A stretch of 64,000 nucleotides of DNA, from NCBI GenBank assembly GCA_016124955.1, contig WGMR01000007.1, positions 32,840 to 96,839 of the forward strand. The letters run 5' to 3'. Shown in pieces: positions 1-64,000 of this stretch. A program made the position numbers and the translations under genes. The stretch's first letter is position 1. Each line of letters begins with the position of its first letter. The notes under the pieces were generated by a model. It saw only the letters and a list, made by a program, of their open reading frames with translations, had not been told where the DNA came from and searched no databases. Source of the DNA: Alphaproteobacteria bacterium (GTDB lineage: Bacteria > Pseudomonadota > Alphaproteobacteria > UBA9219 > RFNS01).

Positions 1-655
1 GGCGCATGCGCGCGGCGTGCCGGTACTGGCGGACGGCGCGCAGGCGGTGCCCCGCATGCGTGTGGATGTGCGCGCGCTGGATTGCGATTTTTATGTGTTT
101 ACCGGCCACAAGCTGTATGGCCCGACCGGGATCGGTGTGCTGTATGGCAAGGCCGAACATTTGCGCCGGATGCCGCCCTATCAGGGCGGCGGCAGCATGA
201 TCACGGAAGTGAGTTTTGCCGGCACCGGTTTCCGCGAGCCGCCCTTCCGCTTCGAAGCCGGCACGCCGCCGATTGCGGAAGCGATCGGCCTTGCGGCCGC
301 GATCGATTATATCAGCGCCATCGGCATCGACCGTATTGCCGCGCATGAAGACGATTTGCTGCGCTATGCCGAAGACAGGCTGAACGATATTGCGGGTTTG
401 CGCATCATCGGCACTGCGCCGGAAAAGGCCGGGATCATTTCCTTCGTTCTAAGCGGCGTGCACCCGCATGATGTGGGCACCGTGCTGGACCAGCATGGCG
501 TGGCGGTGCGCGCCGGGCATCATTGCGCCCAGCCGGTGATGGAACGCTACGGCATACCCGCCACCGTGCGCGCCTCGTTCGGCATGTACAGCACGCGCGC
601 CGAAGCGGATGCGCTTGCGGCGGCGTTGCGGGTGGCGCAGGACTTGTTCGGATGA
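1..655 (+). CDS. sufS: cysteine desulfurase SufS, C-terminal part (5' end lies outside window)
   Basis: ORF in frame from window edge; translation FTGHKLYGPTGIGVLYGK...GHHCAQP is the PLP-dependent class V aminotransferase / SufS C-terminal region, including the active-site Cys loop; stop overlaps the next start (ATGA). Confidence 0.88.
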   Translation, partial: AHARGVPVLADGAQAVPRMRVDVRALDCDFYVFTGHKLYGPTGIGVLYGKAEHLRRMPPYQGGGSMITEVSFAGTGFREPPFRFEAGTPPIAEAIGLAAAIDYISAIGIDRIAAHEDDLLRYAEDRLNDIAGLRIIGTAPEKAGIISFVLSGVHPHDVGTVLDQHGVAVRAGHHCAQPVMERYGIPATVRASFGMYSTRAEADALAAALRVAQDLFG

Positions 656-1131
656 CGGGCGCCGTTGAAATGGACGATCTGCGCGAGCTGTATCAGGATC
701 TGATCCTCGATCACGGCAAGAACCCGCGCAATTTCCGCGCCATCACGGGCCCGCACCGCGAAGCGCTGGGGCACAACCCGCTATGCGGCGACCGGCTTGT
801 TTTGCACCTGACCCTTGACGAAAGCGATGTGGTTACCGATATCGCATTTCAGGGCACGGGTTGCGCCATTTCGATCGCGTCCGCTTCGATCATGACCGAG
901 ATGCTGAAGGGCCGGACGCGGGACGAGGCGGAAAAGCTGTTTACGGCCTTCCATGCCGCCTGCACCGGCGGCGGGCAGCAGATGCCGGGGGACGTGGACG
1001 CGGACGACCGCGCGCGAATCGCGGCGCTGGCCGGCGTGCGGCATTACCCGGTGCGGGTCAAATGTGCGACGCTGGCCTGGCACAGTATGCAGGCGGCGCT
1101 GAAGGGCGACGAGAAGATTTCAACGGAGTAG
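652..1131 (+). CDS. sufU: SufU-type Fe-S cluster sulfur acceptor/scaffold (NifU-N-like, Zn-dependent)
   Basis: Start ATG overlaps sufS stop; conserved SufU ligand motifs NPLCGD, GTGCAISIAS, VKCATLAW; about 159 aa. Confidence 0.78.
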   Translation: MTGAVEMDDLRELYQDLILDHGKNPRNFRAITGPHREALGHNPLCGDRLVLHLTLDESDVVTDIAFQGTGCAISIASASIMTEMLKGRTRDEAEKLFTAFHAACTGGGQQMPGDVDADDRARIAALAGVRHYPVRVKCATLAWHSMQAALKGDEKISTE

Positions 1132-1134
1132 GGC

Positions 1135-1467
1135 GTGGACGAAACTGCAACCGAGGCAATGAAGCAACAGATCATCGAACAGATCCGGACGGTGCACGAC
1201 CCCGAAATACCGGTGAATGTTTATGATATGGGGCTTATCTACCGGCTTGAATTGACGGAAAGCGAAAGCGGCGCGCCCGATTGCGTGATCGATATGACGC
1301 TGACCACCCCGGCTTGCCCGGTGGCGGGCGCGATGCCCGGCATGGTGAAGGAAGCGGCGGCGCGCGTGCAGGGGCTTGCGGACGTAACCGTGAACCTGGT
1401 GTGGGACCCGCCATGGACCGCCGCGCGCATGAGCGAGGCCGCGAAACTTGAATTGAATATGTTTTGA
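1135..1467 (+). CDS. sufT: SufT / DUF59 (MIP18-family) Fe-S assembly protein
   Basis: 110-aa ORF with alternative start codon immediately after sufU; DUF59-type sequence (TLTTPACPVAG...) in suf operon context. Confidence 0.7.
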   Translation: MDETATEAMKQQIIEQIRTVHDPEIPVNVYDMGLIYRLELTESESGAPDCVIDMTLTTPACPVAGAMPGMVKEAAARVQGLADVTVNLVWDPPWTAARMSEAAKLELNMF

Positions 1468-1937
1468 AGGATGCTGGCATGACCGACCATTCCATGACCG
1501 ATATTGCAGGCCCGCAGGAAAAGCCCGTGCAGGCCGCGCCGGGCGCGCCGCCGCAGGCGGTGACGCTGACCGCAGGCGCCGCGCAGCGCGTGCGCGCCCT
1601 GATCGCGCAGGATATTGACGCCAACCCCGGGCGGGCGGAGATGGAAACGCCGGTTGCGCTCTGGGTCGGGGTGAAGACCAAGGGCTGTTCGGGGCTTAGT
1701 TATGACATGCGTTTCGTCAGCCGCGCCGAGGCCGAAAGTTTTGCGGCCATGAAACGTTTCGAGCGGCCCGAAAAGGTGGAAGCCGGGGGCGTCACGGTTT
1801 ACGTGGATGGCAAAGCCAGCCTTTATCTTGTGGGAACGACGATGGATTGGGTCGATGACGGGCTGGGCGCGAAATTCGCCTTCATCAACCCCAACGAGAA
1901 GGGCCGCTGCGGCTGCGGCGAAAGCTTCCACGTATAG
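1464..1937 (+). CDS. sufA: A-type Fe-S cluster carrier (SufA/ErpA/HesB family)
   Basis: C-terminal CGCGESF motif and internal C(S)G motif typical of HesB/IscA family; overlaps sufT stop by 4 bp. Confidence 0.8.
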   Translation: MKDAGMTDHSMTDIAGPQEKPVQAAPGAPPQAVTLTAGAAQRVRALIAQDIDANPGRAEMETPVALWVGVKTKGCSGLSYDMRFVSRAEAESFAAMKRFERPEKVEAGGVTVYVDGKASLYLVGTTMDWVDDGLGAKFAFINPNEKGRCGCGESFHV

Positions 1938-1946
1938 GGCTGCGGG

Positions 1947-2165
1947 CTAGTGCCTTGGCGGCGGCGGCCCGCCGTGCAGCCACTTCCGGAAAGCGCTGTT
2001 GCGGTCACCCACCTCATAGACCGCCGCGACGCCAAGCATAAGAAGAAACCAGCCGGAAAATAAAATAGCCAGACCGACCGCCCCGGCCACGATTAAGCCA
2101 AGCCCGCATATCTCCGCCCCGACGGATTGAATGGACTGAAGAATCGATTTTCGTTCGGGTTCCAT
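1947..2165 (-). CDS. small hypothetical membrane protein (72 aa)
   Basis: ORF with one predicted TM helix (GLGLIVAGAVGLAILFSGWFLLMLGVAAV) and GAAGG Shine-Dalgarno 8 nt upstream of ATG. Confidence 0.35.
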   Translation of the reverse strand: MEPERKSILQSIQSVGAEICGLGLIVAGAVGLAILFSGWFLLMLGVAAVYEVGDRNSAFRKWLHGGPPPPRH

Positions 2166-2298
2166 AAACAGCCTTCAAATATACGCATCCGGATTATGCC
2201 GCGCATCATAGAGCGGTGTGCCGCGCGCAGGCAAGCGCCGCCGATATTGCGTTATTAACCATAGTGACAAGATAAGGCGTTGCGATACTATAGCGCCC

Positions 2299-2922
2299 AT
2301 GCAGCTTTTCATGACCGGCACCGATACCAATGTGGGCAAGACCGTCGCTTCGGCCTGGCTCGCGCTGCATCTGCGTGCCGATTACTGGAAGCCGATCGAG
2401 ACCGGCGCGGACGAAGGCAGCGATGCGCATCGTGCCGCCGCGCTGGCCGCGTTGCCCGAACAAAATATCTGGAAGCCGGTTTACCGTTTGCACGAACCGC
2501 TTTCGCCGCACGAAGCAGCCAAGCGCGCGGGGGTGAAGATCAATCTGGGACAGTTTTTGCGCCCCAACACGGCGCGCAACCTTGTTGTGGAAGGGATCGG
2601 CGGCGTGATGGTGCCGCTTAACGACCGCGACATGGTGGCGGATTTAATCCGGCACCTTGGGTTGCCTGCGGTGCTGGTGGCGCGCTCGGGCCTTGGCACC
2701 ATCAATCACAGCGTGCTTTCGCTGCGCGCGCTGCGCCGGTTCGAAGTGCCGGTGATGGGCGTGATCATGACCGGCACGCCCGCGCCGCACAACCGCGAGG
2801 CGATCGAGCAGTTCGGCAAAACCAGGGTGCTGGCCGAAATTCCATTGCTGGACGAGGTCACCACAGAAACGCTGCGCGCGATCAAGCCGCGCGTGCCGTT
2901 CGATGCATGGGTTGGGACGTAG
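2299..2922 (+). CDS. bioD: dethiobiotin synthetase
   Basis: MQLFMTGTDTNVGKTV P-loop at N-terminus, conserved EGIGG(V) motif; internal ATG chosen as start (the longer ORF from 2218 has a non-BioD N-terminus). Confidence 0.85.
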   Translation: MQLFMTGTDTNVGKTVASAWLALHLRADYWKPIETGADEGSDAHRAAALAALPEQNIWKPVYRLHEPLSPHEAAKRAGVKINLGQFLRPNTARNLVVEGIGGVMVPLNDRDMVADLIRHLGLPAVLVARSGLGTINHSVLSLRALRRFEVPVMGVIMTGTPAPHNREAIEQFGKTRVLAEIPLLDEVTTETLRAIKPRVPFDAWVGT

Positions 2923-2972
2923 GGCGCGCGGCATTGCCGTCGCACAAATAGTCGGCCAACAGATATGTGAAC

Positions 2973-3929
2973 CTATGTTTGCTTGGGTCCACCGCAATTA
3001 CAGTAAGCCTGCCCGCCGTTTCTTGAATGCGCGAACAATGCCGTGGAGGATGTTGCGTACGCGGAAGACGCCAGCGCCACGATTGAACCAAACTTTGCGA
3101 GCGGCGCCGCGGCCATGAAAAGACCGGCCAGAACGCCGCCAAAACCGCTGGCAACAAGCACACCGCCTGCCGCCGCAAAAAACGCAGCACCTGCGCCGAT
3201 GCGGCCTATTTGACCCAAAACAGGCTTTTCGAGCCGGTTGCCAAGTTCAACCATTTTATTCTGGAACAGCCAGGCTGCGCCAATAGAAAGGCCAAGCGCG
3301 GCGACAATCGGCCAAGTAATGGCAAGAGAAGATGTCAGGACGCCAAACGAATAGAACCATGCCAGGCCTGCGGTGGCCGCCGAACCAGCGGCGATGCCGC
3401 CATCAAGGATCATTTCGCGCGTGGTCTTTGGCTCATGTTTGTTGCTGGGACAATAAGCGCTGCCGCCTTGCCGTGCACTCAATAATAGCGACCCGGCCGA
3501 AATACCGAGAACGCTTCCGGCCAGCACGATGCCCATACCGGCCAGCACAAGCGGGTTGGTGGCCATAAGCGCTGTAACAAGATGCGCGCCAAAGCCGCTT
3601 GCGGTAAGTGCGCCTGCAGCGGTTGCAAAAAGCGACGTTGCCGTAATACTGCGCCCCCATTGGTTATACTCGGGCTGTTCCCTGAGAATGCCTATGCGGA
3701 CCATGTGGTGCTGAATAAAAGGAACGGCAATCATGGAGGCGGCGAACGCCCCGACAACGCGCCACATCAGGTCAAGCCCGGGCGTTAGCGCGCCAAGCGC
3801 GAAGACCCATGCGGCGCCCGTCAGAAATGCCGCGCCCGCAGCCCATGCCGCATGAATAAGGGATTGAGTGTCTGTATCTTTTTTTGTTTTGTCGGCAAGT
3901 TTATCGATATCGGCAGTGGTGGCGTCCAT
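2973..3929 (-). CDS. hypothetical polytopic membrane protein with internal duplication
   Basis: 318-aa Gly/Ala-rich multi-TM ORF; two halves end in related motifs (ARQGGSAYCPSNK / SRNGGQAYCNCGG); AAGGAA SD upstream of ATG. Confidence 0.6.
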   Translation of the reverse strand: MDATTADIDKLADKTKKDTDTQSLIHAAWAAGAAFLTGAAWVFALGALTPGLDLMWRVVGAFAASMIAVPFIQHHMVRIGILREQPEYNQWGRSITATSLFATAAGALTASGFGAHLVTALMATNPLVLAGMGIVLAGSVLGISAGSLLLSARQGGSAYCPSNKHEPKTTREMILDGGIAAGSAATAGLAWFYSFGVLTSSLAITWPIVAALGLSIGAAWLFQNKMVELGNRLEKPVLGQIGRIGAGAAFFAAAGGVLVASGFGGVLAGLFMAAAPLAKFGSIVALASSAYATSSTALFAHSRNGGQAYCNCGGPKQT

Positions 3930-4258
3930 AACTATTCCTTAAATACGTCTATCAGTTTTTTTGCACGAAATAAAAAATCTTTATCGCGGAAACATTGGCA
4001 CAATTCAAACTGTCTCTTCACACAGAAAGTATGAATTGCGTACGGCATGCAATTCCCTGACAATCAAGTCATTTCGCAAGGCACGTTTAGGGTTGTTCCG
4101 TTGCGATTTCAAGAGAAAATGGCAAACGACACCCACGCACCTGCTGAATGTTGCTTTGTTTTAGGAGGTAGTTGCAGGAAAAGCTGAATTTGCCTATCCC
4201 TGAAGAGTTGTTAACTATAAAGGCATAACCTTCTTCATCTTGTGAATAGGTGTTTACC

Positions 4259-6955
4259 ATGTTCCGCCCGCCGCTCAAGAAGCTTTCCGCGAAAAGAAGA
4301 AAGCCCGCCCGCAAGCAGGAAGGCCCGCGCCCCGTCTATCGCAAGGATTACAAAGCACCCGCCTATCTGGTCGATACCGCCGCGCTTGATTTCGATATCC
4401 GGGATAAACGCACGCGCGTCGCTGCAACATTGCAGATGCGCCGCAACCCCGCGCGTACGGAAAAGAACCTGCCGCTTTGGCTGGACGGGGAGGGGCAGGA
4501 TCTGATTTCCGTTTCGCTGAACGGGCGCACGCTTTCCGCGCGCGACTACGCACTTTCCGAACACGGCTTGCAGATAAAGAAGGTGCCGGCGAAATTCACG
4601 GTTGAGATTGTGAGCGCGCACGACCCGCAGAAAAACACCACGCTTTCCGGGCTTTACGCTTCGGGCGGCATGCTTTCCACGCAGTGCGAGGCGGAAGGTT
4701 TCCGCCGCATCGCCTATTATCCCGACCGGCCGGATGTGCTTGCGAAATTCACGGTGCGGATCGAAGCGGATGCGAAGACATATCCCGTGCTGCTTTCAAA
4801 CGGCAACCTGCTGGCCAAGGGAAAGGCGGGCGGCGGGCGGCACTGGGTGAAGTGGCGCGATCCGCACCCCAAGCCCTGTTATCTGTTCGCGCTGGTGGCC
4901 GGGCGGCTCGGCAAGGTTAGCGACCGGTTCGTGACCAAGGACAGGCGCCGCGTGCTGCTCGAGATTTACACCGAGCCCGGCAACGGCGACCGGGTGAAGA
5001 TCGCGATGGATGCGCTGAAAGCGGCGATGCGCTGGGACGAAAAAGCCTACGGGCTTTCCTACGACCTCGATCGCTTCATGATCGTCGCCGTCAGCTTCTT
5101 CAATATGGGCGCGATGGAGAACAAGGGGCTGAACATCTTCAATTCCGACTGTATCCTCGCGCGCCCCGATATCGCGACCGATGCCGATATCGCTTTCGTC
5201 GAGCGCGTGGTCGGCCACGAATATTTCCATAACTGGACCGGTAACCGCATCACCTGCCGCGACTGGTTCCAGCTTTCATTGAAGGAAGGTTTGACGGTAT
5301 TTCGCGAACAGCAGTTTGTGGGCGCGATGCATGACGACGCGCTCGAGCGCGTGCGCGCGGTGCGGGCGCTGCGTTCGCGCCAGTTCGCGGAAGACGCGGG
5401 CCCGACCGCGCACCCCGTGCGGCCGGACAGCTATTTGACGATCGACAATTTCTACACCGCCACGGTCTATGAAAAGGGCGCGGAAGTTTGCCGCATGCTG
5501 CACACATTGCTGGGCGCGGAAGGCTGGCGGCGCGGCATGCAGCTTTATGTGAAGCGGCATGACGGCAGCGCCGCCACATGCGACGATTTTGCCGCCGCGA
5601 TGGCGGACGCAAACCGCATGGACCGCGCGCAATTCATGCGCTGGTACGAACAGGCCGGCACGCCGCGCCTTGCGGTTACCAGTAAATATAACGCCCGGCA
5701 AAAAATGCTTTCGCTGACCGTGCGGCAAAGCTGCCCGCCGACGCCGGGGCAGGCGGCGAAAAAGCCGTTCCATATGCCGTTCGCGGTCGGCCTTCTCGAT
5801 AGCGAGGGCCGCGACATGGGCGGCACGCATGTATTGCAGCTTCGCGCCCCGGTTGAACGTTTCAGCTTCACGAAAGTGCCGGAAAAGCCGGTGCTTTCGC
5901 TGCTGCGCGGTTTTTCCGCGCCGGTGCGGCTCGAATACAATTATAGCGACGAGGATTTGCTGTTTTTGCTCGCGCATGACAGCGACGCCTTCAGCCGGTA
6001 TGAAGCCGGGCAAACGCTGATGCGCAAATATTTGCTGGCCGCGATGAAGGGCAAAAAGACAGCCGCGCCGCCGCCCGCTTTTACGGATGCGCTGGCGCGC
6101 GTGCTGGCCGATCGCGCCATCGCGCCCGCCATGACCGCGCTGATGCTGGCGCTGCCTTCGGAGCATGAGATCGGGCTCGAGCTCGCGGCGCGGGGGCAAT
6201 TGATCGATCCGGACCGCGTGCACCGGGCGCGCGAAAGCGTGCGCGGGCAAATTGCCGGGCGGCTCGAGGCGGATTTCGCCGCGCGCATGCAGGGGCTGAA
6301 GCCCGATGCGCGCAAGGCGGACGGCAAGACGCAGGGCGTGCGCGCGCTGCGCAATCTGTGTCTCGGTTACCTGATGGCGGCGGACGAAAAAGCGTATGCG
6401 CCCGCGGCCATGAAGCAATTGCGTTCATCGAACAGCATGACCGACCAGGTTGTGGCGCTGGCGCTGCTGGCTTCAAGCGCGGCACCGGAGCGCAAACCCG
6501 CGCTCGATCACTTTTATCGCCGCTGGCAAAACCACGAGCTGGTGATCAACAAATGGCTGGCGGTGCAGGCGGGCGCTTCGCGCACCGATACGGCGGCTGC
6601 GGTGGCCGCGCTGCTGCGCCACAAGGCGTATGACAGGAAAAACCCCAACAAGCTGCGCGCGCTCGCGGGCGCGTTCGGCCACGGCAACCCGTGGCGCTTC
6701 CATGCGCCCGACGGTTCGGGCTACCGGCTTGTGGCAGCGGAAGTGCGCGCGGCCGACCGGCTTAATCCGCAGGCGGCGGCGCGGCTCGCGCTCGCGTTCG
6801 AACAATGGCGCGCCTTTGAACCGAAGCGGCAGAAGCTGATGGAAAAAGAGCTGAAGGCGCTGCGCGCGCTCGGTGCCGGCAAGGGCGGCATTTCCCGCAA
6901 TCTTTTCGAAATTGTGGACAAGGCGCTTGTGGCCGGCAAAAAGCCCCGTAAATAG
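4259..6955 (+). CDS. pepN: aminopeptidase N (M1 family zinc metallopeptidase)
   Basis: GAMEN exopeptidase motif (MGAMENKGL) and HEYFHNWTGNR...E zinc-binding signature; about 899 aa; ATG at 4259 preferred over in-frame GTG at 4250. Confidence 0.9.
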   Translation: MFRPPLKKLSAKRRKPARKQEGPRPVYRKDYKAPAYLVDTAALDFDIRDKRTRVAATLQMRRNPARTEKNLPLWLDGEGQDLISVSLNGRTLSARDYALSEHGLQIKKVPAKFTVEIVSAHDPQKNTTLSGLYASGGMLSTQCEAEGFRRIAYYPDRPDVLAKFTVRIEADAKTYPVLLSNGNLLAKGKAGGGRHWVKWRDPHPKPCYLFALVAGRLGKVSDRFVTKDRRRVLLEIYTEPGNGDRVKIAMDALKAAMRWDEKAYGLSYDLDRFMIVAVSFFNMGAMENKGLNIFNSDCILARPDIATDADIAFVERVVGHEYFHNWTGNRITCRDWFQLSLKEGLTVFREQQFVGAMHDDALERVRAVRALRSRQFAEDAGPTAHPVRPDSYLTIDNFYTATVYEKGAEVCRMLHTLLGAEGWRRGMQLYVKRHDGSAATCDDFAAAMADANRMDRAQFMRWYEQAGTPRLAVTSKYNARQKMLSLTVRQSCPPTPGQAAKKPFHMPFAVGLLDSEGRDMGGTHVLQLRAPVERFSFTKVPEKPVLSLLRGFSAPVRLEYNYSDEDLLFLLAHDSDAFSRYEAGQTLMRKYLLAAMKGKKTAAPPPAFTDALARVLADRAIAPAMTALMLALPSEHEIGLELAARGQLIDPDRVHRARESVRGQIAGRLEADFAARMQGLKPDARKADGKTQGVRALRNLCLGYLMAADEKAYAPAAMKQLRSSNSMTDQVVALALLASSAAPERKPALDHFYRRWQNHELVINKWLAVQAGASRTDTAAAVAALLRHKAYDRKNPNKLRALAGAFGHGNPWRFHAPDGSGYRLVAAEVRAADRLNPQAAARLALAFEQWRAFEPKRQKLMEKELKALRALGAGKGGISRNLFEIVDKALVAGKKPRK

Positions 6956-7074
6956 ACGCCCCGGCCCCGGCGTGACCATGCCGGTTGCTGCCCCCTTGCC
7001 ACGGATGCGGGGGGATGGGTAAAGTGGCGGCCTTGGTACTTCCCGCCCCACCGGCTCCAAAAAAGGTTTGCCCG

Positions 7075-7743
7075 ATGCGTATTCGCCTGCTCATCCTCGC
7101 CGCGCTTCTCGTTCTTGTCGCCCTTCCCGCCGCCGCCGCCCCGAGCCGCGCGCAGGATATGATCATGGCCGCGCGCAGCGAACGCATCGTGCGCGCATCG
7201 CCCACCCCGCCCGCGCGCGTGATCCCGACCCCGCCGCCGCGCGTCGTCGATCCCTATGCGCTGCCCGATCTGCTTTCCTTCGCCGGCGGCTATTACGATT
7301 TCAACGAAAACCACCCGCGCAACGAATCGATCGATATCCGGCTCGAGCATCGCTGGGGCATGTCTTTGCTGCCCAAGCTTTCCGATTACTTCCGTTCATG
7401 GAACCCGTATGTGCAGATGCATCCCATCGTCGGCATGCATGTCACGACCGATAGCGCCTTTTACGGCTTCGGCGGGCTGGCGTTCGATTTCCTGATCGGC
7501 GATAACTTTATTATCACCTGGAGCGAGGCGGTCGGCCTATATGACCGTGGCCATGGCAAGCGTCTTGGCTCGGTGATCGAGTTCCGCTCGCAGCTCGAAG
7601 CCGGTATCCGCTTCGACAACGAAATGCGCATAACCGCCGCCGTCAGCCATCTTTCCAACGCCGGCATCACCGGCTGGAACCCGGGCGTGAACATCATCGG
7701 CGGCTACATCCACATTCCGACCAACTGGATCTTCAACTACTGA
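7075..7743 (+). CDS. outer-membrane lipid A 3-O-deacylase (PagL-like) / acyloxyacyl hydrolase family protein
   Basis: Signal peptide MRIRLLILAALLVLVALPAAAA; beta-barrel-like alternating pattern; H-x-S catalytic dyad-like motif (SHLSNAG) near C-terminus as in PagL. Confidence 0.6.
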   Translation: MRIRLLILAALLVLVALPAAAAPSRAQDMIMAARSERIVRASPTPPARVIPTPPPRVVDPYALPDLLSFAGGYYDFNENHPRNESIDIRLEHRWGMSLLPKLSDYFRSWNPYVQMHPIVGMHVTTDSAFYGFGGLAFDFLIGDNFIITWSEAVGLYDRGHGKRLGSVIEFRSQLEAGIRFDNEMRITAAVSHLSNAGITGWNPGVNIIGGYIHIPTNWIFNY

Positions 7744-7891
7744 ATTTTGCCAAGCCGGTAATCTGTCCGGCCCGGCGAAACCGGTTTCGCCCGAAGCAGA
7801 GCCGCAAACAGGCGGTTTTATGTGCCCCGGCCCGGGCGCGCGCGTGATCGTGATTGCGCCGCATGCTGCCTTGCGTGCATAAAGGCTTGTC

Positions 7892-8857
7892 ATGGAAAAC
7901 CAAGCGCCAACACAGACCGCGCCCGCACAAGGCCAGCCCCCTGCGGACCAGCCGTTGCAGGGCATTATCGCGATGCTGCTCAGCGCGTTCTTTTTTGCCA
8001 TCATCACCGCGCTCGTGAAGCAGCTGGGGCAGGATTACGACATTCTGCAGGTGGCGTTCTTTCGCTGTCTGATTGCGTTGGCCGTGCTTGCGCCCTATGT
8101 CAGGCTGAAGCACGGCGGCTGGCACACGATGCGCACCAAGCAGATGAAATGGCATCTGTTTCGTACCGCCACCGGCCTTACTTGCATGCTGTGCATCTTT
8201 TATTCTTTTTCCATGATGCCGCTGGCCGATGCGATGTCGCTGAGCGCTTCCGGGCCTATTTTTACGGCGCTGTGCGCGATCGTGCTTTTGCGCGAAAAGG
8301 TCGGCTGGCAGCGCTGGGCCGCCATTATCATCGGGTTTGCCGGCGTGGTCGTCATGCTGCAGCCGGGCGCGGATACCGAAAGTATCAGCGGCGCGGGCAT
8401 TGCGCTCGCGCTCGCCAGCGCTTTTTTCTTTGGCCTGACCATGACCAATCTGCGTCTGCTCGGGCGCACCGAAGCGCCGCTGGTGACCGTGTTTTATTTT
8501 TCGCTGTTTTCGGCCGTGCTGTGCGCGCTGCCGATGCCTTTTGTCTGGAAGATGCCATCGCTTGATGATCTGCCGTTATTTATATTGTGCGGCCTGTGCG
8601 CGGTCGCGGTGCAGATATTCGTCACCCGCGCCTATTTTTATGCGCCCGCCGCCATCGTCACGCCCTTCAATTACACCGCGATCATATGGGGCGGGGCGTT
8701 CGGCTATTTTTTCTGGGGTGATTTGCCGGGCACCAACATGGTGGTTGGCGCCGTGATCGTGATGCTGGCGAGCGCGATGATCGCCTGGCGCGAAGCGGTT
8801 GTGGCGCGCCGCCGCCGTGCCGTCCCGCCCGTACCGGCCGCGCCGCCGCTCCAATAG
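7892..8857 (+). CDS. DMT-superfamily (EamA-like) transporter
   Basis: About 10 predicted TM helices with duplicated EamA-type organisation. Confidence 0.75.
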   Translation: MENQAPTQTAPAQGQPPADQPLQGIIAMLLSAFFFAIITALVKQLGQDYDILQVAFFRCLIALAVLAPYVRLKHGGWHTMRTKQMKWHLFRTATGLTCMLCIFYSFSMMPLADAMSLSASGPIFTALCAIVLLREKVGWQRWAAIIIGFAGVVVMLQPGADTESISGAGIALALASAFFFGLTMTNLRLLGRTEAPLVTVFYFSLFSAVLCALPMPFVWKMPSLDDLPLFILCGLCAVAVQIFVTRAYFYAPAAIVTPFNYTAIIWGGAFGYFFWGDLPGTNMVVGAVIVMLASAMIAWREAVVARRRRAVPPVPAAPPLQ

Positions 8858-8982
8858 GCGGGCGCGAAGGCGGGCCATTTTGGCCACTCCGGCCCTCGCA
8901 GGGCACAAAGTGGCGGCAGCTTTTGCCCGGTAACATCATCCTTGCCGGACATAAAATCAATATAAATCAATAGGTTAATATT

Positions 8983-8998
8983 TGGCACGGGCCTTGCA
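8983..8998 (+). promoter_or_regulatory. sigma54 (-24/-12) promoter candidate for flgE operon
   Basis: TGGCAC-GGGCC-TTGCA, exact match to the TGGCAC-N5-TTGCA consensus, about 75 bp upstream of the flgE ATG. It is preceded by an IHF-like WATCAANNNNTTR match (8965..8977), and an imperfect GGCA-N-TTTTGCC palindrome (8914..8930) sits further upstream. Confidence 0.55.
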
Positions 8999-9071
8999 CC
9001 GAACGGGGCAGGATTTATTGCGCCTGCCCGGCAAAGGGCCGCGGGGCGCACACCACCAAGGGAGAAGAACC

Positions 9072-10409
9072 ATGTCGCTCTTTGCCGCTCTTACCGTCGC
9101 CGTGAACGGCCTCAACGCGCAGTCAAGCGCGATCGGTAACATTTCGGATAACCTCGCCAACACCCAGACGGTTGGCTACAAGCGCGTGGATACGACCTTC
9201 CAGGCGCTGATCACCAACTCGAACGCGCAGGTCAACGATCCGGGCGGCGTGCGCGCCACCCCGAAATACCAGAACTCGCTGCAAGGCAACCTCGTCGCCT
9301 CGCAAAGTTCGACCGCGCTCGCCATCACCGGCAACGGCTTTTTCGCGGTGCGTCAGGGTGTCGTCGGCTCCGACGGTCTGACAACCTTCTCCGACACCAA
9401 CTTCTTCACCCGCCGCGGCGACTATTCGCTGAACAAGGACGGCTACCTCGTGAACGGCGCCGGCTACTACCTGACCGGCTACAGCGTTGACGATACGGGC
9501 GTGGTCAACACCGCCGCCGCCAACCCGATTCAGATTTCGGCCCTTTTGGATAACCCGGTCGCGACTTCGTCGGCCAACTATGTGGCCAACCTGCCCGCCG
9601 GCAAGGATACGGCCTATGCGACATCGCCTTCCACCATTCAGCTGTTCGACAACCTTGGTAACCCGCGCGACATGACCTTCACCTGGACCAAGGTGGGCGA
9701 CTCTTCGACCAACTCCTGGTCGTTGCAGGTCGATGTGCCGGGCGGCGTCAGCGCCTCGTCCGATTTCTCGGTCACCATTCCGTTTAACTTCGACAGTTCG
9801 GGTTCCACCGCCGGTACGCTTTCGGCCTATAGCGTCAGCACCGGCGCGGGCATCGTGGCCGGTTCCGATTACACCGTGACCAACCCGGGCACCGGCGCCG
9901 ACGCCAAAGTGAGCTTCAGTCTGAACTTCGCCGGCGCGGGCGCGCAGACCATCTCGATCGATTTCGGCGACTACCAGACCGCATCCGGCCTGACCCAGTT
10001 CGCGGACGAAAACCTTTCGGTGACCACCTTCGAACAGAACGGCATTCCGCGCGGTTCGTTCCAATCGCTTTCGGTCGATAAGAACGGCTTCCTGGTGCTG
10101 AACTACGATAACGGCCGGTCCAAGACCTTCTATCAGATCCCGATCGTGCAATTCTTCGCCACCGACAGCTTGCAACGCGTCGAAGGCGGCGCTTTCGCCA
10201 AGACCATCGATTCGGGCACGCCGCGCTTCAGCGCTGCGGGCAAGGTCGGCGCCGGCACCATCGTCGGCAACTCGCTGGAAGGCTCCAACGTGGATATCGC
10301 CGACGAATTTACAAAGATGATCCAGTCGCAGCGTGTCTATTCGGCCAATGCGCGGACCATCACCACCACCAACTCGATGCTGGAAGAAGTCATCAACATC
10401 GTCCGCTAA
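9072..10409 (+). CDS. flgE: flagellar hook protein FlgE
   Basis: N-terminus MSLFAALTVAVNGLNAQSSAIGNISDNLANTQTVGYK and C-terminal conserved rod/hook segment (SNVDIADEFTKMIQSQRVYSANA); good RBS. Confidence 0.9.
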   Translation: MSLFAALTVAVNGLNAQSSAIGNISDNLANTQTVGYKRVDTTFQALITNSNAQVNDPGGVRATPKYQNSLQGNLVASQSSTALAITGNGFFAVRQGVVGSDGLTTFSDTNFFTRRGDYSLNKDGYLVNGAGYYLTGYSVDDTGVVNTAAANPIQISALLDNPVATSSANYVANLPAGKDTAYATSPSTIQLFDNLGNPRDMTFTWTKVGDSSTNSWSLQVDVPGGVSASSDFSVTIPFNFDSSGSTAGTLSAYSVSTGAGIVAGSDYTVTNPGTGADAKVSFSLNFAGAGAQTISIDFGDYQTASGLTQFADENLSVTTFEQNGIPRGSFQSLSVDKNGFLVLNYDNGRSKTFYQIPIVQFFATDSLQRVEGGAFAKTIDSGTPRFSAAGKVGAGTIVGNSLEGSNVDIADEFTKMIQSQRVYSANARTITTTNSMLEEVINIVR

Positions 10410-10470
10410 ATGGTTTACGGACGTAAATGACAGGCAGGGTCGGATGACGGTTCTAGTTCAGGAGTGACGC

Positions 10471-11874
10471 ATGTCGCTGGTTTCCGCGCTCAACAATTCT
10501 CTGAATTCGCTGCAGGTGATCCAGAAAAACATCTCGGTCATCTCCAACAATATTTCGAATGCGAATACGGACGGCTACACCCGCAAAAGCGCGGTGCAGG
10601 AATCGGTGCTGCTCGGCGCCGATTTCGGCGGCGCGCGTATCGCCGGCTATATGCGCGTCACCAACGACGTGGTTGGCCGCTCGTGGCTCGATTCGCTGTC
10701 CGATAGCGGCTATGCCGGCACCCGCAGCGATTATCTTGCCCAGATCGGCCAGCTTTTCGGCACCAATATCGACAACCCCGTGCTTTCCAGCGCGATCGAA
10801 AATTTTGCTTCGGCCTGGCGCGAACTTGAAGCCGAACCCGAAGATCCGACCCGTCAGCGCACCGTGGTGCAGCGCGGCAAGGAGCTGGCGGCCGAAATTC
10901 GCCGTCTTTCCGCAGGCGTCGAGGAAATGGACCGTTCGATCCGCCAGGATATCGAGGATACGGCGGTTGAGATCAACACCATTCTTACAAACGTCAAAGC
11001 GATCAACAACCAGATAGCCACTGCGCTTGGCCGCAATCAGCCCGTCGGCGATTATGAAGACCAGCGCGATCTTCAGATCCGCAAGCTGGCCACGCTGATG
11101 GACGTCAAGACCTTCGACCGCGGTAACGGCCAGATCGCGCTTTACACCGGCAACGGCTATTCGTTGCTCGACGGCGATGCGCGCAACTTTTCCTTCGACG
11201 GCACCGATCTGGTGCTGACCGGCAGCACCACGGCCGTGACCAGCTACCTGACCGGCGGCAAGATCGAAGCGCTTTATAACCTGCGCTATGACGGTTCCCC
11301 GGCCACCGCGAGCGGCGACGCCGGCACGGAAGTAATCCGCAAGCTGCGCGACCAGCTCGATGCCGTGGCGGCCGCGTTTCTTGATACCGCGACGCCAGGC
11401 ACTTTCGGCTATGCGTATGACAACGCCACGCTTGATGCCGGCGCCAGCCCGGCCGAACTGGACAACGATTTTTTCACCGGCAGCGGCCGCACCAATATCG
11501 ATATAGACGGCACGCTGTTCAACGGCACCACCGCCCTGAAGAAGAGCGCGGCGGGCGCGGTCGTGCTGGCCATGAACGACACGACCCGCACCTATTCGCT
11601 GGACGGGCTTTCGATTTCCAATGTCAGCTATTCCGGCCTGGTGTCCAACATCATCGCCTCGTTGCAGCAATCCGGTTCGATCACGAAGGAAGCGGCGCAA
11701 ATCGCCGAAGGGCAGGAAGTGTTCTACAAGGAACGCTACAACGACGATACCGGCGTGAATGTTGACCAGGAACTGGTGCAGCTGCAGATCATGCAAAACT
11801 CCTATAACGCCGCCGCGCGGCTGCTCTCGGTGATCGACGAGCTGTATCAGACATTGACCAATATAGGCAGGTAG
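10471..11874 (+). CDS. flgK: flagellar hook-associated protein 1 FlgK
   Basis: N-term MSLVSALNNSLNSLQVIQKNISVISNNISNANTDGYTRK and C-term NSYNAAARLLSVIDELYQTL typical of FlgK. Confidence 0.85.
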   Translation: MSLVSALNNSLNSLQVIQKNISVISNNISNANTDGYTRKSAVQESVLLGADFGGARIAGYMRVTNDVVGRSWLDSLSDSGYAGTRSDYLAQIGQLFGTNIDNPVLSSAIENFASAWRELEAEPEDPTRQRTVVQRGKELAAEIRRLSAGVEEMDRSIRQDIEDTAVEINTILTNVKAINNQIATALGRNQPVGDYEDQRDLQIRKLATLMDVKTFDRGNGQIALYTGNGYSLLDGDARNFSFDGTDLVLTGSTTAVTSYLTGGKIEALYNLRYDGSPATASGDAGTEVIRKLRDQLDAVAAAFLDTATPGTFGYAYDNATLDAGASPAELDNDFFTGSGRTNIDIDGTLFNGTTALKKSAAGAVVLAMNDTTRTYSLDGLSISNVSYSGLVSNIIASLQQSGSITKEAAQIAEGQEVFYKERYNDDTGVNVDQELVQLQIMQNSYNAAARLLSVIDELYQTLTNIGR

Positions 11875-11876
11875 CC

Positions 11877-12842
11877 ATGGCAGACGGCATTTCATCGCTC
11901 GGCATCCAGCTTCAGTCAAACCGGCTGATCCAGGGCAGCGCCAGCATTCTTTCCAAGCTTTCCGAACAGCTGGCGACCGGCGTCAAATCCTCGAACCTGT
12001 ACGATTATTCGACATCCGACGCGCGCAAGCTGCTGGATTTCCGCAACAGCATCACCCGGCACGAATCCTATGTCTCCGCCATCAAGGCGGTAAAGCCGCG
12101 CATGGAGCTGTATGATAAAACGCTGGCCGGCATGAGCGATACGGCCAACCAGATGCTCGCGCTCATCAACAACACGCAAAATTATACCGCCGCCCAGAAC
12201 GGCGCGGTGGCCGAACAGATTGCCGGCTTTGTCAACCAGGTCGAAGGCTATCTTAACGTCAAGATCGGCGACCGCTATCTTTACAGCAGCGAGCGCTATG
12301 GCACATCGCCCGCAGGCGATATTCTTTCGCTGGCGTTGCCGCCGGCAGAAACCTACCCCGTGACGACGCCCACGCTGCCGCCCTGGGACAGCGAACGCAT
12401 TGGCGGCACGGCAACCAACGTATCCGGCTGGACCCAGCTTTCGACCACGATTGATGACAGCCTTTCGGTTACCTACGGCATTCGCAATGTCGAAGCCGGC
12501 ATTCAGGAGCTGGTGCAGGGTTTGCGCTGGGCCTATGCCGCCACGCAGGACCAGGCCAACTTCGACACCTATATGGCCAATGCCCGCAGCGAGCTGGCGT
12601 CGGCGCTTCCCGATTTGCGCCAGTTGCAGAGCCGCGTGGCCTCCAACACCTCGACGCTGGACCAGACGCGCGAACTGCACGAAAAAGTGATCTCCGACAT
12701 CAAAGACAACATTCAGGATATCCAGTATGTTGATATCAACGAGGTCGCGACCAAAGTAAGTTTCTATCAGACCCAGCTGCAGGCATCCTATGCCGTGACC
12801 GCGCAGCTCGCCAGTCTGACCATCCTTGGTTACTTCAGGTAA
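11877..12842 (+). CDS. flgL: flagellar hook-associated protein 3 FlgL
   Basis: Flagellin-like N- and C-terminal helices; position immediately after flgK. Confidence 0.8.
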   Translation: MADGISSLGIQLQSNRLIQGSASILSKLSEQLATGVKSSNLYDYSTSDARKLLDFRNSITRHESYVSAIKAVKPRMELYDKTLAGMSDTANQMLALINNTQNYTAAQNGAVAEQIAGFVNQVEGYLNVKIGDRYLYSSERYGTSPAGDILSLALPPAETYPVTTPTLPPWDSERIGGTATNVSGWTQLSTTIDDSLSVTYGIRNVEAGIQELVQGLRWAYAATQDQANFDTYMANARSELASALPDLRQLQSRVASNTSTLDQTRELHEKVISDIKDNIQDIQYVDINEVATKVSFYQTQLQASYAVTAQLASLTILGYFR

Positions 12843-12865
12843 AGCAGCGCAGCAGGGAGAATGAC

Positions 12866-14371
12866 GTGAAGGAATCGCTTGATCTCGGCCCCGTGGAACT
12901 TTCCTATGCCGCCGCGCTCCGCGGCGTGCAACCGCGCGTGCCGGGCCAGGCCTTCACCTATGCCCGTTTCTGCGCCGGCGCGGCCGAAGACATGCTGTGC
13001 CTTGCCGCCAGCAACCCGGAAGGTAAATTCTTTTTCTTCCTGGAAGATGAAAACGAGGCCGCCGCCGCCCGCTCGCTCGCACAGCAAGGCGTGGTGACCA
13101 ATGCCGCGATCGCCGCCGGCCACCCGGCGGGCGTTTTGGAACAGCAGCAGGGCGCGACGCCGCCGCTTCCCAGGCTCGATTACCTTTGCTGCGACGATAC
13201 CGCGCTTTCGCTGACCGATGCGGACCGCGAGGCGCTGTTTACGCTTTCTGCCGCCACGCTCGGTCCGCAGGGGCTGTTCGCATGCCGCTACCGGCCCTTC
13301 GCGCGGCAGGACGAATCGCTGCGCTACCTGATCAATGTGCTCGAACCCTTGCTGGAAGAGAGCCAGAAAATGGAATTCGTACAGGAGCTGCAGGCATTGG
13401 GCGGGCGCTATTTCGCCCGCGTGCCCGCCGCGCGCGCCCTGCTTGATAAGGCGCTGGCCGAAGGCAAGCCCGAGCATCTGCTGGAATCCGCGACCGGAGC
13501 GGTTGTGAGCGCGACCATGGGCACGATGCAGGCGCTTTTGCCGCGCCAGATGATGTATGTGGGCGATGCAAGCATCGCGAGCAACTATATGGATCTTTCG
13601 ACCCCGGAAGCGGCGCACGCGCTTTTGCTGAAAATGAAAGACAGCGTGATGTACGAACCGGCCAAGGATTTCGCGGCCGACCGCAGCAGCCGGACCGATA
13701 TCTGGTGCCCGCTTGCGGCCGCGCTGACCGGCAACCCTGCCGCGCTGTTTAACGGCTTTTTCTTCGGCAGCCCGGCGCCGGGCGACGCGATCCCGCCGCG
13801 CATTACCGTCAACGGCAGAACATACGATCTGACCACGCCGCTGCATGCCAGGCTGATCAAGCTGATGCGGATCATGCCGATTACGATCGGCGATTTCCTG
13901 CATCATGAAGACAGCCGCGATGCGGCAGGGCAGCTTTTCGCGCCGATGGATGTGGTCGCGGCGGTGCATCTTCTGGTTGCGCTCGGCGTCGCCACGCCGA
14001 TGCGCGCGACCTATACCGGCTATACGGATGCCGATTATGGCCGCCCCTGCCTTGCCGGCCCCTTCAACCGCGCCTTCTGGCGCGACGGGACCGGAGCCCG
14101 CGCCCGCCTCGCGGCTTCGACCGTAACCGGGCGCGCGATCCGCATGGATGCGCGCGAAGCGCTTGTTTTACAGGCGCTGACGGCGGGCGGGTTCGAAGGT
14201 TCGGCCCATGTGCTTTTGCCGGCCTTGCAAAAGCTGGCAAGCGACCCGACGCAAAGCATGGCCGTGCTGGGCGGGCAGATGCCGGACGAAGATGTCGCCG
14301 CCAACCTTATATCGGACGTGTGCGAACGCGATCTTGTGGGTTGGTACGCCTTCGGCGTGCTGGCAGCCTGA
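12866..14371 (+). CDS. hypothetical protein (501 aa) co-operonic with flgEKL; possibly a degenerate methyltransferase-like fold
   Basis: GTG start with AGGGAGA SD; no recognisable catalytic motifs; tight spacing to flgL (23 bp) and to the downstream TPR-GT gene (57 bp). Confidence 0.5.
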   Translation: MKESLDLGPVELSYAAALRGVQPRVPGQAFTYARFCAGAAEDMLCLAASNPEGKFFFFLEDENEAAAARSLAQQGVVTNAAIAAGHPAGVLEQQQGATPPLPRLDYLCCDDTALSLTDADREALFTLSAATLGPQGLFACRYRPFARQDESLRYLINVLEPLLEESQKMEFVQELQALGGRYFARVPAARALLDKALAEGKPEHLLESATGAVVSATMGTMQALLPRQMMYVGDASIASNYMDLSTPEAAHALLLKMKDSVMYEPAKDFAADRSSRTDIWCPLAAALTGNPAALFNGFFFGSPAPGDAIPPRITVNGRTYDLTTPLHARLIKLMRIMPITIGDFLHHEDSRDAAGQLFAPMDVVAAVHLLVALGVATPMRATYTGYTDADYGRPCLAGPFNRAFWRDGTGARARLAASTVTGRAIRMDAREALVLQALTAGGFEGSAHVLLPALQKLASDPTQSMAVLGGQMPDEDVAANLISDVCERDLVGWYAFGVLAA

Positions 14372-14428
14372 TAAATTCGCATAAGCCTCCCGGATTGTTT
14401 AAACCATCGTCCCTGCTAAACTGCCGCC

Positions 14429-16054
14429 ATGGCAAAACCGGCGGTACAGCAACAACTTGAACAGGCGATGGCGCGGCACCGCGGCGGCGATCTTGGCGGC
14501 GCCGCCGGGCTTTACCAGCAAATATTGCAAACCGAGCCGGATAACGCCGATGCGTTGCACCTGCTTGGCGTGGTGGCGCGGCAAACCGGCAAGCACGCGC
14601 TGGCGCGCGAGCTGATCGACCGGTCGCTGGCCATCAATCCGCGCAACCCCGCCGCGCTTGCCAACAAGGCGCTGACGCTGCGCGAACAAAAAGATTATGC
14701 GGCCGCGATCGATGCCGCGCGGGCCGCGCTTGCGATCGACCCCGAGCATGCCGAAGCCTTCAGCAACCTTGCGGGGGCGCAATTTGCCCAGGGGCAGTAT
14801 GCGCTGGCGGCCGATACCTATCGTGCCGCGCTGCGCAGCCACCCGCGCGACGGCAATTTGTTGCAGGCGCTGGCGGCGGCGCTGGTCAAGACCGGCGAGC
14901 TGGCTGAAGCGCACGGTGCGATCAAACGCGCGCTGGCGGTTATGCCCGGCAATGCGCGTTGTTTCAATACGCTCGGTAATGTTTTGCGCGATGCCGGGCG
15001 TATCGAAGAAGCGATCGAAGCCTGGCGGCAGGCGCAGGCGGCTGACCCAGCGCATCAGCCCGCGCGCGTGAGCGAAGCGATGGCGCATATGCTGCTTGGC
15101 AGTTTTGCCGCCGGTTTGCCTTTATACGAAGCGCGCGGCGTGCCAGACCCGCGCTATGATGGCTTGCCGTTCTGGGACGGCGGTGCGCTGGACGGAAAAA
15201 CCATATTGTTGCGGGCCGAACAGGGTTTCGGCGATACGCTGCAGTTCATTCGCTATGTGCCGGAATTTTCCGCGCGCGCCGCCGCCGCCGGCGGGAAGCT
15301 GGCGGTGGAAGTGCAGGCGGCGCTGCTTGATATATGCCGGCCGCTGGCGCCGCAGGCGACATGGCTTTCGCCGCGCGATGCGTTGCCGCAGGTTAATGCG
15401 CAATACAGGTTGCTAAGCCTGCCGCTTTTGTTTGCCGCGAAGACAGGCAACATTCCCGCGCACACGCCTTATTTGGCGAGCGATGCGAACCGGCGCGCGG
15501 CGTGGAAAGAAAAACTTGCGGCGCGGCCGGGGCCGCAGATCGCGCTTACCTGGGCCGGCAACCCCGGCCATTTGAACGATCATAACCGTTCGCTGCAGCT
15601 GGAAACGCTTGCGCCGCTGCTGGACCGCTTCGCGCCGCATATTCTGCTTTTGCAGAAGGGTTTCGATACAAAAGATATGCTGGCGCGCTGGCCCGCACTT
15701 TCGGATGCGGGCAAGGAATGCGCCGATTTTTCCGACACGGCCGCTTTGCTCGATTGTTGCGATTTGCTGGTCGCGGTCGATACCGCGCCTGTGCATCTGG
15801 CGGGCGCGCTGGCGCGCCCGGCCTGGGTGCTTTTGCCTTATTGCCCCGATTGGCGCTGGATGCGCGGGCGCACGGACAGCCCTTGGTATCCGGGCATGCG
15901 GCTGTTCCGGCAGCGCGCACCGCGCGACTGGAGCGTTGTTATGGCGGATGTAACGGGTGAGCTTGAGAAGTTTGTGGGCGGCGACAGAAGCGTGCTCGCC
16001 CCGCCCGCGGGAGCGGCGCTGCAGGATGCGCCGCCGCCCGCCGGGCTAGGCTAA
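14429..16054 (+). CDS. TPR-repeat protein fused to GT9-like (heptosyltransferase-fold) glycosyltransferase domain; FlmG/FlbA-like putative flagellin glycosyltransferase
   Basis: N-terminal TPR repeats; C-terminal GFGDTLQF and VDTAPVHLAGALARPAWVLLP motifs typical of GT9; located beside flaF-flbT-flagellin. Confidence 0.6.
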   Translation: MAKPAVQQQLEQAMARHRGGDLGGAAGLYQQILQTEPDNADALHLLGVVARQTGKHALARELIDRSLAINPRNPAALANKALTLREQKDYAAAIDAARAALAIDPEHAEAFSNLAGAQFAQGQYALAADTYRAALRSHPRDGNLLQALAAALVKTGELAEAHGAIKRALAVMPGNARCFNTLGNVLRDAGRIEEAIEAWRQAQAADPAHQPARVSEAMAHMLLGSFAAGLPLYEARGVPDPRYDGLPFWDGGALDGKTILLRAEQGFGDTLQFIRYVPEFSARAAAAGGKLAVEVQAALLDICRPLAPQATWLSPRDALPQVNAQYRLLSLPLLFAAKTGNIPAHTPYLASDANRRAAWKEKLAARPGPQIALTWAGNPGHLNDHNRSLQLETLAPLLDRFAPHILLLQKGFDTKDMLARWPALSDAGKECADFSDTAALLDCCDLLVAVDTAPVHLAGALARPAWVLLPYCPDWRWMRGRTDSPWYPGMRLFRQRAPRDWSVVMADVTGELEKFVGGDRSVLAPPAGAALQDAPPPAGLG

Positions 16055-16057
16055 AGC

Positions 16058-16501
16058 TTAGATCGAGGTCGAGACCGAACCCGGCTGCGTCTTTTCGGCC
16101 ACCGGAACGGCGTGCGCCTCGGTTTCCGGCTTGCCCGTCTGGACATTCAGGCCCGCCGCGATCTGGCGGTTGATGTCGATCAGGCTGGTGAGCAAGGCGG
16201 GGCTGTATTCCGCTTGCGCGCGCAAGGATACCTTATCGACGAAGCGGCTGAGGTTCAGCAACGTGATCTTCAGATCGCGCGGCAGGGGGTTATCGGGTTC
16301 GCACAGCGTGACCTGGAACACGGTCCAGAGCTGCTGGTTGTGGCGAATGGCGTCGAGATAAAACTCGGGCCCGCTTTCCGGGTTTTGCGCCTTGTGGAGG
16401 CGGCTGGCGCAGCTAAGCAACGCCTTGGCTTCCGTTTCGCGCACCGTTTCATTGACCTGCTGATGAGCTTTGTACGAACTGACTGGTGATTTGGTTACCA
16501 T
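16058..16501 (-). CDS. flaF: flagellar biosynthesis regulator FlaF
   Basis: Small helical protein directly downstream of flbT on same strand, canonical flbT-flaF pair. Confidence 0.65.
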   Translation of the reverse strand: MVTKSPVSSYKAHQQVNETVRETEAKALLSCASRLHKAQNPESGPEFYLDAIRHNQQLWTVFQVTLCEPDNPLPRDLKITLLNLSRFVDKVSLRAQAEYSPALLTSLIDINRQIAAGLNVQTGKPETEAHAVPVAEKTQPGSVSTSI

Positions 16502-16540
16502 GATACTGCCTCCTGCACTGTGTTGTTATGGGTTATAATT

Positions 16541-16993
16541 TTACGCAACCGGTACCGGTGATGCTTCTTGCGCGCCGGTTTGCACCGCGGCGCCTTCGCC
16601 TTCCGGCTTGGCTTTCGCGGCTTCGTGATCGGCGAGCAATTTGTGACCAAGGCGCAGTGCCTTGAAGGATTCGCCGCTTTGCAGCAAGCGGGTGATTTCC
16701 ACCACCTGATCCCTGAGATGGGGATGAAGCGCACAGAATTTTTCGATTGTCTCGATCACCAGCGCATCGAGCGGCTGGCCCTTGCCCTTGAACAGGTAGA
16801 TCACCTGCAGAAGGAAATAGACCGATGCGGCATCGGATTCTTCGCTGCGATCGATGTTCATGAGATAGTTGTCGCGCAGCACCGGGCTGTCGGACAGGAT
16901 GAGAAGATCGGCCGGGCGCGTGCCTACGTTTTTGAGGACGGCGCCGCCGGCGAAAATCTTTTGTTCGGGTTTTACGCGGATCTTGAGGGGCAT
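16541..16993 (-). CDS. flbT: flagellin translational repressor FlbT
   Basis: N-terminus MPLKIRVKPEQKIFAGGAVLKN matches FlbT family start (MPLKI...NGAV); adjacent to flagellin gene. Confidence 0.75.
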   Translation of the reverse strand: MPLKIRVKPEQKIFAGGAVLKNVGTRPADLLILSDSPVLRDNYLMNIDRSEESDAASVYFLLQVIYLFKGKGQPLDALVIETIEKFCALHPHLRDQVVEITRLLQSGESFKALRLGHKLLADHEAAKAKPEGEGAAVQTGAQEASPVPVA

Positions 16994-17081
16994 GTCTCGA
17001 CTCCTTCGAGAAGTTTTTCCGGGCCATCATGGCCGCGGGTTTCTTAAAACCAAGTAAATCACCAGCACTTTTCCGGAAGTA

Positions 17082-17107
17082 GGAGGACGGGGTTTCCCCC
17101 GTCCTCC
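17082..17107. terminator. GC-rich hairpin between flagellin gene and flbT (possible partial terminator/attenuator)
   Basis: GGAGGACGGGG-TTT-CCCCCGTCCTCC, 11-bp perfect stem; no strong U-tract on either strand. Confidence 0.3.
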
Positions 17108-17118
17108 CTTTACCAGTA

Positions 17119-17934
17119 TTAGAACAACCGCAGAATGGCCTGTGACTGCTGGCCGGAAATACCCAGCGCAACGACACCCAACTGCTGACGGGCCTGGAGG
17201 GCCTGCAGGTTGGCGCCTTCTTCGTTGAGATCGGCCAGGATGAGGTTATCCGAAGCCGTCTGCAGCGAGTTGATCAGCGAGTCAGTAAAGTCTTGACGCG
17301 TCTGAATCACCGACACCGCGTTACCAAAGCTGGACGCAAAGGTACGAAGGGTCGCCAGTGCGGTCGACAGAGCCGAAGCAGCGGTATTGATGCTGTTATC
17401 TGTCGAGAAGTTGCTGGTGGCAGCGGCGATCGAGAGACCGGTCGTCGAAGCGTCCACGCCAGAAACCGTCAGGGTGCTGGAGTTGTCTTCGTTGAAGTTC
17501 ACGGTCAGGTCGTCACTGTCCAACAGGTTCGTACCGTTGAACACAGCGTCGTTGACCAGCGCGTCGATCTGGGTGCGGAGGTCGTTGAACTGTGTCGCGT
17601 AGGCCGAACGGGTCGCCGTATCGGATGTCTGCAGGGCCGAGGTGGTAAGACCTTGCGCCTGTTCGACGATCTTGGTGATGCTGTCGATCGCGTTGGAAGC
17701 GGCTTTCACCGTTTGCAGGTTGCTCGACAGGTTTTCTTTAACGCGGCTAAGATCGTTTGCGCGGTTGAGGAAGCTTTGGCTTGCGAAGAAGGCCGTAGCG
17801 TTATCAATCGCGGTGTTGACCTTAAGGCCGGTCGAGAGACGCTCCTGGGTGATACCCAGCAGCTTCGAGGTATTCTGCAGGGCGAGCAAGTTGCTGCGCG
17901 CTGACAGAGAGAGGGAGACGTCAGAAATAGCCAT
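17119..17934 (-). CDS. flagellin (short, about 271 aa, alphaproteobacterial type)
   Basis: N-term MAISDVSLSLSARSNLLALQNTSKLLGITQERLSTGLKVNTAIDNATAFFASQ and C-term LQALQARQQLGVVALGISGQQSQAILRLF flagellin helices. Confidence 0.9.
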   Translation of the reverse strand: MAISDVSLSLSARSNLLALQNTSKLLGITQERLSTGLKVNTAIDNATAFFASQSFLNRANDLSRVKENLSSNLQTVKAASNAIDSITKIVEQAQGLTTSALQTSDTATRSAYATQFNDLRTQIDALVNDAVFNGTNLLDSDDLTVNFNEDNSSTLTVSGVDASTTGLSIAAATSNFSTDNSINTAASALSTALATLRTFASSFGNAVSVIQTRQDFTDSLINSLQTASDNLILADLNEEGANLQALQARQQLGVVALGISGQQSQAILRLF

Positions 17935-18046
17935 AGTATGTAACTCCTTGTCCTAAGGTTGGATGAGCGCGGACTCCTTCCGCGGGTTAGTGTTCGTAAA
18001 GTAACTCACAAACGTGAAGTTAACTTTAACGATACGCGTATGATGA

Positions 18047-18062
18047 TGCGAAAAATGTGCCA
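18047..18062 (-). promoter_or_regulatory. sigma54 (-24/-12) promoter candidate for flagellin gene
   Basis: Minus-strand reading TGGCAC-ATTTT-TCGCA (GG and GC at correct spacing), about 110 bp upstream of flagellin ATG. Confidence 0.5.
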
Positions 18063-18104
18063 CATCGCGCGCATGATATTTTTCAAACGCTTGGCGGCGC
18101 GCAC

Positions 18105-18187
18105 CGGGAAATTCCTGCCGCATGCGGATCTTTCTGCCGGGCAAAATTTGCCGCATGGGGAAATTATTGCCTGCTTGCACGATGCGG
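18105..18187. promoter_or_regulatory. three imperfect direct repeats upstream of the flagellin promoter, ftr-like enhancer candidates
   Basis: Repeats cgggaaattcctgccgcatgcgg / ccgggcaaaatttgccgcatgggg / ggggaaattattgcctgcttgcacgatgcgg; the middle one contains the palindrome GGCAAAATTTGCC. They lie 50-130 bp upstream of the sigma54 -24 element. Confidence 0.4.
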
Positions 18188-18539
18188 TTTTGTTTTTGCG
18201 CGCCTGGCGTGCGCGAAAACCGGAAAAACAGGCGTGCCGCAAAATGCGACGAAAAACGGAACGAAGAACAAAAAAATATAAGCAAGGGAATCAAGCGGCT
18301 GGCGCTGAAAAGCCCGCGACGCGGGCTAATTGAAAAAAAAGTGCTTGTCAAGTGAAATATGATGTGTTATGGTGTTCAGTGACTCGAAGAAGAATTCGAG
18401 TCGGGTGTTAATATAAGCACTTGATATATAAGAATTTTAACGCTGCCTAATTGCCGATTTGACCTAAAGCTAATGGGTCACCCTGGTGGGGATACCGGGA
18501 GTATGTGGGAGGCAAGGCGGCCGTACAGTGGGGATAAAC

Positions 18540-18872
18540 ATGTTGGAACCGGTAAACTCAATTGGGAGTAGCGGTGCCTATGGCGGCAGACTTTCTGCCG
18601 CTACGGTAGGCGCGGGCTTCGAGCAGAGCGGGTCGATTAAAGCGGCCACGCCGAGCGAAGCTATTTCGCCGCGTATCAAGGCTGACCCGGTCGCAGGCGT
18701 GATCGTTCAGTTCCTTGACTCGAAGGGCGAAGTGCAAGTGCAAACACCTTCGGTCGCCACGGTCGCCTATTTGAAGGCCGGCCTGACCTCGGAAGGCGGC
18801 GTGCGCAGCGAAACCCAGCTTCCTTCGGTCGATGCCGAAGCGGCCGCCGCAGAAATTGAAGTAACAGCCTAA
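18540..18872 (+). CDS. flaG: flagellar protein FlaG
   Basis: About 110 aa; motif VIVQFLDSKGEVQVQTPSV resembles the FlaG-family core (V.F.D..TGE.I.QIP). Confidence 0.6.
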   Translation: MLEPVNSIGSSGAYGGRLSAATVGAGFEQSGSIKAATPSEAISPRIKADPVAGVIVQFLDSKGEVQVQTPSVATVAYLKAGLTSEGGVRSETQLPSVDAEAAAAEIEVTA

Positions 18873-18895
18873 AGGCATCTGCCCCGTTTTTCGGT

Positions 18896-18920
18896 GCGGC
18901 CGCCTGCGGGCGGTTTTTTT
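18896..18920 (+). terminator. rho-independent terminator after flaG
   Basis: CCGCC-TGCG-GGCGG stem followed by TTTTTTT. Confidence 0.5.
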
Positions 18921-18989
18921 GTGCCTGAAATTTGCCCTTCATTTCCATAAACCCGGCGGATCCGCGCCGCACGCGAACACATTGCGGGC

Positions 18990-20540
18990 ATGAAACCCGG
19001 CCGGTATGATCGGGCGATGCCGCTTCAGCACCCAACCGCCATCCAGGATCATGCCTCCGCGCTTGCGCAAGCGCGCGCGCAGCTGCAGGCCGGCGATGCG
19101 GCGGCCGCGCTGAAAACGCTGGACGATGCCCGCCGCGCCAGCCCGCAAAGCCCCGAAATATTGTTCATGATGGCCAACATCATGAACAATATGGGGCAAA
19201 GCGAGGGCGCGGTTCTGTTATACCGTCAGTTGCTTGGCCTGCGCCCGCGCGACCCGGGCATTTTGAACAATCTTGCCGGCGCCTTGCACGAGCTTGGCCG
19301 GCTGGATGAGGCAGACACCTATATAAGGGAGGCGCTGGCGTTGCGCGCCGACATGCCGGATTTGTGGGTAACGCAGGCGACGATCGACGATGTGCGCGGC
19401 CGCCGCGCCGAAGCGGAAACAAGCCTGCGCCGCGCGCTGGCGGCGCGCGGCGATCACCCGGTGGCGCTTGCCAACCTTGCCGCGCTGCTTTCGGCCCGTG
19501 GCGCGTATGACGAAGCGGAAAGAATGCGCGGGGCTGCGCGCGCGCAATTGGGCGACCGGCCGCGCCTGCTGGTGGCGCAGGCGAACGATTTCTTCCGCGC
19601 CGGGCGGCTTGGCGCGGCCTGGCCGCTTTACGAGGCGCGCTTTGCCGCTGCGCCCGGCGAACCGGCCATGGTAGCGGCGCGCGGTTTCGCGCAGCCCCGC
19701 TGGCGGGGCGAGAAGACCGGCGGGGCGCTGCTTGTGTGGGCCGAACAGGGTATCGGCGAAGAGATTATGTATGGCGCGCTTTTGCCCGAAGCGGCCGGGC
19801 GTTGCGCCCGGCTTGTCGCGGAATGCGATGCGCGGCTGGTTGAAATTTTTGCGCGGTCATTTCCGGGCGTGCAATGCATTGCGCGGCGCAGCCCGGCGGA
19901 CCCGCCCGACCCGCGCTGCGCCGCGGGCGACATTGCGGCGCAAATTCCGTTCGCCAGTCTTGGCGGCATTTTCCGCAACGGCGAAAAAGATTTTCCGCGC
20001 CACGAAGGTTATCTGAAGGCCGATGCGCCGCGCGCCGCCGCCCTTCGTGCCGATTATGCGGCACAGGCGGGGGAGGGGAAGACGCTGGTCGGCATTTCGT
20101 GGCGTTCAAAGCCGTATAAATACAGCGATCCGAAAAGCTCCGACCTGCAAGATTGGGAGGCGCTTTTGCGCGCGCCCGGCATCGTGTGCGTCAGTTTACA
20201 GTATGGCGATTGTAAAGCCGAACTGGAAGCCGCGCGCGCCGCGGGCGCGACAGTGCTGCATGACGATGCGATCGATCCGCTGCGCGACATGGATGCTTTC
20301 ATGGCGCAGGCGGCGGCGATGGACCGGATTGTGACGGTCAGCAACGCGACCGCGCATGTGGCGGGCGCGCTTGGCAAAACGGCGGATGTGCTTGTGCCGC
20401 ATGGCGGTGCCGCCCCGCCGCACTGGCAGGCCGAACGCGGCGATAGCCCGTGGTACCCGGCCTTGACGCTTTGGCGGCAGGACGCGCCGGGCGCGTGGCG
20501 CGGGCTTGTCGAACGAATTGCGGAAAATATGGCGCGGTGA
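18990..20540 (+). CDS. second TPR + GT9-like glycosyltransferase paralog (FlmG/FlbA-like)
   Basis: TPR repeats N-terminal; C-terminal GIGEEIMYGALL and SNATAHVAGALGKTADVLVP plus SPWYP motifs parallel to the 14429..16054 protein. Confidence 0.6.
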   Translation: MKPGRYDRAMPLQHPTAIQDHASALAQARAQLQAGDAAAALKTLDDARRASPQSPEILFMMANIMNNMGQSEGAVLLYRQLLGLRPRDPGILNNLAGALHELGRLDEADTYIREALALRADMPDLWVTQATIDDVRGRRAEAETSLRRALAARGDHPVALANLAALLSARGAYDEAERMRGAARAQLGDRPRLLVAQANDFFRAGRLGAAWPLYEARFAAAPGEPAMVAARGFAQPRWRGEKTGGALLVWAEQGIGEEIMYGALLPEAAGRCARLVAECDARLVEIFARSFPGVQCIARRSPADPPDPRCAAGDIAAQIPFASLGGIFRNGEKDFPRHEGYLKADAPRAAALRADYAAQAGEGKTLVGISWRSKPYKYSDPKSSDLQDWEALLRAPGIVCVSLQYGDCKAELEAARAAGATVLHDDAIDPLRDMDAFMAQAAAMDRIVTVSNATAHVAGALGKTADVLVPHGGAAPPHWQAERGDSPWYPALTLWRQDAPGAWRGLVERIAENMAR

Positions 20541-20552
20541 CGGGCGCGGCGT

Positions 20553-21392
20553 TTATGTGCCCGCCGGCATATCCATTTTCGGGGCGGGCTTGTTTTGCGG
20601 CGCGGCCTTGTCATCGCCCATGGGAATGAAATCAAGCTCCTTTTGCAAGCCGAGTTCGCGCACCGCATCGCGCAGCGCTTGCAATGTCTGGCGGTCAAGT
20701 TCCATCGCGCGGGTCAGGCGGGTCGCAACGATTTCTTCGGGCGTTTTCTGAACCGGCGGCGGCGGCGCGGCGGCGGGCGCGCATTGTGCCGCGCTGGCTT
20801 GCTGCATCAGCGCAGGTTTTTGCGCGGGTTTCTGCGCCGCGCCTTCCTTGTTTTCCGCACCCGCCTTTTCAGGCGCACCGGTATAAATCGGCGGCATGCT
20901 GCTAAGACGGACGAAGGCGCGCTCCTTCGGCACAATCACCTTGCTGGCTACCTTGCTGGCATCATGCCAGTTGTAGGGATCGAGCTGCCCCGGGACGACC
21001 GAGGCATTTTCTTTTTCATTGAAGGTTGAAAACACGCGGAAATCTTCTTCGTCAGCGGCTTCCGCGGCCTCTTCGCCGGTCTTGTCTTCGGGTGGCAGGC
21101 TGCTGATCACGCGTTGCCAGCTTGGCGGCGGGGGCGGGTTGATGCGTTCGATGACCGCCTGCATTGCAGGCGCGGGCGCGGCTTCGCCTTCTGCTGCCGT
21201 GCCTTCGCTTTCCGCAACGTCCGGCGCTTCAAGCGCATCGAAATCGACGGCATCAATATCCTTCCAGCCGCTGTTGATCGCACCGAAAGGATCAATGTCT
21301 GCGGCCCCGGCGTGCGGCGGCATGGCAAGCATCAGCATCGCGCCCAGAAGAAGCGTGCCACGAAGCGGTATTTTTTTGTTCAGCGCCTGCAT
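20553..21392 (-). CDS. secreted Pro/Ala/Glu-rich hypothetical protein
   Basis: Signal peptide MQALNKKIPLRGTLLLGAMLMLAMPPHAGA then low-complexity acidic/Pro-rich sequence; start chosen at internal ATG preceding the signal peptide. Confidence 0.45.
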   Translation of the reverse strand: MQALNKKIPLRGTLLLGAMLMLAMPPHAGAADIDPFGAINSGWKDIDAVDFDALEAPDVAESEGTAAEGEAAPAPAMQAVIERINPPPPPSWQRVISSLPPEDKTGEEAAEAADEEDFRVFSTFNEKENASVVPGQLDPYNWHDASKVASKVIVPKERAFVRLSSMPPIYTGAPEKAGAENKEGAAQKPAQKPALMQQASAAQCAPAAAPPPPVQKTPEEIVATRLTRAMELDRQTLQALRDAVRELGLQKELDFIPMGDDKAAPQNKPAPKMDMPAGT

Positions 21393-21859
21393 ATATCCTG
21401 CCCTGTGCCCTGCGGCTGTGCCGCAGTTCCGGTAGTCTTTTCCACCTTTCATCTTAACCTTGAGGCGCTAAGAAAGACTGAAAAATGCCAACAATCTTAT
21501 ATAGTTGAATGGGTTAGCATGGTTATCGGGGCCGCCGTATTTACGAAAAATTTATCATAATCGCCGTCCGCCCTTTTGTTTAAAGCCATACGAATCTTTG
21601 CAGAGTCAAAGGCTTGGTGGAAAAACCGGCTTCTTTTGCATGTTGCGGGGCGAGCGTTAACACAATTGCTACCATTTAAAAATATTGTAGCTGAACGGTA
21701 AAACGCCGCGCGACCGGCACCCCGTTATGGGGTTGTAGCCTGCGCTCATTGGGGATTGTTTCGTATCCGTGATTTGGTGTAAAACCGTACACGGGTGTTT
21801 TGGTGGTAACTTGATAAGGAAAGACTGTCGTGTCCCGTTTCGATTCTCCTGGTAGCGCC

Positions 21860-22378
21860 ATGTTTGCCGACGACGGCGAGCAGGTGAAAGCGGTAGTGAA
21901 GTGGTTCAATGGCGCCAAGGGTTTCGGCTTTGTCGCCCCCGCCGATGGTTCCGCAGACGCCTTCCTCCATATTTCCGTGCTTAACCGCGCCGGGATGCAG
22001 CAGATCGCCGAAGGCACCGAGCTTGCCGTTAAAATCGCGCAGGGCGCCAAAGGCCCGCAGGTCACCAGCATCGTTGAAGTTTTGGGCACCGCCCCGATCC
22101 CGCAAAGCGCCAGCAATGGTGGCGGCATGCGCATGGGCGGCGGACGCCCCGCCCCGACCGGGCCGGAGATCGAGATTGTCGGCACCGTCAAATGGTTCAA
22201 GCCCGACAAGGGTTTCGGTTTCGTCACCGCCGATGATGGTGACAAGGATATCTTCGTCCACAAAAGCATATTGCGCACCGCCGGCCTCGCCGACTTGCAG
22301 CCCGGTCAACGCGTGCAAATGAAGGTGCAGACGGCTTCCAAGGGCCGCGAAGCGACCTGGATCCAGTCCGCCGAATAA
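21860..22378 (+). CDS. tandem cold-shock-domain protein (two CSDs)
   Basis: Two copies of the VKWFNxxKGFGF RNP1 motif with FVH RNP2; long (about 400 bp) 5' leader as in csp genes. Confidence 0.8.
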   Translation: MFADDGEQVKAVVKWFNGAKGFGFVAPADGSADAFLHISVLNRAGMQQIAEGTELAVKIAQGAKGPQVTSIVEVLGTAPIPQSASNGGGMRMGGGRPAPTGPEIEIVGTVKWFKPDKGFGFVTADDGDKDIFVHKSILRTAGLADLQPGQRVQMKVQTASKGREATWIQSAE

Positions 22379-22464
22379 AACGGCTATCCCGGACATCTGA
22401 AAGCGCGTTCCGCGCTTCCGTGCCTGCGCATCCCTAAAAAACGAATTTCTGTTTCAGGGAAGAT

Positions 22465-25400
22465 TTATTCCACGCTGATGCGCGCGGCTTCGCTGCGTGC
22501 CAGTATTGCGCCGGTTTCGCCATCGCTGACATTGGCGGCGGGCCAGCTATAGCCGCCCTTGCGCGCCGCGCGCACCAGATAGGCGAAGTGAAAATCCCGC
22601 CCTTGCAGCGGCGCGAGCTTTGCGGTGGCAGCGCCGGCGCCTGCCGCCGAAGCGATCTGCGCCGACAGATGCGGCATCCATCTGAACTGTCCCGATTGCG
22701 CGCCTTCCGCCAGCGGCAAACCGGCGGGCGCGAGCCCGCGCGGCAAGGCATCCTTGATGACAAGCGTTGTGCCCTGCGGCGGGCGCGTAAACGTGCCGTC
22801 GATAAGAACGACATAGGCCGCGCCGTTTTCTAGCTTGGCGGCGCGCGCCAGCATGCCGCCATCGATCCTGAACAGCCGCCGCGCGATACGCACGCCGTCT
22901 TTCGCGGGCGCGCGTTTGCCGGTTGCGGGTACAAGCGCGCAAGCGTGCAGAGCCCGCGTGCCGCGATTGGCAAGCGCAAGCGGGCCGTCTTTTCCGCCAT
23001 AACCGAGCAGGCGCAGGCCCGCGACCCTGTCGGGTTCGCCGCCGCCGGTCGCATATTCCCAAACGCCGGCGCGGCGCAAAAGCCGCATGAACAAGGCGGC
23101 CAGCCGCGCGCGCGTAATATCGCCGGTTTGTGCGGGGTCGATACGCGGGCCAAGTTCATCCCACAGCGGCAACAGTTCGTTGTTGGCGGTATCGTCATCG
23201 CCCGAAAGCAAGGCAACGGTGGCCAGCGCGGCATGAGGGTGATCGCGCAACAAAGAAGGCATTTGCGCCAGCGCGCGCGTGCGGTATTCGCTCGCTTCCG
23301 AAGCCGCGCCGCCCCGTGCGAGCGCGAAGGCAATTTGCGCTTCGGCCGGCGCCATGCGCGCGGCATTGCCGAAATTGCTGATAAAATAATGCAAAGCGCT
23401 GTTCCATGCGGCGGGCGGCACGGCTTCGGGCGACTGTGCCAGCGCGTAGAAGGCAAGCGCGCGCGCTTCCAGTTCGCGCTCCACTTCCCAGTTCTGATCG
23501 AGCCGTTTGATGACCCAGTCCGCCGCTTGCCGCGCCAGCACCGGCGGCGCCGCAGGGTTTTCCGCCATTGCCATCAGGGCGCCCGCCGTGGCGGCAAGGT
23601 CGCTTTCCCGTCCGTGCGGCGAAACCGCGAAACCGCCATCGCCCTGCTGGCGCTGCAGCAGCGATGCCGTCAGCTGTGCGCGCCTGCGTTCGATCACCGT
23701 GCGCGTGTACGGCAAATCCCCCGGCAGCCCGGCCGCAAGCCGCAACGCGACGATAATTTCGGCCATATCCTGCGTCGCCGCCGCATTCAGGCGCGGCAGG
23801 CCGGCGAGGATGGAAAGAAAGGGCGCGCCGCCAACGGACGAAAGCGCGATTTTCAGCGTGTCCGGCGCTTTGCCCGCTTTTTCCATGCCTTGCAATTTTC
23901 CGTGCAAGCTTTTCGCCGCCGCCGCGTTCGCGTTTTCGCCCGGCCCTATGGGCGGCAGGCAATATTGCTCCATGGCTTGCGCGGGCGCGGCGCCAGAAAT
24001 GACCGCGGGCTTCTTCGCGTCCGTATCTTCCAAAGGTTTCGCGGCCAGCATGGCATGCGCGTTCACTTCCTGCACCGCATCGCCGTTCTGCACGATGGCA
24101 TAGAAAAGCGTTGCGCCCGCGCTATCCGGCAGCCGGATTTGCGCGGCGGCGATGCCGGCACGATCGGTGCGCACAACTGCGCTGGCGGTGCTTCCGGCAC
24201 GGGCGGCCGGGGGAAAGGCCGCGCTTTTACCGGTTGTTTCGGCTTGTGCGGGCGAAAACACAAAACCATCGCTATCGCGCAAGGCAACGCGCACGGGCGC
24301 CGGGCGCTGCCACGCATCGCTTATGGGCGCAAAGCGCGTCGTTTCGCTGCGGGCCAGCGGCACGGCAACGATACGGACGGCGGTTTGTTCGCCGTTATCG
24401 GTGACGTTTACGGGAATGGCGGCGGTCCCGTCCGCGCGCATATCTTCGGGCAGCGCCAGGGTGACGGTTTCGGTCGCGGCGCTGAGCGGGAACCAAGCCG
24501 TGCCTTCGGCGCGGCGGGCCTCGCCGTCGTTTACGCCGGTTTGCTCGGTCGCGACCGCAAGAACATTGACGCCGCGCCGCCAATCCGCGCCGCTGGCAAC
24601 CTCGATGAACGCGCCGTCTTCGCCCACGGTGCGATCGATCACCTGCCGTACTTTATTATCGGCCAGCACAAGCATCACGCGTGCGGGCCAAGGCGGCGCC
24701 ACGAACAGCCAGCCCTTGTCGCCCGGCCGCAACGCCTGTTCCATGACGCTGAGCTTGACCTTGCCCGCCGCCAGGCTTTGCTTGCTTTCAAGCCACCAGC
24801 CGGCGCTGAAACGCAGCGCGCTCATGCTCGCCCGGCCTTCGCTGAAGACATCGAGCCGGTAGTGGCCCGCATGCACCGGAAGTTCAAGCCCCGTCTGCAT
24901 GCCGCCCGCGCCGCCGAGCTTGCCGCGCGCGATGAACAGATCGTGCGGCGCGGCGCGGTATTGCCACTGGCCTTCATGCTGGTACCAGGTAAAATGTTGC
25001 TGTTCTTCGACCAGTTCGTAGGTCAGCGCGGGCAGCGGGATACGCCGCCCGGCGGCGTCGGCGGCGATAAGGGTAAAACCGGCGAGCGCGTTTTCAGGCA
25101 CCGCATGGCCCGGAAAGGCCGGGATAATGCCGATCGCGACCGGCTGCGGGATGCGGGAAAGTGCCAACGGCGCGTTCGTTTCCGCCGCCTGCAGCGGCGG
25201 CGCGAGCCGCGCGGCGATAACGGCTTCCATCGGCGTGTGCGCCGCTTCGGGCGCGGGCGGCAGTTTTACGGCGACTTGCGCCGCGCCCTGCGCGTCGGTC
25301 GTGAAGGATGCGACCGGAACGGGTTCGGTTCCGCCTGCGGCGTAAATGCCGTATTCGGCCGCCTCGGCCGGCGTGCCTGCCTGCACGGCCGCGAAAGGCT

Positions 25401-26718
25401 TGCGTGTCGCGCGCCAGTGCGCCCATAGCCGCCCGCTTATATGCGCAGCCGCCCGCCCGGCGGTGTCTTTCACATGCAGTTGCAGAGAAACGCTTTCCCC
25501 GCCGCGCACATTGTGCTGCGCGCTTTCGATACCGACATCCAGCGCGCCTTGCCCGTCATCGACATCGAAAGGCGCGACCGCCAGCATTTTGCCGCTCGCA
25601 TCCAGCAGCCGCGCTTCCCATTTCCCGGTCGGCGCCCAGGCTGGCAGCGTGTATTCCGTGCCGACAAGCCCGCTGGCGCTTTCCAAAGGCAGTTCCGCCA
25701 TCACAAGGCCGCCCGCGCGTATAATTTGCACGAATGCGCCCGGCGCGACGGTTTCGCGCGCCGCCTGCTTGCGGATATTTTGCGCCGCCGCGCCGGCGGG
25801 CGGGGCGATGCCGGTCAAAATAACGGGCTGGCCCGGACGGTAGCGCCCGCGGTCCGCGAACAGCATGGAGGGGCCGGGCTCGGGCGCCGGGTGTTCGTCT
25901 TCCAGCTCAAGCGCGGTTACGCCGCCATCCGGCCCGTAGGCCAGAACGTGGCGCACGCGATCGTTGTTGGGCGTAAATTCTGGCTCAAGCGCGGCAACAA
26001 AGGCATGGCCTTGCGCATCCGTCACGGCGGACGCGAGGCCCGCATGTTCCGCGCCGCCAAGCCGCAACGTAACGTCTGCATAGGCCGCGCCGGTTGCGCG
26101 GTTGCGCGCATAGAAGTGCCAGCCATCTTCGGCGGTAACGGCGGTAAGCAGGATATCGCTGACCGTAAACCAATAGGCCGCATGCTTGCCGGGCACCGCA
26201 GCATCGGACGCTTCAAGCACATAAACGCCGCGGCGCATGCCGCGCGCGCCGCCCGCCATGGCGGCGGCGGGAACGGCGCGGTCAACCGCCTTGCCGTCTT
26301 CCGCGCCCGTGACCATTGTGCCGCGCCAAATGATATCGCCTTGCGCGGCCAGCAGGCCTGCTGCGTTATCGTCGCCAAGGCCTTGCTGGCGGCGGATGCG
26401 CGCCATGCGTTCGATCGCTTCGCGGTCCTTCAGTTCGTATAAAGCCAGCCGCACCAGCTGCACGCCGACCGTATGCAGCACCGGCCCGCCTTCTTCCGGC
26501 CCCGGCAGGAGCGCGCCGCCGCTCCGGAACGCCAGCGCGGCCGCGCCCGCCGTTTGCGGCCGGGGCGCCCGTTCTGCCGCCCGCGCCCCGGCGGCGCAGG
26601 CAAGCCATACGCACAGTGCCGGCAAAAGTGCGGGCAGCAGCGCGCGCAGGAAAAATTTCGTGCGGATTTGTGGCGGGCTCAGAAACATGACGCGCAATCT
26701 AGACCGTTTTATACGCAA
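22465..26718 (-). CDS. alpha-2-macroglobulin family protein (bacterial, thioester-less), probable lipoprotein
   Basis: 1417 aa; MG2-domain signature FADRGRYRPGQPVILTG; helical TED-like region near C-terminus; no CxEQ thioester motif in translation; N-terminal signal with Cys. Confidence 0.6.
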   Translation of the reverse strand: MRIKRSRLRVMFLSPPQIRTKFFLRALLPALLPALCVWLACAAGARAAERAPRPQTAGAAALAFRSGGALLPGPEEGGPVLHTVGVQLVRLALYELKDREAIERMARIRRQQGLGDDNAAGLLAAQGDIIWRGTMVTGAEDGKAVDRAVPAAAMAGGARGMRRGVYVLEASDAAVPGKHAAYWFTVSDILLTAVTAEDGWHFYARNRATGAAYADVTLRLGGAEHAGLASAVTDAQGHAFVAALEPEFTPNNDRVRHVLAYGPDGGVTALELEDEHPAPEPGPSMLFADRGRYRPGQPVILTGIAPPAGAAAQNIRKQAARETVAPGAFVQIIRAGGLVMAELPLESASGLVGTEYTLPAWAPTGKWEARLLDASGKMLAVAPFDVDDGQGALDVGIESAQHNVRGGESVSLQLHVKDTAGRAAAHISGRLWAHWRATRKPFAAVQAGTPAEAAEYGIYAAGGTEPVPVASFTTDAQGAAQVAVKLPPAPEAAHTPMEAVIAARLAPPLQAAETNAPLALSRIPQPVAIGIIPAFPGHAVPENALAGFTLIAADAAGRRIPLPALTYELVEEQQHFTWYQHEGQWQYRAAPHDLFIARGKLGGAGGMQTGLELPVHAGHYRLDVFSEGRASMSALRFSAGWWLESKQSLAAGKVKLSVMEQALRPGDKGWLFVAPPWPARVMLVLADNKVRQVIDRTVGEDGAFIEVASGADWRRGVNVLAVATEQTGVNDGEARRAEGTAWFPLSAATETVTLALPEDMRADGTAAIPVNVTDNGEQTAVRIVAVPLARSETTRFAPISDAWQRPAPVRVALRDSDGFVFSPAQAETTGKSAAFPPAARAGSTASAVVRTDRAGIAAAQIRLPDSAGATLFYAIVQNGDAVQEVNAHAMLAAKPLEDTDAKKPAVISGAAPAQAMEQYCLPPIGPGENANAAAAKSLHGKLQGMEKAGKAPDTLKIALSSVGGAPFLSILAGLPRLNAAATQDMAEIIVALRLAAGLPGDLPYTRTVIERRRAQLTASLLQRQQGDGGFAVSPHGRESDLAATAGALMAMAENPAAPPVLARQAADWVIKRLDQNWEVERELEARALAFYALAQSPEAVPPAAWNSALHYFISNFGNAARMAPAEAQIAFALARGGAASEASEYRTRALAQMPSLLRDHPHAALATVALLSGDDDTANNELLPLWDELGPRIDPAQTGDITRARLAALFMRLLRRAGVWEYATGGGEPDRVAGLRLLGYGGKDGPLALANRGTRALHACALVPATGKRAPAKDGVRIARRLFRIDGGMLARAAKLENGAAYVVLIDGTFTRPPQGTTLVIKDALPRGLAPAGLPLAEGAQSGQFRWMPHLSAQIASAAGAGAATAKLAPLQGRDFHFAYLVRAARKGGYSWPAANVSDGETGAILARSEAARISVE

Positions 26719-26744
26719 AGGAAATTGGCGCTTGCGGCGTGCGA

Positions 26745-29700
26745 TCAGGGTGCGGCTTCTGTGGCTTCCGCGGGCGCGCCTTCGGCGGGCATTTCGTCGC
26801 CCGCGCGATACTGGTTGAGGAAGTTGCGGAACATATCGACCTCGCCCATCTTGGATTGCAGCACCGCGAGATCCTGGATGTTGTCGGCCTTGGTGCGGGT
26901 GAGCAGGCGGAACACCTCGTTTTGCGGCGTGCCCGCCATGGCGGGGCCGAAATCGATTGCCAGGCGGTTGAGCGCCTGCTGGTCGGCCGCCAGCGCCAGC
27001 GCGGTGGCACGGTTGATAATGAACTGGATGCGATCGGGCTTGAGCTGCGTGCCCGGATCGGGCGGCGGACCGACGAGGCTGTCAAGCACTTCGGCCGCTT
27101 CGGACCAGTGCTTGGCGCGCCACGCGATATCGGCATGCAGCATGCGCGCCTGTTCGCTGCCGTCGTTGGCGAGCAGCAACAGCGCATCCTGGTCGCGGCC
27201 CAGTTCGGACAGCGCCCGTGCGCGCAAATACCGGCGTTCGGATTTCACTTTTTCGCTCACATCCTCGGCCGTGCTGATTTCGAGCGCGGTGAGCGCCAGT
27301 TCGGGCTTTTGATCGAGCAGGCGAATGCCCGCGAGCCGCGCACCGACCTCGGCCTTGCGTTCGCCTTTCAGCCGTTCCCGGACCTGCGCGGTCAGCAGAT
27401 CGGCCGCCTGATCGAGCAGATCGATCGACACCAGCCGTTCGGCAAGGTTGCGGACCACGGCTTCGCCATCAGGGCCGGGCGGGATCAGATCACGGAATTC
27501 CTCATAGAGCGCCAGCGCCTCAATCGGCGAAAGGTCCGGCGCGGCATTTTCAATAAAAATGGCGCGGAAACTTTCGACCATGCGTTCATGCACATCGCGC
27601 ACCTGCGGGCTATCCGGGTGCATCTGGATGCCGTGGCCGAGCGTGGTCAGGCCTTCCTTGTATTTGCCGCCATCAAGATAGTAACCGCCGAGGCGGCTTA
27701 AAATATCGAGTTCGAGTTCGTCGCCGCGCCAGCTGTAACGCATTCCTTCAAGCCGCTTGGCGGCATCGAGCGGCTGCATGTTGCCTTCGGCGACATCAAG
27801 ATCGATCAAGGCCAGCTCGGCCCGTGTGCGGTAAAGCCTGTCGTTGCCAATCGCAACTTCGTGCCAATAGGTGCGGGCATGGTCATCGCGATTGAACTGA
27901 TGTTCGATCACGCCGCGCAGATATTTGATGGCCGGCAGATCGTCGAGCCGCGCATCGGGGCGTTTGTTGCCGAGCTGATCGAGCCAATCGTACGCTTCGC
28001 GCGCCCGATCCTGCGCCAGCGCGGTTTCGATCGCCATCACCGTCATGCGGCTGAAGAACGGCTCCGGATACTGTTCGAGCACGCGCAAGGTGCTTTTGAA
28101 GAGCGGGTAGGCGGGCGCAAACAAGCGTTGCTTGGCGAGCGCATAGGCGCGCCAGAGCGGAATTTCGTCTTCGCCCTTCAGGTCGTCATGATCGAGATCG
28201 GCGAGCCCGCCGACCATATCATCGCCCACAATACGCGCCGCGCCGCGCAGGGCCACGAATTCGGGCCGCGAGGTCAGCGCCGGCAGCCGTTCTTCCAGCA
28301 TCTTGAGCAGGCCGAGCGATTCGAGCGCCATGCCGTTGGCAAAATATAGCCGGGCGAGTTCGAGCCGTGCGCGGTCGCGCTCGACATCCGGCACATCGAC
28401 GATGGTTTGCGACAGGCGCTGGCGCGCGGTGGTGAAGCTTTCCCCCGGCTTGCCGCGCCATGTATTGAGATCGAAAAGCCGCAGTTTGGGCGCACCCGTA
28501 CCTGACGCCAACTGTCCCTTGCCGCGCTGACCGGTATCGGAGGGTGGCGAGAGCTTGAGGCCGTTCTTGGCCGTAATTTCGATACCGTCCGGCGTATGGC
28601 GCGCGACCACGTTTTCGTTGACCGGCCGGATCACCATGCCTTGCGCGGTCGGCAGCACATCGAGATCGGCGAAGCCGCGCGGGATCGCGGCCATTTCTCC
28701 CGGGCGCGGCAGCGGCACGACGATCAGCGCTTCCCCCGTGACCGGATCATTCATGCGCACGGGTTCGGCGGCGTCCACCACCGGCAGGATAAGGCGCGCG
28801 CCGAGCGCGTAATCGGGTTCCGGCACCAGCGCCAGCGTGATCGGGATTACCTGCCGGGTTTTAGCGAGGCGCACATCCCAGCCCGTACCTTCGCGCCGGA
28901 CCTGCAGCGTGGCTTCGGCCGCCATGCGGAAGCGATAGCCGGTGACGCCGGGCAGCCGCAGGCGTTGCAGTTTGCCGCGCGGCTGGCCGGCCAGCGTGTT
29001 GGCCTGATCTTCCGGCAGCTTGCGATCGAGGATGATGTAGGCGTAGCCACCGCGTTCATAGACCGCGATCGCCATGCTGACGCCGATATCGAAACGCGCC
29101 ACGCTGATCGCGGCGTCGCCGCTATCGGCGAGCTGAAGGATGCCGGTGCCGTCATCCGGCACCGCGGTTTCCGCGCCCAGTTCGCTGCGCGGCGGGGGCG
29201 GCGTGGCCGCCGGTTCTTCCTTGACGGGTTCGGGTTCGGGTACGGGCGGCGGCGCGGGCGGCGGAGGCTGGGTTAGCGGGCCCGAGGTTGTATCGATCAG
29301 CAATTCAGGCGCGCCCGGGCCCGGGCCGGGCTTTTCCAAAGCTGGCGGCGCGGGTTCGGCTTTTGCGGGTGCAGGTGTGGGTGCGGAAGGCGGTGCCGGT
29401 TCGGGCGGCGGCGGCGCGGGTTCGGTTTTTGCCGGTTCGGATTTAACGGGTTCCGCCGCGGGCGGCTGTGCCGCCGGGGCCGGCGCGGCTTTCGCGACCT
29501 TGCCCGCGTTTTCAAGCTTTGCCGTGCCGGTAACATCAATCACGACATAGGTGCCGGTTGTAAAATCTTTCAGCTTCGCGCCTTCGGGCACGGTAAAAAC
29601 AAGGCTGGCGTTTTCGCCGCTGCGCGCCGCGTAATTGCCGCTGCGCTGCAGGCGGGCGTTTGCAAGCTTTTGCAGATCAAAGCTTGCGGGCGCATCGAAG

Positions 29701-30170
29701 CTGACCGTCACTTCGTTGCCCGCGCGACCTACCTTATAGGCAACCTTGCGCGGCCAATCGAACACGATGCGATCAAAATCGGCATGCAGGCCGCCGCGCA
29801 CCGTGATGTCCGGGGTTTGGGCGGCAGGGGTTTTGACGGCGGCGGCCGGGGGCGCCGCCGGTGCGGGGGCCGGTGGGGCGGGTTCGGGCGCGGCGGGCGC
29901 CGGCGCCATGGCGGGCGCGCCAGCCGGATCGGTTTTGGCAGGTTCTGCCGGGGCAGATTCAGCGGATTGGCCTTGTTGTTCCTGTGCCGTTGCGGAAGCG
30001 GAATAAAATAACAGGCCGAGCGCCAAAAGCGCAGCGATCATGCCCGGCGCGGCAAGGGCGGGGGATACTTGCTTTGAAGGCGGTACATGTGCGGACATAA
30101 GGCGAACCGGTGCGGTGAAACGGCTTAAATGCCAGAATGAATCAAACCGCCGCCGGGGACAAGCCGCCAA
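26745..30170 (-). CDS. large (1141 aa) predicted periplasmic protein: signal anchor, two beta-rich domains separated by Pro/Ala-rich linkers, long C-terminal TPR-like helical region
   Basis: MIAALLALGLLFYSASA signal/anchor; PAPAAPEPAPPAP and PPPPAPPPVPEPEP linkers; helical-repeat C-terminal 600 aa; only 9 bp after cheZ stop. Confidence 0.55.
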   Translation of the reverse strand: MAACPRRRFDSFWHLSRFTAPVRLMSAHVPPSKQVSPALAAPGMIAALLALGLLFYSASATAQEQQGQSAESAPAEPAKTDPAGAPAMAPAPAAPEPAPPAPAPAAPPAAAVKTPAAQTPDITVRGGLHADFDRIVFDWPRKVAYKVGRAGNEVTVSFDAPASFDLQKLANARLQRSGNYAARSGENASLVFTVPEGAKLKDFTTGTYVVIDVTGTAKLENAGKVAKAAPAPAAQPPAAEPVKSEPAKTEPAPPPPEPAPPSAPTPAPAKAEPAPPALEKPGPGPGAPELLIDTTSGPLTQPPPPAPPPVPEPEPVKEEPAATPPPPRSELGAETAVPDDGTGILQLADSGDAAISVARFDIGVSMAIAVYERGGYAYIILDRKLPEDQANTLAGQPRGKLQRLRLPGVTGYRFRMAAEATLQVRREGTGWDVRLAKTRQVIPITLALVPEPDYALGARLILPVVDAAEPVRMNDPVTGEALIVVPLPRPGEMAAIPRGFADLDVLPTAQGMVIRPVNENVVARHTPDGIEITAKNGLKLSPPSDTGQRGKGQLASGTGAPKLRLFDLNTWRGKPGESFTTARQRLSQTIVDVPDVERDRARLELARLYFANGMALESLGLLKMLEERLPALTSRPEFVALRGAARIVGDDMVGGLADLDHDDLKGEDEIPLWRAYALAKQRLFAPAYPLFKSTLRVLEQYPEPFFSRMTVMAIETALAQDRAREAYDWLDQLGNKRPDARLDDLPAIKYLRGVIEHQFNRDDHARTYWHEVAIGNDRLYRTRAELALIDLDVAEGNMQPLDAAKRLEGMRYSWRGDELELDILSRLGGYYLDGGKYKEGLTTLGHGIQMHPDSPQVRDVHERMVESFRAIFIENAAPDLSPIEALALYEEFRDLIPPGPDGEAVVRNLAERLVSIDLLDQAADLLTAQVRERLKGERKAEVGARLAGIRLLDQKPELALTALEISTAEDVSEKVKSERRYLRARALSELGRDQDALLLLANDGSEQARMLHADIAWRAKHWSEAAEVLDSLVGPPPDPGTQLKPDRIQFIINRATALALAADQQALNRLAIDFGPAMAGTPQNEVFRLLTRTKADNIQDLAVLQSKMGEVDMFRNFLNQYRAGDEMPAEGAPAEATEAAP

Positions 30171-30179
30171 TGACGAAGC

Positions 30180-30848
30180 CTAGCTTCCCATCAGCTTGTC
30201 GATATCGTCCTGGCTAACGGCGCTTTCCGGCAATTGCGGGCCGTTGAGCAGCGCCTTGTGCGGATCGAGGATCGCTTCGTCATCGTCTTCGCCCGCAGGT
30301 GCATCGCTGCCATCATGGCCGAGCGCCTTGAGCAGAGCTTCGACCTTGTTTTCGATATGCTTGAGCGCGTTCACAACCTTGGTGATGCGCTGGCCGGTGA
30401 TATCCTGAAAGTTGCAGGCTTCGAAGATGCGCGTGACGCATTCGGTCAGCTGCGTGCCCGGATCGCCTTCGAGCCCGCCGGCGATCAGGCCGATCTTGTC
30501 GCATTCGTCCATGATTTTGTTGGTCGCATCCTCGGTTGCGCCGACGACGGCATCAAGCTCGACCGTAGCGGTCGGGATGTGCTTGTCGCCGATTTCCTTC
30601 GGGCGGATCGCGGCCACTTCTTGCTTGGCGTTGCGGATGAAGCGGGCGAGATCTTCGATTTCATGCACCATGCGTGCGTCCGCGCCCGGCTGGTCGCCGA
30701 TGAAGCTTTTCATCACCTGCTCAACAATCTTGGCAACTTCGGCGCGCGCAATCGGCTCCTTGCCCTTGGCAACGGCGTCCATGATGCGCTTTTGCAATTC
30801 AGTGCCGGTCGCATTTGCATCGCGGGGCATGTTGGCGGTGGTGTTCAT
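30180..30848 (-). CDS. cheZ: CheZ-like CheY-P phosphatase
   Basis: CNFQDITGQRI matches the CheZ catalytic FQDLTGQ motif; follows cheY on the same strand. Confidence 0.7.
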   Translation of the reverse strand: MNTTANMPRDANATGTELQKRIMDAVAKGKEPIARAEVAKIVEQVMKSFIGDQPGADARMVHEIEDLARFIRNAKQEVAAIRPKEIGDKHIPTATVELDAVVGATEDATNKIMDECDKIGLIAGGLEGDPGTQLTECVTRIFEACNFQDITGQRITKVVNALKHIENKVEALLKALGHDGSDAPAGEDDDEAILDPHKALLNGPQLPESAVSQDDIDKLMGS

Positions 30849-30868
30849 GATGCGCTCCGGTTTTTGTT

Positions 30869-31255
30869 TCAGAATGCGCCGAGTACTGCGGTGATTTTCT
30901 GCTTCAGCGTTTCGGCGTTAAAGGGCTTGACGATATAATTATTGACACCGGCTTCCTTGGCGGTGGCGACGTTTTCGACTTTGCTTTCGGCCGTGACCAT
31001 AATGAAGGGAAGCGCCTTGAGCTTGGTGTCGGCGCGGACTTCCTGCAAAAGCTGGAGGCCGGTCATCGGTTCCATGTTCCAGTCCGAGATCACGAGGCCG
31101 AATGTGCCCTCGCGCAGCAGTTTGAGCGCGGCGCTGCCGTCGGCGGCGTCCTGCACATTTTTAAAGCCGAGCTGCTTGAGTAGATTGCCGATAATGCGGC
31201 GCATGGTGTTGTAGTCGTCAACCACCAGGACATTCATGTTCATATCGACAGCCAT
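30869..31255 (-). CDS. cheY: chemotaxis response regulator CheY
   Basis: Single receiver domain, 128 aa, with DD, phospho-acceptor D (VISDWNMEPMTG), T and K (IVKP) in CheY-like spacing. Confidence 0.85.
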   Translation of the reverse strand: MAVDMNMNVLVVDDYNTMRRIIGNLLKQLGFKNVQDAADGSAALKLLREGTFGLVISDWNMEPMTGLQLLQEVRADTKLKALPFIMVTAESKVENVATAKEAGVNNYIVKPFNAETLKQKITAVLGAF

Positions 31256-31442
31256 GTTCTACCTCGCAAACGTTTCATGCCGCGCTGCGTTGTGAAGCTC
31301 GATTGGTCCGGGAGCCGGGTCAAGGCAGGGGCATCAAGGGGACGTAGCCTGCACTTTAGCCTCAAGAAACTGAAGAAAAGGTTACTTTTTACCTGCCACA
31401 AGCCTGTGTGCAGAATTTTTCCAGCATATTGATTTTGCGGCA

Positions 31443-31469
31443 CAAAAAAGCACCCGCTTGCGGATGCTG
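31443..31469 (-). terminator. rho-independent terminator after motE-like gene
   Basis: Minus-strand GCATCCGC-AAG-CGGGTGC hairpin followed by TTTTTTGT. Confidence 0.45.
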
Positions 31470-31510
31470 GGAGTGCGAATGAGTCTTACGTTAATGGGAC
31501 GGGCCGCGGA

Positions 31511-32329
31511 TCAGGGCACGGCCGGCAGGGTATGCGATTCCGTCAGCGCGGTCGTGATGTCCTTGGCGCGTTCCGGGGTCATTTCCGCGAGGATCGGCGC
31601 GGATTTCACCGGCTTCATGGAACGGATAACGCCGAGCAGGATCGACATATCGAGGTTGGATAGGATGCGCGCCGCTTCAGCCGGTTTCATGCTTTCGTAA
31701 ATTTTCACGAGATTGTTCAGCTCGGCAACGCGTTCTTCGTCCACCGTCGTGATCAGCCCTTCGAGCTGGGTGCGGAGCTGCTCCATTTCGCGGATTTTCT
31801 GATCGACGCGCTGTTCGGTTGCCTGCAAAAGCGCGCCGCGGGTTTGCATTTCCTGTTCGCGCTCGTCAAGCTGGCGGCGGCGCTGCGAAAGCTGTTTCAG
31901 GATCTCGACCTCGCCCTTGCTTAGATCCGCGCTGTTGTATTCGTAGTTCGCTTGCGGAGCGGGGGCGGGCTCCTGCTGTTGCTGCGCGCCGGGTACTTCG
32001 ACCGCGGGCGCGCCCGTTTCGCCATGTCCGCCTGCCGTATTGGCTGCCATTTTCGTGGTTTCGGGGGCCGGATGATTATCCGCATGCGCATCCGGGTTGT
32101 CTTTTGCCGATGCAAGGGCATCGGGCCTGTCTTTTGCCGATGCAAGGGCATCGGCGGGTGCCTTGTCGGTATGTGTATCCTTGGCTTCGGCTTCGGCGCG
32201 GGTCACGATCGAAGCGTCGGAGCCGCGCACCGCAACATCCCATAAATCAGCGGCGCGTGCGCCCATCACCAGCACCGCGATGAAGATCGCGGCGGTGAGA
32301 AAGAAGCGCGGGCGCACGAAGCGGAACAT
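31511..32329 (-). CDS. MotE / MgtE-N-domain family flagellar protein (periplasmic)
   Basis: Signal peptide; coiled-coil region; C-terminal KPAEAARILSNLDMSILLGVIRSMKPVKSAPILAEM resembles MgtE-N/MotE family. Confidence 0.55.
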   Translation of the reverse strand: MFRFVRPRFFLTAAIFIAVLVMGARAADLWDVAVRGSDASIVTRAEAEAKDTHTDKAPADALASAKDRPDALASAKDNPDAHADNHPAPETTKMAANTAGGHGETGAPAVEVPGAQQQQEPAPAPQANYEYNSADLSKGEVEILKQLSQRRRQLDEREQEMQTRGALLQATEQRVDQKIREMEQLRTQLEGLITTVDEERVAELNNLVKIYESMKPAEAARILSNLDMSILLGVIRSMKPVKSAPILAEMTPERAKDITTALTESHTLPAVP

Positions 32330-32332
32330 ATC

Positions 32333-32854
32333 CTACGACCTCAGTTTCCGGAGCGCCTGCATCAGCTCGCGCTCGGCGCGCGATTTGACGTGGGCATCTT
32401 CCATGCTGGTTTCGGCCAGGTCTTCGCCCGTTTGTGCCGCCGCGGTGCCGCCCGCGCCTGCTGCGCCGCTTGTTGCGCGTGCGGGCTGCGGCTGCGCCGC
32501 TGCAATCGGGTTTTGGGCGGGCTGGCGCATCTGCACGCTCATGCTGCTGATGCGCTCGGCCAGCTTATCGGCATGTTCGACCACGAAACGCAATTCATCG
32601 CGCATGGTCTGCGAACGTTCGATCAGGCGTTCAAGATCGTCGCCGCTGTCGCGCGCGACTTCCTTAAGGCCCTTGATGCCGGCTTCGGCGCGGTTCACGG
32701 TGGAACCGAAATCATGGACGAAACGCTCCATTTCGGCGCGCGAGGCGCGAATGCCGGAGAGATGCCGCTCGACCCGGATGGCATAAAAAATCCCCGCCAC
32801 GATCAGGCCGATCAGCGTGATATCGAGAAGGCTGCGCAATACGAGTTCAATCAT
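32333..32854 (-). CDS. hypothetical flagellar-cluster membrane protein (N-terminal TM, coiled coil)
   Basis: 173-aa ORF between fliM and motE-like gene, 4-bp spacing. Confidence 0.45.
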   Translation of the reverse strand: MIELVLRSLLDITLIGLIVAGIFYAIRVERHLSGIRASRAEMERFVHDFGSTVNRAEAGIKGLKEVARDSGDDLERLIERSQTMRDELRFVVEHADKLAERISSMSVQMRQPAQNPIAAAQPQPARATSGAAGAGGTAAAQTGEDLAETSMEDAHVKSRAERELMQALRKLRS

Positions 32855-32868
32855 GGCCCTGTCTGTCC

Positions 32869-34026
32869 CTAATTCGACTGCTTTTTATTGTCGTGCAGCG
32901 CCGCATGCTCGACCTTGACCGCGATGTGGCCGTTACGGCTGCCCATGCGGCCCTTGAACATCGGCAATTCGCCCGCGCGCACCTCGACCACGTCGTTGGG
33001 CGATACGTTGAGCATAATTTTCGAGCCGACTTTCCAGTTCATAATGTCGCCGAGCGCGATGCTGACCTCGTCGAGCACGGCGTGCAGATCCATATCGGTT
33101 TGCAAAAGCTCGCTGCCCAGATGGGTTTCCCAGATGCTGTCGCGGCCGAACTTTTCGCCCATGAACATCTGCAGCAAAAGCTCGCGGATCGGTTCCAGCG
33201 TGGCATAGGGGATTAAAATCTCGATGCGCCCGCCGCGGTCTTCCATATCGATGCGGAGCTTGGCCAGCACGGCGGCGTTGGCCGGGCGGGCGATGGTGGC
33301 GAAGCGCGGGTTGGTTTCAAGCCGGTCGAAGCGGAAGGTGACGGGCGAAAGCGGATCGAACGCGCCGGAAAGATCGGCCAGCACCACGCGCACGAGCCGT
33401 TCGATCAGGCCGCGTTCGATCGTGGTATAGGGCCGGCCTTCGATACGCATGGCCGACGAGCCGCGACGGCCGCCGAGCAGCACATCGACGATCGAATAGA
33501 TCATCGAGCTATCGACCACCATCAGGCCGGAATTATCCCATTCTTCCGCCTTGAACACCGTAAGCATGGCGGGCAGCGGGATGGAATTGAGGTAATCCCC
33601 GAAACGGACGCTTGAGATTTGATCGAGGCTGACCTCGACGTTGTCGGAAGTGAAGTTGCGCAGGCTGGTGGTCATCATGCGCACGAGCCGGTCGAACACC
33701 ACTTCGAGCATCGGCAGGCGTTCGTAATTGACCAGCGCGCTGTTGATCAGCGCCATGATGCCGGATGTTTCCCCGCCGCCGCCCGCGCTGTCGAAACCGA
33801 GCAGGCTGTCGATCTCGTTCTGGCTCAGGACCCGCTCTTCACCGCCATCGGCTGCCATCGCCGCCGCCATGTCGTCGCCGCCCGCCATTGCGGCGGCCAT
33901 ATCGTCCTCGCCGCCTGCCGCCATCGCCGCCGCCATATCGTCCTCGCCGCCCGCAGGTTTTGACGTGGCCGCGACGGCCGCGAGCGCGGCTTTTTCCTCG
34001 TCGGTGGTTTTATCGTCGTCAGCCAT
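32869..34026 (-). CDS. fliM: flagellar motor switch protein FliM (with N-terminal acidic repeat extension)
   Basis: CheY-binding LSQNEIDSLLG motif; FliM middle and C-terminal SpoA-like domains; N-terminal GGEDDMAAAMA tandem repeats. Confidence 0.9.
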   Translation of the reverse strand: MADDDKTTDEEKAALAAVAATSKPAGGEDDMAAAMAAGGEDDMAAAMAGGDDMAAAMAADGGEERVLSQNEIDSLLGFDSAGGGGETSGIMALINSALVNYERLPMLEVVFDRLVRMMTTSLRNFTSDNVEVSLDQISSVRFGDYLNSIPLPAMLTVFKAEEWDNSGLMVVDSSMIYSIVDVLLGGRRGSSAMRIEGRPYTTIERGLIERLVRVVLADLSGAFDPLSPVTFRFDRLETNPRFATIARPANAAVLAKLRIDMEDRGGRIEILIPYATLEPIRELLLQMFMGEKFGRDSIWETHLGSELLQTDMDLHAVLDEVSIALGDIMNWKVGSKIMLNVSPNDVVEVRAGELPMFKGRMGSRNGHIAVKVEHAALHDNKKQSN

Positions 34027-34038
34027 AGCGGTTTCCGT

Positions 34039-34641
34039 TCATTGCACCAGCATTTCCTGGAACAGCACATCGCGCACGCGTGCCGGGTGCGCGGCTTCGG
34101 TGACGCGCATCAGAAGTTCTTCGCGCAAACGGTAGATGCCGGCCGAACCTTTAAGATCGTCGATCCGCAGTTCGCGCAGGTATATCTGGAAGTTGTCGAG
34201 GATGCGCGGGCGGATCTGGTCCATCAGCGGGATATCCTTGGCGCTGCCCAGCTCGAGCGAGACCTTGATTTTGAGATAGTTGGGGCGCTTGCCGTCGCCG
34301 CTAAGGTTCACGAGGATATCGCCAAGATCGTAAAATACAGCCGAGGCGTTTTCCTGCGCCTTGCGCGCGGCTTCCGCCGCCGCCTGCGCTTCTTCCGTGC
34401 TCATTTCTTCCTTGCCGCCGATGATGCCGCTGAAATACAGGCCGGCGCCGCCGCCAAGCACGAGCACCAGCGCGACCACGCCGATGACAATAAACTTCTT
34501 CTTGCCGGACATCAGGCCCGATAGGCCCTTTTTCTCCCCGGCTTCCGCGCCTTCCGCGCCTTCTTCGCCTTCTTTCTTTTCTTCTTCGGCGGTTTTGTCT
34601 TCTTCTTCAGCCATAACGCTCACATCCTGTTTGCGCGCCAC
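34039..34641 (-). CDS. fliL: flagellar basal-body-associated protein FliL
   Basis: Acidic N-term, single TM (FIVIGVVALVLVLGG), conserved FliL C-terminal region (YLKIKVSLEL...). Confidence 0.8.
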   Translation of the reverse strand: MARKQDVSVMAEEEDKTAEEEKKEGEEGAEGAEAGEKKGLSGLMSGKKKFIVIGVVALVLVLGGGAGLYFSGIIGGKEEMSTEEAQAAAEAARKAQENASAVFYDLGDILVNLSGDGKRPNYLKIKVSLELGSAKDIPLMDQIRPRILDNFQIYLRELRIDDLKGSAGIYRLREELLMRVTEAAHPARVRDVLFQEMLVQ

Positions 34642-34988
34642 AATCGGGTGTGGCCTAGCGGTGCGCCATATCGCTCCCGGTCACGCGGAAAGGCCCGCGG
34701 GCGGCGGATACAGTACCTAACCTTATCAGTGTTATGCCTGCGATGGTTAAAAAGTCATTTAATTATTAATTCCGCGCGCAGCCGCGCCAACCGCGCAACA
34801 GATTGCGGGTGCTGGCCTTTTGCGCCGCGGCATCTTTCCGGACCCGGCATGATTCTTCCGGCATGCGCCCGCTTGCGATGCGCGGCGGGTAAAAACTGCC
34901 GGTAAAACCCGGCAAAGAGGCGCCCGTTTCCCTGCCCCCGGCGAACGGCACAAACACCAACATGTTGAAAATAAACAATAATTCACTA

Positions 34989-35004
34989 TGGCACGGCGCA
35001 TGCA
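34989..35004 (+). promoter_or_regulatory. sigma54 promoter candidate for flgFGAH operon
   Basis: TGGCAC-GGCGC-ATGCA about 110 bp upstream of flgF; inverted repeat GCCGGTAAAACCCGGC at 34898..34913 upstream. Confidence 0.45.
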
Positions 35005-35115
35005 AGGGAAAGGGCGCAAGGCCGGCTTTGCCCCATCAGGTTGTTCAACGGGGATGCGGGCCGCGCAACGGGAAGCCGGGGGGATTCGGTTTCGCGCAAA
35101 GAGCGAACTTTCTAA

Positions 35116-35850
35116 GTGGGGACTATCATGGAACTGCCATCACTCGTATTGATCAGCCGTCAGGACGCAATTATGCGTGAGATGGATGTGACCGCGAATA
35201 ACATCGCGAACATCAATACGACCGGTTTCAAGAAATCCGGCGTCATTTTCGAAGACTATATGACGGAAACCCAGCCGGGCGAGACGGTCGATTTTGTGAT
35301 CGACAGCGGATCTTACCGCGATTTTTCTGCCGGACCGATCTTGCGCACCGGCAACGAACTTGATGTCGCGCTTGAGGGCGACGGCTATCTGCCCGTGCAA
35401 ACGCCGAACGGCACCATGTACACCCGCGCCGGCGCATTCCAGCTTAATGCCGAAGGCGAGATCGTGACCGCTTCCGGCTATCAGGTCATGAGCGCCGACG
35501 GTTCGCCGATTGTCATTCCGCCCGAAGCCACCGACATCCAGATCGATAAGGAAGGCACCATTCGCACCAATCAGGGCGAGGCGGGGCGGCTGCAGGCCAT
35601 GACCTTCAAGCAAGAACAGAAGATGGAAGAATACGGCAACGGTCTGTACCGCACCAACGAACCGGGCACGCCGAGCGAGACGACCCGGATCGTGCAGGGC
35701 TCGCTTGAAAAATCGAACGTCGAACCGGTGGTCGAGATGACGCGCATTATCGAAGTGCTGCGCTCCTACCAGTCGGTCGGCAAGGTATTGGATGCTGAAA
35801 ACGAACGGCAGCGTAATGCGATACGCATCCTCGGCAAAACGACAATCTAG
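35116..35850 (+). CDS. flgF: flagellar basal-body rod protein FlgF
   Basis: Rod-protein N-term (ANNIANINTTGFK) and C-term (VQGSLEKSNV) motifs; alternative ATG at 35128. Confidence 0.85.
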   Translation: MGTIMELPSLVLISRQDAIMREMDVTANNIANINTTGFKKSGVIFEDYMTETQPGETVDFVIDSGSYRDFSAGPILRTGNELDVALEGDGYLPVQTPNGTMYTRAGAFQLNAEGEIVTASGYQVMSADGSPIVIPPEATDIQIDKEGTIRTNQGEAGRLQAMTFKQEQKMEEYGNGLYRTNEPGTPSETTRIVQGSLEKSNVEPVVEMTRIIEVLRSYQSVGKVLDAENERQRNAIRILGKTTI

Positions 35851-35861
35851 GGAGGACCACC

Positions 35862-36647
35862 ATGAGAGCATTAGCAATCGGCGCGACGGGGATGCTGGCA
35901 CAGCAGCTTAACGTCGAAGTCATATCGAATAATATCGCCAACCTTTCCACCAGCGGCTTCAAACGCCAGCGCGCGGAATTCCAGGATCTTCTGTACCAGA
36001 ACCTGCGCCGCGTGGGCTCCGAATCCTCGTCCGCCGGCACGATCGTGCCGACCGGCATCCAGGTCGGTGCGGGCGTCAAGGCCGCCGCGGTCTATCGTAT
36101 CAGCGAGCAGGGCAATATCAGCGTTACCGACAACCCGCTCGACCTCGCGATCAGCGGCAAGGGCATGTTTCAGGTCCAGCTGCCCGACGGCACCACGGGC
36201 TACACGCGCGCAGGCGCGCTGCAGCTTGACGCCACCGGCCAGATCGTGACCAGCGACGGCTACCCGATCACACCCGCGATCACCGTACCCGAAGACGCGA
36301 TTGACGTGACCGTCAATGCCGCCGGGCAGGTGCTTGTGAAGGTCGATGGCCAGACCGATCTTTCCAATCTGGGCCAGATCCAGCTCGCGACCTTTCCCAA
36401 CCAGGCCGGGCTCGAAGCGATCGGCGACAATCTTCTGATCGAAACGCCGGCTTCGGGTTCGCCCACCACCGGCAACCCGCAGGATGCAGGCTACGGCAAG
36501 CTCGTGCAGGGTTCGCTTGAAACATCGAATGTCAACATCGTGTCCGAAATTACCGATCTCATCACGGCGCAGCGCGCCTACGAGATGAATTCGCGGGTAA
36601 TCCGGAGCGCGGATGACATGCTCACAACCATCAGCCAGATGCGCTGA
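35862..36647 (+). CDS. flgG: flagellar distal rod protein FlgG
   Basis: MRALAIGATGMLAQQLNVEVISNNIANLSTSGFKRQRAEF and C-terminal GSLETSNVNIVSEITDLITAQRAYEMNSRVI. Confidence 0.9.
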   Translation: MRALAIGATGMLAQQLNVEVISNNIANLSTSGFKRQRAEFQDLLYQNLRRVGSESSSAGTIVPTGIQVGAGVKAAAVYRISEQGNISVTDNPLDLAISGKGMFQVQLPDGTTGYTRAGALQLDATGQIVTSDGYPITPAITVPEDAIDVTVNAAGQVLVKVDGQTDLSNLGQIQLATFPNQAGLEAIGDNLLIETPASGSPTTGNPQDAGYGKLVQGSLETSNVNIVSEITDLITAQRAYEMNSRVIRSADDMLTTISQMR

Positions 36648-36668
36648 TAAGGGAAGCGAGGTAACATC

Positions 36669-37763
36669 ATGAACCCCGGTATCATCAAACAGTACTTCCG
36701 CCATCTTTCGGCACTGGTGGCCTTCATCGTCATCGAGCTGCCGCTGCTGGCCTTCCTGCTCGCCGTGCTCGGGCTGGTTGCGCCCGCGCACAGCGCCGAA
36801 GACACGCTGCCCGCGCTGCCTGCTGCCGAGGATGCGGCGGTGGAAACCGTGCAGCCGGTGATGCTGAAGCCCGCAAGCGAGATCGACCGCGAGGAGATCA
36901 TGCTGGGCGACGTGTTCGCCAACCTGCCCGAAGGGATCGACCGCCCGCTGGCGCGCGCGCCGCTTCCGGGCAAGAAGGTGGTCTATGATGTGACCATCCT
37001 TTCCCGCCTTTCCGCCGCTTACCGGCTGGGCTGGCGTCCGCAGACGCTGACCGAGCAGGCCGTGCTTTCCCGCGCCGCCAACACGGTGAGCAACGAGATG
37101 ATTTTGGCCGCCGTGCACGATGCGCTGGCCGATCAGGGCCTTGAGGGGGATATCGAGGTCCAGCTCGACAACCGCTCGCTCGCTTTCGATTTGCCCACCA
37201 GCGTCGCGCCCGATTTCACGGTCAGCAACATGAATTATGACCCGGCCAGCAACCGTTTTAACGCCGACGGCGCGGTCGCGCCCGGCAGCAGCTATTTGCA
37301 GCATGTGACGCTGACCGGCCGCGCCGTGACGCGCGTCGCGGTGCCCGTGCTTGCCCGTGCGCTTGGCGCGGGCGAAGTGATCGGCAAGGACGATATCGCA
37401 TGGATCAAGGTGCCCGGCGACCGCAGCACGGATTATGTGCGCACCGCCGCCGACCTGATCGGCAAGGAAATGCGCCGCGGCATGGCGGATAACCTGCCGC
37501 TCCGCGCCCGCGACGTGACGCCCGAACGCATGGTGCGCCGCGGCGCGCTGGTCACGATGAAGGTGAAAACCGCCATGATGCTGCTCACCACGCAGGGCCG
37601 CGCGATGGAAGACGGCGCGCAGGGCGATGTGATCCGGGTTGTGAATACGCAGAGCAAGCGCGTGGTTGAAGCGACGGTCGAAGCCCCCGGGCTTGTGAGC
37701 GTCGCGTCCGCCGCCGCAACGGCCCGCAAGGTGCTGGCTGCAGCCACGACCGAGATTGAATAA
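36669..37763 (+). CDS. flgA: flagellar P-ring assembly chaperone FlgA (long form)
   Basis: Signal peptide; C-terminal SAF-like region GDVIRVVNTQSKRVVEATVEAPGLV; flgG-flgA-flgH order. Confidence 0.7.
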   Translation: MNPGIIKQYFRHLSALVAFIVIELPLLAFLLAVLGLVAPAHSAEDTLPALPAAEDAAVETVQPVMLKPASEIDREEIMLGDVFANLPEGIDRPLARAPLPGKKVVYDVTILSRLSAAYRLGWRPQTLTEQAVLSRAANTVSNEMILAAVHDALADQGLEGDIEVQLDNRSLAFDLPTSVAPDFTVSNMNYDPASNRFNADGAVAPGSSYLQHVTLTGRAVTRVAVPVLARALGAGEVIGKDDIAWIKVPGDRSTDYVRTAADLIGKEMRRGMADNLPLRARDVTPERMVRRGALVTMKVKTAMMLLTTQGRAMEDGAQGDVIRVVNTQSKRVVEATVEAPGLVSVASAAATARKVLAAATTEIE

Positions 37764-37784
37764 GGGGCAAGGGGGAGATCTACA

Positions 37785-38549
37785 ATGACAATGCTGAACG
37801 TAAAGACAAAGACGGGAAGGGCGGCAGGGTTCCTGCTTGCGGCTTTCCTTCTGACCGGGTGCAGCGCGCTCGACCGCATCGCCGATATCGGCGCAACGCC
37901 GAAACTTGAAGCGATCGAAAACCCGACCCAGCAAAAAGGCTATATGCCGGTGAGCATGCCGATGCCGGCCCCGCAGCTGGGCGACCGGCAGCCGAACTCG
38001 CTCTGGCAACCGGGCAGCCGCGCCTTTTTCCGCGATCAGCGCGCCAGCCGCGTGGGCGACATTCTGACCGTGCTCGTTCAGATGGATGAAAAGGCCGAGA
38101 TCGATAACGAAACCACCCGCGAACGCGATAATTCCGAAAGCGCGGATGCCACCAACATTCTCGGTTACGAAAACCAGCTGGGCGAACTTTTGTTCAGCGG
38201 CGCCGACCCGACCTCGATCATCGATAGCGGTTCGAAATCGAAATCGAGCGGCAAGGGTTCGGTGGACCGGGCTGAAAAGATCAGCCTGCGCGTTGCCGCC
38301 ACCATCATCCAGGTTCTGCCCAACGGTAACTTCGTGATCCAGGGCAAGCAGCAGATGACCGTGAACTTCGATATGCGCGAGCTTCTGATCAACGGCGTGA
38401 TCCGCCCGGAAGATATCTCGTCCGAGAACACCGTGAACTATGACCAGATTGCCGAGGCGCGCATCGCCTACGGCGGCCGCGGCCAGATCATGGATGTGCA
38501 GCAGGCCCGCTACGGCCAGCAGCTCTACGACATACTGTTCCCGTTCTGA
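37785..38549 (+). CDS. flgH: flagellar L-ring lipoprotein FlgH
   Basis: Lipobox LLTGC; conserved FlgH core (GDILTVLVQM...ISLRVAATIIQVLPNGNFVIQG). Confidence 0.9.
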   Translation: MTMLNVKTKTGRAAGFLLAAFLLTGCSALDRIADIGATPKLEAIENPTQQKGYMPVSMPMPAPQLGDRQPNSLWQPGSRAFFRDQRASRVGDILTVLVQMDEKAEIDNETTRERDNSESADATNILGYENQLGELLFSGADPTSIIDSGSKSKSSGKGSVDRAEKISLRVAATIIQVLPNGNFVIQGKQQMTVNFDMRELLINGVIRPEDISSENTVNYDQIAEARIAYGGRGQIMDVQQARYGQQLYDILFPF

Positions 38550-38659
38550 TAAGGGAGGAATGAAGAAAACTCAGGAATTTCAGGCGCATACAACAAGAAC
38601 AACCGCTGCCTGATTGCCGCACCTGCACACGGGCTCCAGCTCCCCCGCGATCTCCCCAC

Positions 38660-38867
38660 GTCGCCACGGACCCTGTGCAGGTGCGGTACCTTTTTCTCTT
38701 CAAGGCCGGGGACGTTACAAAAAACATGCGGGGGTGCCCCGCGATCTCACGTATATTTCCCGTGTCGCCACGGACCCTGTGCAGGTGCGGTACCTTTTTC
38801 TCTTCAAGGCCGGGGACGTTACAAAAAACATGCGGGGGTGCCCCGCGATCTCACGTATATTTCCCGT
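38660..38867. repeat. two perfect tandem copies of a 104-bp repeat (plus partial flanking copies), each with a GCGGGG-GTG-CCCCGC hairpin next to an A/T tract
   Basis: Unit gtcgccacggaccctgtgcaggtgcggtacctttttctcttcaaggccggggacgttacaaaaaacatgcgggggtgccccgcgatctcacgtatatttcccgt at 38660 and 38764. Confidence 0.85.
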
Positions 38868-38899
38868 GTCGCCACCAACGCCTTGTGCGGGTGTACTTT

Positions 38900-39166
38900 T
38901 CAAGACGGACACTTGATTATCATGGTCATGCGGCCATGATCGGCGGCGTTTGCCGTATTGCTTGTTACATCGAAACCGGATGGGCAAAGCTTGTTGGCTT
39001 CGTTGGCGCAGTATTTCGGCGAATCAACGCAAGTGACCATGTATTGCCCGGGCCCCATGGGATACGAGCGAACCGCTGAAAACATGGCCTTGCTGTCGGT
39101 TGTGCTCACACAGGCCTGCAAGAACAGGCAACCGGTTATAACGAAAAAGAACGTCTTTTTCCCCAT
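38900..39166 (-). CDS. small Cys-rich lipoprotein (88 aa) in low-GC islet
   Basis: Lipobox FVITGC; 7 Cys; local GC much lower than surrounding genome. Confidence 0.4.
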   Translation of the reverse strand: MGKKTFFFVITGCLFLQACVSTTDSKAMFSAVRSYPMGPGQYMVTCVDSPKYCANEANKLCPSGFDVTSNTANAADHGRMTMIIKCPS

Positions 39167-39266
39167 ATCGTACCCCCGTCTAAAAAATCAATAAATCCAG
39201 GCACAGTCTCTTTTTCTATCCTGATGCTGGAAACAACCAAACATGCGGGGGTGCGATGCGAAACAA

Positions 39267-39578
39267 TCAGGCTTCGCCCGGCTGCTTGCCTTCATACCCT
39301 TCGACAACCAGAACATCGGCTTCGGCGTGGCCCCTGCGCAGGCTTAGCGCATGCTGGTATTCCGGCGAATGGAAGCAGGCTTTTGCGGTTTCGTGATCCT
39401 TAAACTCGATCACGACAATGCGGCGGCGCGTTTTCCCATCCAGCGTTTCGGTCTTGCCGCCGCGTGTGATGTAGCGCGCATCGTATTTGCGGAACGCCGC
39501 CTGGTTCGCTTCCAGATACGCCTTGTATCCTTCGGGGCCGGTGACATCGATCATCGCAACCCAGTAACCCTTCACCAT
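39267..39578 (-). CDS. DUF1330 family protein
   Basis: MVKGYWVAMIDV...YITRGG typical DUF1330 N-terminus, about 100 aa. Confidence 0.7.
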   Translation of the reverse strand: MVKGYWVAMIDVTGPEGYKAYLEANQAAFRKYDARYITRGGKTETLDGKTRRRIVVIEFKDHETAKACFHSPEYQHALSLRRGHAEADVLVVEGYEGKQPGEA

Positions 39579-39606
39579 AGCCTTGCTCCTTTACGCGGAA
39601 AAAAAA

Positions 39607-40884
39607 TCAGGTACGCGTCTGGCCGTTGCCGAAAACGCGGTATTGATGGGTTGTCAGCTCTTCCAGACCGACGGGGCCGCGCGCATGCAGCTTGCCGGTG
39701 GCGATACCGATCTCGGCGCCCTTGCCAAACTCGCCGCCGTCCGCGAACTGGGTCGAAGCGTTGTGCATCGCGATCGCGCTGTTCACGTGCGCGAGGAAAT
39801 AATCGGCCACCATCGTATCTTCGGTGACGATGGCATCTGTGTGCTGCGAACCGTTGGTGTTGATAAAGCGCACCGCTTCATGCACATCGTTCACGACGGC
39901 CACGGCGATGACGGGCGCAAGGAATTCGTGGCCGTAATCGCATTCCGCCGCCAGCCGCGCGCCCGGCACCCGGGCGCACAATTCGGCCGGTGCGCGCACC
40001 TCGCAGCCCGTTTCGATCAGCGCGCGCATCACGTCCGTGCCGGTGGTATCAACGATGGCGCGATGCAACAGAAGGCATTCGGTCGCGCCGCAAATGCCGG
40101 GGCGGCGCATCTTGGCGTTGACCGTAAGCGCGACCGCCCTGTCCGGGTCGGCGCCGCTGTCGATATAAGTGTGGCAAATGCCGTCGAGATGGCTGAAGAC
40201 GGGGATCCGGCTTTCGGTGCGCACCCGCTCGATCAGTGATTTGCCGCCGCGCGGCACGATCACATCGACGAAGCCATCAAGCTGCAGCAACGCGCCGACC
40301 AGCGCGCGATCCTTGCCCGGCAAGGTTTGCACCGCCGCTTCCGGCAGCCCCGCACCGGAAAGCGCCCGTTGCACAATGCCGGTGAGCGCCAGCACGCTGT
40401 GCCAGCTTTCGCTGCCGCCGCGCAGGATGCAGGCATTGCCCGCCTTCAGGCAAAGCGCCGCGGCATCGACCGCGACATTGGGGCGCGATTCGAAAATTAC
40501 GCCAACGACGCCAAGCGGCACCGCGCGCTTTTCGATCCGCAGACCGTTCGGGCGCACGGTTTCGCCCAAAAGCCGCCCGACCGGATCGGGAAGCGCCGCA
40601 ATGGCTTCAACGCCCGCGGCAATGGCTTCGATACGTTCGGCCGTAAGGCGCAGCCGGTCGAGCGAAGCCGCGGCGGCGCCGGATTTTTCGGCCGCTTCGC
40701 AATCGCGGGCATTGGCTTGCAGGATGAAATTTGCTTGCGCGCGCAAGCCTTCGGCGATGGCCGCGAGCGCCGCGTTCTTGGCGGTCGTGTCCGCGGCGGC
40801 AAGAAGCTGCGCGGCTTCTTTTGCCTGTCTGCCCAAAGGAACGAGCGGGTTGGCGGGGGGTGCTTCGCGTGCCGTGTTTTGCAT
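39607..40884 (-). CDS. proA: gamma-glutamyl phosphate reductase
   Basis: Aldehyde dehydrogenase-like ProA sequence with catalytic Cys (GICGATECLLLH); follows proB. Confidence 0.9.
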   Translation of the reverse strand: MQNTAREAPPANPLVPLGRQAKEAAQLLAAADTTAKNAALAAIAEGLRAQANFILQANARDCEAAEKSGAAAASLDRLRLTAERIEAIAAGVEAIAALPDPVGRLLGETVRPNGLRIEKRAVPLGVVGVIFESRPNVAVDAAALCLKAGNACILRGGSESWHSVLALTGIVQRALSGAGLPEAAVQTLPGKDRALVGALLQLDGFVDVIVPRGGKSLIERVRTESRIPVFSHLDGICHTYIDSGADPDRAVALTVNAKMRRPGICGATECLLLHRAIVDTTGTDVMRALIETGCEVRAPAELCARVPGARLAAECDYGHEFLAPVIAVAVVNDVHEAVRFINTNGSQHTDAIVTEDTMVADYFLAHVNSAIAMHNASTQFADGGEFGKGAEIGIATGKLHARGPVGLEELTTHQYRVFGNGQTRT

Positions 40885-40897
40885 AAGGCCCAGCGTA

Positions 40898-41986
40898 TCA
40901 GCCCGCAGCGGTGCGGTGCAACTGATCGTAATGAATAAAAACGGGCTGCTTTTTTTGCCCCAATACGGCGCGCAGGCGGGCGGCATCGTAGCGGGCCACG
41001 CCCAGCGCAAGCAGCGTGCCCGCTTCATCGATCACGCGCACCATTTCGCCGCGCGCAAATTTACCCGAAACCCTGGTGATCCCCACCGGCAGCAGGCTTG
41101 GGGCCTTGGCCGGGTCGCGCAGGATAACCGCAAGGCATTCGTTGGCGGTGACGCTGGCGGTTGCCTTGCTGGTTTCGCTGGCGAGCCAGCGCTTGGTGGC
41201 ATTGTGCTTGACCGGCAGGGCGGCGACCATGGTGCCGAGCGGATCATTTTTAGCAAGGCGCGCCAGCACGCGCGGCGTGCGCGCCGCCGCGATTTGCGTG
41301 CGAATGCCGAGCCCGGCGAGTTTGCGCGCGACCGCCAGCTTGGTCGCCATGCCGCCGCGCCCCATGGCTGATTTGCCTTGCGTCACCGCGCCGGTTCCGG
41401 TGCCGGTTCGCCAATCGATCAAGGGAATGACCTTTGCGCCCGGCTCGGCCGGCGGGCGATCAAAAACGCCTTCGATGGCCGAAAGCACGATCATGCGCTC
41501 GGCGCCGAGCAGCGCGGCGACGAGGCCCGCAAGCTCGTCATTGTCCGTGAACATCAGTTCATCGATCGTGACGCTGTCGTTTTCGTTCACGACCGGGAGG
41601 ATGTGAGGCTGGTCACGCAGGCGCGCGAACAGATGGCCGATTTGCTGGTAATGCTTGCGGGTGTGGAAATCCTGCCGCGTCAGCAGGATTTGCGCCGCCG
41701 CGAGGCCGCGCTTTTTCAGCAAGCGCTGATAAAGCGCCATCAGCTGCGGTTGCCCGAGCGCAGCAAGGATTTGCCGCCCGCCGACCGGATCGCAATTGCG
41801 CAATTTTTGCCCGCTGCCCAAAAGCGCCCGCCCGGTGCCGACCGCGCCCGATGTCACCAGAACGACGAAATGCCCGGCCTTTTTCAGTGCCGCGATTTCC
41901 CCCATCAAACGGCCGAGCAGGGCCGGGTCCGGCGTGCCGTTCGCGCGGCTGAGCGCCTGCGTGCCTATCTTGATGACGATGTCCAT
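40898..41986 (-). CDS. proB: glutamate 5-kinase
   Basis: MDIVIKIGTQALS amino-acid-kinase N-term and C-terminal PUA domain. Confidence 0.9.
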   Translation of the reverse strand: MDIVIKIGTQALSRANGTPDPALLGRLMGEIAALKKAGHFVVLVTSGAVGTGRALLGSGQKLRNCDPVGGRQILAALGQPQLMALYQRLLKKRGLAAAQILLTRQDFHTRKHYQQIGHLFARLRDQPHILPVVNENDSVTIDELMFTDNDELAGLVAALLGAERMIVLSAIEGVFDRPPAEPGAKVIPLIDWRTGTGTGAVTQGKSAMGRGGMATKLAVARKLAGLGIRTQIAAARTPRVLARLAKNDPLGTMVAALPVKHNATKRWLASETSKATASVTANECLAVILRDPAKAPSLLPVGITRVSGKFARGEMVRVIDEAGTLLALGVARYDAARLRAVLGQKKQPVFIHYDQLHRTAAG

Positions 41987-42003
41987 GCGCGCGCCCGCTG
42001 CCG

Positions 42004-42783
42004 TCAGGGCGCGCCGCCGGCCGGTTCTTGCGCGGCCGGTTGCAGGCTGAAATCCTTATAGACCGGCGTTTCCGCGCCATCGTTCGCGGCGGCATCGGGC
42101 ACCAGATCGCTCAGGTTCGGGCCTTCGTCGCGCCTGATCACGGCGCCCTGCGCCTTGTCGCGCAACTGCCGCATCAGCGCATCCTGCTTTTGTCTGTCGG
42201 TATCGCGCGCTTCGCCTTTTTGCTTGCGGCCATAGGGCTGGGCCACGTTGAAATCGGTGACGAAGCTGCGCGCAAGCTTTTCGGTCGCTTGCAATATGCC
42301 CTGGTCATGCACGCTTTGCCTTGTGCCGAGCATCAGGCCTTCGCGCCAGTAGGTGACCGTGAAGTTGCGGCGTTCTTCTACCGGCGGCAGGCGCGCGGCG
42401 TGGCGCCCTTCGGCCACCAGTTCGATATAAGACGCGCAAACCAGCGTGCCGTCGTTGTAGGTCGTGATTTCCGGCGTCAGCGTAATGCGCACGGCGGTGG
42501 TCAGCGCCGGCTTGGCGGTGGCGGCGCGCAGCGCCGTCAGGCCCATATCTTCCAGCACCTCGTGTGCGCGCTCCTCGACCTCGTTGCGGCGGATGCCGCA
42601 GGCTTCGGACGCTTTCGGATCGGTGATGCGCGTGTAATTGACCAGAATTTCAGTGACGCCATAAAGTGCCGGCGCGCCACCGCGCGTGCTTTCGGCCTGC
42701 GCCGGCGCCGCGGGCAGCAGCGCGGCCAGCAAAACCAGCAGCAACGGGGCGAAGGGGCGCAGGGATGGCCGGGCGATGTTCAT
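42004..42783 (-). CDS. hypothetical periplasmic protein
   Basis: Signal peptide MNIARPSLRPFAPLLLVLLAALLPAAPAQA; no recognisable domain. Confidence 0.5.
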   Translation of the reverse strand: MNIARPSLRPFAPLLLVLLAALLPAAPAQAESTRGGAPALYGVTEILVNYTRITDPKASEACGIRRNEVEERAHEVLEDMGLTALRAATAKPALTTAVRITLTPEITTYNDGTLVCASYIELVAEGRHAARLPPVEERRNFTVTYWREGLMLGTRQSVHDQGILQATEKLARSFVTDFNVAQPYGRKQKGEARDTDRQKQDALMRQLRDKAQGAVIRRDEGPNLSDLVPDAAANDGAETPVYKDFSLQPAAQEPAGGAP

Positions 42784-42865
42784 GCCGCGACTATAATGCA
42801 TCAGACGCTGACGGGGAAGCGGGCAGGGACGGGCGCGGTTTTGCGGCCCCGCTGTTCCGGCCGGT

Positions 42866-43294
42866 TTATTCCCGGTCGTCGGCGTGGGTGCGTTCGAGCC
42901 GTTCGTGGCGTTCCTGCGCCTCGATGCTCAGCGTGGCGACGGGGCGCGCATCAAGCCGCTTGACGCCGATCGGTTCGCCGCTTTCCTCGCAATAGCCGTA
43001 ATCGCCGCTTTCGATGCGTTGCAACGCATCGCTGATCTTGCTGAGCAGCTTGCGCTGGCGGTCGCGCGCGCGCATCTCGAGCGCCACTTCGGTTTCCACG
43101 CTGGCGCGGTCGGCGATATCGGGTTCCTGCAAACCGCCTTCGTCCTGCAGATCGTGCAGCGTGTCGGCGGCTTCGCGCAATATCTCGTCCTTCCACTTCA
43201 CAAGCTTCTGCTTGAAGTAGGCCAGCATGACCGGGTTCATGTAGGCTTCTTTTTCGGTCGGCTTGTAATTCTGCGGCACTGTCACAATCGTCAT
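42866..43294 (-). CDS. dksA: DksA-family RNA polymerase-binding transcription factor (Cys-poor zinc-finger variant)
   Basis: Coiled-coil with DxxDxA acidic tip (PDIADRASVETE); C-terminal YGYCEESGEPIGVKRL (only one Cys retained). Confidence 0.7.
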   Translation of the reverse strand: MTIVTVPQNYKPTEKEAYMNPVMLAYFKQKLVKWKDEILREAADTLHDLQDEGGLQEPDIADRASVETEVALEMRARDRQRKLLSKISDALQRIESGDYGYCEESGEPIGVKRLDARPVATLSIEAQERHERLERTHADDRE

Positions 43295-43405
43295 CAGGGA
43301 CCCTCGGGATTCGGAATAAATGAAGTGGGGCGGGAGTATAGAAAGGGGCCGAGGCCGAGGCAACCGCCTGCGTGCCTTGTTAATACGCTGTTTTATATGA
43401 ATTTA

Positions 43406-44914
43406 TCATGCGATGGCCAGTTTGGCGGCCCGGGTGCCGCCGGGCGGGCCCTTGTCGCCATCGGCCTTCGCGCCGGGATCGCGGGTGGGGGTGGCATTCG
43501 GCGGGCCGTTTTTCTTACGCAGCGACATCCATGTTGCGGCTGCGCCGAACGCAAGGCCAACCGGCATCGCGACCGGCATGGCAAGAACGCCGAGGATACC
43601 AAGCGTACCCATTGTCCATGCTCCAAGCATAAGGGCGGCGGTGCCGGGGCCGATTTTGCCGTCTTTCAACATCATCGCGGTGACGGCCATGCTTGAAAGG
43701 GCCATCACGCCTATCATTGGCAAGGCACCAGTGAGCGCGAGCGCCCCGCCCTTGACCATCATACCGACGCCGAGCACGCCAAGAATGTTGAAAATGTTCG
43801 AACCGATCAGATTGCCGGCGGCAAGATCGTGGCGGCCTTTCGCCAGTGCCGCGATAGAAACCGTGAGTTCGGGAAGCGAGGTGCCGACCGCCGATATCAG
43901 ACCGACAACCGCAGGCGCCCAATGATAGAGCGCCGCGAGCGCAAGACCGCCGCCGACCATGAGGTTTGCGCCAAGCACAAGCAGACCAAAACCAAGCCCG
44001 GCCATAGCCAGCGATGTAAGCAGATTGCTTTTTGCGCCATGATGTTCCGCTTCCTGTGCGGCGGTCTTGTCTCGCGTTAGCCACGATTCGCCCCAGCGCG
44101 CCAAGATATAGGCACCCAGTCCGTACATGAAATATTTTCCCACCACGGGTGTAAGACCGCCAAGCCCGGGAATAAAAGCAAAAGCAGCAAGCGCAAGAAA
44201 GGCGGCAGGGAAAAAGATTTTATCCACCAGCGAAGTATGTTTGCCTACACCGACGGTGCCGGGATCATGCTTGGTTGTTTCAGCACCGCTTTGCTGAAAG
44301 GCGGTTTCTGTGCCGCTCCTATTTCTTTTCCGGCCGCTGAAAAGCCGCCCCAGGCCGCGGCGGATGCTATCGAAGATGACGGCGGTTGGAAGGATCAGCC
44401 AGTAGTTTGAGAAATTCGAGCCAGCGACATTTATGAGCGCCTCCGCATCCGCGCCGGAACCAATAAAGCCGACGCTGGAGGCCAGTTCGGGTGAAGATGT
44501 ACCGAAGCCGAGCAACACGATGCCTGCCAGCACCGGAGGAATGCGTAGCTTGTGTGCAATGTTCAGGGCGTGGTCGATCAGCATGCTGCTGCCGTATTTG
44601 AGCAGCGCAAGGCCGGAGAGAAGGCCAACGGCTGCTGCCATCGGGCCTGTCAATGTCATGGCTGCTACGGCCGCTGCGGCCGCGCTGAATATCCCGGCCC
44701 ATTTTAGCCATTTCGGTGCGCTGTCTTCGGGCCAGAACATGGATGCCACAGCCGCAGCAGAAAGCCCTAGCGCCAAAAGGCCTATGGCCGGCGCGCCGAA
44801 CATCGTCACGAGTAATGTTGATAATGTGGTTGCGCTGCCTATGGCGAAGGCTTTGGCCGTTGCGAGAGCGCCCGCAGCGGTGCTTGAGAGAAGGGATAAA
44901 TCAAAATGCTCCAT
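43406..44914 (-). CDS. Ca2+/cation antiporter (CaCA family, YrbG-like)
   Basis: Two alpha-repeat signatures GTSSPEL and GTSLPEL within 10-TM topology. Confidence 0.75.
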
Positions 44915-45113
44915 GCCCATTATTACCAATATAAAATAGTTAAGTATTAACAAATGGTAGCATATTTCGGAACCGGAGTCATGCGGGATTCAAGCGGGAT
45001 TGCTTGCATGCCTGCCTGTGTCTGGGCGGGACAAAAGCACGAGCAAAATAAATAGACAAGCAGGTTAATACTGCCGCCGTCACGGTGGATATTTACGGTT
45101 AAAGACGGCTGTT

Positions 45114-45542
45114 TCAGGGTGCGTATTTGGCCAATTCGACCTGCGCGCGCAGATCGATTTCATCAAGGATGGCGGTGAGCTGCGGGTCGGAGATTTGCGG
45201 GCGGCGCTGGCTGATGACGCGCGCGAGCTGCATCAGCCTTTCCTTGGTCAGGCCGCCGGCCAGAAGTTCGAGCCGCAAATTATCGAGCAGATCGAGCAGA
45301 TCTTTTGCGCGCGCCTTGCCGCGCGATGCGCGGGCCAGCGCGTCTTCGACTTCCTGCGCGCCAAGCACGGCGCCGACGCTGTTGATCGCGCCCGCGCCCG
45401 TCGTCGGGCCCGCTTCGCTGGCCGCGCCGGTTTCATCGAGATGCCCGGAAAAGCCGCTGCCGCGGCTTCCGCCGGCCTTGCTCGTACGCTTCACGGTTTC
45501 CGTTCTGCGCACGCCGCGTATGCCGTCAATTTTATTGATCAA
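45114..45542 (-). CDS. fliX: FliX-like class II flagellar assembly regulator
   Basis: 142-aa protein divergently transcribed from flgI, as fliX in Caulobacter; TTG start with AAGGGG SD. Confidence 0.5.
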   Translation of the reverse strand: MINKIDGIRGVRRTETVKRTSKAGGSRGSGFSGHLDETGAASEAGPTTGAGAINSVGAVLGAQEVEDALARASRGKARAKDLLDLLDNLRLELLAGGLTKERLMQLARVISQRRPQISDPQLTAILDEIDLRAQVELAKYAP

Positions 45543-45559
45543 GATTTCCCCTTCTTATG

Positions 45560-45587
45560 CATAAAACGATCGGCTGATCGTTTTATG
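45560..45587. promoter_or_regulatory. perfect 12-bp inverted repeat (CATAAAACGATC-ggct-GATCGTTTTATG) just upstream of fliX start
   Basis: Seen directly; 18 nt upstream of TTG start/SD region of fliX, in the fliX-flgI divergent intergenic region. Confidence 0.6.
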
Positions 45588-45938
45588 TTTGATCGTTGTT
45601 CCGCTTTTTATTCCCCTTGCGCGCGCCCGCGCCGAACCTTGCATCATGTCCGGGATAGCAGATCGCGGCTACATTACAAACCTTATGCCTGCATCTTAAA
45701 CAATTCATAAACATATGTCATATCAGGACCTTATTGGCCCGCCTGGCGGGGCCGCCGGGCCGTTTTGCGGGCGGCAAAATCTGCCGCCCCGGGGGCTGGA
45801 AAACAAGCATTCCTTGCCCCGCAGGGCCCGGGCTTGCCGCCAAAGCCTATAAAAAACCTTTCCAAATCAGTTGTTTATGACCGCGCCCGGTTTGGCACGG
45901 TTATCGCATTGATCACGGCGGAGGAAGAGGGAGCAGCC

Positions 45939-47165
45939 ATGTCCGCCGTAACATTCATTAAGTCGAAATTTTCAAGACCAACCCACCCCCTGGTTCGGAA
46001 GTTTTGCCGCGCCATCCAGGATCCCTTCCTTGCGGCCGCAGCCATGGCGTTCCTTCTTCTTTCTCTTTTTGCACCGGCCGCGCATGCGGCTTCGCGCCTC
46101 AAGGATATCGTCGATGTCGATGGCGTGCGCGATAACATGCTGGTCGGCTACGGCCTTGTGGTTGGTCTTAATGGTACCGGCGACAGCCTGACCAATTCGC
46201 CCTTCACCGAAAAAAGCCTGATCGGCATGCTCGAACGTCTCGGCATCAACACCCGCGGCGATAATTTGAAAACCAAGAACGTCGCGGCCGTGATGGTCAC
46301 GGCCACGCTGCCGGCCTTTGCCGCGCAGGGCGGCCGCATCGACGTTGCCGTCTCCACGCTCGGCGACGCCAAGAGCCTTTTGGGCGGCACATTGCTTGTG
46401 ACGCCGCTGCTCGGCGCCGACGGCGAAGTTTACGCGGTCGGGCAGGGCGCGGTTTCGACCGGCAGCGCTTCGGCCGAAGGCGCGGCGGAAACCGTTACCA
46501 AGGGCGTGCCCACATCGGGCCGTATCGCCAACGGCGCGATTGTCGAGCGCGAGATCGATTTCCGGCTCGCCGACCTTAATGTGCTGAAATTCACGCTCAA
46601 GAACCCGGATTTCACCACGGCGCAGCGTATCGCCGCCGCGATCAACGAATATCTGGCGCAGGTCAGCGCCGAGGCGACCGATAACGCCACCGTACGGATC
46701 GTTGTGCCGCAAGACCGCCGCGGCGACCAGATCGCGCTTTTGACCGAACTGGAACAGTTGCAGGTCGTGCCCGACCAGATTGCGCGCGTCGTGATCGACG
46801 ACCAGTCCGGCATAATCGTGATGGGCGAAAATGTTCGTATCAATACGGTCGCGATCGCGCAAGGCAACCTGACCATCCGCATCACCGAAACGCCGCAGGT
46901 CTCGCAGCCGCAGCCTTTCACGCAGGCCGGCCAGGCCGGCGCGCAGGCGGGTGCGATTGGCGCCGTTACCACCGTGGTGCCGCGCAGCAATGTGGAGATC
47001 AATGAAGACGGTGAAAAGCGCATGACCGTGCTCGCTTCGGGTGTGAGCCTGCAGGAACTGGTGCAGAGCCTCAACGCGCTCGGCATCGGTCCGCGCGACA
47101 TGATCTCGATTTTGCAATCGATCAAGGCCGCAGGCGCCCTGCAGGCCGAGCTTGAGGTGATCTGA
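45939..47165 (+). CDS. flgI: flagellar P-ring protein FlgI
   Basis: Signal peptide ...LLLSLFAPAAHAA then SRLKDIVDVDGVRDNMLVGYGLVVGLNGTGD FlgI core; start could alternatively be ATG at 46044. Confidence 0.85.
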   Translation: MSAVTFIKSKFSRPTHPLVRKFCRAIQDPFLAAAAMAFLLLSLFAPAAHAASRLKDIVDVDGVRDNMLVGYGLVVGLNGTGDSLTNSPFTEKSLIGMLERLGINTRGDNLKTKNVAAVMVTATLPAFAAQGGRIDVAVSTLGDAKSLLGGTLLVTPLLGADGEVYAVGQGAVSTGSASAEGAAETVTKGVPTSGRIANGAIVEREIDFRLADLNVLKFTLKNPDFTTAQRIAAAINEYLAQVSAEATDNATVRIVVPQDRRGDQIALLTELEQLQVVPDQIARVVIDDQSGIIVMGENVRINTVAIAQGNLTIRITETPQVSQPQPFTQAGQAGAQAGAIGAVTTVVPRSNVEINEDGEKRMTVLASGVSLQELVQSLNALGIGPRDMISILQSIKAAGALQAELEVI

Positions 47166-47506
47166 TGAGCATCGACGCCATAGGAGCAACCCCGCCGGTT
47201 GATATCGGCATGGTCATGGATCAGGCGCTGGCGCCCGCGGGCAATCTGCGCGGCCATCGCGCCGCCAACATGGCCGAAATTGACAAAGCCGCGCAGGATT
47301 TTGAAGCGATGTTTGCCGCGCAAATGTACGCGCCGATGTGGGAAGGCATTGAAACCGACGGCGATTTCGGCGGCGGCCGCGGCGAAGAAGTGTTCCGCGG
47401 CTTCATGATCCAGGAATTCGGCCGCATGACGGCCCGTTCGGGTACGCTCGGTGTCGCCGACCATGTGAAGGCGACCATGATCGCGATCCAGGAAGGGAAG
47501 CACTAA
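47165..47506 (+). CDS. rod-binding protein (FlgJ N-terminal-domain homologue, CheL-like)
   Basis: AAQDFEAMFAAQMYAPMWEG... rod-binding domain; overlaps flgI stop. Confidence 0.7.
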   Translation: MSIDAIGATPPVDIGMVMDQALAPAGNLRGHRAANMAEIDKAAQDFEAMFAAQMYAPMWEGIETDGDFGGGRGEEVFRGFMIQEFGRMTARSGTLGVADHVKATMIAIQEGKH

Positions 47507-47991
47507 TGGCTGCGCATATTAACCCGTCCGTGAAAATTCCGTCGCGCCAGAAGAAGGCCGAACCGTTGCCGACCGCGCATCTGATCGAAACCATCGACGC
47601 GCTGGTCGATGTGCTCGATGCCGAACCCGCGCTGCTGGCCAAGCGTGCGCTCGAAGACCACAAGGATTTACTGCATCGCAAGCAGCAGCTGATGCTGGAT
47701 TACAACGCCGATCTCAAGGCGCTGGCGCAGACCCCGGCCACGTTCGCTGCGCTGCCCGACAAGGCGCGCACGCAGCTGACCGAAGCCAACAGCAAGCTGA
47801 GCGGCGCGGTGCAACGCAACCAGATGGCGCTGAAGGTCGCGCTGACGGCGACCGAACGGCTGGTGCAAAGCATCATCAAGACCGTGCGCGACGAAGCGCA
47901 GCCCAAGCAATCCTACGCCAATCTGCAGCATCAGGGCGGCGTCGCCTACAAAGCCAGCATCAAGCCCGTCGCCTTCAACCACACCGTTTGA
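47506..47991 (+). CDS. helical flagellar protein (FlbY/FlgN-like)
   Basis: 161-aa all-helical ORF translationally coupled between rod-binding gene and fliK; flgI-cheL-flbY order known in Caulobacter. Confidence 0.4.
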   Translation: MAAHINPSVKIPSRQKKAEPLPTAHLIETIDALVDVLDAEPALLAKRALEDHKDLLHRKQQLMLDYNADLKALAQTPATFAALPDKARTQLTEANSKLSGAVQRNQMALKVALTATERLVQSIIKTVRDEAQPKQSYANLQHQGGVAYKASIKPVAFNHTV

Positions 47992-48017
47992 GACAACACG
48001 AAGCAGGAAAAAAGAAA

Positions 48018-49628
48018 ATGGAAAACAACGCTTCACAGCCCGCCGGGCAAACTTCCCTCTCGCTGCTCGCCGGCGCTTCGGCCGCTGCGTTGCGCCCGGA
48101 AGGCTTCGCGCCGCACGGCGGCTTCGCCGATCTTCTGGCCGCGACCGAGGTCAAGGCCGATGCGCGTCCCGTCCGCGCGCAGGATAACGACCGCGATGAC
48201 GGCCGTGACGCCGCCAAGGCGCAAGACCAGCGCGACGATTTCAATGCCGCCGGCCGCAAGGTGACCGACCAGGACCGCCCGGAAAAGGCCGATCGTGACC
48301 GCACCGCACCGCAGGCCAAGAACCGCCGCGAGGGCATCGATAATCATGGCCAGCAACGCCGCGCCGAAGTGCACGAACGCAACGAGGCCCGCAAGGCCGC
48401 GCATGCGCAGGCGCGCGAAGATGCGCATTGTGCCGTCAAGGAAGACGATAAGGTTGTGACCGATGAAGCGGAAGAGCCCGTCGATATCACGGAAGGCGAA
48501 GAACCGATCGCGCTTGAGGTTGAACTCGCGCTGCTGCCCGAAGAAGGCGAAAAAACCGAAGAAACCACCGGCGAAAACCTGACCGCCTCCGAACAGCCGG
48601 AAGAAGCCGCCAAGCCGCTGCATGAACAGGCGCTGGCGCTGATAAGCGGTCTGTTCCACCGCGAACATCATGCCGGGAAGGAAGAAAACGCCGAGGCGAC
48701 CGTTGTTACCGAGCAGGAAGGGGAAGGCGAAGCTGCGCCCGCGCTTGAGGAAAAGACGGCCGATGCGTCCGAACAAACGGATGCCGCAAAAACGGATGAA
48801 GGCAATAAAGGCAAGAACGCGCAGGGCGAAGGCGAACAGATCGACGCCGGCGCATGGGACGAAATTGCGGGCACGCAGGATGCGGGCGCGAAAAAGGAAA
48901 CCGCGAAAACCGACCGCGCCCGCCCGGCCCCTTCGCCGCATATCGAAGCGGCGGTGAAACAGGATGCCGCGCAGACAACTACGCAGGCCGCCGTGAAGCT
49001 GGCGGATGCGGCGGCACAGATCGAAGCGCTGCGCAACGGCATCCGGCAGCAGGCGCAGGAACATTTGCAGGCAACCCGCAGCGCAGACCCTGCGGCCGCC
49101 AAGATCGACCCCGCCGGCAACCTTGCGGCGGCGGGCCAGAAAACCGGGCCTTATAATATGGCGAGCGAACTTTCGCATCTGCGCGCGACACGCGGCGGCA
49201 CCAGCGGGCTTCCCGCGCCCGTCGAGCAAATCGCGATGCGGCTGCATCTGGGCGCCAAGCAGGGTGCGGACCGGATGACGATACAATTGCGCCCGGCCGA
49301 GCTCGGTCAGGTCGATGTCAAACTGCATTTCAAGGATGGCGCGGTGCGCGGCACCGTTGTGGCCGATAATCAGGCCGCCATGGATTTGCTCCAGAAGGAT
49401 GTCCGGAGCCTCGAGCGCGCGCTGCAGGAGGCGGGCTTGCGCGCCGACCCCGGTTGTCTTGAATTCAGTCTGCGCGATCATTCCGGCAGGCAGGCGCAGC
49501 AAAGTGACAAGAACGCGGGCGGCAACGCCGGCAATGCGGGTGCAGGCCAGGGCGCCGTACCCGCAGACGAGATGGATGGTGCCGAGGTGCAATATATTAC
49601 GCCCGGGCGCGTCAACATTCGCGTCTAG
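48018..49628 (+). CDS. fliK: flagellar hook-length control protein FliK
   Basis: Low-complexity acidic N/central region; C-terminal Flg_hook domain (MTIQLRPAELGQVDVKLHFKDGAVRGTVVADNQAAMDLLQKDVRSLERALQEAGL). Confidence 0.75.
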   Translation: MENNASQPAGQTSLSLLAGASAAALRPEGFAPHGGFADLLAATEVKADARPVRAQDNDRDDGRDAAKAQDQRDDFNAAGRKVTDQDRPEKADRDRTAPQAKNRREGIDNHGQQRRAEVHERNEARKAAHAQAREDAHCAVKEDDKVVTDEAEEPVDITEGEEPIALEVELALLPEEGEKTEETTGENLTASEQPEEAAKPLHEQALALISGLFHREHHAGKEENAEATVVTEQEGEGEAAPALEEKTADASEQTDAAKTDEGNKGKNAQGEGEQIDAGAWDEIAGTQDAGAKKETAKTDRARPAPSPHIEAAVKQDAAQTTTQAAVKLADAAAQIEALRNGIRQQAQEHLQATRSADPAAAKIDPAGNLAAAGQKTGPYNMASELSHLRATRGGTSGLPAPVEQIAMRLHLGAKQGADRMTIQLRPAELGQVDVKLHFKDGAVRGTVVADNQAAMDLLQKDVRSLERALQEAGLRADPGCLEFSLRDHSGRQAQQSDKNAGGNAGNAGAGQGAVPADEMDGAEVQYITPGRVNIRV

Positions 49629-49646
49629 CACGCAAGGAGACAAGTT

Positions 49647-50366
49647 ATGGCCGTCGATGCCGTTAGCAACCAGACCCTGATCAACGACTTCATCACGAAG
49701 CAGGAAGCCGCCGCTGCGGCCGAAGCCGCGTCAAAGAGCAAGGACCTGACCGGCCTGAATGCCGATTATGACACGTTCCTGAAGCTTTTGACCGCACAGC
49801 TCCAGTATCAGGATCCGCTCGCGCCTACAGATGCCAACGAATACACCAAACAGCTTGTAAGCTTTTCCGGCGTCGAACAACAAATCAAGGCCAACCAGAA
49901 ACTCGACCAGTTGATCGGCCTGCAGCAGGGCGGCGCGCTGGGCACCCTGCTTTCCTATATGGATAAGTATGTCGAAGCGGAAAGCGATTATATCCCGCTG
50001 CAGGACGGCAAGGGCCAGGTAGGCTATACGTTGCCGACCGTCGCCAGCGATGTGAAAATCACGATCAAGGACAAGAGCGGCGTGACGGTGGCGACGCTCG
50101 ACGGGCCCGCGACCGTGGGCCGCCATTACGTGACCTGGAACGGCATGAACGGCAACACGCAGCTGCCCGATGGCCGCTACGAGTTCGAAATCACCGCCAA
50201 GGATACCGACAACAAGGATATCCTTCTGAAGGACGTGTTTGTGGTCGGCAAGGTGACCAGCATCGCCAACGTGGAAGATGGCGCGGTTGCGCTGTTCCTC
50301 GGCGATCTCAGCCTGCTCGACACCAAGGTCGCCGCGCTGCACGCCACGCTGCAGCCAAACAGCTAA
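49647..50366 (+). CDS. flgD: flagellar hook capping/scaffold protein FlgD
   Basis: [35 protein letters not shown] conserved FlgD N-domain and C-terminal Ig-like domain. Confidence 0.85.
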
Positions 50367-50428
50367 CCGAAGCATTCCAAGGTTTTTTGCCGCTTGCGTC
50401 CGCCGCCATGCCCGCTAAACTGCGGCTC

Positions 50429-51865
50429 ATGGCCAGAAGCACAGGAAAAAAGGCGAAAAAACCCGCCCCCAACACGATGTGGGGCGGCCGCTTTACCGTT
50501 CCGCCCGCCGCGGCGATGACCGCGATCAATGCTTCGGTTTCCTTCGATAAACGCCTCGCGGCGCAGGATATCGCCGGCTCGAAGGCGCATGCCGCCATGC
50601 TGGCGAAGAAAAAAATCATCACCGTTTCCGACAATGCCAAGATCCAGCAGGGGCTTGATAAAATCGCGGCCGAGATCCGGGCCGGAGGGTTCGTATTTTC
50701 CGACGCGCTCGAAGACGTTCATATGAATATCGAGGCGCGTTTGGCCGAGCGTATCGGCGAGCCTGCGCGGCGGCTGCACACCGCGCGTTCGCGCAACGAC
50801 CAGGTCGCGACCGCGTTCCGCCTTTGGGTGCGCGAAGCGCTCACGCATTTCGATGCCGCGCTGGAGGATCTGCAAAAGGCGCTGATTGTCCAGGCAGAGC
50901 GAAATGCCGCCACCGCCATGCCCGGCCTGACGCATTTGCAGCCCGCGCAGCCGATCACCTTCGGCCATCATTTGCTGGCTTATGTTGAAATGCTCGGCCG
51001 CGACCGCAGCCGGGCGCAAGCGGCGCGCGCGCGCGGCAACGAATGCCCGCTTGGCGCGGCGGCGCTGGCCGGCACGCCTTTCCCGATCGACCGGGCGATG
51101 ACCGCGAAGGCGCTCGGGTTCGCGGCACCTTGCGCCAATTCGCTTGATGCCGTTTCGGACCGCGATTTCGCGCTCGATTACATCTATTGCGCCGCCGTGA
51201 CGGCGATGCATCTTTCGCGGCTCGCGGAAGAAATGGTGATCTGGTCCTCCCCGCAGTTCGGTTTTGTGCAGCTGCCGGATGCCTGGACCACCGGCAGCTC
51301 GATCATGCCGCAAAAACGCAACCCGGATGCGGCCGAGCTGGTGCGCGGCAAGGCCGGGCGCGTGTTCGGCGCGCTCGGGGGCATGCTGGCGATGCTGAAG
51401 GGCCTGCCGCTCGCTTACAACAAGGATACGCAGGAAGACAAGGAAGGCCTGTTCGATACCGCCGCCACCATCATGCTGTGCCTGACCGCGATGACCGGGA
51501 TGGCGAAGGGCATGAAGGCGGACAAGGCAAGGATGCTGGCCGCGACCGAGCGGGGTTTTTTGACCGCGACCGATCTTGCGGATTGGCTGGTGCGGAAGCT
51601 GAACATGCCGTTCCGCGATGCGCACCATGTCACGGGGCGCGCCGTGAAACTGGCGGAACAGAAAAACCGCAGGCTGGACCAGCTTAAGCTGGCCGATTTG
51701 CGCAAGATCGAGCCGCGCGTTACGGCGGATGTGTTCAAGGCGCTTTCGGTGCAAACAAGTTTGCGGGCCCGCACATCCTTCGGCGGCACCGCACCCGAAA
51801 ATGTGAAAGCGGCGGCAAGGGATGCGCGGCGGAAATATCTTTCCGCCCGGAAGGGCCGGGCATGA
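50429..51865 (+). CDS. argH: argininosuccinate lyase
   Basis: MWGGRF start region, fumarase/aspartase family signature ([12 protein letters not shown]); start codon among several in-frame ATGs uncertain. Confidence 0.9.
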
Positions 51866-52038
51866 CCGGCAAATTCGTCTTGCCCTGCATTACGCTGCTT
51901 TTGGCCTGCGCGCTTTTGGCCGGTTGCGGCAAACGGCCCGAGGATGTGCTGGCGCCCGAAGGGGCGGAAGCCGGCTGGTACCCGCATACATACCCCGACC
52001 CTACGACCGACCCGGCGGGCGCAGATTTAAAGAAATAA
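51862..52038 (+). CDS. small lipoprotein (58 aa) translationally coupled to argH (LptM-like position)
   Basis: ATG overlaps argH TGA; lipobox LLAGC; below ORF-track size cutoff. Confidence 0.45.
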
Positions 52039-52227
52039 TATATATTACAATACCATACATAATTTCCCCCCATGGCTTCGCGCAAAGCGCTGGCCATAAA
52101 AAACCCCCATTCTCCCGTTAAAAACTTGTGAACTTTCGCCGCCTATAACTAAGGTATGGGCGGGGCTTCCGGCCGCGTCGCTGTGATTCCCCCAATTTCC
52201 TTTCAGGCACTTTCGGGCTGCGCATCC

Positions 52228-54711
52228 ATGGCATCAGAACCCAGCAGCAAACAGACAGAAGCCGTTCCCGGCGCCGGGCTTTTGCGCCTCGTCCGGCCGC
52301 TGGTATGGCTGGAACGCGCCTGGCCGGTTTGGTGGAAGTGCGTGCTTTTGTGCGGCGCCTGGGCCGCCGCCGCGCTTGTGCAATTTCATCTATACCTGCC
52401 GCCGTGGCTGCATGCGCTTGCGCTTTTGCTTTTCACGCTTTTGTTTTTATCGACCGCGCGCCGCGCCGCCGCGCGCCACAAACCGCTGACGCAGACGCAA
52501 GTGCAAAGGCGGCTCGAGCAGGCAAATAACTTGCCGCACCGCCCGTTCGACGCCGCGCTCGGTCGTCCGGTGAACGCAAGTCTTTCGCGGGCGCAAACCC
52601 ATGCATGGGCGCGCCACGCCGAAGCGGCCAGGACGCTTCTGGCGGGTTTGCGCCTTTTCCGGCCTACGCTTTCGCTTTCCGGCAAAGACCCGTATGCGCT
52701 GCGTTATGCCGTGTTGTTCCTTTTTCTGGGCGCGCTCGGGGTCGCCGTTGCGGATGGCGGGCCGGGGCAGGCGGCGGCGCGGCTTGCCGGGTCGTTGAAC
52801 CCCGCGATCGGCGGTGCGTTTGTGCCCGAACGGATTGCGTATGATTTATGGATCACGCCGCCGGCCTATACCAAGCTTCCGCCCATCGTGCTTGCGCGCG
52901 CAGGCACCGATGCCGGGCCGGCCGGACCGATGAAGGTTCCCGCCGGCAGCGTGCTGACCGCGCGCGTCAGCGGCAGCGAAAGCGTTCCGCAATTGCGCGC
53001 CAACGGCGCATGGCAGGATTTCGCGGGCAGCGATAATGACGCAAGCGGCGCGCAAACCTATACCGTGAGTGCCGTGCTGGATGAAGGATATGAAGTTGCG
53101 CTGCGCCGCGGCTGGCTTAGCTTCGCGCGCTGGCCGGTGCAGGTGGTGGCAGACCGGGCGCCGACCGTAAGTTTTGCTGCGCCGCCCGAACCGGCCGAGC
53201 ATGGCGCCGTGCGCCTCGATATCGCGCTCGATGACGATTACGGCGTGCAATCACTGCGCGCGATTGTCAGCCCGACCATGAGCATGCCGCATGTGGAGGC
53301 CGACGAGGTGGCGATCGATCTTGCGCCGCCCGCCCCCGGCACGCCGTTGCCGACCCTGCTTTCGAGCGCGCAAGACCTTGCCGCGACCCAGCTTGCAGGC
53401 ATGCCCGTAAGCATAAAGATCGAGGCCACCGATGCCGCCGGGCATAGCGCCGTGAGCGCGCCGGCCACGCTGACGCTGCCCGAACGCACCTTTACCCACC
53501 CGCTCGCGCTCGCGCTCGTGAGCGCGCGCAAGAAGCTGATCGACGGCGGCGACGACAACCGCGAGCCCGTCGCCAACATGATGGCGACGGTGGCGCGCCA
53601 GCCGCACAGCTATGGCGGCGACGAGGTTGTGATGATGGCGCTGCGCAGCGGGGCCGTGCGGCTCGTGCTTGATTACGACCCGGGCGCCATTTCCGCCGTG
53701 ACCACGCTTTTGTGGCAGACCGCGCTGCGGGTCGAGGACGGCGCGCTCGGGCAGGCGGCTGAAAATCTGCGTGCGGCACAAAAGGATTTACAGGAAGCGC
53801 TTGATCGCGGTGCAACCGGCAACGAAATTGCCGCGCTGGCGGACCGGCTGCAGGAAGCGCTGGCGCGGTATCTTTCCGCCATGGCCGGCAGCATGGCGCA
53901 CAGCGCCGCGCAGGGCGGCAGCGATGCGCTGATGATGGACGATGCGGCGCTTATGGGCGCGCAGATGGTGGGCGCGGATCAGCTGATGGCAATGGCGCAG
54001 GAACTCGGCGATCTGGCCGCCACCGGTTCGCACGATGCCGCACGCAAGTTGCTGCAACAGCTCGGGCAGATCACCGAAGCGCTGCAAGCCGGGCGGCACG
54101 GGCTGACGGCGGCGCAGGAAGCGGCACTGGCCGCGCTGCGCAATATCCGGGAAATTATGCAGGGGCAAAAGAAGCTGATCGACGCCACTTTCCATGCCGA
54201 CGGCGAAACCGAGGAAAACGACGAAGACGCCGCCGCGCGCGGCGCGGCGCTGGCCGGAAAACAGTATGCGTTGCGCCACGAGCTTGGCGCGATGATCGAA
54301 GCGCTTGGCGCGCGCGGCGCGCAGATTCCGCAAAACCTGGCGGTCGCGGACCGGGCCATGAACGATGCCGCCGGTTCGCTCGGCGCCGCCGCCTTCAAAC
54401 CCGCGATGGTGGATGAAAACGCCGCGCTGCTGGCCTTGCAGCGCACGCTCGATGACATGCGTGAAGATTTGCAGGCGCAGATGCTGACGTTGCCGGGGCA
54501 GGCGCAGGCGGGCGCGGGCAACAAACGCGACCCGCTCGGGCGCCCGGCTATGGGCGGTACGGCGGTGGATGACGGCTCCGTTACTATTCCCGACCGCCTG
54601 CAGATCAAGCAGGCACGCGAAATTCTCGATCAGCTGCGCGACCGCGCGGGCGACGGCGACCGCAGCCGCGCCGAGCGCGATTATATTCACCGCCTGCTGG
54701 ACCAGTTCTAG
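52228..54711 (+). CDS. DUF4175 / TIGR02302-family membrane protein
   Basis: N-terminal two TM helices (LVWLERAWPVWW...), long Ala/Leu-rich helical C-terminal region; typical alphaproteobacterial neighbour of argH. Confidence 0.55.
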   Translation: MASEPSSKQTEAVPGAGLLRLVRPLVWLERAWPVWWKCVLLCGAWAAAALVQFHLYLPPWLHALALLLFTLLFLSTARRAAARHKPLTQTQVQRRLEQANNLPHRPFDAALGRPVNASLSRAQTHAWARHAEAARTLLAGLRLFRPTLSLSGKDPYALRYAVLFLFLGALGVAVADGGPGQAAARLAGSLNPAIGGAFVPERIAYDLWITPPAYTKLPPIVLARAGTDAGPAGPMKVPAGSVLTARVSGSESVPQLRANGAWQDFAGSDNDASGAQTYTVSAVLDEGYEVALRRGWLSFARWPVQVVADRAPTVSFAAPPEPAEHGAVRLDIALDDDYGVQSLRAIVSPTMSMPHVEADEVAIDLAPPAPGTPLPTLLSSAQDLAATQLAGMPVSIKIEATDAAGHSAVSAPATLTLPERTFTHPLALALVSARKKLIDGGDDNREPVANMMATVARQPHSYGGDEVVMMALRSGAVRLVLDYDPGAISAVTTLLWQTALRVEDGALGQAAENLRAAQKDLQEALDRGATGNEIAALADRLQEALARYLSAMAGSMAHSAAQGGSDALMMDDAALMGAQMVGADQLMAMAQELGDLAATGSHDAARKLLQQLGQITEALQAGRHGLTAAQEAALAALRNIREIMQGQKKLIDATFHADGETEENDEDAAARGAALAGKQYALRHELGAMIEALGARGAQIPQNLAVADRAMNDAAGSLGAAAFKPAMVDENAALLALQRTLDDMREDLQAQMLTLPGQAQAGAGNKRDPLGRPAMGGTAVDDGSVTIPDRLQIKQAREILDQLRDRAGDGDRSRAERDYIHRLLDQF

Positions 54712-54713
54712 CG

Positions 54714-55088
54714 CTAGAAATCGTGCGTATGAATTTCGTCTGCGCCGAAGAAATCCATGATAAGCGCGGCCGCACGTTCCGCATCGAAGCTTTTGCAGGT
54801 GTAGATCACGGCCGAAAAGAATTTCGGGCCGGTCCAGACATAGAGTGAAATGCCGCTATCGATCAGCGGCTGGAACGCATCATAACCCTGGTTATCCGCC
54901 TTGCCTTCGCCGCCCGGCGAAAATATGACGGGTGCGCCATAGGTCCGCAGCTGCATCGCTTGCGTGAAGGCGCTAAAAAACCCGCGCACCCGCACCTCGT
55001 CCATCGCGTCGGTATAATATCCCTCGACCAGCAGCCTTTGGCGCTGCACGTCCGGCGCGATTGCGTGCATGGCGGTTTCCCTCTTCAT
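54714..55088 (-). CDS. S-adenosylmethionine decarboxylase-related small protein (SpeH-like fold)
   Basis: LVEGY...FSPGG...SGISLYVWTGP...AVIYTC pattern parallels class 1 AdoMetDC proenzyme; the canonical ES cleavage dipeptide is DS here. Confidence 0.5.
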   Translation of the reverse strand: MKRETAMHAIAPDVQRQRLLVEGYYTDAMDEVRVRGFFSAFTQAMQLRTYGAPVIFSPGGEGKADNQGYDAFQPLIDSGISLYVWTGPKFFSAVIYTCKSFDAERAAALIMDFFGADEIHTHDF

Positions 55089-55588
55089 GATTTCAGCAAC
55101 ACATCCTTTGCCTGATTGATCTTGCTGGCGATATAGGTGGAACCGCCCTGATCCGGGTGGTTGCGCAGCATCATATTTTTGTGCGCGGCGCGTATGGCTT
55201 CGGCATTTGCGCCCGGCCCAAGCGCAAGGATCGCGAGCGCTTCGGCGCGCGTCATCGCGGTTTGGGGCGGTTCGGGAATTTTCGGCGGCGGCGCGGCGCG
55301 CGGCGGGCCCTGGCTGTGCTGTCTGATCGCCTGCGCCACCAGCTCTTCGCGCCATTTGGCGCGCTCAACCATCCATTGCCGGCCAAGCGCATAAATAAGC
55401 GGAAGCATTGCAACCGAAAAACCGATACTGATGTGCAGCGCAAGCCACGCTATGCCCCCGCCCGCCGCAGCCCAGACGAAGGTTGTAAGCGCGCGCGGCA
55501 GCAAGGGCACGCCCGTGCTAAACACGAACCGCAGAATCAGGAGAAGGACAAGGACGGCGCCGCCGCCCACAAGTATCCAGAAAAACAT
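55085..55588 (-). CDS. DnaJ (J-domain) membrane protein, DjlA-like
   Basis: Two N-terminal TM helices; C-terminal J domain with HPD motif (MLRNHPDQGGS). Confidence 0.65.
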   Translation of the reverse strand: MFFWILVGGGAVLVLLLILRFVFSTGVPLLPRALTTFVWAAAGGGIAWLALHISIGFSVAMLPLIYALGRQWMVERAKWREELVAQAIRQHSQGPPRAAPPPKIPEPPQTAMTRAEALAILALGPGANAEAIRAAHKNMMLRNHPDQGGSTYIASKINQAKDVLLKS

Positions 55589-55657
55589 GACAAGATGGTG
55601 CGCGATTTCGCCATGTCTGGCAATAGAATAGAACCCGGAAAAGCCGGATAGAAGCGC

Positions 55658-55939
55658 CTAGCGCCGCACGCTGCAGCCGCCGAAGGCGATCAACGAACTG
55701 CCGCCGAAACCGGACATGGATGAACGGCATTCGATCTGCGGCTGCGGTTTGTTGGCGCTTATGATCAGCATCAAGGCCACCAGCAACGCGGCCCACACCA
55801 TCACCATCGCGCCGCGCGTCGCCCACATCGCGATTTTTTCCTCGCGCGTGACCTTGGGTTTGTACACGAATGGCTTTACGGGCTGGGTCTTGGCCGGTGC
55901 GCCCGGCCGCGGCCCGTATGTTCCCTGCATGGTTGCCAT
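55658..55939 (-). CDS. small hypothetical membrane protein (93 aa)
   Basis: AAGGGGG SD 9 nt upstream of ATG; one TM helix. Confidence 0.45.
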   Translation of the reverse strand: MATMQGTYGPRPGAPAKTQPVKPFVYKPKVTREEKIAMWATRGAMVMVWAALLVALMLIISANKPQPQIECRSSMSGFGGSSLIAFGGCSVRR

Positions 55940-56281
55940 AACGTTTTCCCCCTTGTTGGCGGTTGCCCGCTCTTCGATTCCCTAAACACAAGGTGCTTAC
56001 TGTTATCTTAATATTATGCCTCAAAATAGTTCAAAAACCCCGAATCATGGAGGGCCATTTTATGCAAATGCCGTACATATTTGTGCCCGCTTCGGCATGG
56101 ATTCCAGCGCTTTAGCCAGCCCGCACATTGCAGTGCAGCGCAGTTGTTGCATGAAAGGGCATGTATTGCGGCTTGTTGACGGGGCAAAAACAGCCGGTAT
56201 GATCGCCGCCAGCGGTTGCAAGACAGGTGCACTACACGCAATGCATCTAAAATTGCAGCATCGGGAGAAAGCCGGTGCGCG

Positions 56282-56368
56282 GCCCCAGTGGTGGAATTGG
56301 TAGACGCGGCAGACTCAAAATCTGCTATCCGCAAGGGTGTGGGGGTTCAAGTCCCTCCTGGGGCACCA
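56282..56368 (+). tRNA. tRNA-Leu (anticodon CAA)
   Basis: Cloverleaf: acceptor GCCCCAG/CTGGGGC, D-arm, anticodon loop CTCAAAA, long variable arm, T-loop GGTTCAAGTCC, discriminator A + CCA encoded. Confidence 0.9.
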
Positions 56369-56412
56369 TCCCGTCCGGACGGGCCATGATCCGGGTTATG
56401 TCGGGGGATACG

Positions 56413-56781
56413 ATGAAAAAGCTTACAGCGATGCTTTCCGTGTTTTTGCTTTGCGGTTGCGCGACGTATCCGGTTTACGGAACCGTAAAGGGCGCGAAGG
56501 CCGAGAGTTTTATCGGTTCCGCCACAACCGCGCTCGGCGGCAATGGCAATATTACAATCACCAGCGATACCGGCGTGAAATGCGAAGGCGAATATTATGC
56601 CCCGTCTTCGTTGACCGGCGCGACCGCCGGGGAAGGAACCTTGAGTTGCGGCAACGGCCTGACGGGGCAATTCAATTTTGCCGGCACGACCTCATCCGGG
56701 CAGGGTTTCGGCACATTGTCGGACGGCAGGAAATTTGAATTTTATTTCGGCCGGGTCAATATCGTGAAAAGCCAGGAATAA
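56413..56781 (+). CDS. hypothetical lipoprotein
   Basis: Lipobox FLLCGC; Gly/Thr-rich beta-type sequence. Confidence 0.55.
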   Translation: MKKLTAMLSVFLLCGCATYPVYGTVKGAKAESFIGSATTALGGNGNITITSDTGVKCEGEYYAPSSLTGATAGEGTLSCGNGLTGQFNFAGTTSSGQGFGTLSDGRKFEFYFGRVNIVKSQE

Positions 56782-56789
56782 GGCGTATT

Positions 56790-57248
56790 TTACACTTTCC
56801 CGCCCCTGCGGGCGGTCCAGATTTGTTCCATCTTTATGTAAGTGAAGGACGCCGACCAGGCGATCATCAGCAGGCCCGTGAGCGCTTCGGCCACCGCGAT
56901 GGCGGCAAAGGCGCCGTGGGGAATAATGTCGCCGTAGCCGAGCGAGGTATAGTTGACGGCGGAGAAATAGCCGAAAGCACCGAGGCTTGCATCGAAATCG
57001 CCCGCGAGCGATCCGAGCGCGGGGAACATCGCGACCGCCTTCATCGCCAGCGCGAACACCCATATCTCGATAATGTGCCCGCCGATCAATGCGGCGACGA
57101 TCAGCACCATCGCGCGCCGCCCCGCATGCCGTTTTTGCACCCACGGCAGAATGCGATCGGAAATCGCGAGGATCACCTCGTAATGCACCAGCAGCGTCGC
57201 CATAACGAGCGCGCCCGCGATGATCCAGCCGAGAAGATAGATCAGCAT
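56790..57248 (-). CDS. small two-TM K+ channel-like protein
   Basis: Selectivity-filter signature TSLGYGD flanked by TM helices. Confidence 0.7.
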   Translation of the reverse strand: MLIYLLGWIIAGALVMATLLVHYEVILAISDRILPWVQKRHAGRRAMVLIVAALIGGHIIEIWVFALAMKAVAMFPALGSLAGDFDASLGAFGYFSAVNYTSLGYGDIIPHGAFAAIAVAEALTGLLMIAWSASFTYIKMEQIWTARRGGKV

Positions 57249-57327
57249 GCGTTTGTCTGCCCCGCGTCGTGAATAACTGGCCGTAGGGAAATTATAGGCA
57301 TTGAGAGGATTTTAGGCCAGCCTTGCT

Positions 57328-59973
57328 TCAGGCGACTTCATCGAGCTTCTGCTCGCCTTCGGCCGGCTGCGCTTCGCTGCTTGCGGCGGGAAGCGGCTCG
57401 CCCGCCAGTTCACGCACGACATTCACGGCGCCCGCTGCAAACGCACCCTCTTCATCGAGCCCGCGGATATAGGCCGCGACCTTTTGCTGTTTTGCGATCG
57501 CCCCCGCGCGGTCGCGCAGCACGGCTGCGATGGCGGCGGCGAATGCATCCGTATCTTCGGGCGTGACCAGCGGCAGGTTTTCCGCCTGCCCGGCCAGCTT
57601 TTCGGTGATCATCGGCAGCTCGGTGCCGACGATGGGCGCGCCGTAATTGAGCGCTTCGTAAATTTGCGTCGGGAAATTGCCTTCCATGTTGGAAGAGAAA
57701 GCGAGGCAGGCGCAGTTGCGATAGAGCCAGGCGACGGTTTCGTCATCAATGCCGCGTGCGAAAATCGTGCGGGCTTCGAGGTTAAGCTGGTCAAAGACTT
57801 CCTTTGCCGGCTCGAAATGATCCATATGGCCGGTGAGCACGAGCTGCAGATCCGGAAATTCCGCGGAAAGACGATGCGTTGCGCGCAAAAGCATCGCAAT
57901 GTTTTTATTGGGCCGGTTCTGCGTAGGGTAGAACAGGAACGGCCTGCCGCGCAGCTGCGCGCGCAACGCCGCGATTGCCGGCGCGGCTTCGTCGATATGT
58001 TCGATCGTGCCGGTGTTGAGTTGAGGCAGCGGAAAGACCCGGATTTTGGCGGCATCCACCTTCAGATCGCAGCGCGGCAGGTAGCCCGCGCTGAAGTGCG
58101 AATTGGTAAAAACCACTTGCGCTTTTTGTGTAATATAGCGGGCGACGCGCGCGAGCCCCGCATCGACATTGAATTCCCCGGTTTCTTTGTAGAAATGCGG
58201 GATGTAATCGGGCAAATAGAGCGCCAGCGGCTTTTCCAGTGTCAGCGAATCCATGAAGAAATAATAATGCGGATTGATAATGCCGACGGCGTGCGCATCG
58301 GCGTTGATGCGGTCGGTATGGCTGTAGAGGAAGCCGCGGAATGCCGGCGGCACCAGCTGGCTCGGCTGCAGGCGGGCGAACTTTTTCCGGAGGCGTCCGC
58401 GCCGCGCCATGACATAGGCAAAAACCTTGCGCGCGAAACGCAAGCCGCGCAGCAGAATCTGTCCGGCTATGATAATAAGCCGGCGGATACGCGGGCCGCG
58501 CCGCGCGAGCGTAAGGCCGAGTCTCAGCAATTTTTCCTTCAAGCCGCGTTCAACCACATCGACGCGGTGCCTCAACCCTTCGTGCGGGTTCACGCCGCGC
58601 GGCAACGCCATACCGGGGCGGGCGGGCAGCGCTTCATCCCCTTCGACCGGCATGATGCGCAGGCGCGCGCTGTCCGGTCCGCCGGGCGTAAAGAACCCGT
58701 GTACATTCGCGGCCTCGGACGCATAGGCGGTGATTACGACTTGCAGTTTCGTATGTTTCAGAAGCGCGTGGCAAAAACGGCGCATGACACGGGGAATGCC
58801 GTCGGTCGCGATATAGCTGCCGTTTTCGAACTTGATGCTTCGGTGCGGGTAATGATCGTAGATATAGATACGTTTTTGCGTTTCATCGGCGCGGTCGGCC
58901 GCGTTCAACACGACCGGGCGTGCCGTGTTGCGCGTTTCCGGCTTCAACAGGCGGGCGAATGTTTCATCGAACAGCGGGTTGACATGTTCGGGCGTATAAA
59001 GTTTGCGCACCTCGCCCTGGGACGCGATAACCTCGTTAATATAGCCGCTGTCGCCGGCCAGCAAGCGCCGCGTTTTGGCGTGCGCTTCATCCTCGTTCTG
59101 CGCCCGTCCCGGCGCCTTGCCGCCGAAATAGCGATCGAGCAGCGAACCGGGCATAAAAACAACGGGCCCGCCCGCAACCATCATTTCAATCGGCGGCAGG
59201 TAACAAACATCGCGCTCGGTATAGGTGTAAAGCAGTCCGGCGCTTTGCTTATAGGCCTGCAGGTGCCGTTCGCGCGGCAAGGTGCCGACGATTTGCGGAT
59301 CTTCGATATCGCTCCGCATCTGCACGCCATAGAAACGGAAATACCGCTGCGGGAAATTGCGCTTCAGGTATAGATAGTGGTGGCGGTAATAGATGTTATC
59401 GATATTCGGGCACACCGCCATAATTTCGGGCTTATGTTCGCCTTGTGCCCAGGTATCCGTGAGCGCAAGCGCGTCCTGCCCAAGATGGTAAGGCACGGGC
59501 ACGCATCGATCGCGCAGCCAGGCATGCTCGCTTGCCGCCGTTAGCGGGCTGTGCGGCACGAACCAGAAATCGGGCCGTTCCGTCACCAGCCGCAGCGTGC
59601 CGAAATTGAACAGATGGTCGCTGAGCGGTTCGATCTGGCCGTAGGTGCGAAAGATAACCTTGCCGCGAAATACGCGCAGAAGCTCGTGCAGCCAGCCGGG
59701 ATGGATGGTGACGATCATGACATCGAAATGTGCGTTGAGCAGCTCGCCAACTTCCGGGCTGACCTGATCGTAATAAAAATTGGTGCGCGACAATTTATCG
59801 AACACGTCGCGCGGCAGCGTGGTGGGCTGATGCGTATCCCATGCGAGGTTGGCGGACTGATCCGGCACGGGGCTAAGATAGGGGGGGTTGAAAACTTCGT
59901 AGCCCAACTGGCGCAGACGCGGCAGCTCGGTGCGCGTTAAAAGTTTGTGCATGCCGAGCCAGAAAATACGCAT
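57328..59973 (-). CDS. large (881 aa) glycosyltransferase, unknown N-terminal domains + C-terminal GT4 (GT-B) domain
   Basis: C-terminal AFSSNMEGNFPTQIYEALNYGAPIVGTELP resembles the GT4 EX7E region. Confidence 0.65.
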   Translation of the reverse strand: MRIFWLGMHKLLTRTELPRLRQLGYEVFNPPYLSPVPDQSANLAWDTHQPTTLPRDVFDKLSRTNFYYDQVSPEVGELLNAHFDVMIVTIHPGWLHELLRVFRGKVIFRTYGQIEPLSDHLFNFGTLRLVTERPDFWFVPHSPLTAASEHAWLRDRCVPVPYHLGQDALALTDTWAQGEHKPEIMAVCPNIDNIYYRHHYLYLKRNFPQRYFRFYGVQMRSDIEDPQIVGTLPRERHLQAYKQSAGLLYTYTERDVCYLPPIEMMVAGGPVVFMPGSLLDRYFGGKAPGRAQNEDEAHAKTRRLLAGDSGYINEVIASQGEVRKLYTPEHVNPLFDETFARLLKPETRNTARPVVLNAADRADETQKRIYIYDHYPHRSIKFENGSYIATDGIPRVMRRFCHALLKHTKLQVVITAYASEAANVHGFFTPGGPDSARLRIMPVEGDEALPARPGMALPRGVNPHEGLRHRVDVVERGLKEKLLRLGLTLARRGPRIRRLIIIAGQILLRGLRFARKVFAYVMARRGRLRKKFARLQPSQLVPPAFRGFLYSHTDRINADAHAVGIINPHYYFFMDSLTLEKPLALYLPDYIPHFYKETGEFNVDAGLARVARYITQKAQVVFTNSHFSAGYLPRCDLKVDAAKIRVFPLPQLNTGTIEHIDEAAPAIAALRAQLRGRPFLFYPTQNRPNKNIAMLLRATHRLSAEFPDLQLVLTGHMDHFEPAKEVFDQLNLEARTIFARGIDDETVAWLYRNCACLAFSSNMEGNFPTQIYEALNYGAPIVGTELPMITEKLAGQAENLPLVTPEDTDAFAAAIAAVLRDRAGAIAKQQKVAAYIRGLDEEGAFAAGAVNVVRELAGEPLPAASSEAQPAEGEQKLDEVA

Positions 59974-60048
59974 AAATTGTTCTCTGTGACGCCTGTTTCA
60001 CCACCGCCATTGCCGCTTGCGCGGCACGGCATGAAAGCCCGGGGGATA

Positions 60049-61347
60049 TTATGCCCCGGTTCTGCCTACAATCTCAAGTTCCGGCATCGGGAAAATCAGT
60101 TTGCCGCCGCGGGCAAGAAAAGCCTGTTCGCGCGCCACAATGGCATCGCGGAAATGCCAGGGCAGCACCAGAAAATAATCGGGCTGCATCGCATGCGCTT
60201 CGGTTTCGGCCACGATCGGGATTTTGGTGCCCGGCGTGAAGGCGCCGAATTTATCCGGGTTGACCTCGGCGATGCAGGGAAGCGTTTCGCTATTAATTCC
60301 GCAATATTGCAAAAGCACATTGCCCTTGGTCGAGGCGCCGTAACCGAGCACCTTTTTGCCTTCGCTTTGCAGGCGTTGCAGCAACTTGAGTAATTCTTCG
60401 CGTTGCGCGCGGGCGACTTGCTGGAAAGCTTGCAGCGGCGCCGGAGTATCAAGCCCGAGCCGCTTTTCTTCCGCCATCATCGCATGGATCATGGCGGTTG
60501 CTTCGGGCCATGGCGCGGCTTGCTTCGCGGCCGTGACCGAAAAGCTGCCGCCGTTAATGTCGTTTAACGCGACATCGACGATCTTGAGGCCGATTTTATC
60601 GGCCATGAACTTGATTTGCGCCAGCGCGTAATATTCCAGATGTTCCTGGCACACCGTATCGTAGGAGCGCGCGGCCAGCATGGCGGGCAGGTAGCTTTGT
60701 TCGAACACCCAGACGCCGTCATCCGCCAGCATTTCGGCCACTTCGCGCGCGAAGGCGCAGGGATCCTGCAGATCGTAGAACATGGCAATCGACGTGATGA
60801 CGCGCGCCTTGCCGCCCGCGCCGACAATTTTGCGCGCAGCATCGGCGGAGAAGAAATCCTCAACCACCTCGATGCCCGGCTGGTAGAATTTGCGGAACTT
60901 GGCGGCCGAAGGATCGATCCCGAGGCGGCGAAGCCCTTCGACCTTATAGGCACCGAGCGTGGTGCCATCGTTGCTGCCGATATCGATTACCCAATCGCCC
61001 GGCTGCAGCGCGACGCGCGCGCAGACCGCCGCCACCTTGCCTTCAAGATGACGAACCATCGAGGCGTTGAGGCCCGAACGGTAACCGTAGGTCTGGCCGT
61101 ACAACATGCCCGGCTGGTAGTTGTGCGCGAGCTGCACAAGGTTGCAATCATCGCACTGCACCAGCCGCATCGGCCCAGCGGGAATGTTTTCAGCCGCCGA
61201 TTTGGGGAACACGCCGGTCAGCGCCTGCGTACCAAGGTCGAACACATCGGTCAGGCCGCCGCTGCCGCACAGGCGGCAATTTTCGATCGCGGTGCAGAAA
61301 TCCTGCCCGGGGGGCCGGGTTTTTTCGGCAGTGGAGGGTTGCGACAT
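60049..61347 (-). CDS. SAM-dependent NDP-hexose C-methyltransferase-like protein (TylCIII-type architecture)
   Basis: N-terminal Cys-rich putative Zn-binding motif (CRLCGSGG ... CDDC), central class I MTase fold (VIDIGSNDG), C-terminal C-methyltransferase-like domain. Confidence 0.65.
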   Translation of the reverse strand: MSQPSTAEKTRPPGQDFCTAIENCRLCGSGGLTDVFDLGTQALTGVFPKSAAENIPAGPMRLVQCDDCNLVQLAHNYQPGMLYGQTYGYRSGLNASMVRHLEGKVAAVCARVALQPGDWVIDIGSNDGTTLGAYKVEGLRRLGIDPSAAKFRKFYQPGIEVVEDFFSADAARKIVGAGGKARVITSIAMFYDLQDPCAFAREVAEMLADDGVWVFEQSYLPAMLAARSYDTVCQEHLEYYALAQIKFMADKIGLKIVDVALNDINGGSFSVTAAKQAAPWPEATAMIHAMMAEEKRLGLDTPAPLQAFQQVARAQREELLKLLQRLQSEGKKVLGYGASTKGNVLLQYCGINSETLPCIAEVNPDKFGAFTPGTKIPIVAETEAHAMQPDYFLVLPWHFRDAIVAREQAFLARGGKLIFPMPELEIVGRTGA

Positions 61348-61368
61348 CGGCTTCCGTTTTCCCGTTGT

Positions 61369-62430
<1,062 letters not shown>

Positions 62431-62437
62431 CTAAGGG

Positions 62438-64000
62438 TTATGCGCGCGGTTTTCTTTTTCTTGCAGGCCCGGTTTTGCGCTTTTTCGTGTTGTCCTGTTT
62501 CGCCGGCACGCCCGCATGCGGCATGCGCTGATAACGGTCTTCGAAGCGGACGATATCGTCTTCGCCCAGATATTCGCCGCTCTGCACCTCGATCATCACC
62601 AGATCGATCGCGCCGGGGTTTTCCAGCCGGTGGCGGTTGCCCGCGCGGATGAAGGTCGATTCGTTGGCCTTGAGGATAAAAACTTCCTTGTCATTGGTGA
62701 CGCGTGCGGTGCCGCGCAGCACAACCCAATGTTCGTTGCGGTGATGATGCAGTTGCAGCGAAAGCGCCGCGCCCGGGCGCACTTCGATGCGCTTGATTTT
62801 GAAGTTTTCGCGTTGTTCCAGAACCGTGTAGGTGCCCCACGGGCGATAGACCGTGCGATGCAGGACCGCGCTTTCGTGGTTATCGCGCTTCAGTTGCTGC
62901 ACAATCGCGCGCACATCCTGCGCGCGGTCCTTGCGGGCCACCAGCAGCGCATCGGCGGTATCGACGATCACAAGGTCTTCGACACCGACGGCGCCGACCA
63001 TGCGGTCTTCGGCGTGGATGTAGCAGCCCGAGGTATCGTGTAAAATCGCTTGCCCTTCGATCCGGTTGCCGTCCGCATCGGCGGGGGCGAGGTTGCTGAC
63101 CTCGAGCCAGGATCCGACATCGCTCCAGCCGATATCGCATTTGACGACGGCGGCGCCCTTGGCTTTTTCCATCAAGGCGTAATCGAGCGATACGTTCTGC
63201 GCGCCCATGAAGGCGCCGCCCAGTTCGACCGTGACGCCGCCCTTTTCCTTCAGCCTGTGCGCCTGCTCGACCGATTTGCGCACACCCGCGACGATAGCGG
63301 GCGCGTGGCGCTGCATTTCGGCCAGCAGCGTGCCGGCCGTGAAACAGAACATGCCGCTGTTCCAGAGATGGCGGCGCGAAGCGGCGTACTGCCGTGCGCG
63401 CTCCTCATCCGGTTTCTCGACGAAGCGGCTGATGCGGAAGGGCGCGGCTTTGAACAGGGTACGGATTTCGGCGCCGCCAGCGGCGAGCGCGACCGCACTG
63501 GCGGACGCATCCGTGATCGCATCGCCGGTCTCGATGTAGCCGTAACCGGTTTCGGCGCGCGTGGGCTGGATGCCGAAAGTTGCCAGCATGCCTTGCTGCG
63601 CCAGCGCGGCGGCTTCCGCCACCGCATCGGCGAAGGCCGCGCCATTGGCGATGATGTGGTCCGCGGGCAGCACGAGCAGGACGGCATCATCGCCGTGCCG
63701 TTCGGCCGCAATCAAGGCCGCCGCCGTTACCGCCGGGGCGGTGTTGCGCCCTTCCGGTTCCAGCACATAGGAGCTGGCGAGGCCTTGCCGCGACAGCGGC
63801 GCATATTCATCGCGCACGCGGAAATAGGTTTCGCGGTTGATGACGCTGATGATTTCTTCGGTATCCGGCAGCGCGGCCGCGCGGGCAAAAGTTTTTTGCA
63901 AAAGGCTTTGATTGTCGCCAAGGCGCATGAAGGGCTTGGGATCGCTGGCGCGCGATACAGGCCAGAGCCGCGACCCGGCCCCACCTGAAATAATCACCGG
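62438..64000 (-). CDS. manC: bifunctional mannose-1-phosphate guanylyltransferase / mannose-6-phosphate isomerase (5' end just beyond window)
   Basis: (P)VIISGGAGSRLWPVSR nucleotidyltransferase N-term and C-terminal cupin (HHHRNEHWVVLRGTA); start codon expected 1-3 codons outside the window. Confidence 0.85.
   Translation of the reverse strand, partial: PVIISGGAGSRLWPVSRASDPKPFMRLGDNQSLLQKTFARAAALPDTEEIISVINRETYFRVRDEYAPLSRQGLASSYVLEPEGRNTAPAVTAAALIAAERHGDDAVLLVLPADHIIANGAAFADAVAEAAALAQQGMLATFGIQPTRAETGYGYIETGDAITDASASAVALAAGGAEIRTLFKAAPFRISRFVEKPDEERARQYAASRRHLWNSGMFCFTAGTLLAEMQRHAPAIVAGVRKSVEQAHRLKEKGGVTVELGGAFMGAQNVSLDYALMEKAKGAAVVKCDIGWSDVGSWLEVSNLAPADADGNRIEGQAILHDTSGCYIHAEDRMVGAVGVEDLVIVDTADALLVARKDRAQDVRAIVQQLKRDNHESAVLHRTVYRPWGTYTVLEQRENFKIKRIEVRPGAALSLQLHHHRNEHWVVLRGTARVTNDKEVFILKANESTFIRAGNRHRLENPGAIDLVMIEVQSGEYLGEDDIVRFEDRYQRMPHAGVPAKQDNTKKRKTGPARKRKPRA

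What the first reader, a model, noticed from the sequence alone, without database searches (positions are those of the whole stretch)
14429..20540. Two paralogous TPR-GT9-like proteins bracket the flaF-flbT-flagellin-flaG unit
Both proteins combine N-terminal TPR repeats with a C-terminal domain carrying heptosyltransferase (GT9) hallmarks: GFGDTLQF / GIGEEIMYG and DTAPVHLAGAL / SNATAHVAGALG followed by SPWYP. This TPR + GT architecture matches what is known of the Caulobacter flagellin glycosyltransferase FlmG. Two divergent copies flanking a single flagellin gene suggest either two sequential sugar additions or one catalytic copy plus one regulatory copy. A GT9 (LPS-heptosyltransferase) fold acting on a protein substrate is unusual.
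Basis: partly seen in the sequence, partly recalled or inferred. Interest (0 to 1): 0.6.

Follow-up and report, generated by a model that had tools for sequence, protein, structure and literature searches.

The report
Two FlmG-like flagellar glycosyltransferases flank flagellin
Two distantly related genes on either side of the flagellin gene encode relatives of FlmG, the Caulobacter enzyme that attaches sugars to flagellin; this extends a known enzyme class to a new bacterial group and adds a second, uncharacterised sister type.

Summary
Proteins A (14429-16054) and B (18990-20540) are true paralogs: 28% identity, E 6e-28, and E 9e-63 between profiles of their C-terminal domains. Both combine N-terminal TPR repeats with a two-lobed Rossmann domain, and they bracket flaF-flbT-flagellin.

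I recovered Caulobacter FlmG, a 596-aa gene beside flbT, and compared it directly. B matches it along its whole length (30% identity, E 6e-42). B also shares the motifs NLQYGDC and SN-A-T with it and groups with it in a tree. A matches FlmG more weakly (25%, E 1e-20). A belongs to a larger sister family that keeps the Asp-Thr motif of family-9 glycosyltransferases (GT9).

The sequence link to GT9 covers only about 42 columns around that motif. Both proteins keep nearly all residues conserved in their own families, so neither looks like a dead copy.

A always follows a roughly 500-aa degenerate methyltransferase-like gene in the order flgE-flgK-flgL-X-A (6 of 6 loci). B-like genes are mostly not next to flagellar genes elsewhere.

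The donor sugar and the substrate are untested. This is a known kind of system in a new two-enzyme variant, of moderate interest.

The parts
10471..12842 (+). flgK (10471-11874) and flgL (11877-12842), which follow flgE (8982-10409). They are the upstream part of the conserved order flgE-flgK-flgL-X-A.
   Evidence: ORFs. Pfam hit for FlgE. The same gene order is seen in L086, L169 and L170.
12866..14371 (+). X501, a 501-aa degenerate methyltransferase-like protein. It is the conserved gene immediately upstream of A.
   Evidence: The only Pfam hit is PF10119, E 5.6e-9. Distant homologs (23-28% identity over residues 6-450) carry intact class I methyltransferase domains. In the X family the GxGxG motif reads CAGAAED or similar. 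X sits next to an A-type gene in L001, L168, L086, L169 and L170.
14429..16054 (+). Protein A, 541 aa. It has about 7 TPR repeats (residues 1-234) followed by a GT-B-like C-terminal domain (about 235-520). It belongs to the sister family of FlmG that keeps the GT9-type Asp-Thr motif.
   Evidence: Pfam TPR hits and PF01075 at 22.8 bits. AlphaFold2 pLDDT 93.6. 25% identity to FlmG, E 1e-20. Tree and motifs.
15233..15235 (+). Codon for A Asp269, in the motif EQGFGD. It is the proposed equivalent of the WaaC Asp13 catalytic base.
   Evidence: Invariant in alignments A1 and A3. It follows the first strand of the N-terminal lobe in the model. It aligns to WaaC G12-D13 only in a low-confidence alternative alignment.
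15779..15784 (+). Codons for A Asp451-Thr452, in the motif VDTAPVHLAGA. They are equivalent to WaaC Asp261-Thr262.
   Evidence: hhalign of the A family against E. coli GT9 proteins, probability 95.5%, E 1.4e-8. The PDB profile search aligns the same stretch to HepI.
16058..16501 (-). flaF
   Evidence: PF07309, E 6.2e-27.
16541..16993 (-). flbT
   Evidence: PF07378, E 1.6e-16.
17119..17934 (-). Flagellin, 271 aa, the presumed acceptor. It is 33% identical to Caulobacter FljK, and 30% of residues 120-200 are Ser or Thr.
   Evidence: Pfam Flagellin_N and Flagellin_C. tblastn and composition.
18486..18872 (+). Small conserved ORF, 128 aa (110 aa from the ATG at 18540).
   Evidence: No Pfam hit at E<=5. 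Homolog in L001 at 58% identity. A terminator-like hairpin lies at 18898-18915.
18990..20540 (+). Protein B, 516 aa. It has about 6 TPR repeats (residues 21-218) followed by a GT-B-like C-terminal domain. It is the FlmG-type paralog.
   Evidence: Pfam TPR hits. AlphaFold2 pLDDT 94.3. 30% identity to FlmG, E 6e-42. It groups with FlmG and shares EQGxG[DE]E, NLQYGDC and SN[AT]T.
19758..19760 (+). Codon for B Glu257, in the motif EQGIGE. This position is acidic (Asp or Glu) across the B family and FlmG.
   Evidence: The extended hhalign places it opposite WaaC G12-D13.
20340..20345 (+). Codons for B Ser451-Asn452, in the motif VSNATAH. They replace the GT9 Asp-Thr, as in FlmG (FSNATIN).

Best explanation
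Both genes encode soluble cytoplasmic protein O-glycosyltransferases of the FlmG type. The N-terminal TPR superhelix captures a flagellar axial protein before export. The C-terminal GT-B domain then transfers a nucleotide-activated sugar onto Ser or Thr residues.

B is the FlmG-class enzyme. It sits head to head with the flagellin gene and most likely glycosylates flagellin. Its Ser-Asn motif, shared with FlmG (which transfers pseudaminic or legionaminic acid), may mark use of an acidic nonulosonic-acid donor.

A belongs to a sister family that keeps the GT9-type Asp-Thr motif. It is encoded downstream of flgE-flgK-flgL and the degenerate methyltransferase-like protein X501. A probably adds a different, neutral sugar to flagellin or to another axial protein, possibly with X501 as a non-catalytic partner.

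What is shown: homology to FlmG, the predicted fold, retention of conserved residues, and conserved gene order. What is inferred: the acceptors, the donor sugars, the division of labour between A and B, and any role for X501.
For: FlmG was identified independently. L008:5919-7709(-) is a 596-aa ORF next to flbT and flaF, followed by a GNAT acetyltransferase gene. This matches the published 596-residue FlmG (CCNA_01524), which lies beside flmH.

FlmG aligns with B at 30% identity, E 6e-42, and with A at 25% identity, E 1e-20, across both the TPR and C-terminal regions. In a neighbour-joining tree of C-terminal domains, FlmG groups with the B family, separate from the A family, and each group has its own diagnostic motifs.

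The AlphaFold2 models are confident (pLDDT 93.6 and 94.3) and show a TPR solenoid followed by two Rossmann-like lobes. The nearest solved structures are SPINDLY and OGT, which are TPR plus GT-B protein O-glycosyltransferases (E 5e-14 and 4e-13).

Neither protein is degenerate: A matches 61 of 63 and B matches 33 of 34 highly conserved C-terminal-domain columns.

Gene order is conserved. L001 has A-flaF-flbT-flagellin...B. L126 has flaF-flbT-flagellin facing a B-like gene. L002 has a B-like gene beside six flagellin genes, flbT and flaF. The pair X-A lies next to flgEKL and/or flaF-flbT-flagellin in L168, L086, L169 and L170. An A-like gene lies beside flgE/K/L/flaF in Azospirillum tabaci.

Experiments published on FlmG show that the TPR domain binds flagellins and that the GT domain sets the Pse or Leg donor.
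Against: There is no biochemical or mass-spectrometry evidence for this organism.

The window holds no Pse or Leg biosynthesis genes, and the rest of the genome could not be examined.

Most B-like genes elsewhere are not next to flagellar genes: only 3 of 80 metagenome loci, and 2 of 36 loci of at least 8 kb, have flagellar neighbours. Many form tandem arrays. P0143, P0150 and P0005 have non-flagellar neighbours, so family membership alone does not specify flagellin as the substrate.

FlmG is sister to the whole sampled B family rather than nested beside B, so strict orthology is unproven.

A's linkage is to flgEKL as much as to flagellin. The link between the Ser-Asn motif and an acidic donor is my inference only.
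Confidence: 0.6

Rival explanations
1. Only B acts on flagellin. A, together with X501, modifies a different flagellar protein (hook FlgE or the junction proteins FlgK and FlgL) or has another flagellum-assembly role. On this reading the two proteins are not sequential enzymes on one substrate.
For: A is found downstream of flgE-flgK-flgL-X in the window, L086, L169 and L170. In the last three loci no flagellin gene follows. B-like genes face the flagellin gene in the window, L001 and L126 and lie beside flagellin genes in L002.
Against: In L168 and L001, A lies directly beside flaF-flbT-flagellin, and L168 shows no B gene in the sequence available. No glycosylation of alphaproteobacterial FlgK, FlgL or FlgE was brought in here. 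TPR specificity cannot be read from sequence.
Confidence: 0.2
2. Neither protein glycosylates flagellar proteins. They belong to a very large, general-purpose TPR-glycosyltransferase family acting on other proteins or glycans, and their position in the flagellar cluster is incidental.
For: The A-type C-terminal domain has more than 1900 homologs across many phyla. 77 of 80 B-like metagenome loci show no flagellar genes, and many are multi-copy arrays. Non-flagellar neighbourhoods were seen for P0005, P0143, P0150 and the third paralog P0124.
Against: The adjacency is kept across relatives down to 40-58% identity in at least eight independent loci. The one experimentally characterised family member, FlmG, is a flagellin glycosyltransferase encoded in the same position beside flbT.
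Confidence: 0.12
3. One copy is catalytically inactive and serves as a flagellin-binding regulator or chaperone.
For: B lacks the GT9 Asp-Thr motif, having Ser-Asn instead, and has no PF01075 hit.
Against: Ser-Asn is the family-wide state of the B and FlmG lineage, and FlmG is sufficient for glycosylation in heterologous hosts. Both proteins keep nearly all conserved positions of their families.
Confidence: 0.08

Closest known systems
FlmG flagellin O-glycosyltransferase of Caulobacter crescentus and Brevundimonas subvibrioides (PMC7591256; bioRxiv 10.1101/2022.03.25.485807)
   Same: Both have an N-terminal TPR region and a C-terminal GT-B domain. There is full-length sequence homology: B 30% identity, E 6e-42; A 25% identity, E 1e-20. 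The gene lies beside flbT-flaF-flagellin. B shares the motifs EQGxG[DE]E, NLQYGDC, SN[AT]T and PWYP with FlmG.
   Different: The organism is an unclassified alphaproteobacterial genome assembled from a metagenome. It is not shown to belong to Caulobacterales, the order to which FlmG was said to be confined. There are two divergent paralogs at one locus instead of one. A carries Asp-Thr where FlmG has Ser-Asn, and it travels with a degenerate methyltransferase-like gene. There is no adjacent flmH-like acetyltransferase, and no Pse or Leg genes are visible in the window. FlmG has His replaced by Asn in the motif, whereas B keeps His.
GT9 ADP-heptose:LPS heptosyltransferases WaaC/HepI and WaaF/HepII (PF01075; PDB 2GT1, 2H1H, 1PSW)
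   Same: The C-terminal nucleotide-sugar motif hh-V-D-T-x-x-x-H-L-A-x-A-L-x-x-P aligns. Both are GT-B with two Rossmann lobes. A Gly-Asp follows the first strand of the N-terminal lobe.
   Different: Similarity is detectable over only about 42 columns. The acceptor is presumed to be a protein rather than lipid A-Kdo. A TPR domain is fused to the N-terminus. The B and FlmG lineage has Ser-Asn instead of Asp-Thr, and B has no PF01075 hit.
GT41 protein O-glycosyltransferases OGT and SPINDLY (PDB 7Y4I, 8DTF, 3PE4)
   Same: These are the best structural matches to both full-length models (Foldseek E 5e-14 and 4e-13, TM about 0.4). They have the same layout: a TPR superhelix that presents protein substrates to a GT-B domain.
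   Different: Neither A nor B hits any GT41 Pfam model (PF13844 is not listed). RMSD is high (12-15 Å), and the score is driven largely by the TPR region. The catalytic domain here is much smaller and lacks the intervening domain.
Maf flagellin glycosyltransferases (Campylobacter, Aeromonas, Magnetospirillum, Shewanella Maf-1 and Maf-2 with GlfM)
   Same: They do the same job: cytoplasmic O-glycosylation of flagellin before export. Two enzymes per flagellin locus and an accessory adaptor protein occur in Shewanella.
   Different: Maf enzymes have a GT-A (MAF_flag10) catalytic domain and are unrelated in sequence and fold.

Membership tests
FlmG-class flagellin glycosyltransferase | Two-domain layout: N-terminal TPR region and C-terminal GT-B-type domain | tested here: met
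   Pfam TPR hits for both proteins. The AlphaFold2 models show 12-14 TPR helices followed by two alpha/beta lobes, pLDDT 94.
FlmG-class flagellin glycosyltransferase | Significant full-length sequence homology to C. crescentus/vibrioides FlmG (596 aa) | tested here: met
   B matches at E 6e-42, 30% identity over FlmG residues 98-587. A matches at E 1e-20, 25% identity over residues 82-593.
FlmG-class flagellin glycosyltransferase | Falls in the same C-terminal-domain lineage as FlmG (motifs NLQYGDC and SN[AT]T) | tested here: met
   Met for B only. A falls in the sister family, with SLQKG and VDTA, so for A this feature is not met.
FlmG-class flagellin glycosyltransferase | Gene encoded beside flbT, flaF and flagellin genes | tested here: met
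   Seen in the window. Conserved in L001, L002, L126 and L168 and in about 35-40 Caulobacter loci.
FlmG-class flagellin glycosyltransferase | [quoted passage not shown] | not testable with these tools
   Needs two-hybrid or pull-down assays and reconstitution, as was done for FlmG.
FlmG-class flagellin glycosyltransferase | Uses CMP-pseudaminic or CMP-legionaminic acid, with the genome encoding the matching pathway | tested here: inconclusive
   No PseI, LegI or NeuB-type genes among the window ORFs scanned.
GT9 (PF01075, LPS heptosyltransferase family) | Match to PF01075 at or above the gathering score | tested here: inconclusive
   A scores 22.8 bits against a cut-off of 22, on residues 434-464 only. 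B has no hit. Many A-family homologs carry a precomputed PF01075 hit.
GT9 (PF01075, LPS heptosyltransferase family) | Profile-level homology to WaaC/WaaF/WaaQ/WaaU across the domain | tested here: inconclusive
   Probability is 95.5% for the A family and 83.6% for the B family, but over only 42-43 columns. The PDB profile search ranks HepI and HepII first but at E about 0.3.
GT9 (PF01075, LPS heptosyltransferase family) | Conserved Asp-Thr...His of the donor-binding motif (WaaC D261, T262, H266) | tested here: met
   Met for A (D451, T452, H456). Not met for B (S451, N452, with H456 kept) or for FlmG (S, N, and Asn in place of His).
GT9 (PF01075, LPS heptosyltransferase family) | Catalytic Asp after the first beta-strand (WaaC G12-D13) | tested here: inconclusive
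   A has G268-D269 and B has G256-E257 at the same topological place. They align to G12-D13 only in relaxed, low-confidence alignments.
GT41 (OGT/SPINDLY) | Sequence match to the GT41 catalytic domain (PF13844) | tested here: not met
   Neither A nor B hits any GT41 Pfam model (PF13844 is not listed). The only resemblance is structural and architectural.

The most novel reading that the evidence does not exclude
The conserved pair formed by the degenerate methyltransferase-like X501 and the A-type TPR-glycosyltransferase, encoded downstream of flgE-flgK-flgL, is a previously undescribed flagellar modification module. It would be distinct from FlmG and Maf. In this organism it would work alongside a FlmG-type enzyme, so that the filament or the hook-filament junction carries two chemically different glycans. 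The switch from Asp-Thr to Ser-Asn in the donor motif would mark the change from neutral to acidic (nonulosonic) sugar donors.
Probability: 0.3. Interest if true: 0.6.

Novelty: new variant of a known kind. Interest (0 to 1): 0.42.

Why it matters
FlmG is one of only two known classes of flagellin glycosyltransferase. A 2023 preprint described it as confined to Caulobacterales.

This locus shows FlmG-type genes at flagellin loci in an unclassified alphaproteobacterial genome not shown to be Caulobacterales. It pairs such a gene with a sister enzyme that has a different donor-binding motif and a conserved pseudo-enzyme partner.

If both enzymes are active, the locus offers a natural two-enzyme system for studying three questions: how TPR domains choose their protein acceptors, how a small change in the GT-B motif re-targets the donor sugar, and how flagellar surfaces are diversified.

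It also warns against annotation by family alone. The wider family is very large and mostly not flagellar.

Tried and rejected
- Single-sequence searches of both C-terminal domains against PDB sequences gave only chance hits.
- Looking up the window's GDP-mannose dehydratase to walk beyond the window end found nothing on record.
- I looked for a remnant of the extra GT4 gene of L001 in the 550-bp gap at 17935-18485 and found none.
- I tested the flaG label with a relaxed Pfam scan and got no hit.
- I considered that B's Ser-Asn substitution means loss of activity. I rejected this because FlmG, which is functional, has the same substitution.
- I considered GT41 membership because SPINDLY and OGT top the fold search. 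I rejected it because there is no sequence match to GT41.
- Promoter and terminator scans were uninformative: 14 terminator-like sites were found against 14.2 expected.
- Literature searches for TPR-GT9 flagellin enzymes, or for FlmG in Rhodospirillales, found nothing.


Full report
**What is in the sequence**

The window carries a large flagellar gene cluster of the alphaproteobacterial type. It includes flgE, flgK, flgL, flaF, flbT, flagellin, fliX, fliM, fliL, flgF/G/A/H/I/D and cheY/cheZ-like genes.

Inside the finding's coordinates are two plus-strand ORFs:
- A: 14429-16054, 541 aa.
- B: 18990-20540, 516 aa.

Between them, on the minus strand, lie flaF, flbT and a 271-aa flagellin. A small plus-strand ORF (18486-18872) precedes B.

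A and B are real paralogs. BLASTP gives 28% identity over almost the whole length, E 6e-28. Profiles of their C-terminal domains align with probability 100% and E 9e-63.

The flaG label for the small ORF is the only part of the observation I could not confirm. It has no Pfam match even at E<=5, although it is conserved in a relative.

**Fold and relation to GT9**

AlphaFold2 models built on family alignments are confident: pLDDT 93.6 for A and 94.3 for B. Each shows a TPR solenoid of 12-14 helices followed by two alpha/beta lobes.

The closest solved structures to either full-length model are SPINDLY and OGT, which are TPR plus GT-B protein O-glycosyltransferases (E 5e-14 and 4e-13, TM about 0.4). 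That ranking is helped by the TPR region, and neither protein hits any GT41 Pfam model.

At the sequence level the link to GT9 is real but narrow:
- A reaches PF01075 at 22.8 bits against a cut-off of 22, on 31 residues. B has no hit.
- Family profiles match a profile of E. coli WaaC, WaaF, WaaQ and WaaU with probability 95.5% (A family) and 83.6% (B family), over only 42-43 columns around the motif V-D-T-x-x-x-H-L-A-x-A.
- The only PDB sequences that the profiles pick out are HepI and HepII, at non-significant E about 0.3.
- The N-terminal Gly-Asp or Gly-Glu follows the first strand of the N-terminal lobe, as G12-D13 does in WaaC. It aligns to WaaC only under relaxed settings.

**Direct test against FlmG**

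The published FlmG is a 596-residue protein. Its TPR region is residues 1-313 and its GT-B-like domain is residues 309-596. It is encoded by CCNA_01524, next to flmH.

It matched Caulobacter vibrioides DSM 9893 at 95% identity and returned 78 Caulobacter flagellin loci.

In about 35-40 of these loci a homolog of A and B lies immediately beside flbT and flaF. In L008 it is a 596-aa ORF followed by a GNAT acetyltransferase gene, as expected for flmG-flmH.

This FlmG aligns along its whole length with B (30% identity, E 6e-42) and with A (25% identity, E 1e-20).

A neighbour-joining tree of 41 C-terminal domains puts FlmG together with the B family and apart from the A family. The motifs agree with the tree:

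| Lineage | Motifs |
|---|---|
| FlmG and B family | EQGxG[DE]E, SW[RK]S, NLQYGDC, SN[AT]T, PWYP |
| A family | EQGFGDT, WAGNPxHxNDRNRS, SLQKG, VDTA, DSPWYP |

So B is the FlmG-type enzyme. A is a member of a sister family that keeps the Asp-Thr of GT9.

Because FlmG is sufficient for flagellin glycosylation, B's Ser-Asn is not a sign of inactivity. Each protein also keeps nearly all positions that are at least 90% conserved in its family: A 61 of 63, B 33 of 34. This argues against the idea of one catalytic and one regulatory copy.

**Genomic context elsewhere**

The full arrangement recurs in the metagenome contig L001: A, flaF, flbT, flagellin, the small ORFs, B, then the 273-aa and cold-shock-domain genes. 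L001 has an extra GT4 gene inserted after the flagellin gene.

B-like genes face the flagellin gene or lie beside flagellin genes in two other loci:
- L126: flaF-flbT-flagellin, then the B-like gene.
- L002: six flagellin genes, flbT and flaF.

However, B-like genes are usually not flagellar. Only 3 of 80 metagenome loci have flagellar genes, and only 2 of the 36 loci of at least 8 kb. Many are tandem arrays of up to seven copies. P0143 and P0150 have unrelated neighbours.

A probable third, B-like paralog from the same assembly (P0124, MBI1273439.1) is also in a non-flagellar setting.

The A-type subclade is more consistently flagellar:
- L086, L169 and L170: flgE-flgK-flgL-X-A.
- L168: X-A-flaF-flbT-flagellin.
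- Azospirillum tabaci: an A-like gene beside flgE/K/L/flaF.

One more distant A-family member, P0005, is not flagellar, and the A-type C-terminal domain has more than 1900 homologs overall.

**The conserved partner X501**

The 501-aa gene directly upstream of A (12866-14371) accompanies an A-type gene in all six loci of the subclade that I examined. It belongs to a small family: 89 hits, or 33 cluster representatives at E<=1e-30.

More distant homologs, at 23-28% identity over residues 6-450, are intact class I SAM methyltransferases carrying the PF10119 domain. In the X501 family the GxGxG SAM-binding loop reads CAGAAED, GAMDAEE or similar, and the acidic residue after the second strand is not kept.

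X501 is therefore most likely a methyltransferase-derived pseudo-enzyme. Its role is unknown. A scaffold or adaptor role beside A is a guess, loosely parallel to GlfM with Maf-2.

**Mechanism proposed**

By homology with FlmG, the TPR domain of each protein would bind its flagellar protein substrate in the cytoplasm, and the GT-B domain would transfer a nucleotide-activated sugar to Ser or Thr before export.

The flagellin is a short Caulobacter-like one, 33% identical to FljK. Its central part is 30% Ser or Thr.

B, the FlmG-type enzyme, most likely acts on flagellin. A may add a second sugar to flagellin or may act on FlgK, FlgL or FlgE.

I suggest that replacing Asp-Thr with Ser-Asn accompanies the use of acidic nonulosonic-acid donors. 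This is inference only.

The window has no Pse or Leg genes. A cluster at 57-64 kb encodes ManC, GDP-mannose dehydratase, a sugar C-methyltransferase and a GT4-containing protein. It could supply a neutral GDP-sugar, but this is untested. In Caulobacter the Pse genes are scattered, so their absence from the window says little.

**Novelty and verdict**

FlmG-type enzymes have been known since 2020, so the kind is known. A GT9-like fold acting on protein already has precedents: FlmG itself, and the autotransporter heptosyltransferases cited in PMC7591256.

Three things are new relative to the papers I could read:
- FlmG-type genes at flagellin loci in an unclassified alphaproteobacterial genome. 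The class was said to be confined to Caulobacterales. I did not determine the order-level taxonomy of this assembly.
- Two divergent paralogs at one locus.
- The conserved X501 plus A-type module behind flgEKL, for which I found no literature.

Everything about substrates and sugars remains inference. I rate it a new variant of a known kind, of moderate interest.

Noticed in passing
window 12866-14371 (+); also L168:54-1550, L169:5691-7178, L170:10001-11497, L086:5765-7237: A roughly 500-aa gene lies immediately upstream of the A-type TPR-glycosyltransferase. It has only a weak PF10119 hit. Its distant homologs are intact SAM methyltransferases, but this family has lost the GxGxG loop, so it is a likely pseudo-methyltransferase. 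It forms a conserved flgE-flgK-flgL-X-A module.
   Followed up: partly
L132, L155, L089, L139 (metagenome contigs): B-like (Ser-Asn motif) TPR-glycosyltransferase genes form tandem arrays of 4 to 7 copies (7 copies within about 15 kb in L132). No flagellar genes were detected nearby. The function of these arrays is unknown.
   Followed up: no
P0124 (MBI1273439.1), locus L167:146-1651: This is a third, B-like paralog, 51% identical to B's C-terminal domain. Its NCBI accession is in the same numbering series as those of A and B, so it probably comes from the same genome. Its neighbours are an ABC-transporter ATPase and a short-chain dehydrogenase, not flagellar genes.
   Followed up: partly
L001:4402-5577 (-), compared with window 17935-18485: The closest relative has an extra GT4 glycosyltransferase gene between the flagellin gene and the small ORF. 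The window has only a 550-bp gap there, with no remnant of that gene by tblastn.
   Followed up: yes
It is conserved in L001 at 58% identity. A terminator-like hairpin (18898-18915) separates it from B.
   Followed up: partly
window 57328-63997 (-): A sugar-nucleotide cluster sits at the edge of the flagellar region. It encodes ManC (cut by the window end), GDP-mannose 4,6-dehydratase, a sugar C-methyltransferase and an 881-aa protein with a C-terminal GT4 domain. It could supply a 6-deoxy or C-methyl sugar for a flagellar or surface glycan.
   Followed up: no
window 20553-21452 (-) and L001:7860-8681: A 299-aa Pro/Ala-rich protein with no family match lies convergent with B. It is conserved in L001 at 38% identity and is followed in both loci by a protein with two cold-shock domains.
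   Followed up: no
window 22465-30170 (-): Directly downstream of the locus lie a 1417-aa ORF, which I read as alpha-2-macroglobulin-like but did not scan against Pfam, and a 1141-aa protein with a weak TPR hit.
   Followed up: no
L002:11617-13041 (-): A 474-aa protein with no Pfam match sits between the B-like gene and the six tandem flagellin genes in L002. A 654-aa TPR protein begins just after flaF at the locus end and could not be read.
   Followed up: no

Follow-up and report, generated by a model that had tools for sequence, protein, structure and literature searches.

In a 64-kb stretch of alphaproteobacterial DNA (the window), the switch-regulator genes cheY and cheZ are followed on the same strand by a gene for a very large TPR protein and one for a protein of the alpha-2-macroglobulin (A2M) family, and the question that this arrangement raises is whether either of the latter two proteins belongs to the flagellar motor. 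The original prediction had proposed that both could serve the flagellar apparatus. Its description of the locus itself was largely accurate: the four minus-strand ORFs are real and of the predicted lengths, they are separated by gaps of 20, 9 and 26 bp (81 and 56 bp for the last two with likelier ATG starts), and the block does lie between the flagellin gene and the fliLM locus (32869-34641). The features needed below are as follows.

17119-17934: flagellin gene, on the other flank of the block
21830-22378, plus strand: gene with two cold-shock domains (CSD; Pfam CSD twice, CspE-like by NCBIfam), convergent with the A2M gene
22465-26718, minus strand: A2M-family protein, 1417 aa from a TTG start
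26745-30170, minus strand: MotK/PflA-like (TPR) protein, 1141 aa from a TTG start
30180-30848, minus strand: cheZ, 222 aa
30869-31255, minus strand: cheY, 128 aa
31449-31468, minus strand: intrinsic terminator between the motE-like gene and cheY
31511-32329, minus strand: motE-like (MotE/FlgY/FlbB-like) gene, 272 aa; Pfam MgtE_N, E 8e-6
32333-32854, minus strand: DUF6468 protein, 173 aa; Pfam PF20072, E 2e-18
32869-34026, minus strand: fliM; Pfam FliM and FliMN_C
34039-34641, minus strand: fliL; Pfam FliL

The gene order is thus fliL, fliM, DUF6468, motE-like, cheY, cheZ, MotK-like and A2M. A strong terminator (AGCATCCGCAAGCGGGTGCT then TTTTTTGTG; 8 pairs; positions 31468-31449) within the 255-bp intergenic region splits fliL-fliM-DUF6468-motE from cheY, and therefore the transcription unit probably begins at cheY. 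The three gaps inside the cheY-cheZ-MotK-like-A2M block, including the junction between cheZ and the TPR gene, contain no terminator-like site, as had been claimed, and a sigma-70 promoter scan of the block's intergenic gaps, the scope of which does not extend to alphaproteobacterial flagellar promoters, returned nothing. In this genome, transcription from the cheY promoter probably runs on into the A2M gene.

The two regulators appear functional, given their conserved residues. CheY is a single-domain response regulator (Pfam PF00072, Response_reg, E 1e-28) that scores 152.6 bits against NCBIfam model NF007901, below the cut-off of 189, possesses the residues of the phospho-acceptor pocket (D13, D14, D58, T88 and K110), and shares 70-88% identity with its positional counterparts in 14 survey loci. 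CheZ, the CheY-P phosphatase, matches Pfam PF04344 with 58.6 bits (cut-off 30.7) and falls below the cut-off of the NCBIfam CheZ equivalog model; it carries both the catalytic DxxxQ (D149-ITG-Q153) and the C-terminal acidic CheY-binding peptide (SQDDIDKLMGS). Of the 56 loci with at least 4.5 kb of upstream sequence, 43 have a CheZ homologue encoded ahead of the MotK-like gene. Beyond the terminator, the motE-like product has a single N-terminal hydrophobic segment, matches NCBIfam collar_FlbB with an E of 1e-7, which is under the model's cut-off, and its gene is conserved just upstream in the survey loci; it is a candidate E-ring partner of the MotK-like protein. The DUF6468 protein has a transmembrane-like segment at its N-terminus, and its gene holds the place of pflI in the Cereibacter cluster, an equivalence to PflI that gene order alone suggests (PMC10954123).

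What, then, is the TPR protein? Its likely start is the ATG at 30098 (M25), which gives 1117 aa and places the gene 81 bp from cheZ instead of the 9 bp counted from the TTG. From M25, the sequence reads as a Sec signal, with an n-region, a hydrophobic core (MIAALLALGLLFY) and the cleavage motif ATA/QE (judged without a predictor), and the N-terminal hydrophobic 19-mer is the sole one in the 1117 aa; the protein is accordingly predicted to be Sec-exported and wholly periplasmic. Behind the signal, its AF2 model (mean pLDDT 83) shows an AMIN-like beta-sandwich that a proline-rich linker joins to two further beta domains, which are followed by a TPR solenoid. The beta-sandwich has eight or nine strands (residues 34-127, pLDDT 94-97); seven of 24 homologues match the Pfam AMIN-like family (PF24837), and the family profile matches the AMIN region of PilQ (E 3e-6). 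The linker is 31% proline over ORF residues 215-345 and is modelled over residues 131-265 (~135 residues) without secondary structure and with pLDDT ~40, while the solenoid covers model residues 480-1038 (~560 residues) with pLDDT >90, and is identified as TPR by Pfam (TPR_19) and by PDB matches based on both sequence and fold.

The best Foldseek match of this model in the PDB is 9hmf_K, a flagellar scaffold chain of C. jejuni (E 3e-9), with TM-scores of 0.17-0.21 and 12% sequence identity; such low TM-scores are expected for flexible multidomain proteins, and the remaining matches are mostly generic TPR proteins. The chain is probably PflA, its 773 residues being equal in number to those that Drobnic et al. 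2025 (PMC12222027) modelled for PflA (16-788). PflA shares the beta-sandwich, linker and TPR plan with MotK and is regarded as its homologue (PMC12054838, PMC13023049). MotK is a periplasmic AMIN-plus-TPR protein that is indispensable for rotation; it binds both MotE and MotB2, localizes to the pole in a stator-dependent manner, and is encoded in the cluster fliL-pflI-motE-motA-motK; CC_2058 of Caulobacter crescentus has been proposed as a distant MotK homologue (PMC10954123). MotK-type relatives are described in the literature as not detectable by BLAST, and we have placed the 1141-aa protein by its architecture, PDB fold match and gene order, which together provide good support for its being a large member of the MotK/PflA family. 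The proposal of a PflA/PflB-type scaffold in the original prediction is therefore well founded. However, architecture, top fold match and the conserved place after motE all fit a family already published, and the MotE/MotK (FlgY/PflA) stator-scaffold module was described in 2024-2026 (PMC10954123, PMC12054838, PMC13023049); hence, the scaffold reading is not new, and the association that had been called undescribed is so for the A2M only, the flagellar link of the TPR protein being on record. The cluster is an enlarged form of this module that also holds cheYZ.

The distribution of the MotK-like gene is consistent with this assignment. A genome scan with an alignment of nine closer sequences recovered relatives in at least 584 species genomes, and cheZ and/or fliM lies upstream of the MotK-like gene on the same strand in 44 of the 52 informative loci, i.e., those with at least 9 kb of upstream sequence. 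Azospirillum, Magnetospirillum, Falsiroseomonas and Skermanella all have the order fliL-fliM-DUF6468-motE-(cheY)-cheZ-MotK-like, Azospirillum with two MotB-like genes directly before the MotK-like gene, and the conserved placement after motE/cheZ spans Azospirillaceae, Magnetospirillum and the Roseomonas group. Alternatively, the 1141-aa protein could be a general cell-envelope TPR/AMIN protein, serving for example in division or in a pilus, with the flagellar genes as mere neighbours. AMIN domains do also occur in AmiC and PilQ, and in one sub-clade the MotK-like gene neighbours an Amidase_3 gene and housekeeping genes in place of flagellar ones. Nonetheless, this alternative seems to us highly improbable in view of the flagellar placement kept at the 44 loci, the best fold match being to a flagellar scaffold chain, and the architecture being the same as that of the experimentally characterized MotK (PMC10954123).

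The A2M presents a different picture. Its probable start is the ATG at 26688, the one used by NCBI (the protein is identical to GC131_06165), which gives 1407 aa and a gap of 56 bp to the MotK-like gene. It matches Pfam bMG3, MG2, bMG6 and bMG10, and lacks matches to bMG2, bMG5, A2M_BRD (PF07703), A2M and TED, all of which typical bacterial A2Ms give. The CxEQ thioester motif is found nowhere in the protein, as had been predicted, the only four cysteines being at positions 36, 41, 920 and 1260; the motif is likewise absent from 20 of 20 related CSD-linked A2Ms, and 14 of the 18 stand-alone homologues that were examined have it. A 'YCLPP' at residue 920 was considered as a remnant of CLEQ and dismissed: it aligns with the unconserved 'NWPMSVLP' of related A2Ms, in which the equivalent of the thioester site is 'PFTTEELA'. 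By contrast, the description of the protein as a lipoprotein did not hold. No canonical lipobox was seen by eye (VWLAC and PALC both misfit [LVI][ASTVI][GAS]C), so the A2M is probably not a lipoprotein; VWLAC is followed by an AxA-type site (AAGARA/AE), and nine MotK-linked A2Ms of other genomes have ordinary type I signal peptides. The window A2M is a Sec-secreted protein, probably soluble in the periplasm. The AF2 model (aa 520-1417, pLDDT 70) has a helical domain at ORF residues ~932-1216 with beta domains on both sides, its best Foldseek matches in the PDB are E. coli ECAM (5a42, E 4e-39) and the Salmonella A2M (4u48, E 2e-38), and, in the model, the A2M fold is present, with MG beta-sandwiches, an alpha/alpha TED-like domain and a C-terminal MG10. 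A bait region could be represented by a loop modelled with low confidence at ORF residues ~789-844.

The window A2M is also strongly diverged, which raises the alternative that it is a decaying or functionally drifting relic that has lost MG1, and perhaps the function of its relatives. Compared to the nine MotK-linked A2Ms elsewhere, all of which have them, it is missing the first ~100 residues (the MG1 region with a conserved Cys pair), and its identity to these proteins is 19-24%, as opposed to 43-48% for the adjoining MotK-like proteins; its closest relative among 1.84 billion representative proteins is at most 32% identical. The missing Pfam domains listed above point in the same direction. 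On the other hand, the 1417-codon frame is intact with a coding-type GC3 of 0.75, the modelled fold and its ECAM match are preserved, and the divergence follows the trend of the other loci, in which conservation of the A2M is roughly half that of the MotK-like protein. Hence, we regard decay as quite improbable. Independent acquisition of the window A2M was considered as well, based on BLAST scores (~350 bits to stand-alone thioester-less A2Ms vs. ~190 bits to the MotK-linked ones) and on a neighbour-joining tree in which it occupies an unresolved, long branch. Rapid divergence in place is the likelier account, since the MotK-like and CSD genes on either side are shared and A2M divergence tracks that of the MotK-like protein (pairwise identities correlate with r = 0.91 across 10 loci).

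Is the A2M linked to the scaffold by function or by descent? One possibility is a genuine partnership with the MotK-like scaffold, specific to this lineage, in which the A2M serves either as an MG-domain structural accessory of the periplasm or as a guard of the scaffold's long, protease-sensitive proline-rich linkers and is co-expressed with cheY-cheZ-motK for this reason. The two genes are on the same strand, 26-56 bp apart in the window with no terminator in between, and the stop of the MotK-like gene and the start of the A2M gene are 0-3 bp apart in loci L010 and L022; the MotK-like gene is followed by the A2M gene in the window, in L005, in ten genome-survey loci (L010-L014, L016, L022-L024 and L073) and in four metagenome loci (L090, L095, L096 and L098); the pair persists where the rest of the flagellar cluster no longer adjoins; and the two proteins co-diverge as noted above. 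However, the adjacency is confined to one clade of uncultured alphaproteobacteria, and only 8 of the 55 MotK-like loci with enough downstream sequence carry an A2M, in a sample that is biased towards the window's relatives. Searching from the A2M side, seven of the 14 loci with enough upstream sequence are without a MotK-like gene within 6 kb and have instead ArgJ, MutS, a TPR-methyltransferase, an FAA hydrolase or bactofilin, and the linked and unlinked A2Ms are interspersed in the A2M tree. In L011 and L013, an unrelated gene (for a methyltransferase and an FAA hydrolase, respectively) stands between the two, L028 has lost the A2M and kept the MotK-like and CSD genes, and our literature search found no paper tying A2Ms to flagellar motors. 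Taken together, these observations make a true partnership unlikely in our view.

ORFs of 917 and 757 aa upstream of the A2M in L103 and L104 were evaluated as divergent MotK-like genes and rejected, as neither matched the family HMM and Pfam identified them as MutS and a TPR-methyltransferase. A homologue search with the A2M alignment brought up none of the MotK-linked subfamily. The most constant neighbour of this A2M subfamily is the convergent CSD gene, which follows the A2M gene directly (at 55-65% identity) in almost every A2M locus, whether a MotK-like gene is there or not.

We therefore favor a joint reading, which we consider likely, in which a scaffold of the MotK/PflA family is part of a flagellar accessory cluster and the A2M is its neighbour by shared ancestry, not a part of the motor. 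The region would close an alphaproteobacterial cluster of accessory genes for the flagellar motor, in the order fliL-fliM-DUF6468-motE, terminator, cheY-cheZ-motK-like. By analogy with MotK/MotE/PflA work, the AMIN domain of the MotK-like protein would grip peptidoglycan, the TPR solenoid together with the MotE/FlgY-like protein encoded upstream may form a periplasmic spoke or ring, and this structure may recruit or hold MotB stator units around the rotor; with cheY and cheZ between motE and the motK-like gene, the switch regulators would be made together with the stator scaffold. The A2M would be a secreted, type II-like (thioester-less) macroglobulin of a fast-evolving subfamily the stable partner of which is the CSD gene, adjoining the motK-like gene because the arrangement was inherited within one clade, and its job is most likely the family's generic one, a periplasmic protease trap or guard. 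The adjacency is thus more likely inherited gene order than a functional link, and the assignment of the A2M to the flagellar apparatus, for which adjacency was the evidence, is possible but unsupported. Co-localization with flagellar genes, the check proposed for the orthologues of both proteins, was found for the MotK-like gene, whereas half of the informative A2M loci have no MotK-like gene within 6 kb upstream.

It is important to note, as a separate observation weighing against an A2M that is a mere bystander, that so tight a spacing speaks for something beyond chance adjacency and that the pair outlasts separation from the flagellar cluster. It is rather unlikely, though worth stating, that one uncultured alphaproteobacterial lineage recruited a thioester-less A2M as an accessory of the MotE/MotK scaffold, as an MG-domain layer or for linker protection; if so, a protein of macroglobulin fold would be counted among flagellar motor components for the first time. 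The adjacency itself represents a modest lead that, if functional, would reveal a new use of the macroglobulin fold. The broader significance lies in the extension of the MotK/PflA family to Rhodospirillales-type alphaproteobacteria, i.e., Azospirillum, Magnetospirillum, the Roseomonas group and many uncultured lineages, where the scaffold is ~1000-1300 aa long with extra beta domains and embedded cheY-cheZ (and, in Azospirillum, MotB-like genes). Cultivable, genetically tractable hosts are thereby available for testing stator recruitment by a peptidoglycan-anchored TPR scaffold.

Comparison with known systems places both proteins in context. Similar to ECAM/YfhM and the Salmonella A2M (type I; 5a42, 4u48), the window A2M has an architecture of MG, TED-like and MG10 domains, but it has none of the CxEQ motif, the lipobox/inner-membrane lipid anchor and the adjacent pbpC that mark type I proteins. 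It is also comparable to MagD of P. aeruginosa (type II), which likewise combines an A2M fold lacking CxEQ with a signal peptide and a periplasmic location, and which traps protease non-covalently (PMC5764988, PMC3735191), so that a missing thioester does not preclude inhibition. Unlike MagD, which is encoded in the six-gene magABCDEF operon together with MagB, the window A2M has no mag genes or MagB-like membrane partner nearby, no recognizable bait-region domain (PF07703), and a CSD gene as its constant neighbour; it is also ~200 residues shorter than typical bacterial A2Ms. The predicted absence of pbpC and of a mag-type operon was borne out across the 64-kb window, where the neighbouring genes and all ORFs >700 aa were assigned and none was pbpC-sized or mag-type, the other large ORFs encoding an M1 peptidase, a DUF4175 protein and a GT1 glycosyltransferase.

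PflA of C. jejuni and H. pylori, the proximal-disk spoke (PDB 9HMF; PMC12222027, PMC12054838), resembles the MotK-like protein in its beta-sandwich, unstructured linker and long TPR superhelix, and positions stators in cooperation with an E-ring protein of the FlgY/MotE type, a role to which that of the window protein may be likened. The N-terminal domain of PflA binds PflB, whereas that of the window protein is AMIN-like, suggesting peptidoglycan binding, and no PflB-like partner was identified for it. A further close counterpart is MotK of the Cereibacter sphaeroides Fla2 system (Velez-Gonzalez et al. 2024, PMC10954123), which is likewise Sec-exported and periplasmic, with an N-terminal AMIN-like beta domain, a disordered proline-rich linker and a C-terminal TPR-like helical domain, and is likewise encoded at the end of a fliL-(pflI/DUF6468)-motE group with its MotE-like partner just upstream. 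The two differ in size, MotK having 652 aa and the window protein ~1117 aa with two extra beta domains between linker and TPR, and in the genes they enclose: Cereibacter has motA between motE and motK, whereas the window has cheY-cheZ in this place and Azospirillum has two MotB-like genes as well.

The window is mostly a flagellar supercluster, in which the cheY-cheZ block lies among the following genes.

Genes of the supercluster and of the block (window positions where given)
Supercluster: flgE, flgK, flgL
12866-16054, plus strand: MethyTransf_Reg protein (501 aa) and TPR/GT9-like protein (541 aa), between flgL and flaF-flbT-flagellin
Supercluster: flaF, flbT, flagellin
22465-26718, minus strand: 1417-aa ORF, alpha-2-macroglobulin (A2M); Pfam bMG3/MG2/bMG6/bMG10
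26745-30170, minus strand: 1141-aa ORF, MotK-like; Pfam TPR_19
30180-30848, minus strand: cheZ, 222 aa; Pfam CheZ
30869-31255, minus strand: cheY, 128 aa; Pfam Response_reg
Supercluster: motE-like, DUF6468, fliM, fliL
Supercluster, strand opposite to the fliL/fliM group: flgF, flgG, flgA, flgH
Supercluster: dksA, fliX, flgI, rod-binding protein, FliK-like gene, flgD

ORF measurement reproduced the four minus-strand genes of the original prediction, with the same lengths and with gaps of 20 (cheY/cheZ), 9 (cheZ/1141-aa ORF) and 26 bp (1141-aa/1417-aa ORF), the two large ORFs being counted from TTG codons. More plausible than these TTG starts are ATG 30098 for the 1141-aa ORF, with a Sec signal peptide ending ATA/QE right after it, and ATG 26688 for the 1417-aa ORF, at which NCBI starts an identical protein, GC131_06165, in a MAG that bears the label 'Alphaproteobacteria bacterium'; the gaps before the two genes are then 81 and 56 bp. 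The acidic pocket (D13, D14, D58), T88 and K110 of CheY are all in place, as are D149-x3-Q153 and the acidic C-terminal peptide of CheZ. By a consensus scan, all three gaps are free of terminators, as predicted, and there is a strong intrinsic one (31468-31449, minus strand; an 8-pair stem then TTTTTTGTG) in the 255-bp spacer with the motE-like gene upstream and cheY downstream. Given a terminator before cheY and none inside the block, cheY-cheZ-1141-1417 is likely one transcription unit distinct from fliL-fliM-DUF6468-motE, and, since that terminator precedes cheY, is probably driven by a promoter of its own within the spacer, although a scan for the sigma-70 type gave no promoter-like site there. 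With no terminator ahead of it and a short gap, the A2M gene of this genome is probably co-transcribed with cheY-cheZ-motK.

No motA/motB, pbpC or mag-type gene occurs within the 64 kb, and the predicted lack of pbpC and mag-type neighbors of the A2M thus held. The motE-like protein has a weak MgtE_N match and a sub-threshold match to NCBIfam collar_FlbB, as expected for the MotE/FlgY/FlbB family. The MethyTransf_Reg and TPR/GT9-like proteins could be a flagellin-modification pair; ORFs matching them in size and order (the features compared) occur in a homologous locus (L013:1218-4428). The 1.3 kb from a 516-aa TPR gene to the convergent gene with two cold-shock domains (CSD gene) holds overlapping ORFs at 20553-21452 (minus strand) and 20595-21029 (plus strand), neither with a family match. 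An ORF of 546 aa just ahead of flgD (47988-49628, plus strand), very acidic, rich in Glu, Lys and Ala and FliK-like in its C-terminal region, accounts for an AT-skew spike (0.305) at 48-50 kb.

The 1141-aa protein is probably a PflA/PflB-like periplasmic scaffold, of a kind already described. In its AlphaFold2 model (67 sequences, mean pLDDT 83), residues 34-127 form a beta-sandwich, 131-265 are proline-rich and disordered, 268-350 and 360-450 are two more beta domains, and 480-1038 make up a continuous helical solenoid. The family profile matches the PilQ AMIN region (E 3e-6) and many TPR proteins, and the Pfam AMIN-like model matches 7 of 24 homologues. Foldseek ranks 9hmf_K first in the PDB (E 3e-9), a chain of 773 residues from the entry titled 'Periplasmic scaffold of the Campylobacter jejuni flagellar motor'; PflA was modelled over residues 16-788, likewise 773 residues (Drobnic et al. 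2025, PMC12222027), and we infer from this equal length that 9hmf_K is PflA.

Gene order points the same way. Searching for homologues gave 91 proteins, about 900-1350 aa long, whose sources are Azospirillum, Skermanella, Magnetospirillum, the Roseomonas group and many metagenomes; when genomes were scanned at one per species, at least 584 encoded a relative. The MotK-like gene comes after fliL-fliM-DUF6468-motE-like-(cheY)-cheZ in A. brasilense, M. moscoviense, F. tokyonensis and S. stibiiresistens, with flgF, flgG, flgA and flgH divergent from that group. Window proteins were compared with six-frame ORFs of 80 loci; upstream sequence reached at least 9 kb in 52 of these MotK-like loci, and 44 of the 52 had cheZ and/or fliM upstream on the same strand. 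The interval from cheZ to the MotK-like gene holds two MotB-like genes in Azospirillum (A. brasilense locus, L001:8575-9995; same layout in L043-L052, L059, L065, L070 and L074-L076), one of 228 aa with a weak MotB_plug match and the other of 245 aa with MotB_plug, weak OmpA and sub-threshold MotD/MotB NCBIfam matches. Such a stator-like pair, which has no motA beside it and stands immediately ahead of the scaffold gene, is in keeping with the published MotK-MotB interaction. The motE-like-to-cheZ interval of A. brasilense also holds a 112-aa KGG-repeat stress-protein gene (L001:7066-7404), at the position that cheY takes in other genomes; cheY is missing from that position in many Azospirillaceae loci.

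The 1417-aa protein has a true A2M fold; its AlphaFold2 model (residues 520-1417, pLDDT 70) matches E. coli ECAM and Salmonella A2M (E about 1e-39). It lacks the CxEQ motif and is thioester-less, as predicted. The lipoprotein label is not supported, because the canonical lipobox is absent and nine A2Ms downstream of MotK-like genes in other genomes (L005, L010-L014, L022, L023, L073) carry ordinary type I signal peptides. The window A2M is very divergent; it has no Pfam bMG2, bMG5, A2M_BRD, A2M or TED match, is 19-24% identical to these nine counterparts, and finds no relative of more than 32% identity in a set of 1.84 billion protein representatives. The N-terminal ~100 residues (MG1), present in all nine with a conserved Cys pair ('ELCLEF...SLCLF'), are missing from it, and an extra ~90-residue segment (alignment columns about 900-1000) is common to the window, L011, L012 and L013 and missing in the other six.

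Whether the A2M belongs with the flagellar genes received a mixed answer. The MotK-like gene is followed directly by an A2M-like ORF (1370-1540 aa) in L005 and 10 of the 80 genome loci, all MAGs or metagenome contigs of the clade nearest the window; L011 repeats the full window order from cheYZ through the CSD gene, and in L010 and L022 the MotK-like stop and A2M start are 0-3 bp apart. The pair is kept in a sub-clade with the non-flagellar upstream neighbors Amidase_3, DUF924 and IMPDH (L010:7962-9717, L022:7387-9064, L005:223-741), where, curiously, an AMIN-domain protein adjoins an AmiC-type amidase without its own AMIN domain. In the same clade, L008, L009, L018, L026, L027, L030 and L033 have cheYZ and the MotK-like gene without A2M, L028 has lost the A2M and kept the MotK-like and CSD genes, and in L011 and L013 unrelated genes separate the MotK-like gene from the A2M. 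The reverse test is the most telling evidence against a flagellar tie: metagenomes scanned with the A2M subfamily gave 19 loci, 14 with enough upstream sequence, and while 7 of these had a MotK-like gene upstream (several being contigs already in the MotK-based survey), the other 7 had none within 6 kb by BLAST and family HMM, their upstream genes being ArgJ, MutS, TPR-methyltransferase, FAA hydrolase and bactofilin. The convergent CSD gene lay downstream of the A2M in nearly all of these loci. Two units are stable, namely the flagellar group whose last gene is motK-like and the A2M-CSD pair; they abut in one lineage and were later cut on either side by rearrangements. In a neighbor-joining tree, MotK-linked and non-linked A2Ms are interspersed and the window copy, on a long basal branch, is left unresolved. 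Across ten loci, identities of the MotK-like protein and of the A2M are correlated (r = 0.91), the A2M being about half as conserved, which explains the extreme divergence of the window A2M without a separate acquisition and fits neighbors co-inherited vertically.

We therefore favor, as reasonably probable, the overall reading of a MotK/PflA-type scaffold encoded with cheYZ, and of the A2M as a putative periplasmic protease guard placed next to the scaffold by inherited gene order. That the A2M is a true scaffold accessory is unlikely; co-transcription by position is weak evidence for shared function. This alternative, if true, would be new, since the literature searched holds no link between macroglobulins and the flagellar motor. 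A missing thioester is no bar to inhibition by the window A2M, which may still act on proteases, because P. aeruginosa has a type II A2M, MagD, that captures a protease non-covalently; MagD does so inside a six-gene mag operon (PMC5764988), whereas the window has no such operon.

The closest described counterpart of the scaffold is MotK of C. sphaeroides, which is needed for Fla2 rotation, is encoded in fliL2-pflI-motE-motA2-motK, binds MotE and MotB2, and depends on the stator for its placement at the flagellated pole (Velez-Gonzalez et al. 2024, PMC10954123). This 652-aa protein carries a Sec signal; its N-terminal domain is AMIN-like, its C-terminus is TPR-like, and it also has disordered regions rich in proline. 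Distant homologues were proposed, by structure and context only, in Roseobacteraceae and Caulobacter, where the CC_2058 mutant is Mot- (PMC10954123). MotE has been equated with the E-ring formers FlgY/FlbB, and MotK/MotC/CC_2058 with PflA/FlcB (PMC12054838, PMC13023049). Thus, the original suggestion of a PflA/PflB-like scaffold stands for the TPR protein, on its architecture, 9hmf_K and gene order, but not as a novelty. Judged from published descriptions of MotK and CC_2058, the likeness is accompanied by three differences: the window protein is larger, with two extra beta domains; motE and the motK-like gene have cheY-cheZ embedded between them; and the range of taxa differs, extending to Rhodospirillales-type genes of which the 2024 MotK paper makes no mention (PMC10954123).

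Follow-up and report, generated by a model that had tools for sequence, protein, structure and literature searches.

The gene and its operon

In the present study, a window of 64,000 nucleotides from an alphaproteobacterium (GCA_016124955.1, WGMR01000007.1:32840-96839) was analysed. On its minus strand, at 26745..30170, lies an open reading frame of 1141 residues counted from a TTG codon, which probably encodes a MotK/PflA-like periplasmic flagellar protein (the target; its gene is called X where gene order is given). Upstream on the same strand, the operon is headed by fliL (34039-34641) and fliM (32869-34026). These are followed by a gene with the Pfam domain DUF6468 (32333..32854), which takes the slot that pflI has in the Caulobacter and Paracoccaceae operons according to the gene order in the literature, and by a gene of the MotE/FlgY/FlbB type (31511..32329), the product of which carries Pfam MgtE_N and an N-terminal signal or TM segment. 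The genes cheY (30869-31255) and cheZ (30180-30848), both on the minus strand, are inserted between motE and the target, and the TTG of the target is located 10 nt downstream of the cheZ stop codon. No mention of DUF6468 was made in any paper found by our literature search. The MotE of the window was matched by NCBIfam FlbB at E 1.2e-7, which is below the cutoff of that model, and it aligned with the motE-slot protein of another locus (L004); it is presumed to be the E-ring partner of the target.

The true start of the target may be M25 (30098) or M44 (30041), rather than the TTG at 30170. In a public gene call (P0001, 1054 aa), M88 is taken as the start, which leaves the signal out. The GC3 of the reading frame (0.73) is typical for the genes of the window, and we consider the target a real gene because 91 homologous proteins of 900-1350 aa were found. 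Reading frames on the opposite strand (26739-27701, 28596-29276 and others) were taken as high-GC artefacts, since it is the minus-strand gene that is backed by homologues. The reading frame and its architecture had already been given in an earlier note on this DNA, and both were confirmed.

Domain architecture

The target consists of a signal or anchor, an AMIN-like sandwich, a Pro/Ala linker of about 135 aa, a diverged AMIN-like module, a beta domain and about 30 TPR-like helices, and every folded part was modelled with confidence by AF2. By searches with the single sequence against Pfam, NCBIfam and PDB, only TPR_19 (residues 687-745 in Pfam) and noise were obtained; no secretin, LysM or amidase domain was found in Pfam and NCBIfam. 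The only strongly hydrophobic segment is at residues 38-58 (APGMIAALLALGLLF; mean Kyte-Doolittle 2.2), and the motif ASATA/QEQ is read directly after it. Together these residues (38-62; 29985..30059, minus strand; hydropathy scan and sequence reading) appear to form a Sec signal peptide, possibly an uncleaved N-terminal anchor. With no second hydrophobic stretch in the target, the heuristic of hydropathy and A-x-A reading points to export into the periplasm.

The signal is followed by a disordered Ala/Pro-rich stretch at residues 63-118 (29817..29984, minus; 38 % A, 27 % P; AF2 pLDDT <50) and by the first module at residues 119-216 (29523..29816, minus; DITVRGG...VVIDVTG). This module is an AMIN-like beta-sandwich composed of strands throughout, nine by DSSP, with a pLDDT of about 96. 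The Pfam AMIN-like model PF24837 matched the target itself below threshold (E 0.07, 13.7 bits against a cutoff of 27), and it matched 14 of the 43 family members at E<=0.01, the best at 9.6e-8. In addition, the profile of the family detected the AMIN region of PilQ in a profile search of PDB sequences (E 7.8e-5). In 22 of the 43 homologues an extra N-terminal AMIN-like copy is present, which the target does not have.

Next comes a disordered Pro-rich linker at residues 217-352 (29115..29522, minus; 30 % P, 19 % A; pLDDT <50). Across the 43 homologues, this linker between the AMIN domain and the second module ranges from 37 to 349 residues. Because its length varies so, it is not a ruler of fixed length but behaves as a variable low-complexity tether, and the reading of the earlier note, in which rigid spacers bridge a set distance in the periplasm, was not borne out.

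The second, diverged AMIN-like module is found at residues 353-440 (28851..29114, minus; AAISVARFD...YAYIILD), and its relation to the first was established by HHalign (98.1 %, E 1.2e-13). It is joined by a beta domain specific to the family at residues 441-540 (28551..28850, minus), between the second module and the helices, in which D475 and G511 are invariant and P476 and G479 nearly so, and for which profile-profile comparison gave no relation to the AMIN-like modules. These two parts make up the central module (residues 345-545), which was modelled with a pLDDT of 89.5. The module was found in 1098 cluster representatives, always at the same place and in proteins of about 950-1300 aa, and it is absent from the Rhodobacterales family of the motK slot. 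A Foldseek search with it against the PDB gave no significant match (best E 0.07; PilQ 3jc8, E 0.14).

The C-terminal half is a TPR-like alpha-superhelix at residues 576-1095 (26886..28445, minus) of about 30 helices in roughly 15 pairs, and the pLDDT over the helical tail (576-1125) is mostly >90. Residues 1096-1141 (26748..26885, minus) are one long conserved helix and an acidic disordered tail by AF2 and alignment, and F1117 is shared by all 18 sequences of alignment A4. Overall, AF2, HHalign and hydropathy bear out the architecture that had been proposed: a secreted or periplasmic protein in which the beta modules are duplicated, Pro-rich linkers separate them and the long tail is TPR-like. 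That these modules are AMIN-like is suggested by the PF24837 and PilQ matches given above.

Genomic context

The target gene is the last of a conserved operon with the order fliL-fliM-DUF6468-motE-(cheY)-cheZ-X, which was found in Azospirillum, Magnetospirillum and Falsiroseomonas. In 65 loci, 6.5 kb or more of upstream sequence could be inspected; CheZ was present upstream of X in 57 of them, FliM and FliL each in 53, and MotE in 51. In the window, the target is linked to a motE (MgtE_N) gene in the same operon, inside a flagellar cluster. In the deep homologues P0055 and P0051, X comes directly after motE and no cheYZ is present, as CC_2058 comes after CC_2059. Within the 64-kb window there was no motA or motB. 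Azospirillum has a pair of MotB-like genes (MotB_plug plus OmpA) directly upstream of X; at the A. lipoferum locus L019, a cheZ-motB-motB-X block occurs without the upstream fliLM-motE genes, and ten Azospirillum loci similar to it have only CheZ upstream by tblastn.

Downstream, the start of an alpha-2-macroglobulin (A2M) gene is located 27 nt from the target in the window. This neighbour, together with the fact that AMIN domains are best known in PilQ and AmiC, could speak for a non-flagellar envelope protein that just happens to be encoded beside flagellar genes, whether it is associated with a type IV pilus or secretin, acts in cell division through AMIN-mediated septal or peptidoglycan localisation, or is a partner of A2M. 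The family profile does match PilQ, and the AMIN-containing weak match P0095 stands in a non-flagellar context. However, none of the 62 loci for which 4 kb or more of sequence follows X has A2M downstream, where the genes vary (Kup, AdoMet decarboxylase, fliP), so the co-occurrence with A2M that the earlier note had raised was not found. The likeness to PilQ is confined to the AMIN domain, and flagellar synteny is kept over at least 80 genomes of many genera. A non-flagellar identity is therefore very improbable and largely refuted. The association with the flagellum holds: synteny is flagellar in nearly every locus, and no non-flagellar family with its own synteny emerged.

Homology and structural match

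The profile of the family retrieved Rhodobacterales proteins that lie in the motK slot (fliL-pflI-motE-motA-X). These Paracoccaceae proteins, which are the positional equivalents of MotK, were compared with the target family by HHalign; the helical domain matched at 99.9 % (E 2.7e-34, 405 columns) and the AMIN domain at 98.6 % (E 5.5e-16). Among the matches listed by the profile-based protein search, most were of the same family again, and P0092, P0093 and P0097 were the key distant ones. P0095 also appeared as a weak match, having only the AMIN domain in common. A genome scan, for which an alignment of 18 closer sequences was used, placed the family in at least 515 species genomes. CC_2058 (958 aa) was sought among representatives of similar length, and only metagenomic proteins were obtained.

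At the level of structure, Foldseek against 350,542 PDB chains gave 9hmf_K as the top match (E 1.4e-9 over 832 columns), and generic TPR proteins scored E 1e-7 or worse. The chain 9hmf_K has 773 residues and belongs to the flagellar periplasmic scaffold of C. jejuni; we infer that it is PflA residues 16-788. Global superposition was poor (TM 0.16-0.21, rmsd 32 A), which is to be expected of flexible multi-domain chains, so the match to PflA is suggested by local 3Di similarity and rank. At the sequence level PflA was not detected, as nothing but generic TPR proteins and PilQ came up when PDB sequences were searched with the family profile (HMMER). The earlier note could not place the architecture in any named flagellar family; by the motK-slot comparison and the Foldseek match, the family most likely belongs with the TPR proteins that are partners of MotE/FlgY, namely PflA, MotK, MotC and CC_2058. 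This class has been recognised only recently, and the target would be an uncharacterised long variant of it.

The same search raises the question of PflB. In that reading, the hydrophobic segment is uncleaved and serves as an inner-membrane tether, and the TPR array forms a circumferential ring, or rim, that cages the stators. The single hydrophobic helix at 38-58, with an AF2 helix at 46-56, would fit such a tether, and 9hmf_L, presumably PflB, was significant in Foldseek (E 1.5e-5, rank 43). Furthermore, a second TPR protein of this kind is lacking in most alphaproteobacteria, so that the one present might do both jobs. However, the E-value of PflA is better than that of PflB by four orders of magnitude, and a canonical A-x-A site (ASATA/QE) comes after the hydrophobic segment. 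The layout of an AMIN-like sandwich, a linker and TPRs is that of PflA and MotK, whereas PflB has a TM segment and a beta-hairpin within its TPRs; in the AF2 model of the target, the helical region 576-1125 is without strands and the beta-sandwiches are N-terminal. A PflB-like rim is thus an unlikely identity for the target.

Proposed role

Overall, we consider it probable that the target is a Sec-exported motor accessory, the long form of MotK/CC_2058/PflA typical of the Rhodospirillales, with a proposed role as spoke and in stator support. Its likely function is that of a spoke or anchor in the periplasm, which would be docked on the E-ring formed by MotE (FlgY) and would stabilise the MotB stators. 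On the physical contacts of the target, its peptidoglycan binding and its loss phenotype, we can only infer. The TPR-like C-terminal superhelix of about 15 repeats would form radial spokes on the ring of the co-operonic MotE (FlgY/FlbB) around the MS-ring, and the N-terminal AMIN-like domain, on its variable Pro/Ala tether, would fix the outer end in place, either on peptidoglycan or on a partner protein. The role of the central beta module is a guess, because it has no known counterpart; it might add one more contact, for which the periplasmic part of MotB or FliL is the most plausible partner. Spokes, anchor and central contact would jointly position and stabilise the stator units, and loss of the protein would therefore be expected to give flagella that are assembled yet paralysed. 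A literature search found no cryo-ET or other experimental data and no in-situ structure for any Rhodospirillales motor.

The operon and the repeats also bear on a non-structural role, in which the target is a transient periplasmic assembly factor or a chaperone-like TPR adaptor for MotE, MotB or another flagellar protein. TPR arrays are frequent in chaperones and adaptors, weak sub-threshold NCBIfam matches to SctY (a T3SS chaperone) and BamD-type TPRs were seen, and MotE was first proposed as a chaperone with MotC as its client. This reading is quite improbable, since PflA and the proteins of the MotK family are structural and localised at the motor, the target is large, proteins of its family carry between one and three AMIN-like anchoring domains beside about 15 repeats, and its gene keeps a strict operon position beside structural genes.

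A bolder version of the spoke is rather doubtful, namely that the long form, with up to three AMIN-like modules and the beta domain, combines PflA spoke, PflB rim and peptidoglycan anchor in a single polypeptide and builds a distinct stator cage in which the central module grips MotB. If it were true, the cheZ-motB-motB-X block of Azospirillum would be a dedicated stator-scaffold module.

The torque available from a flagellar motor is determined by the periplasmic scaffolds that hold its stators. The idea of an ancient and widespread assembly of E-ring and spoke (FlgY/MotE with a PflA-like TPR protein) dates from 2024-2026 only and is based on Campylobacterota, spirochaetes and two or three alphaproteobacteria. 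The target family offers a large, sequence-coherent set from Rhodospirillales and allies in which this model can be tested, including the tractable Azospirillum, Magnetospirillum and R. centenum. It also displays elaboration of the spoke protein, in which AMIN copies were added and a new beta domain appeared. The database names of the family members seen were all 'hypothetical' or 'TPR repeat protein', except one mislabelled 'negative regulator of RcsB-dependent stress response'; as these public names are uninformative, annotation transfer would be useful.

Comparison with known systems

Motor rotation in Cereibacter sphaeroides Fla2 requires MotK (RSWS8N_12065, Q3IY86, 652 aa), which binds MotE and MotB2 (PMC10954123). 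A signal peptide, an AMIN-like domain, a Pro-rich linker and TPR-like helices are common to MotK and the target, and the gene of MotK likewise lies in a fliL...motE operon. The target is about 500 aa longer and has more helices; its residues 353-540, the second AMIN-like module and the beta domain, have no equivalent in the Rhodobacterales motK-slot family. The gene orders also differ, as cheY-cheZ precede the target whereas motA precedes the gene of the motK slot.

[quoted passage not shown] CC_2058 of Caulobacter crescentus is 958 aa long and encoded downstream of motE/CC_2059, in the same operon logic as the target (fliL-fliM-pflI-motE-X), and the literature reports that its N-terminus is AMIN-like and that its predicted structure resembles PflA; we liken it to the target by gene order and this reported architecture. 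PflA of C. jejuni and Helicobacter pylori (PDB 9HMF, chain K) has the layout of the target, with an AMIN-like sandwich, a flexible linker and a TPR superhelix, and its partner FlgY is an MgtE_N-domain ring protein that corresponds to MotE. In contrast to the target, PflA has one beta-sandwich, and this sandwich and the loop bind PflB, not peptidoglycan. PflA also works with the second TPR protein PflB, in addition to PflC/D and the basal disk; no PflB equivalent was identified in this analysis.

Periplasmic TPR proteins that pair with MotE/FlbB and are required for the motor to work also include MotC of Sinorhizobium meliloti (434 aa) and FlcB of Borrelia burgdorferi. They are set beside the target by description; both are far shorter, and MotC is without an AMIN domain. 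The AMIN domains of PilQ and AmiC (PF11741/PF24837) resemble residues 119-216 of the target, and more weakly 353-440, in fold and profile, but this domain is all that is shared; neither the remainder of the protein nor its genomic context has a link to pili or cell division. The target is not a new kind of system, as similar-sized TPR proteins (1031-1168 aa) of the related Skermanella, Magnetospirillum, R. centenum and Sneathiella have already been tabulated as potential PflA homologues (10.1101/2025.02.19.638559, 2025 preprint).

Results

The gene proved to be as the earlier note had described it: the ORF occupies 26745..30170 on the minus strand and encodes 1141 aa from a TTG situated 10 nt after the cheZ stop, its codon-position GC is like that of the window's other genes, and 91 homologues of 900-1350 aa were found. 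Residues 38-58 (counted from the TTG) form the sole strongly hydrophobic stretch and are directly followed by ASATA/QE. These features agree with a Sec signal peptide from start M25 or M44, and on the basis of this signal-like N-terminus the protein is predicted to be exported. The only identical public protein, P0001 (locus L089, 1171-4335; Logan assembly of SRR10063240), was called from M88 with 1054 aa and hence without the signal peptide. In a scan of GTDB species-representative genomes no homologue exceeded 42 % identity, so the window seemingly comes from a poorly sampled lineage. The Azospirillum fermentarium homologue (P0009) carries the annotation 'putative negative regulator of RcsB-dependent stress response', which was probably transferred by mistake on a TPR_21/YfgM-type match.

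An AlphaFold2 model was built on a 43-sequence alignment (mean pLDDT 79.4; 708 residues at 90 or above). In this model, residues 1-115 are disordered except for the hydrophobic helix, residues 119-216 form a beta-sandwich (pLDDT about 96), residues 217-352 are disordered with 30 % Pro by composition, residues 353-540 are beta-rich, and a short hinge (541-575) leads into about 30 helices (576-1125). Profile searches identify the first sandwich as AMIN-like: Pfam PF24837 was sub-threshold with the target (E 0.07) and matched 14 of the 43 homologues at E<=0.01 (best 9.6e-8), and the target-family profile matched the PilQ AMIN region in the PDB (E 7.8e-5). The second similar module claimed before is real, as residues 118-218 and 350-440 matched in profile-profile comparison (98.1 % probability, E 1.2e-13), and a further N-terminal AMIN-like copy is present in 22 of the 43 homologues. 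Residues 441-540 were unrelated to both modules in the same type of comparison. The central module (345-545), modelled separately, was confident (pLDDT 89.5) and matched no PDB structure significantly (best E 0.07). Used alone, it matched 1098 cluster representatives; in the 150 of these that were listed, gene fragments excepted, the proteins are roughly 950-1300 aa long and the module lies 200-550 residues from their N-terminus, and from this constant placement it is considered a family-specific domain. Its invariant residues are W431, D475 and G511. The linker ranges from 37 to 349 residues among the 43 homologues, with Pro plus Ala at 50-70 % in most; it is therefore not a ruler, and the spanning of a defined periplasmic distance proposed previously is unsupported.

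The target is the last gene of a minus-strand operon, fliL-fliM-DUF6468-motE-cheY-cheZ-X, where X is the target, fliL lies at 34039-34641, fliM at 32869-34026, the DUF6468 gene at 32333-32854, the MotE/FlgY/FlbB-type gene (MgtE_N domain) at 31511-32329, and cheY and cheZ at 30180-31255, between motE and the target. The DUF6468 gene occupies the pflI place of the Caulobacter and Paracoccaceae operons; DUF6468 was not mentioned in the literature searched, and the pflI-position proteins of three Rhodobacterales loci (L004-L006) had no Pfam match. The genes flgF-flgG-flgA-flgH run opposite to this operon, and the window further holds flgI, fliX, flgD, flgE, flgK, flagellin, flaF and a flagellin-like gene at the flgL position; neither motA nor motB was found within the 64 kb.

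Relatives of the target occurred in at least 515 genomes (scan with one genome per species), and nearly all of the 80 genomes retrieved are labelled Rhodospirillales (broad sense) or unclassified alphaproteobacterial MAGs. Gene order is identical in Azospirillum brasilense, Magnetospirillum moscoviense and Falsiroseomonas tokyonensis. Among 65 loci with at least 6.5 kb of upstream sequence, CheZ was encoded upstream on the same strand in 57, FliM and FliL in 53 each, MotE in 51 and CheY in 25. In many Rhodospirillales (L002, L003, L050-L086) cheY/cheZ are set inside the flagellar structural operon, between motE and the spoke gene. The deeper homologues P0055 and P0051 stand directly behind motE without cheYZ. 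In Azospirillum, cheZ and the target are separated by a tandem pair of MotB-like genes (MotB_plug; an OmpA-like domain in one of them) (L001, 8575-9995; L019, 5231-6903). The A. lipoferum locus L019 carries the cheZ-motB-motB-X block without fliLM-motE genes upstream, and in ten similar Azospirillum loci CheZ alone was detected upstream by tblastn. These arrangements link the target genetically to motE and, in the case of Azospirillum, also to motB-like genes.

The gene downstream of the target varies among loci. Here it is a bacterial alpha-2-macroglobulin (A2M)-like gene (22465-26718, minus strand; 1417 aa; MG2, bMG3, bMG6 and bMG10 domains) beginning 27 nt past the target's stop, as also on the identical Logan contig. 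None of 62 other loci has A2M downstream; only this lineage shows the adjacency, and the link to A2M suggested in the earlier note is spurious. A non-flagellar AMIN protein or A2M partner was rejected on synteny. The A2M-like protein is without a CxEQ thioester motif, and the window's annotated genes include no pbpC-like partner.

Several other genes of the window were noted. A 541-aa protein (14429-16054, plus strand), adjoining flaF (16058-16501, minus strand), combines a TPR array at the N-terminus with a weak glycosyltransferase-9-like match at the C-terminus; presumably it is similar to flagellin glycosyltransferases of the FlmG type. Another TPR protein is encoded at 18990-20540, near a flagellin gene, and at 21830-22378 (plus strand) a protein of 182 aa whose two cold-shock domains are in tandem. 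Two minus-strand ORFs of the flagellar region, 48033-49643 (536 aa) and 42004-42801 (265 aa), had no Pfam or NCBIfam match; the former abuts flgD and could encode a hook-length or other flagellar protein.

Discussion

The periplasmic E-ring is built by the MgtE_N proteins MotE, FlgY and FlbB, and its partners are TPR proteins, namely MotC (S. meliloti), MotK (C. sphaeroides), CC_2058 (C. crescentus), PflA (Campylobacterota) and FlcB (Borrelia) (PMC13023049). MotK (652 aa) has a signal peptide and, at its N-terminus, an AMIN-like domain, besides Pro-rich segments and TPR-like helices; it binds MotE and MotB2, is needed for rotation, and is encoded in the order fliL-pflI-motE-motA-motK (PMC10954123). 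In addition to an AMIN-like sandwich and a flexible loop, PflA has 16-17 TPRs, and these form radial spokes (PMC12222027; 10.1101/2025.02.19.638559). In the supplement of the 2025 preprint (10.1101/2025.02.19.638559), TPR proteins adjoining FlgY homologues are tabulated as potential PflA homologues, including those of Skermanella pratensis (1031 aa), Rhodospirillum centenum (1102 aa), Sneathiella (1143 aa) and Magnetospirillum magneticum (1168 aa), besides CC_2058 (958 aa), MotK (652 aa) and MotC (434 aa). These sizes and genera agree with the target family, e.g. the Skermanella stibiiresistens homologue of 1038 aa.

Searching 5.8 billion sequences, the target-family profile found the distant proteins P0092, P0093 and P0097 (E 1e-18 to 3e-5), all three in the slot fliL-(pflI position)-(motE position)-motA-X. 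Against a 24-sequence alignment of the Paracoccaceae motK-slot family, the helical domain matched with 99.9 % probability (E 2.7e-34, 405 columns) and the AMIN domain with 98.6 % (E 5.5e-16); that family has no equivalent of the central beta module. Profile comparison thus indicates that the target is homologous to motK-slot proteins.

The predicted structure is most like PflA. In Foldseek, the full model ranked 9hmf_K first among 350,542 PDB chains (E 1.4e-9, 832 aligned columns); this chain of 773 residues belongs to the 'periplasmic scaffold of the C. jejuni flagellar motor'. Generic eukaryotic TPR proteins came next (E 1e-7 or worse), and chain L of 9hmf (683 residues) ranked 43rd. Chain lengths and the paper together suggest that K corresponds to residues 16-788 of PflA and L to PflB. 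Global TM-scores, which are expected to be low when multi-domain chains are flexible, were 0.16-0.21, and the match therefore rests on rank and coverage, not superposition. A profile search of PDB sequences detected no sequence similarity between PflA and the target family. If the signal were uncleaved, the target could possibly be a PflB-like anchored rim, but the A-x-A site, the domain layout and the order of the Foldseek ranks (K far before L) all disfavour this, and a PflA-like spoke is preferred.

As such a spoke, the protein may dock its TPR superhelix on the MotE ring, while the AMIN-like domain, on its variable Pro/Ala tether, would anchor to peptidoglycan or a partner and the conserved central module could contact MotB or FliL; the assembly would then recruit or stabilise stators. 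The mutant is predicted to be flagellated but paralysed, as for motK, CC_2058 and pflA. A role as transient assembly factor is also possible. For Rhodospirillales motors, the literature search turned up no structure determined in situ.

Overall, the view of a periplasmic, flagellar protein with duplicated AMIN-like modules was borne out, and the protein, formerly considered without a nameable family, can be named. By homology to motK-slot proteins, with MotK and CC_2058 themselves compared by description, it probably belongs to the PflA/MotK/CC_2058 spoke class, which was recognised recently and of which it would be an elaborated, uncharacterised member. The family can serve annotation and the testing of the E-ring-spoke model, and is not a new kind of system.
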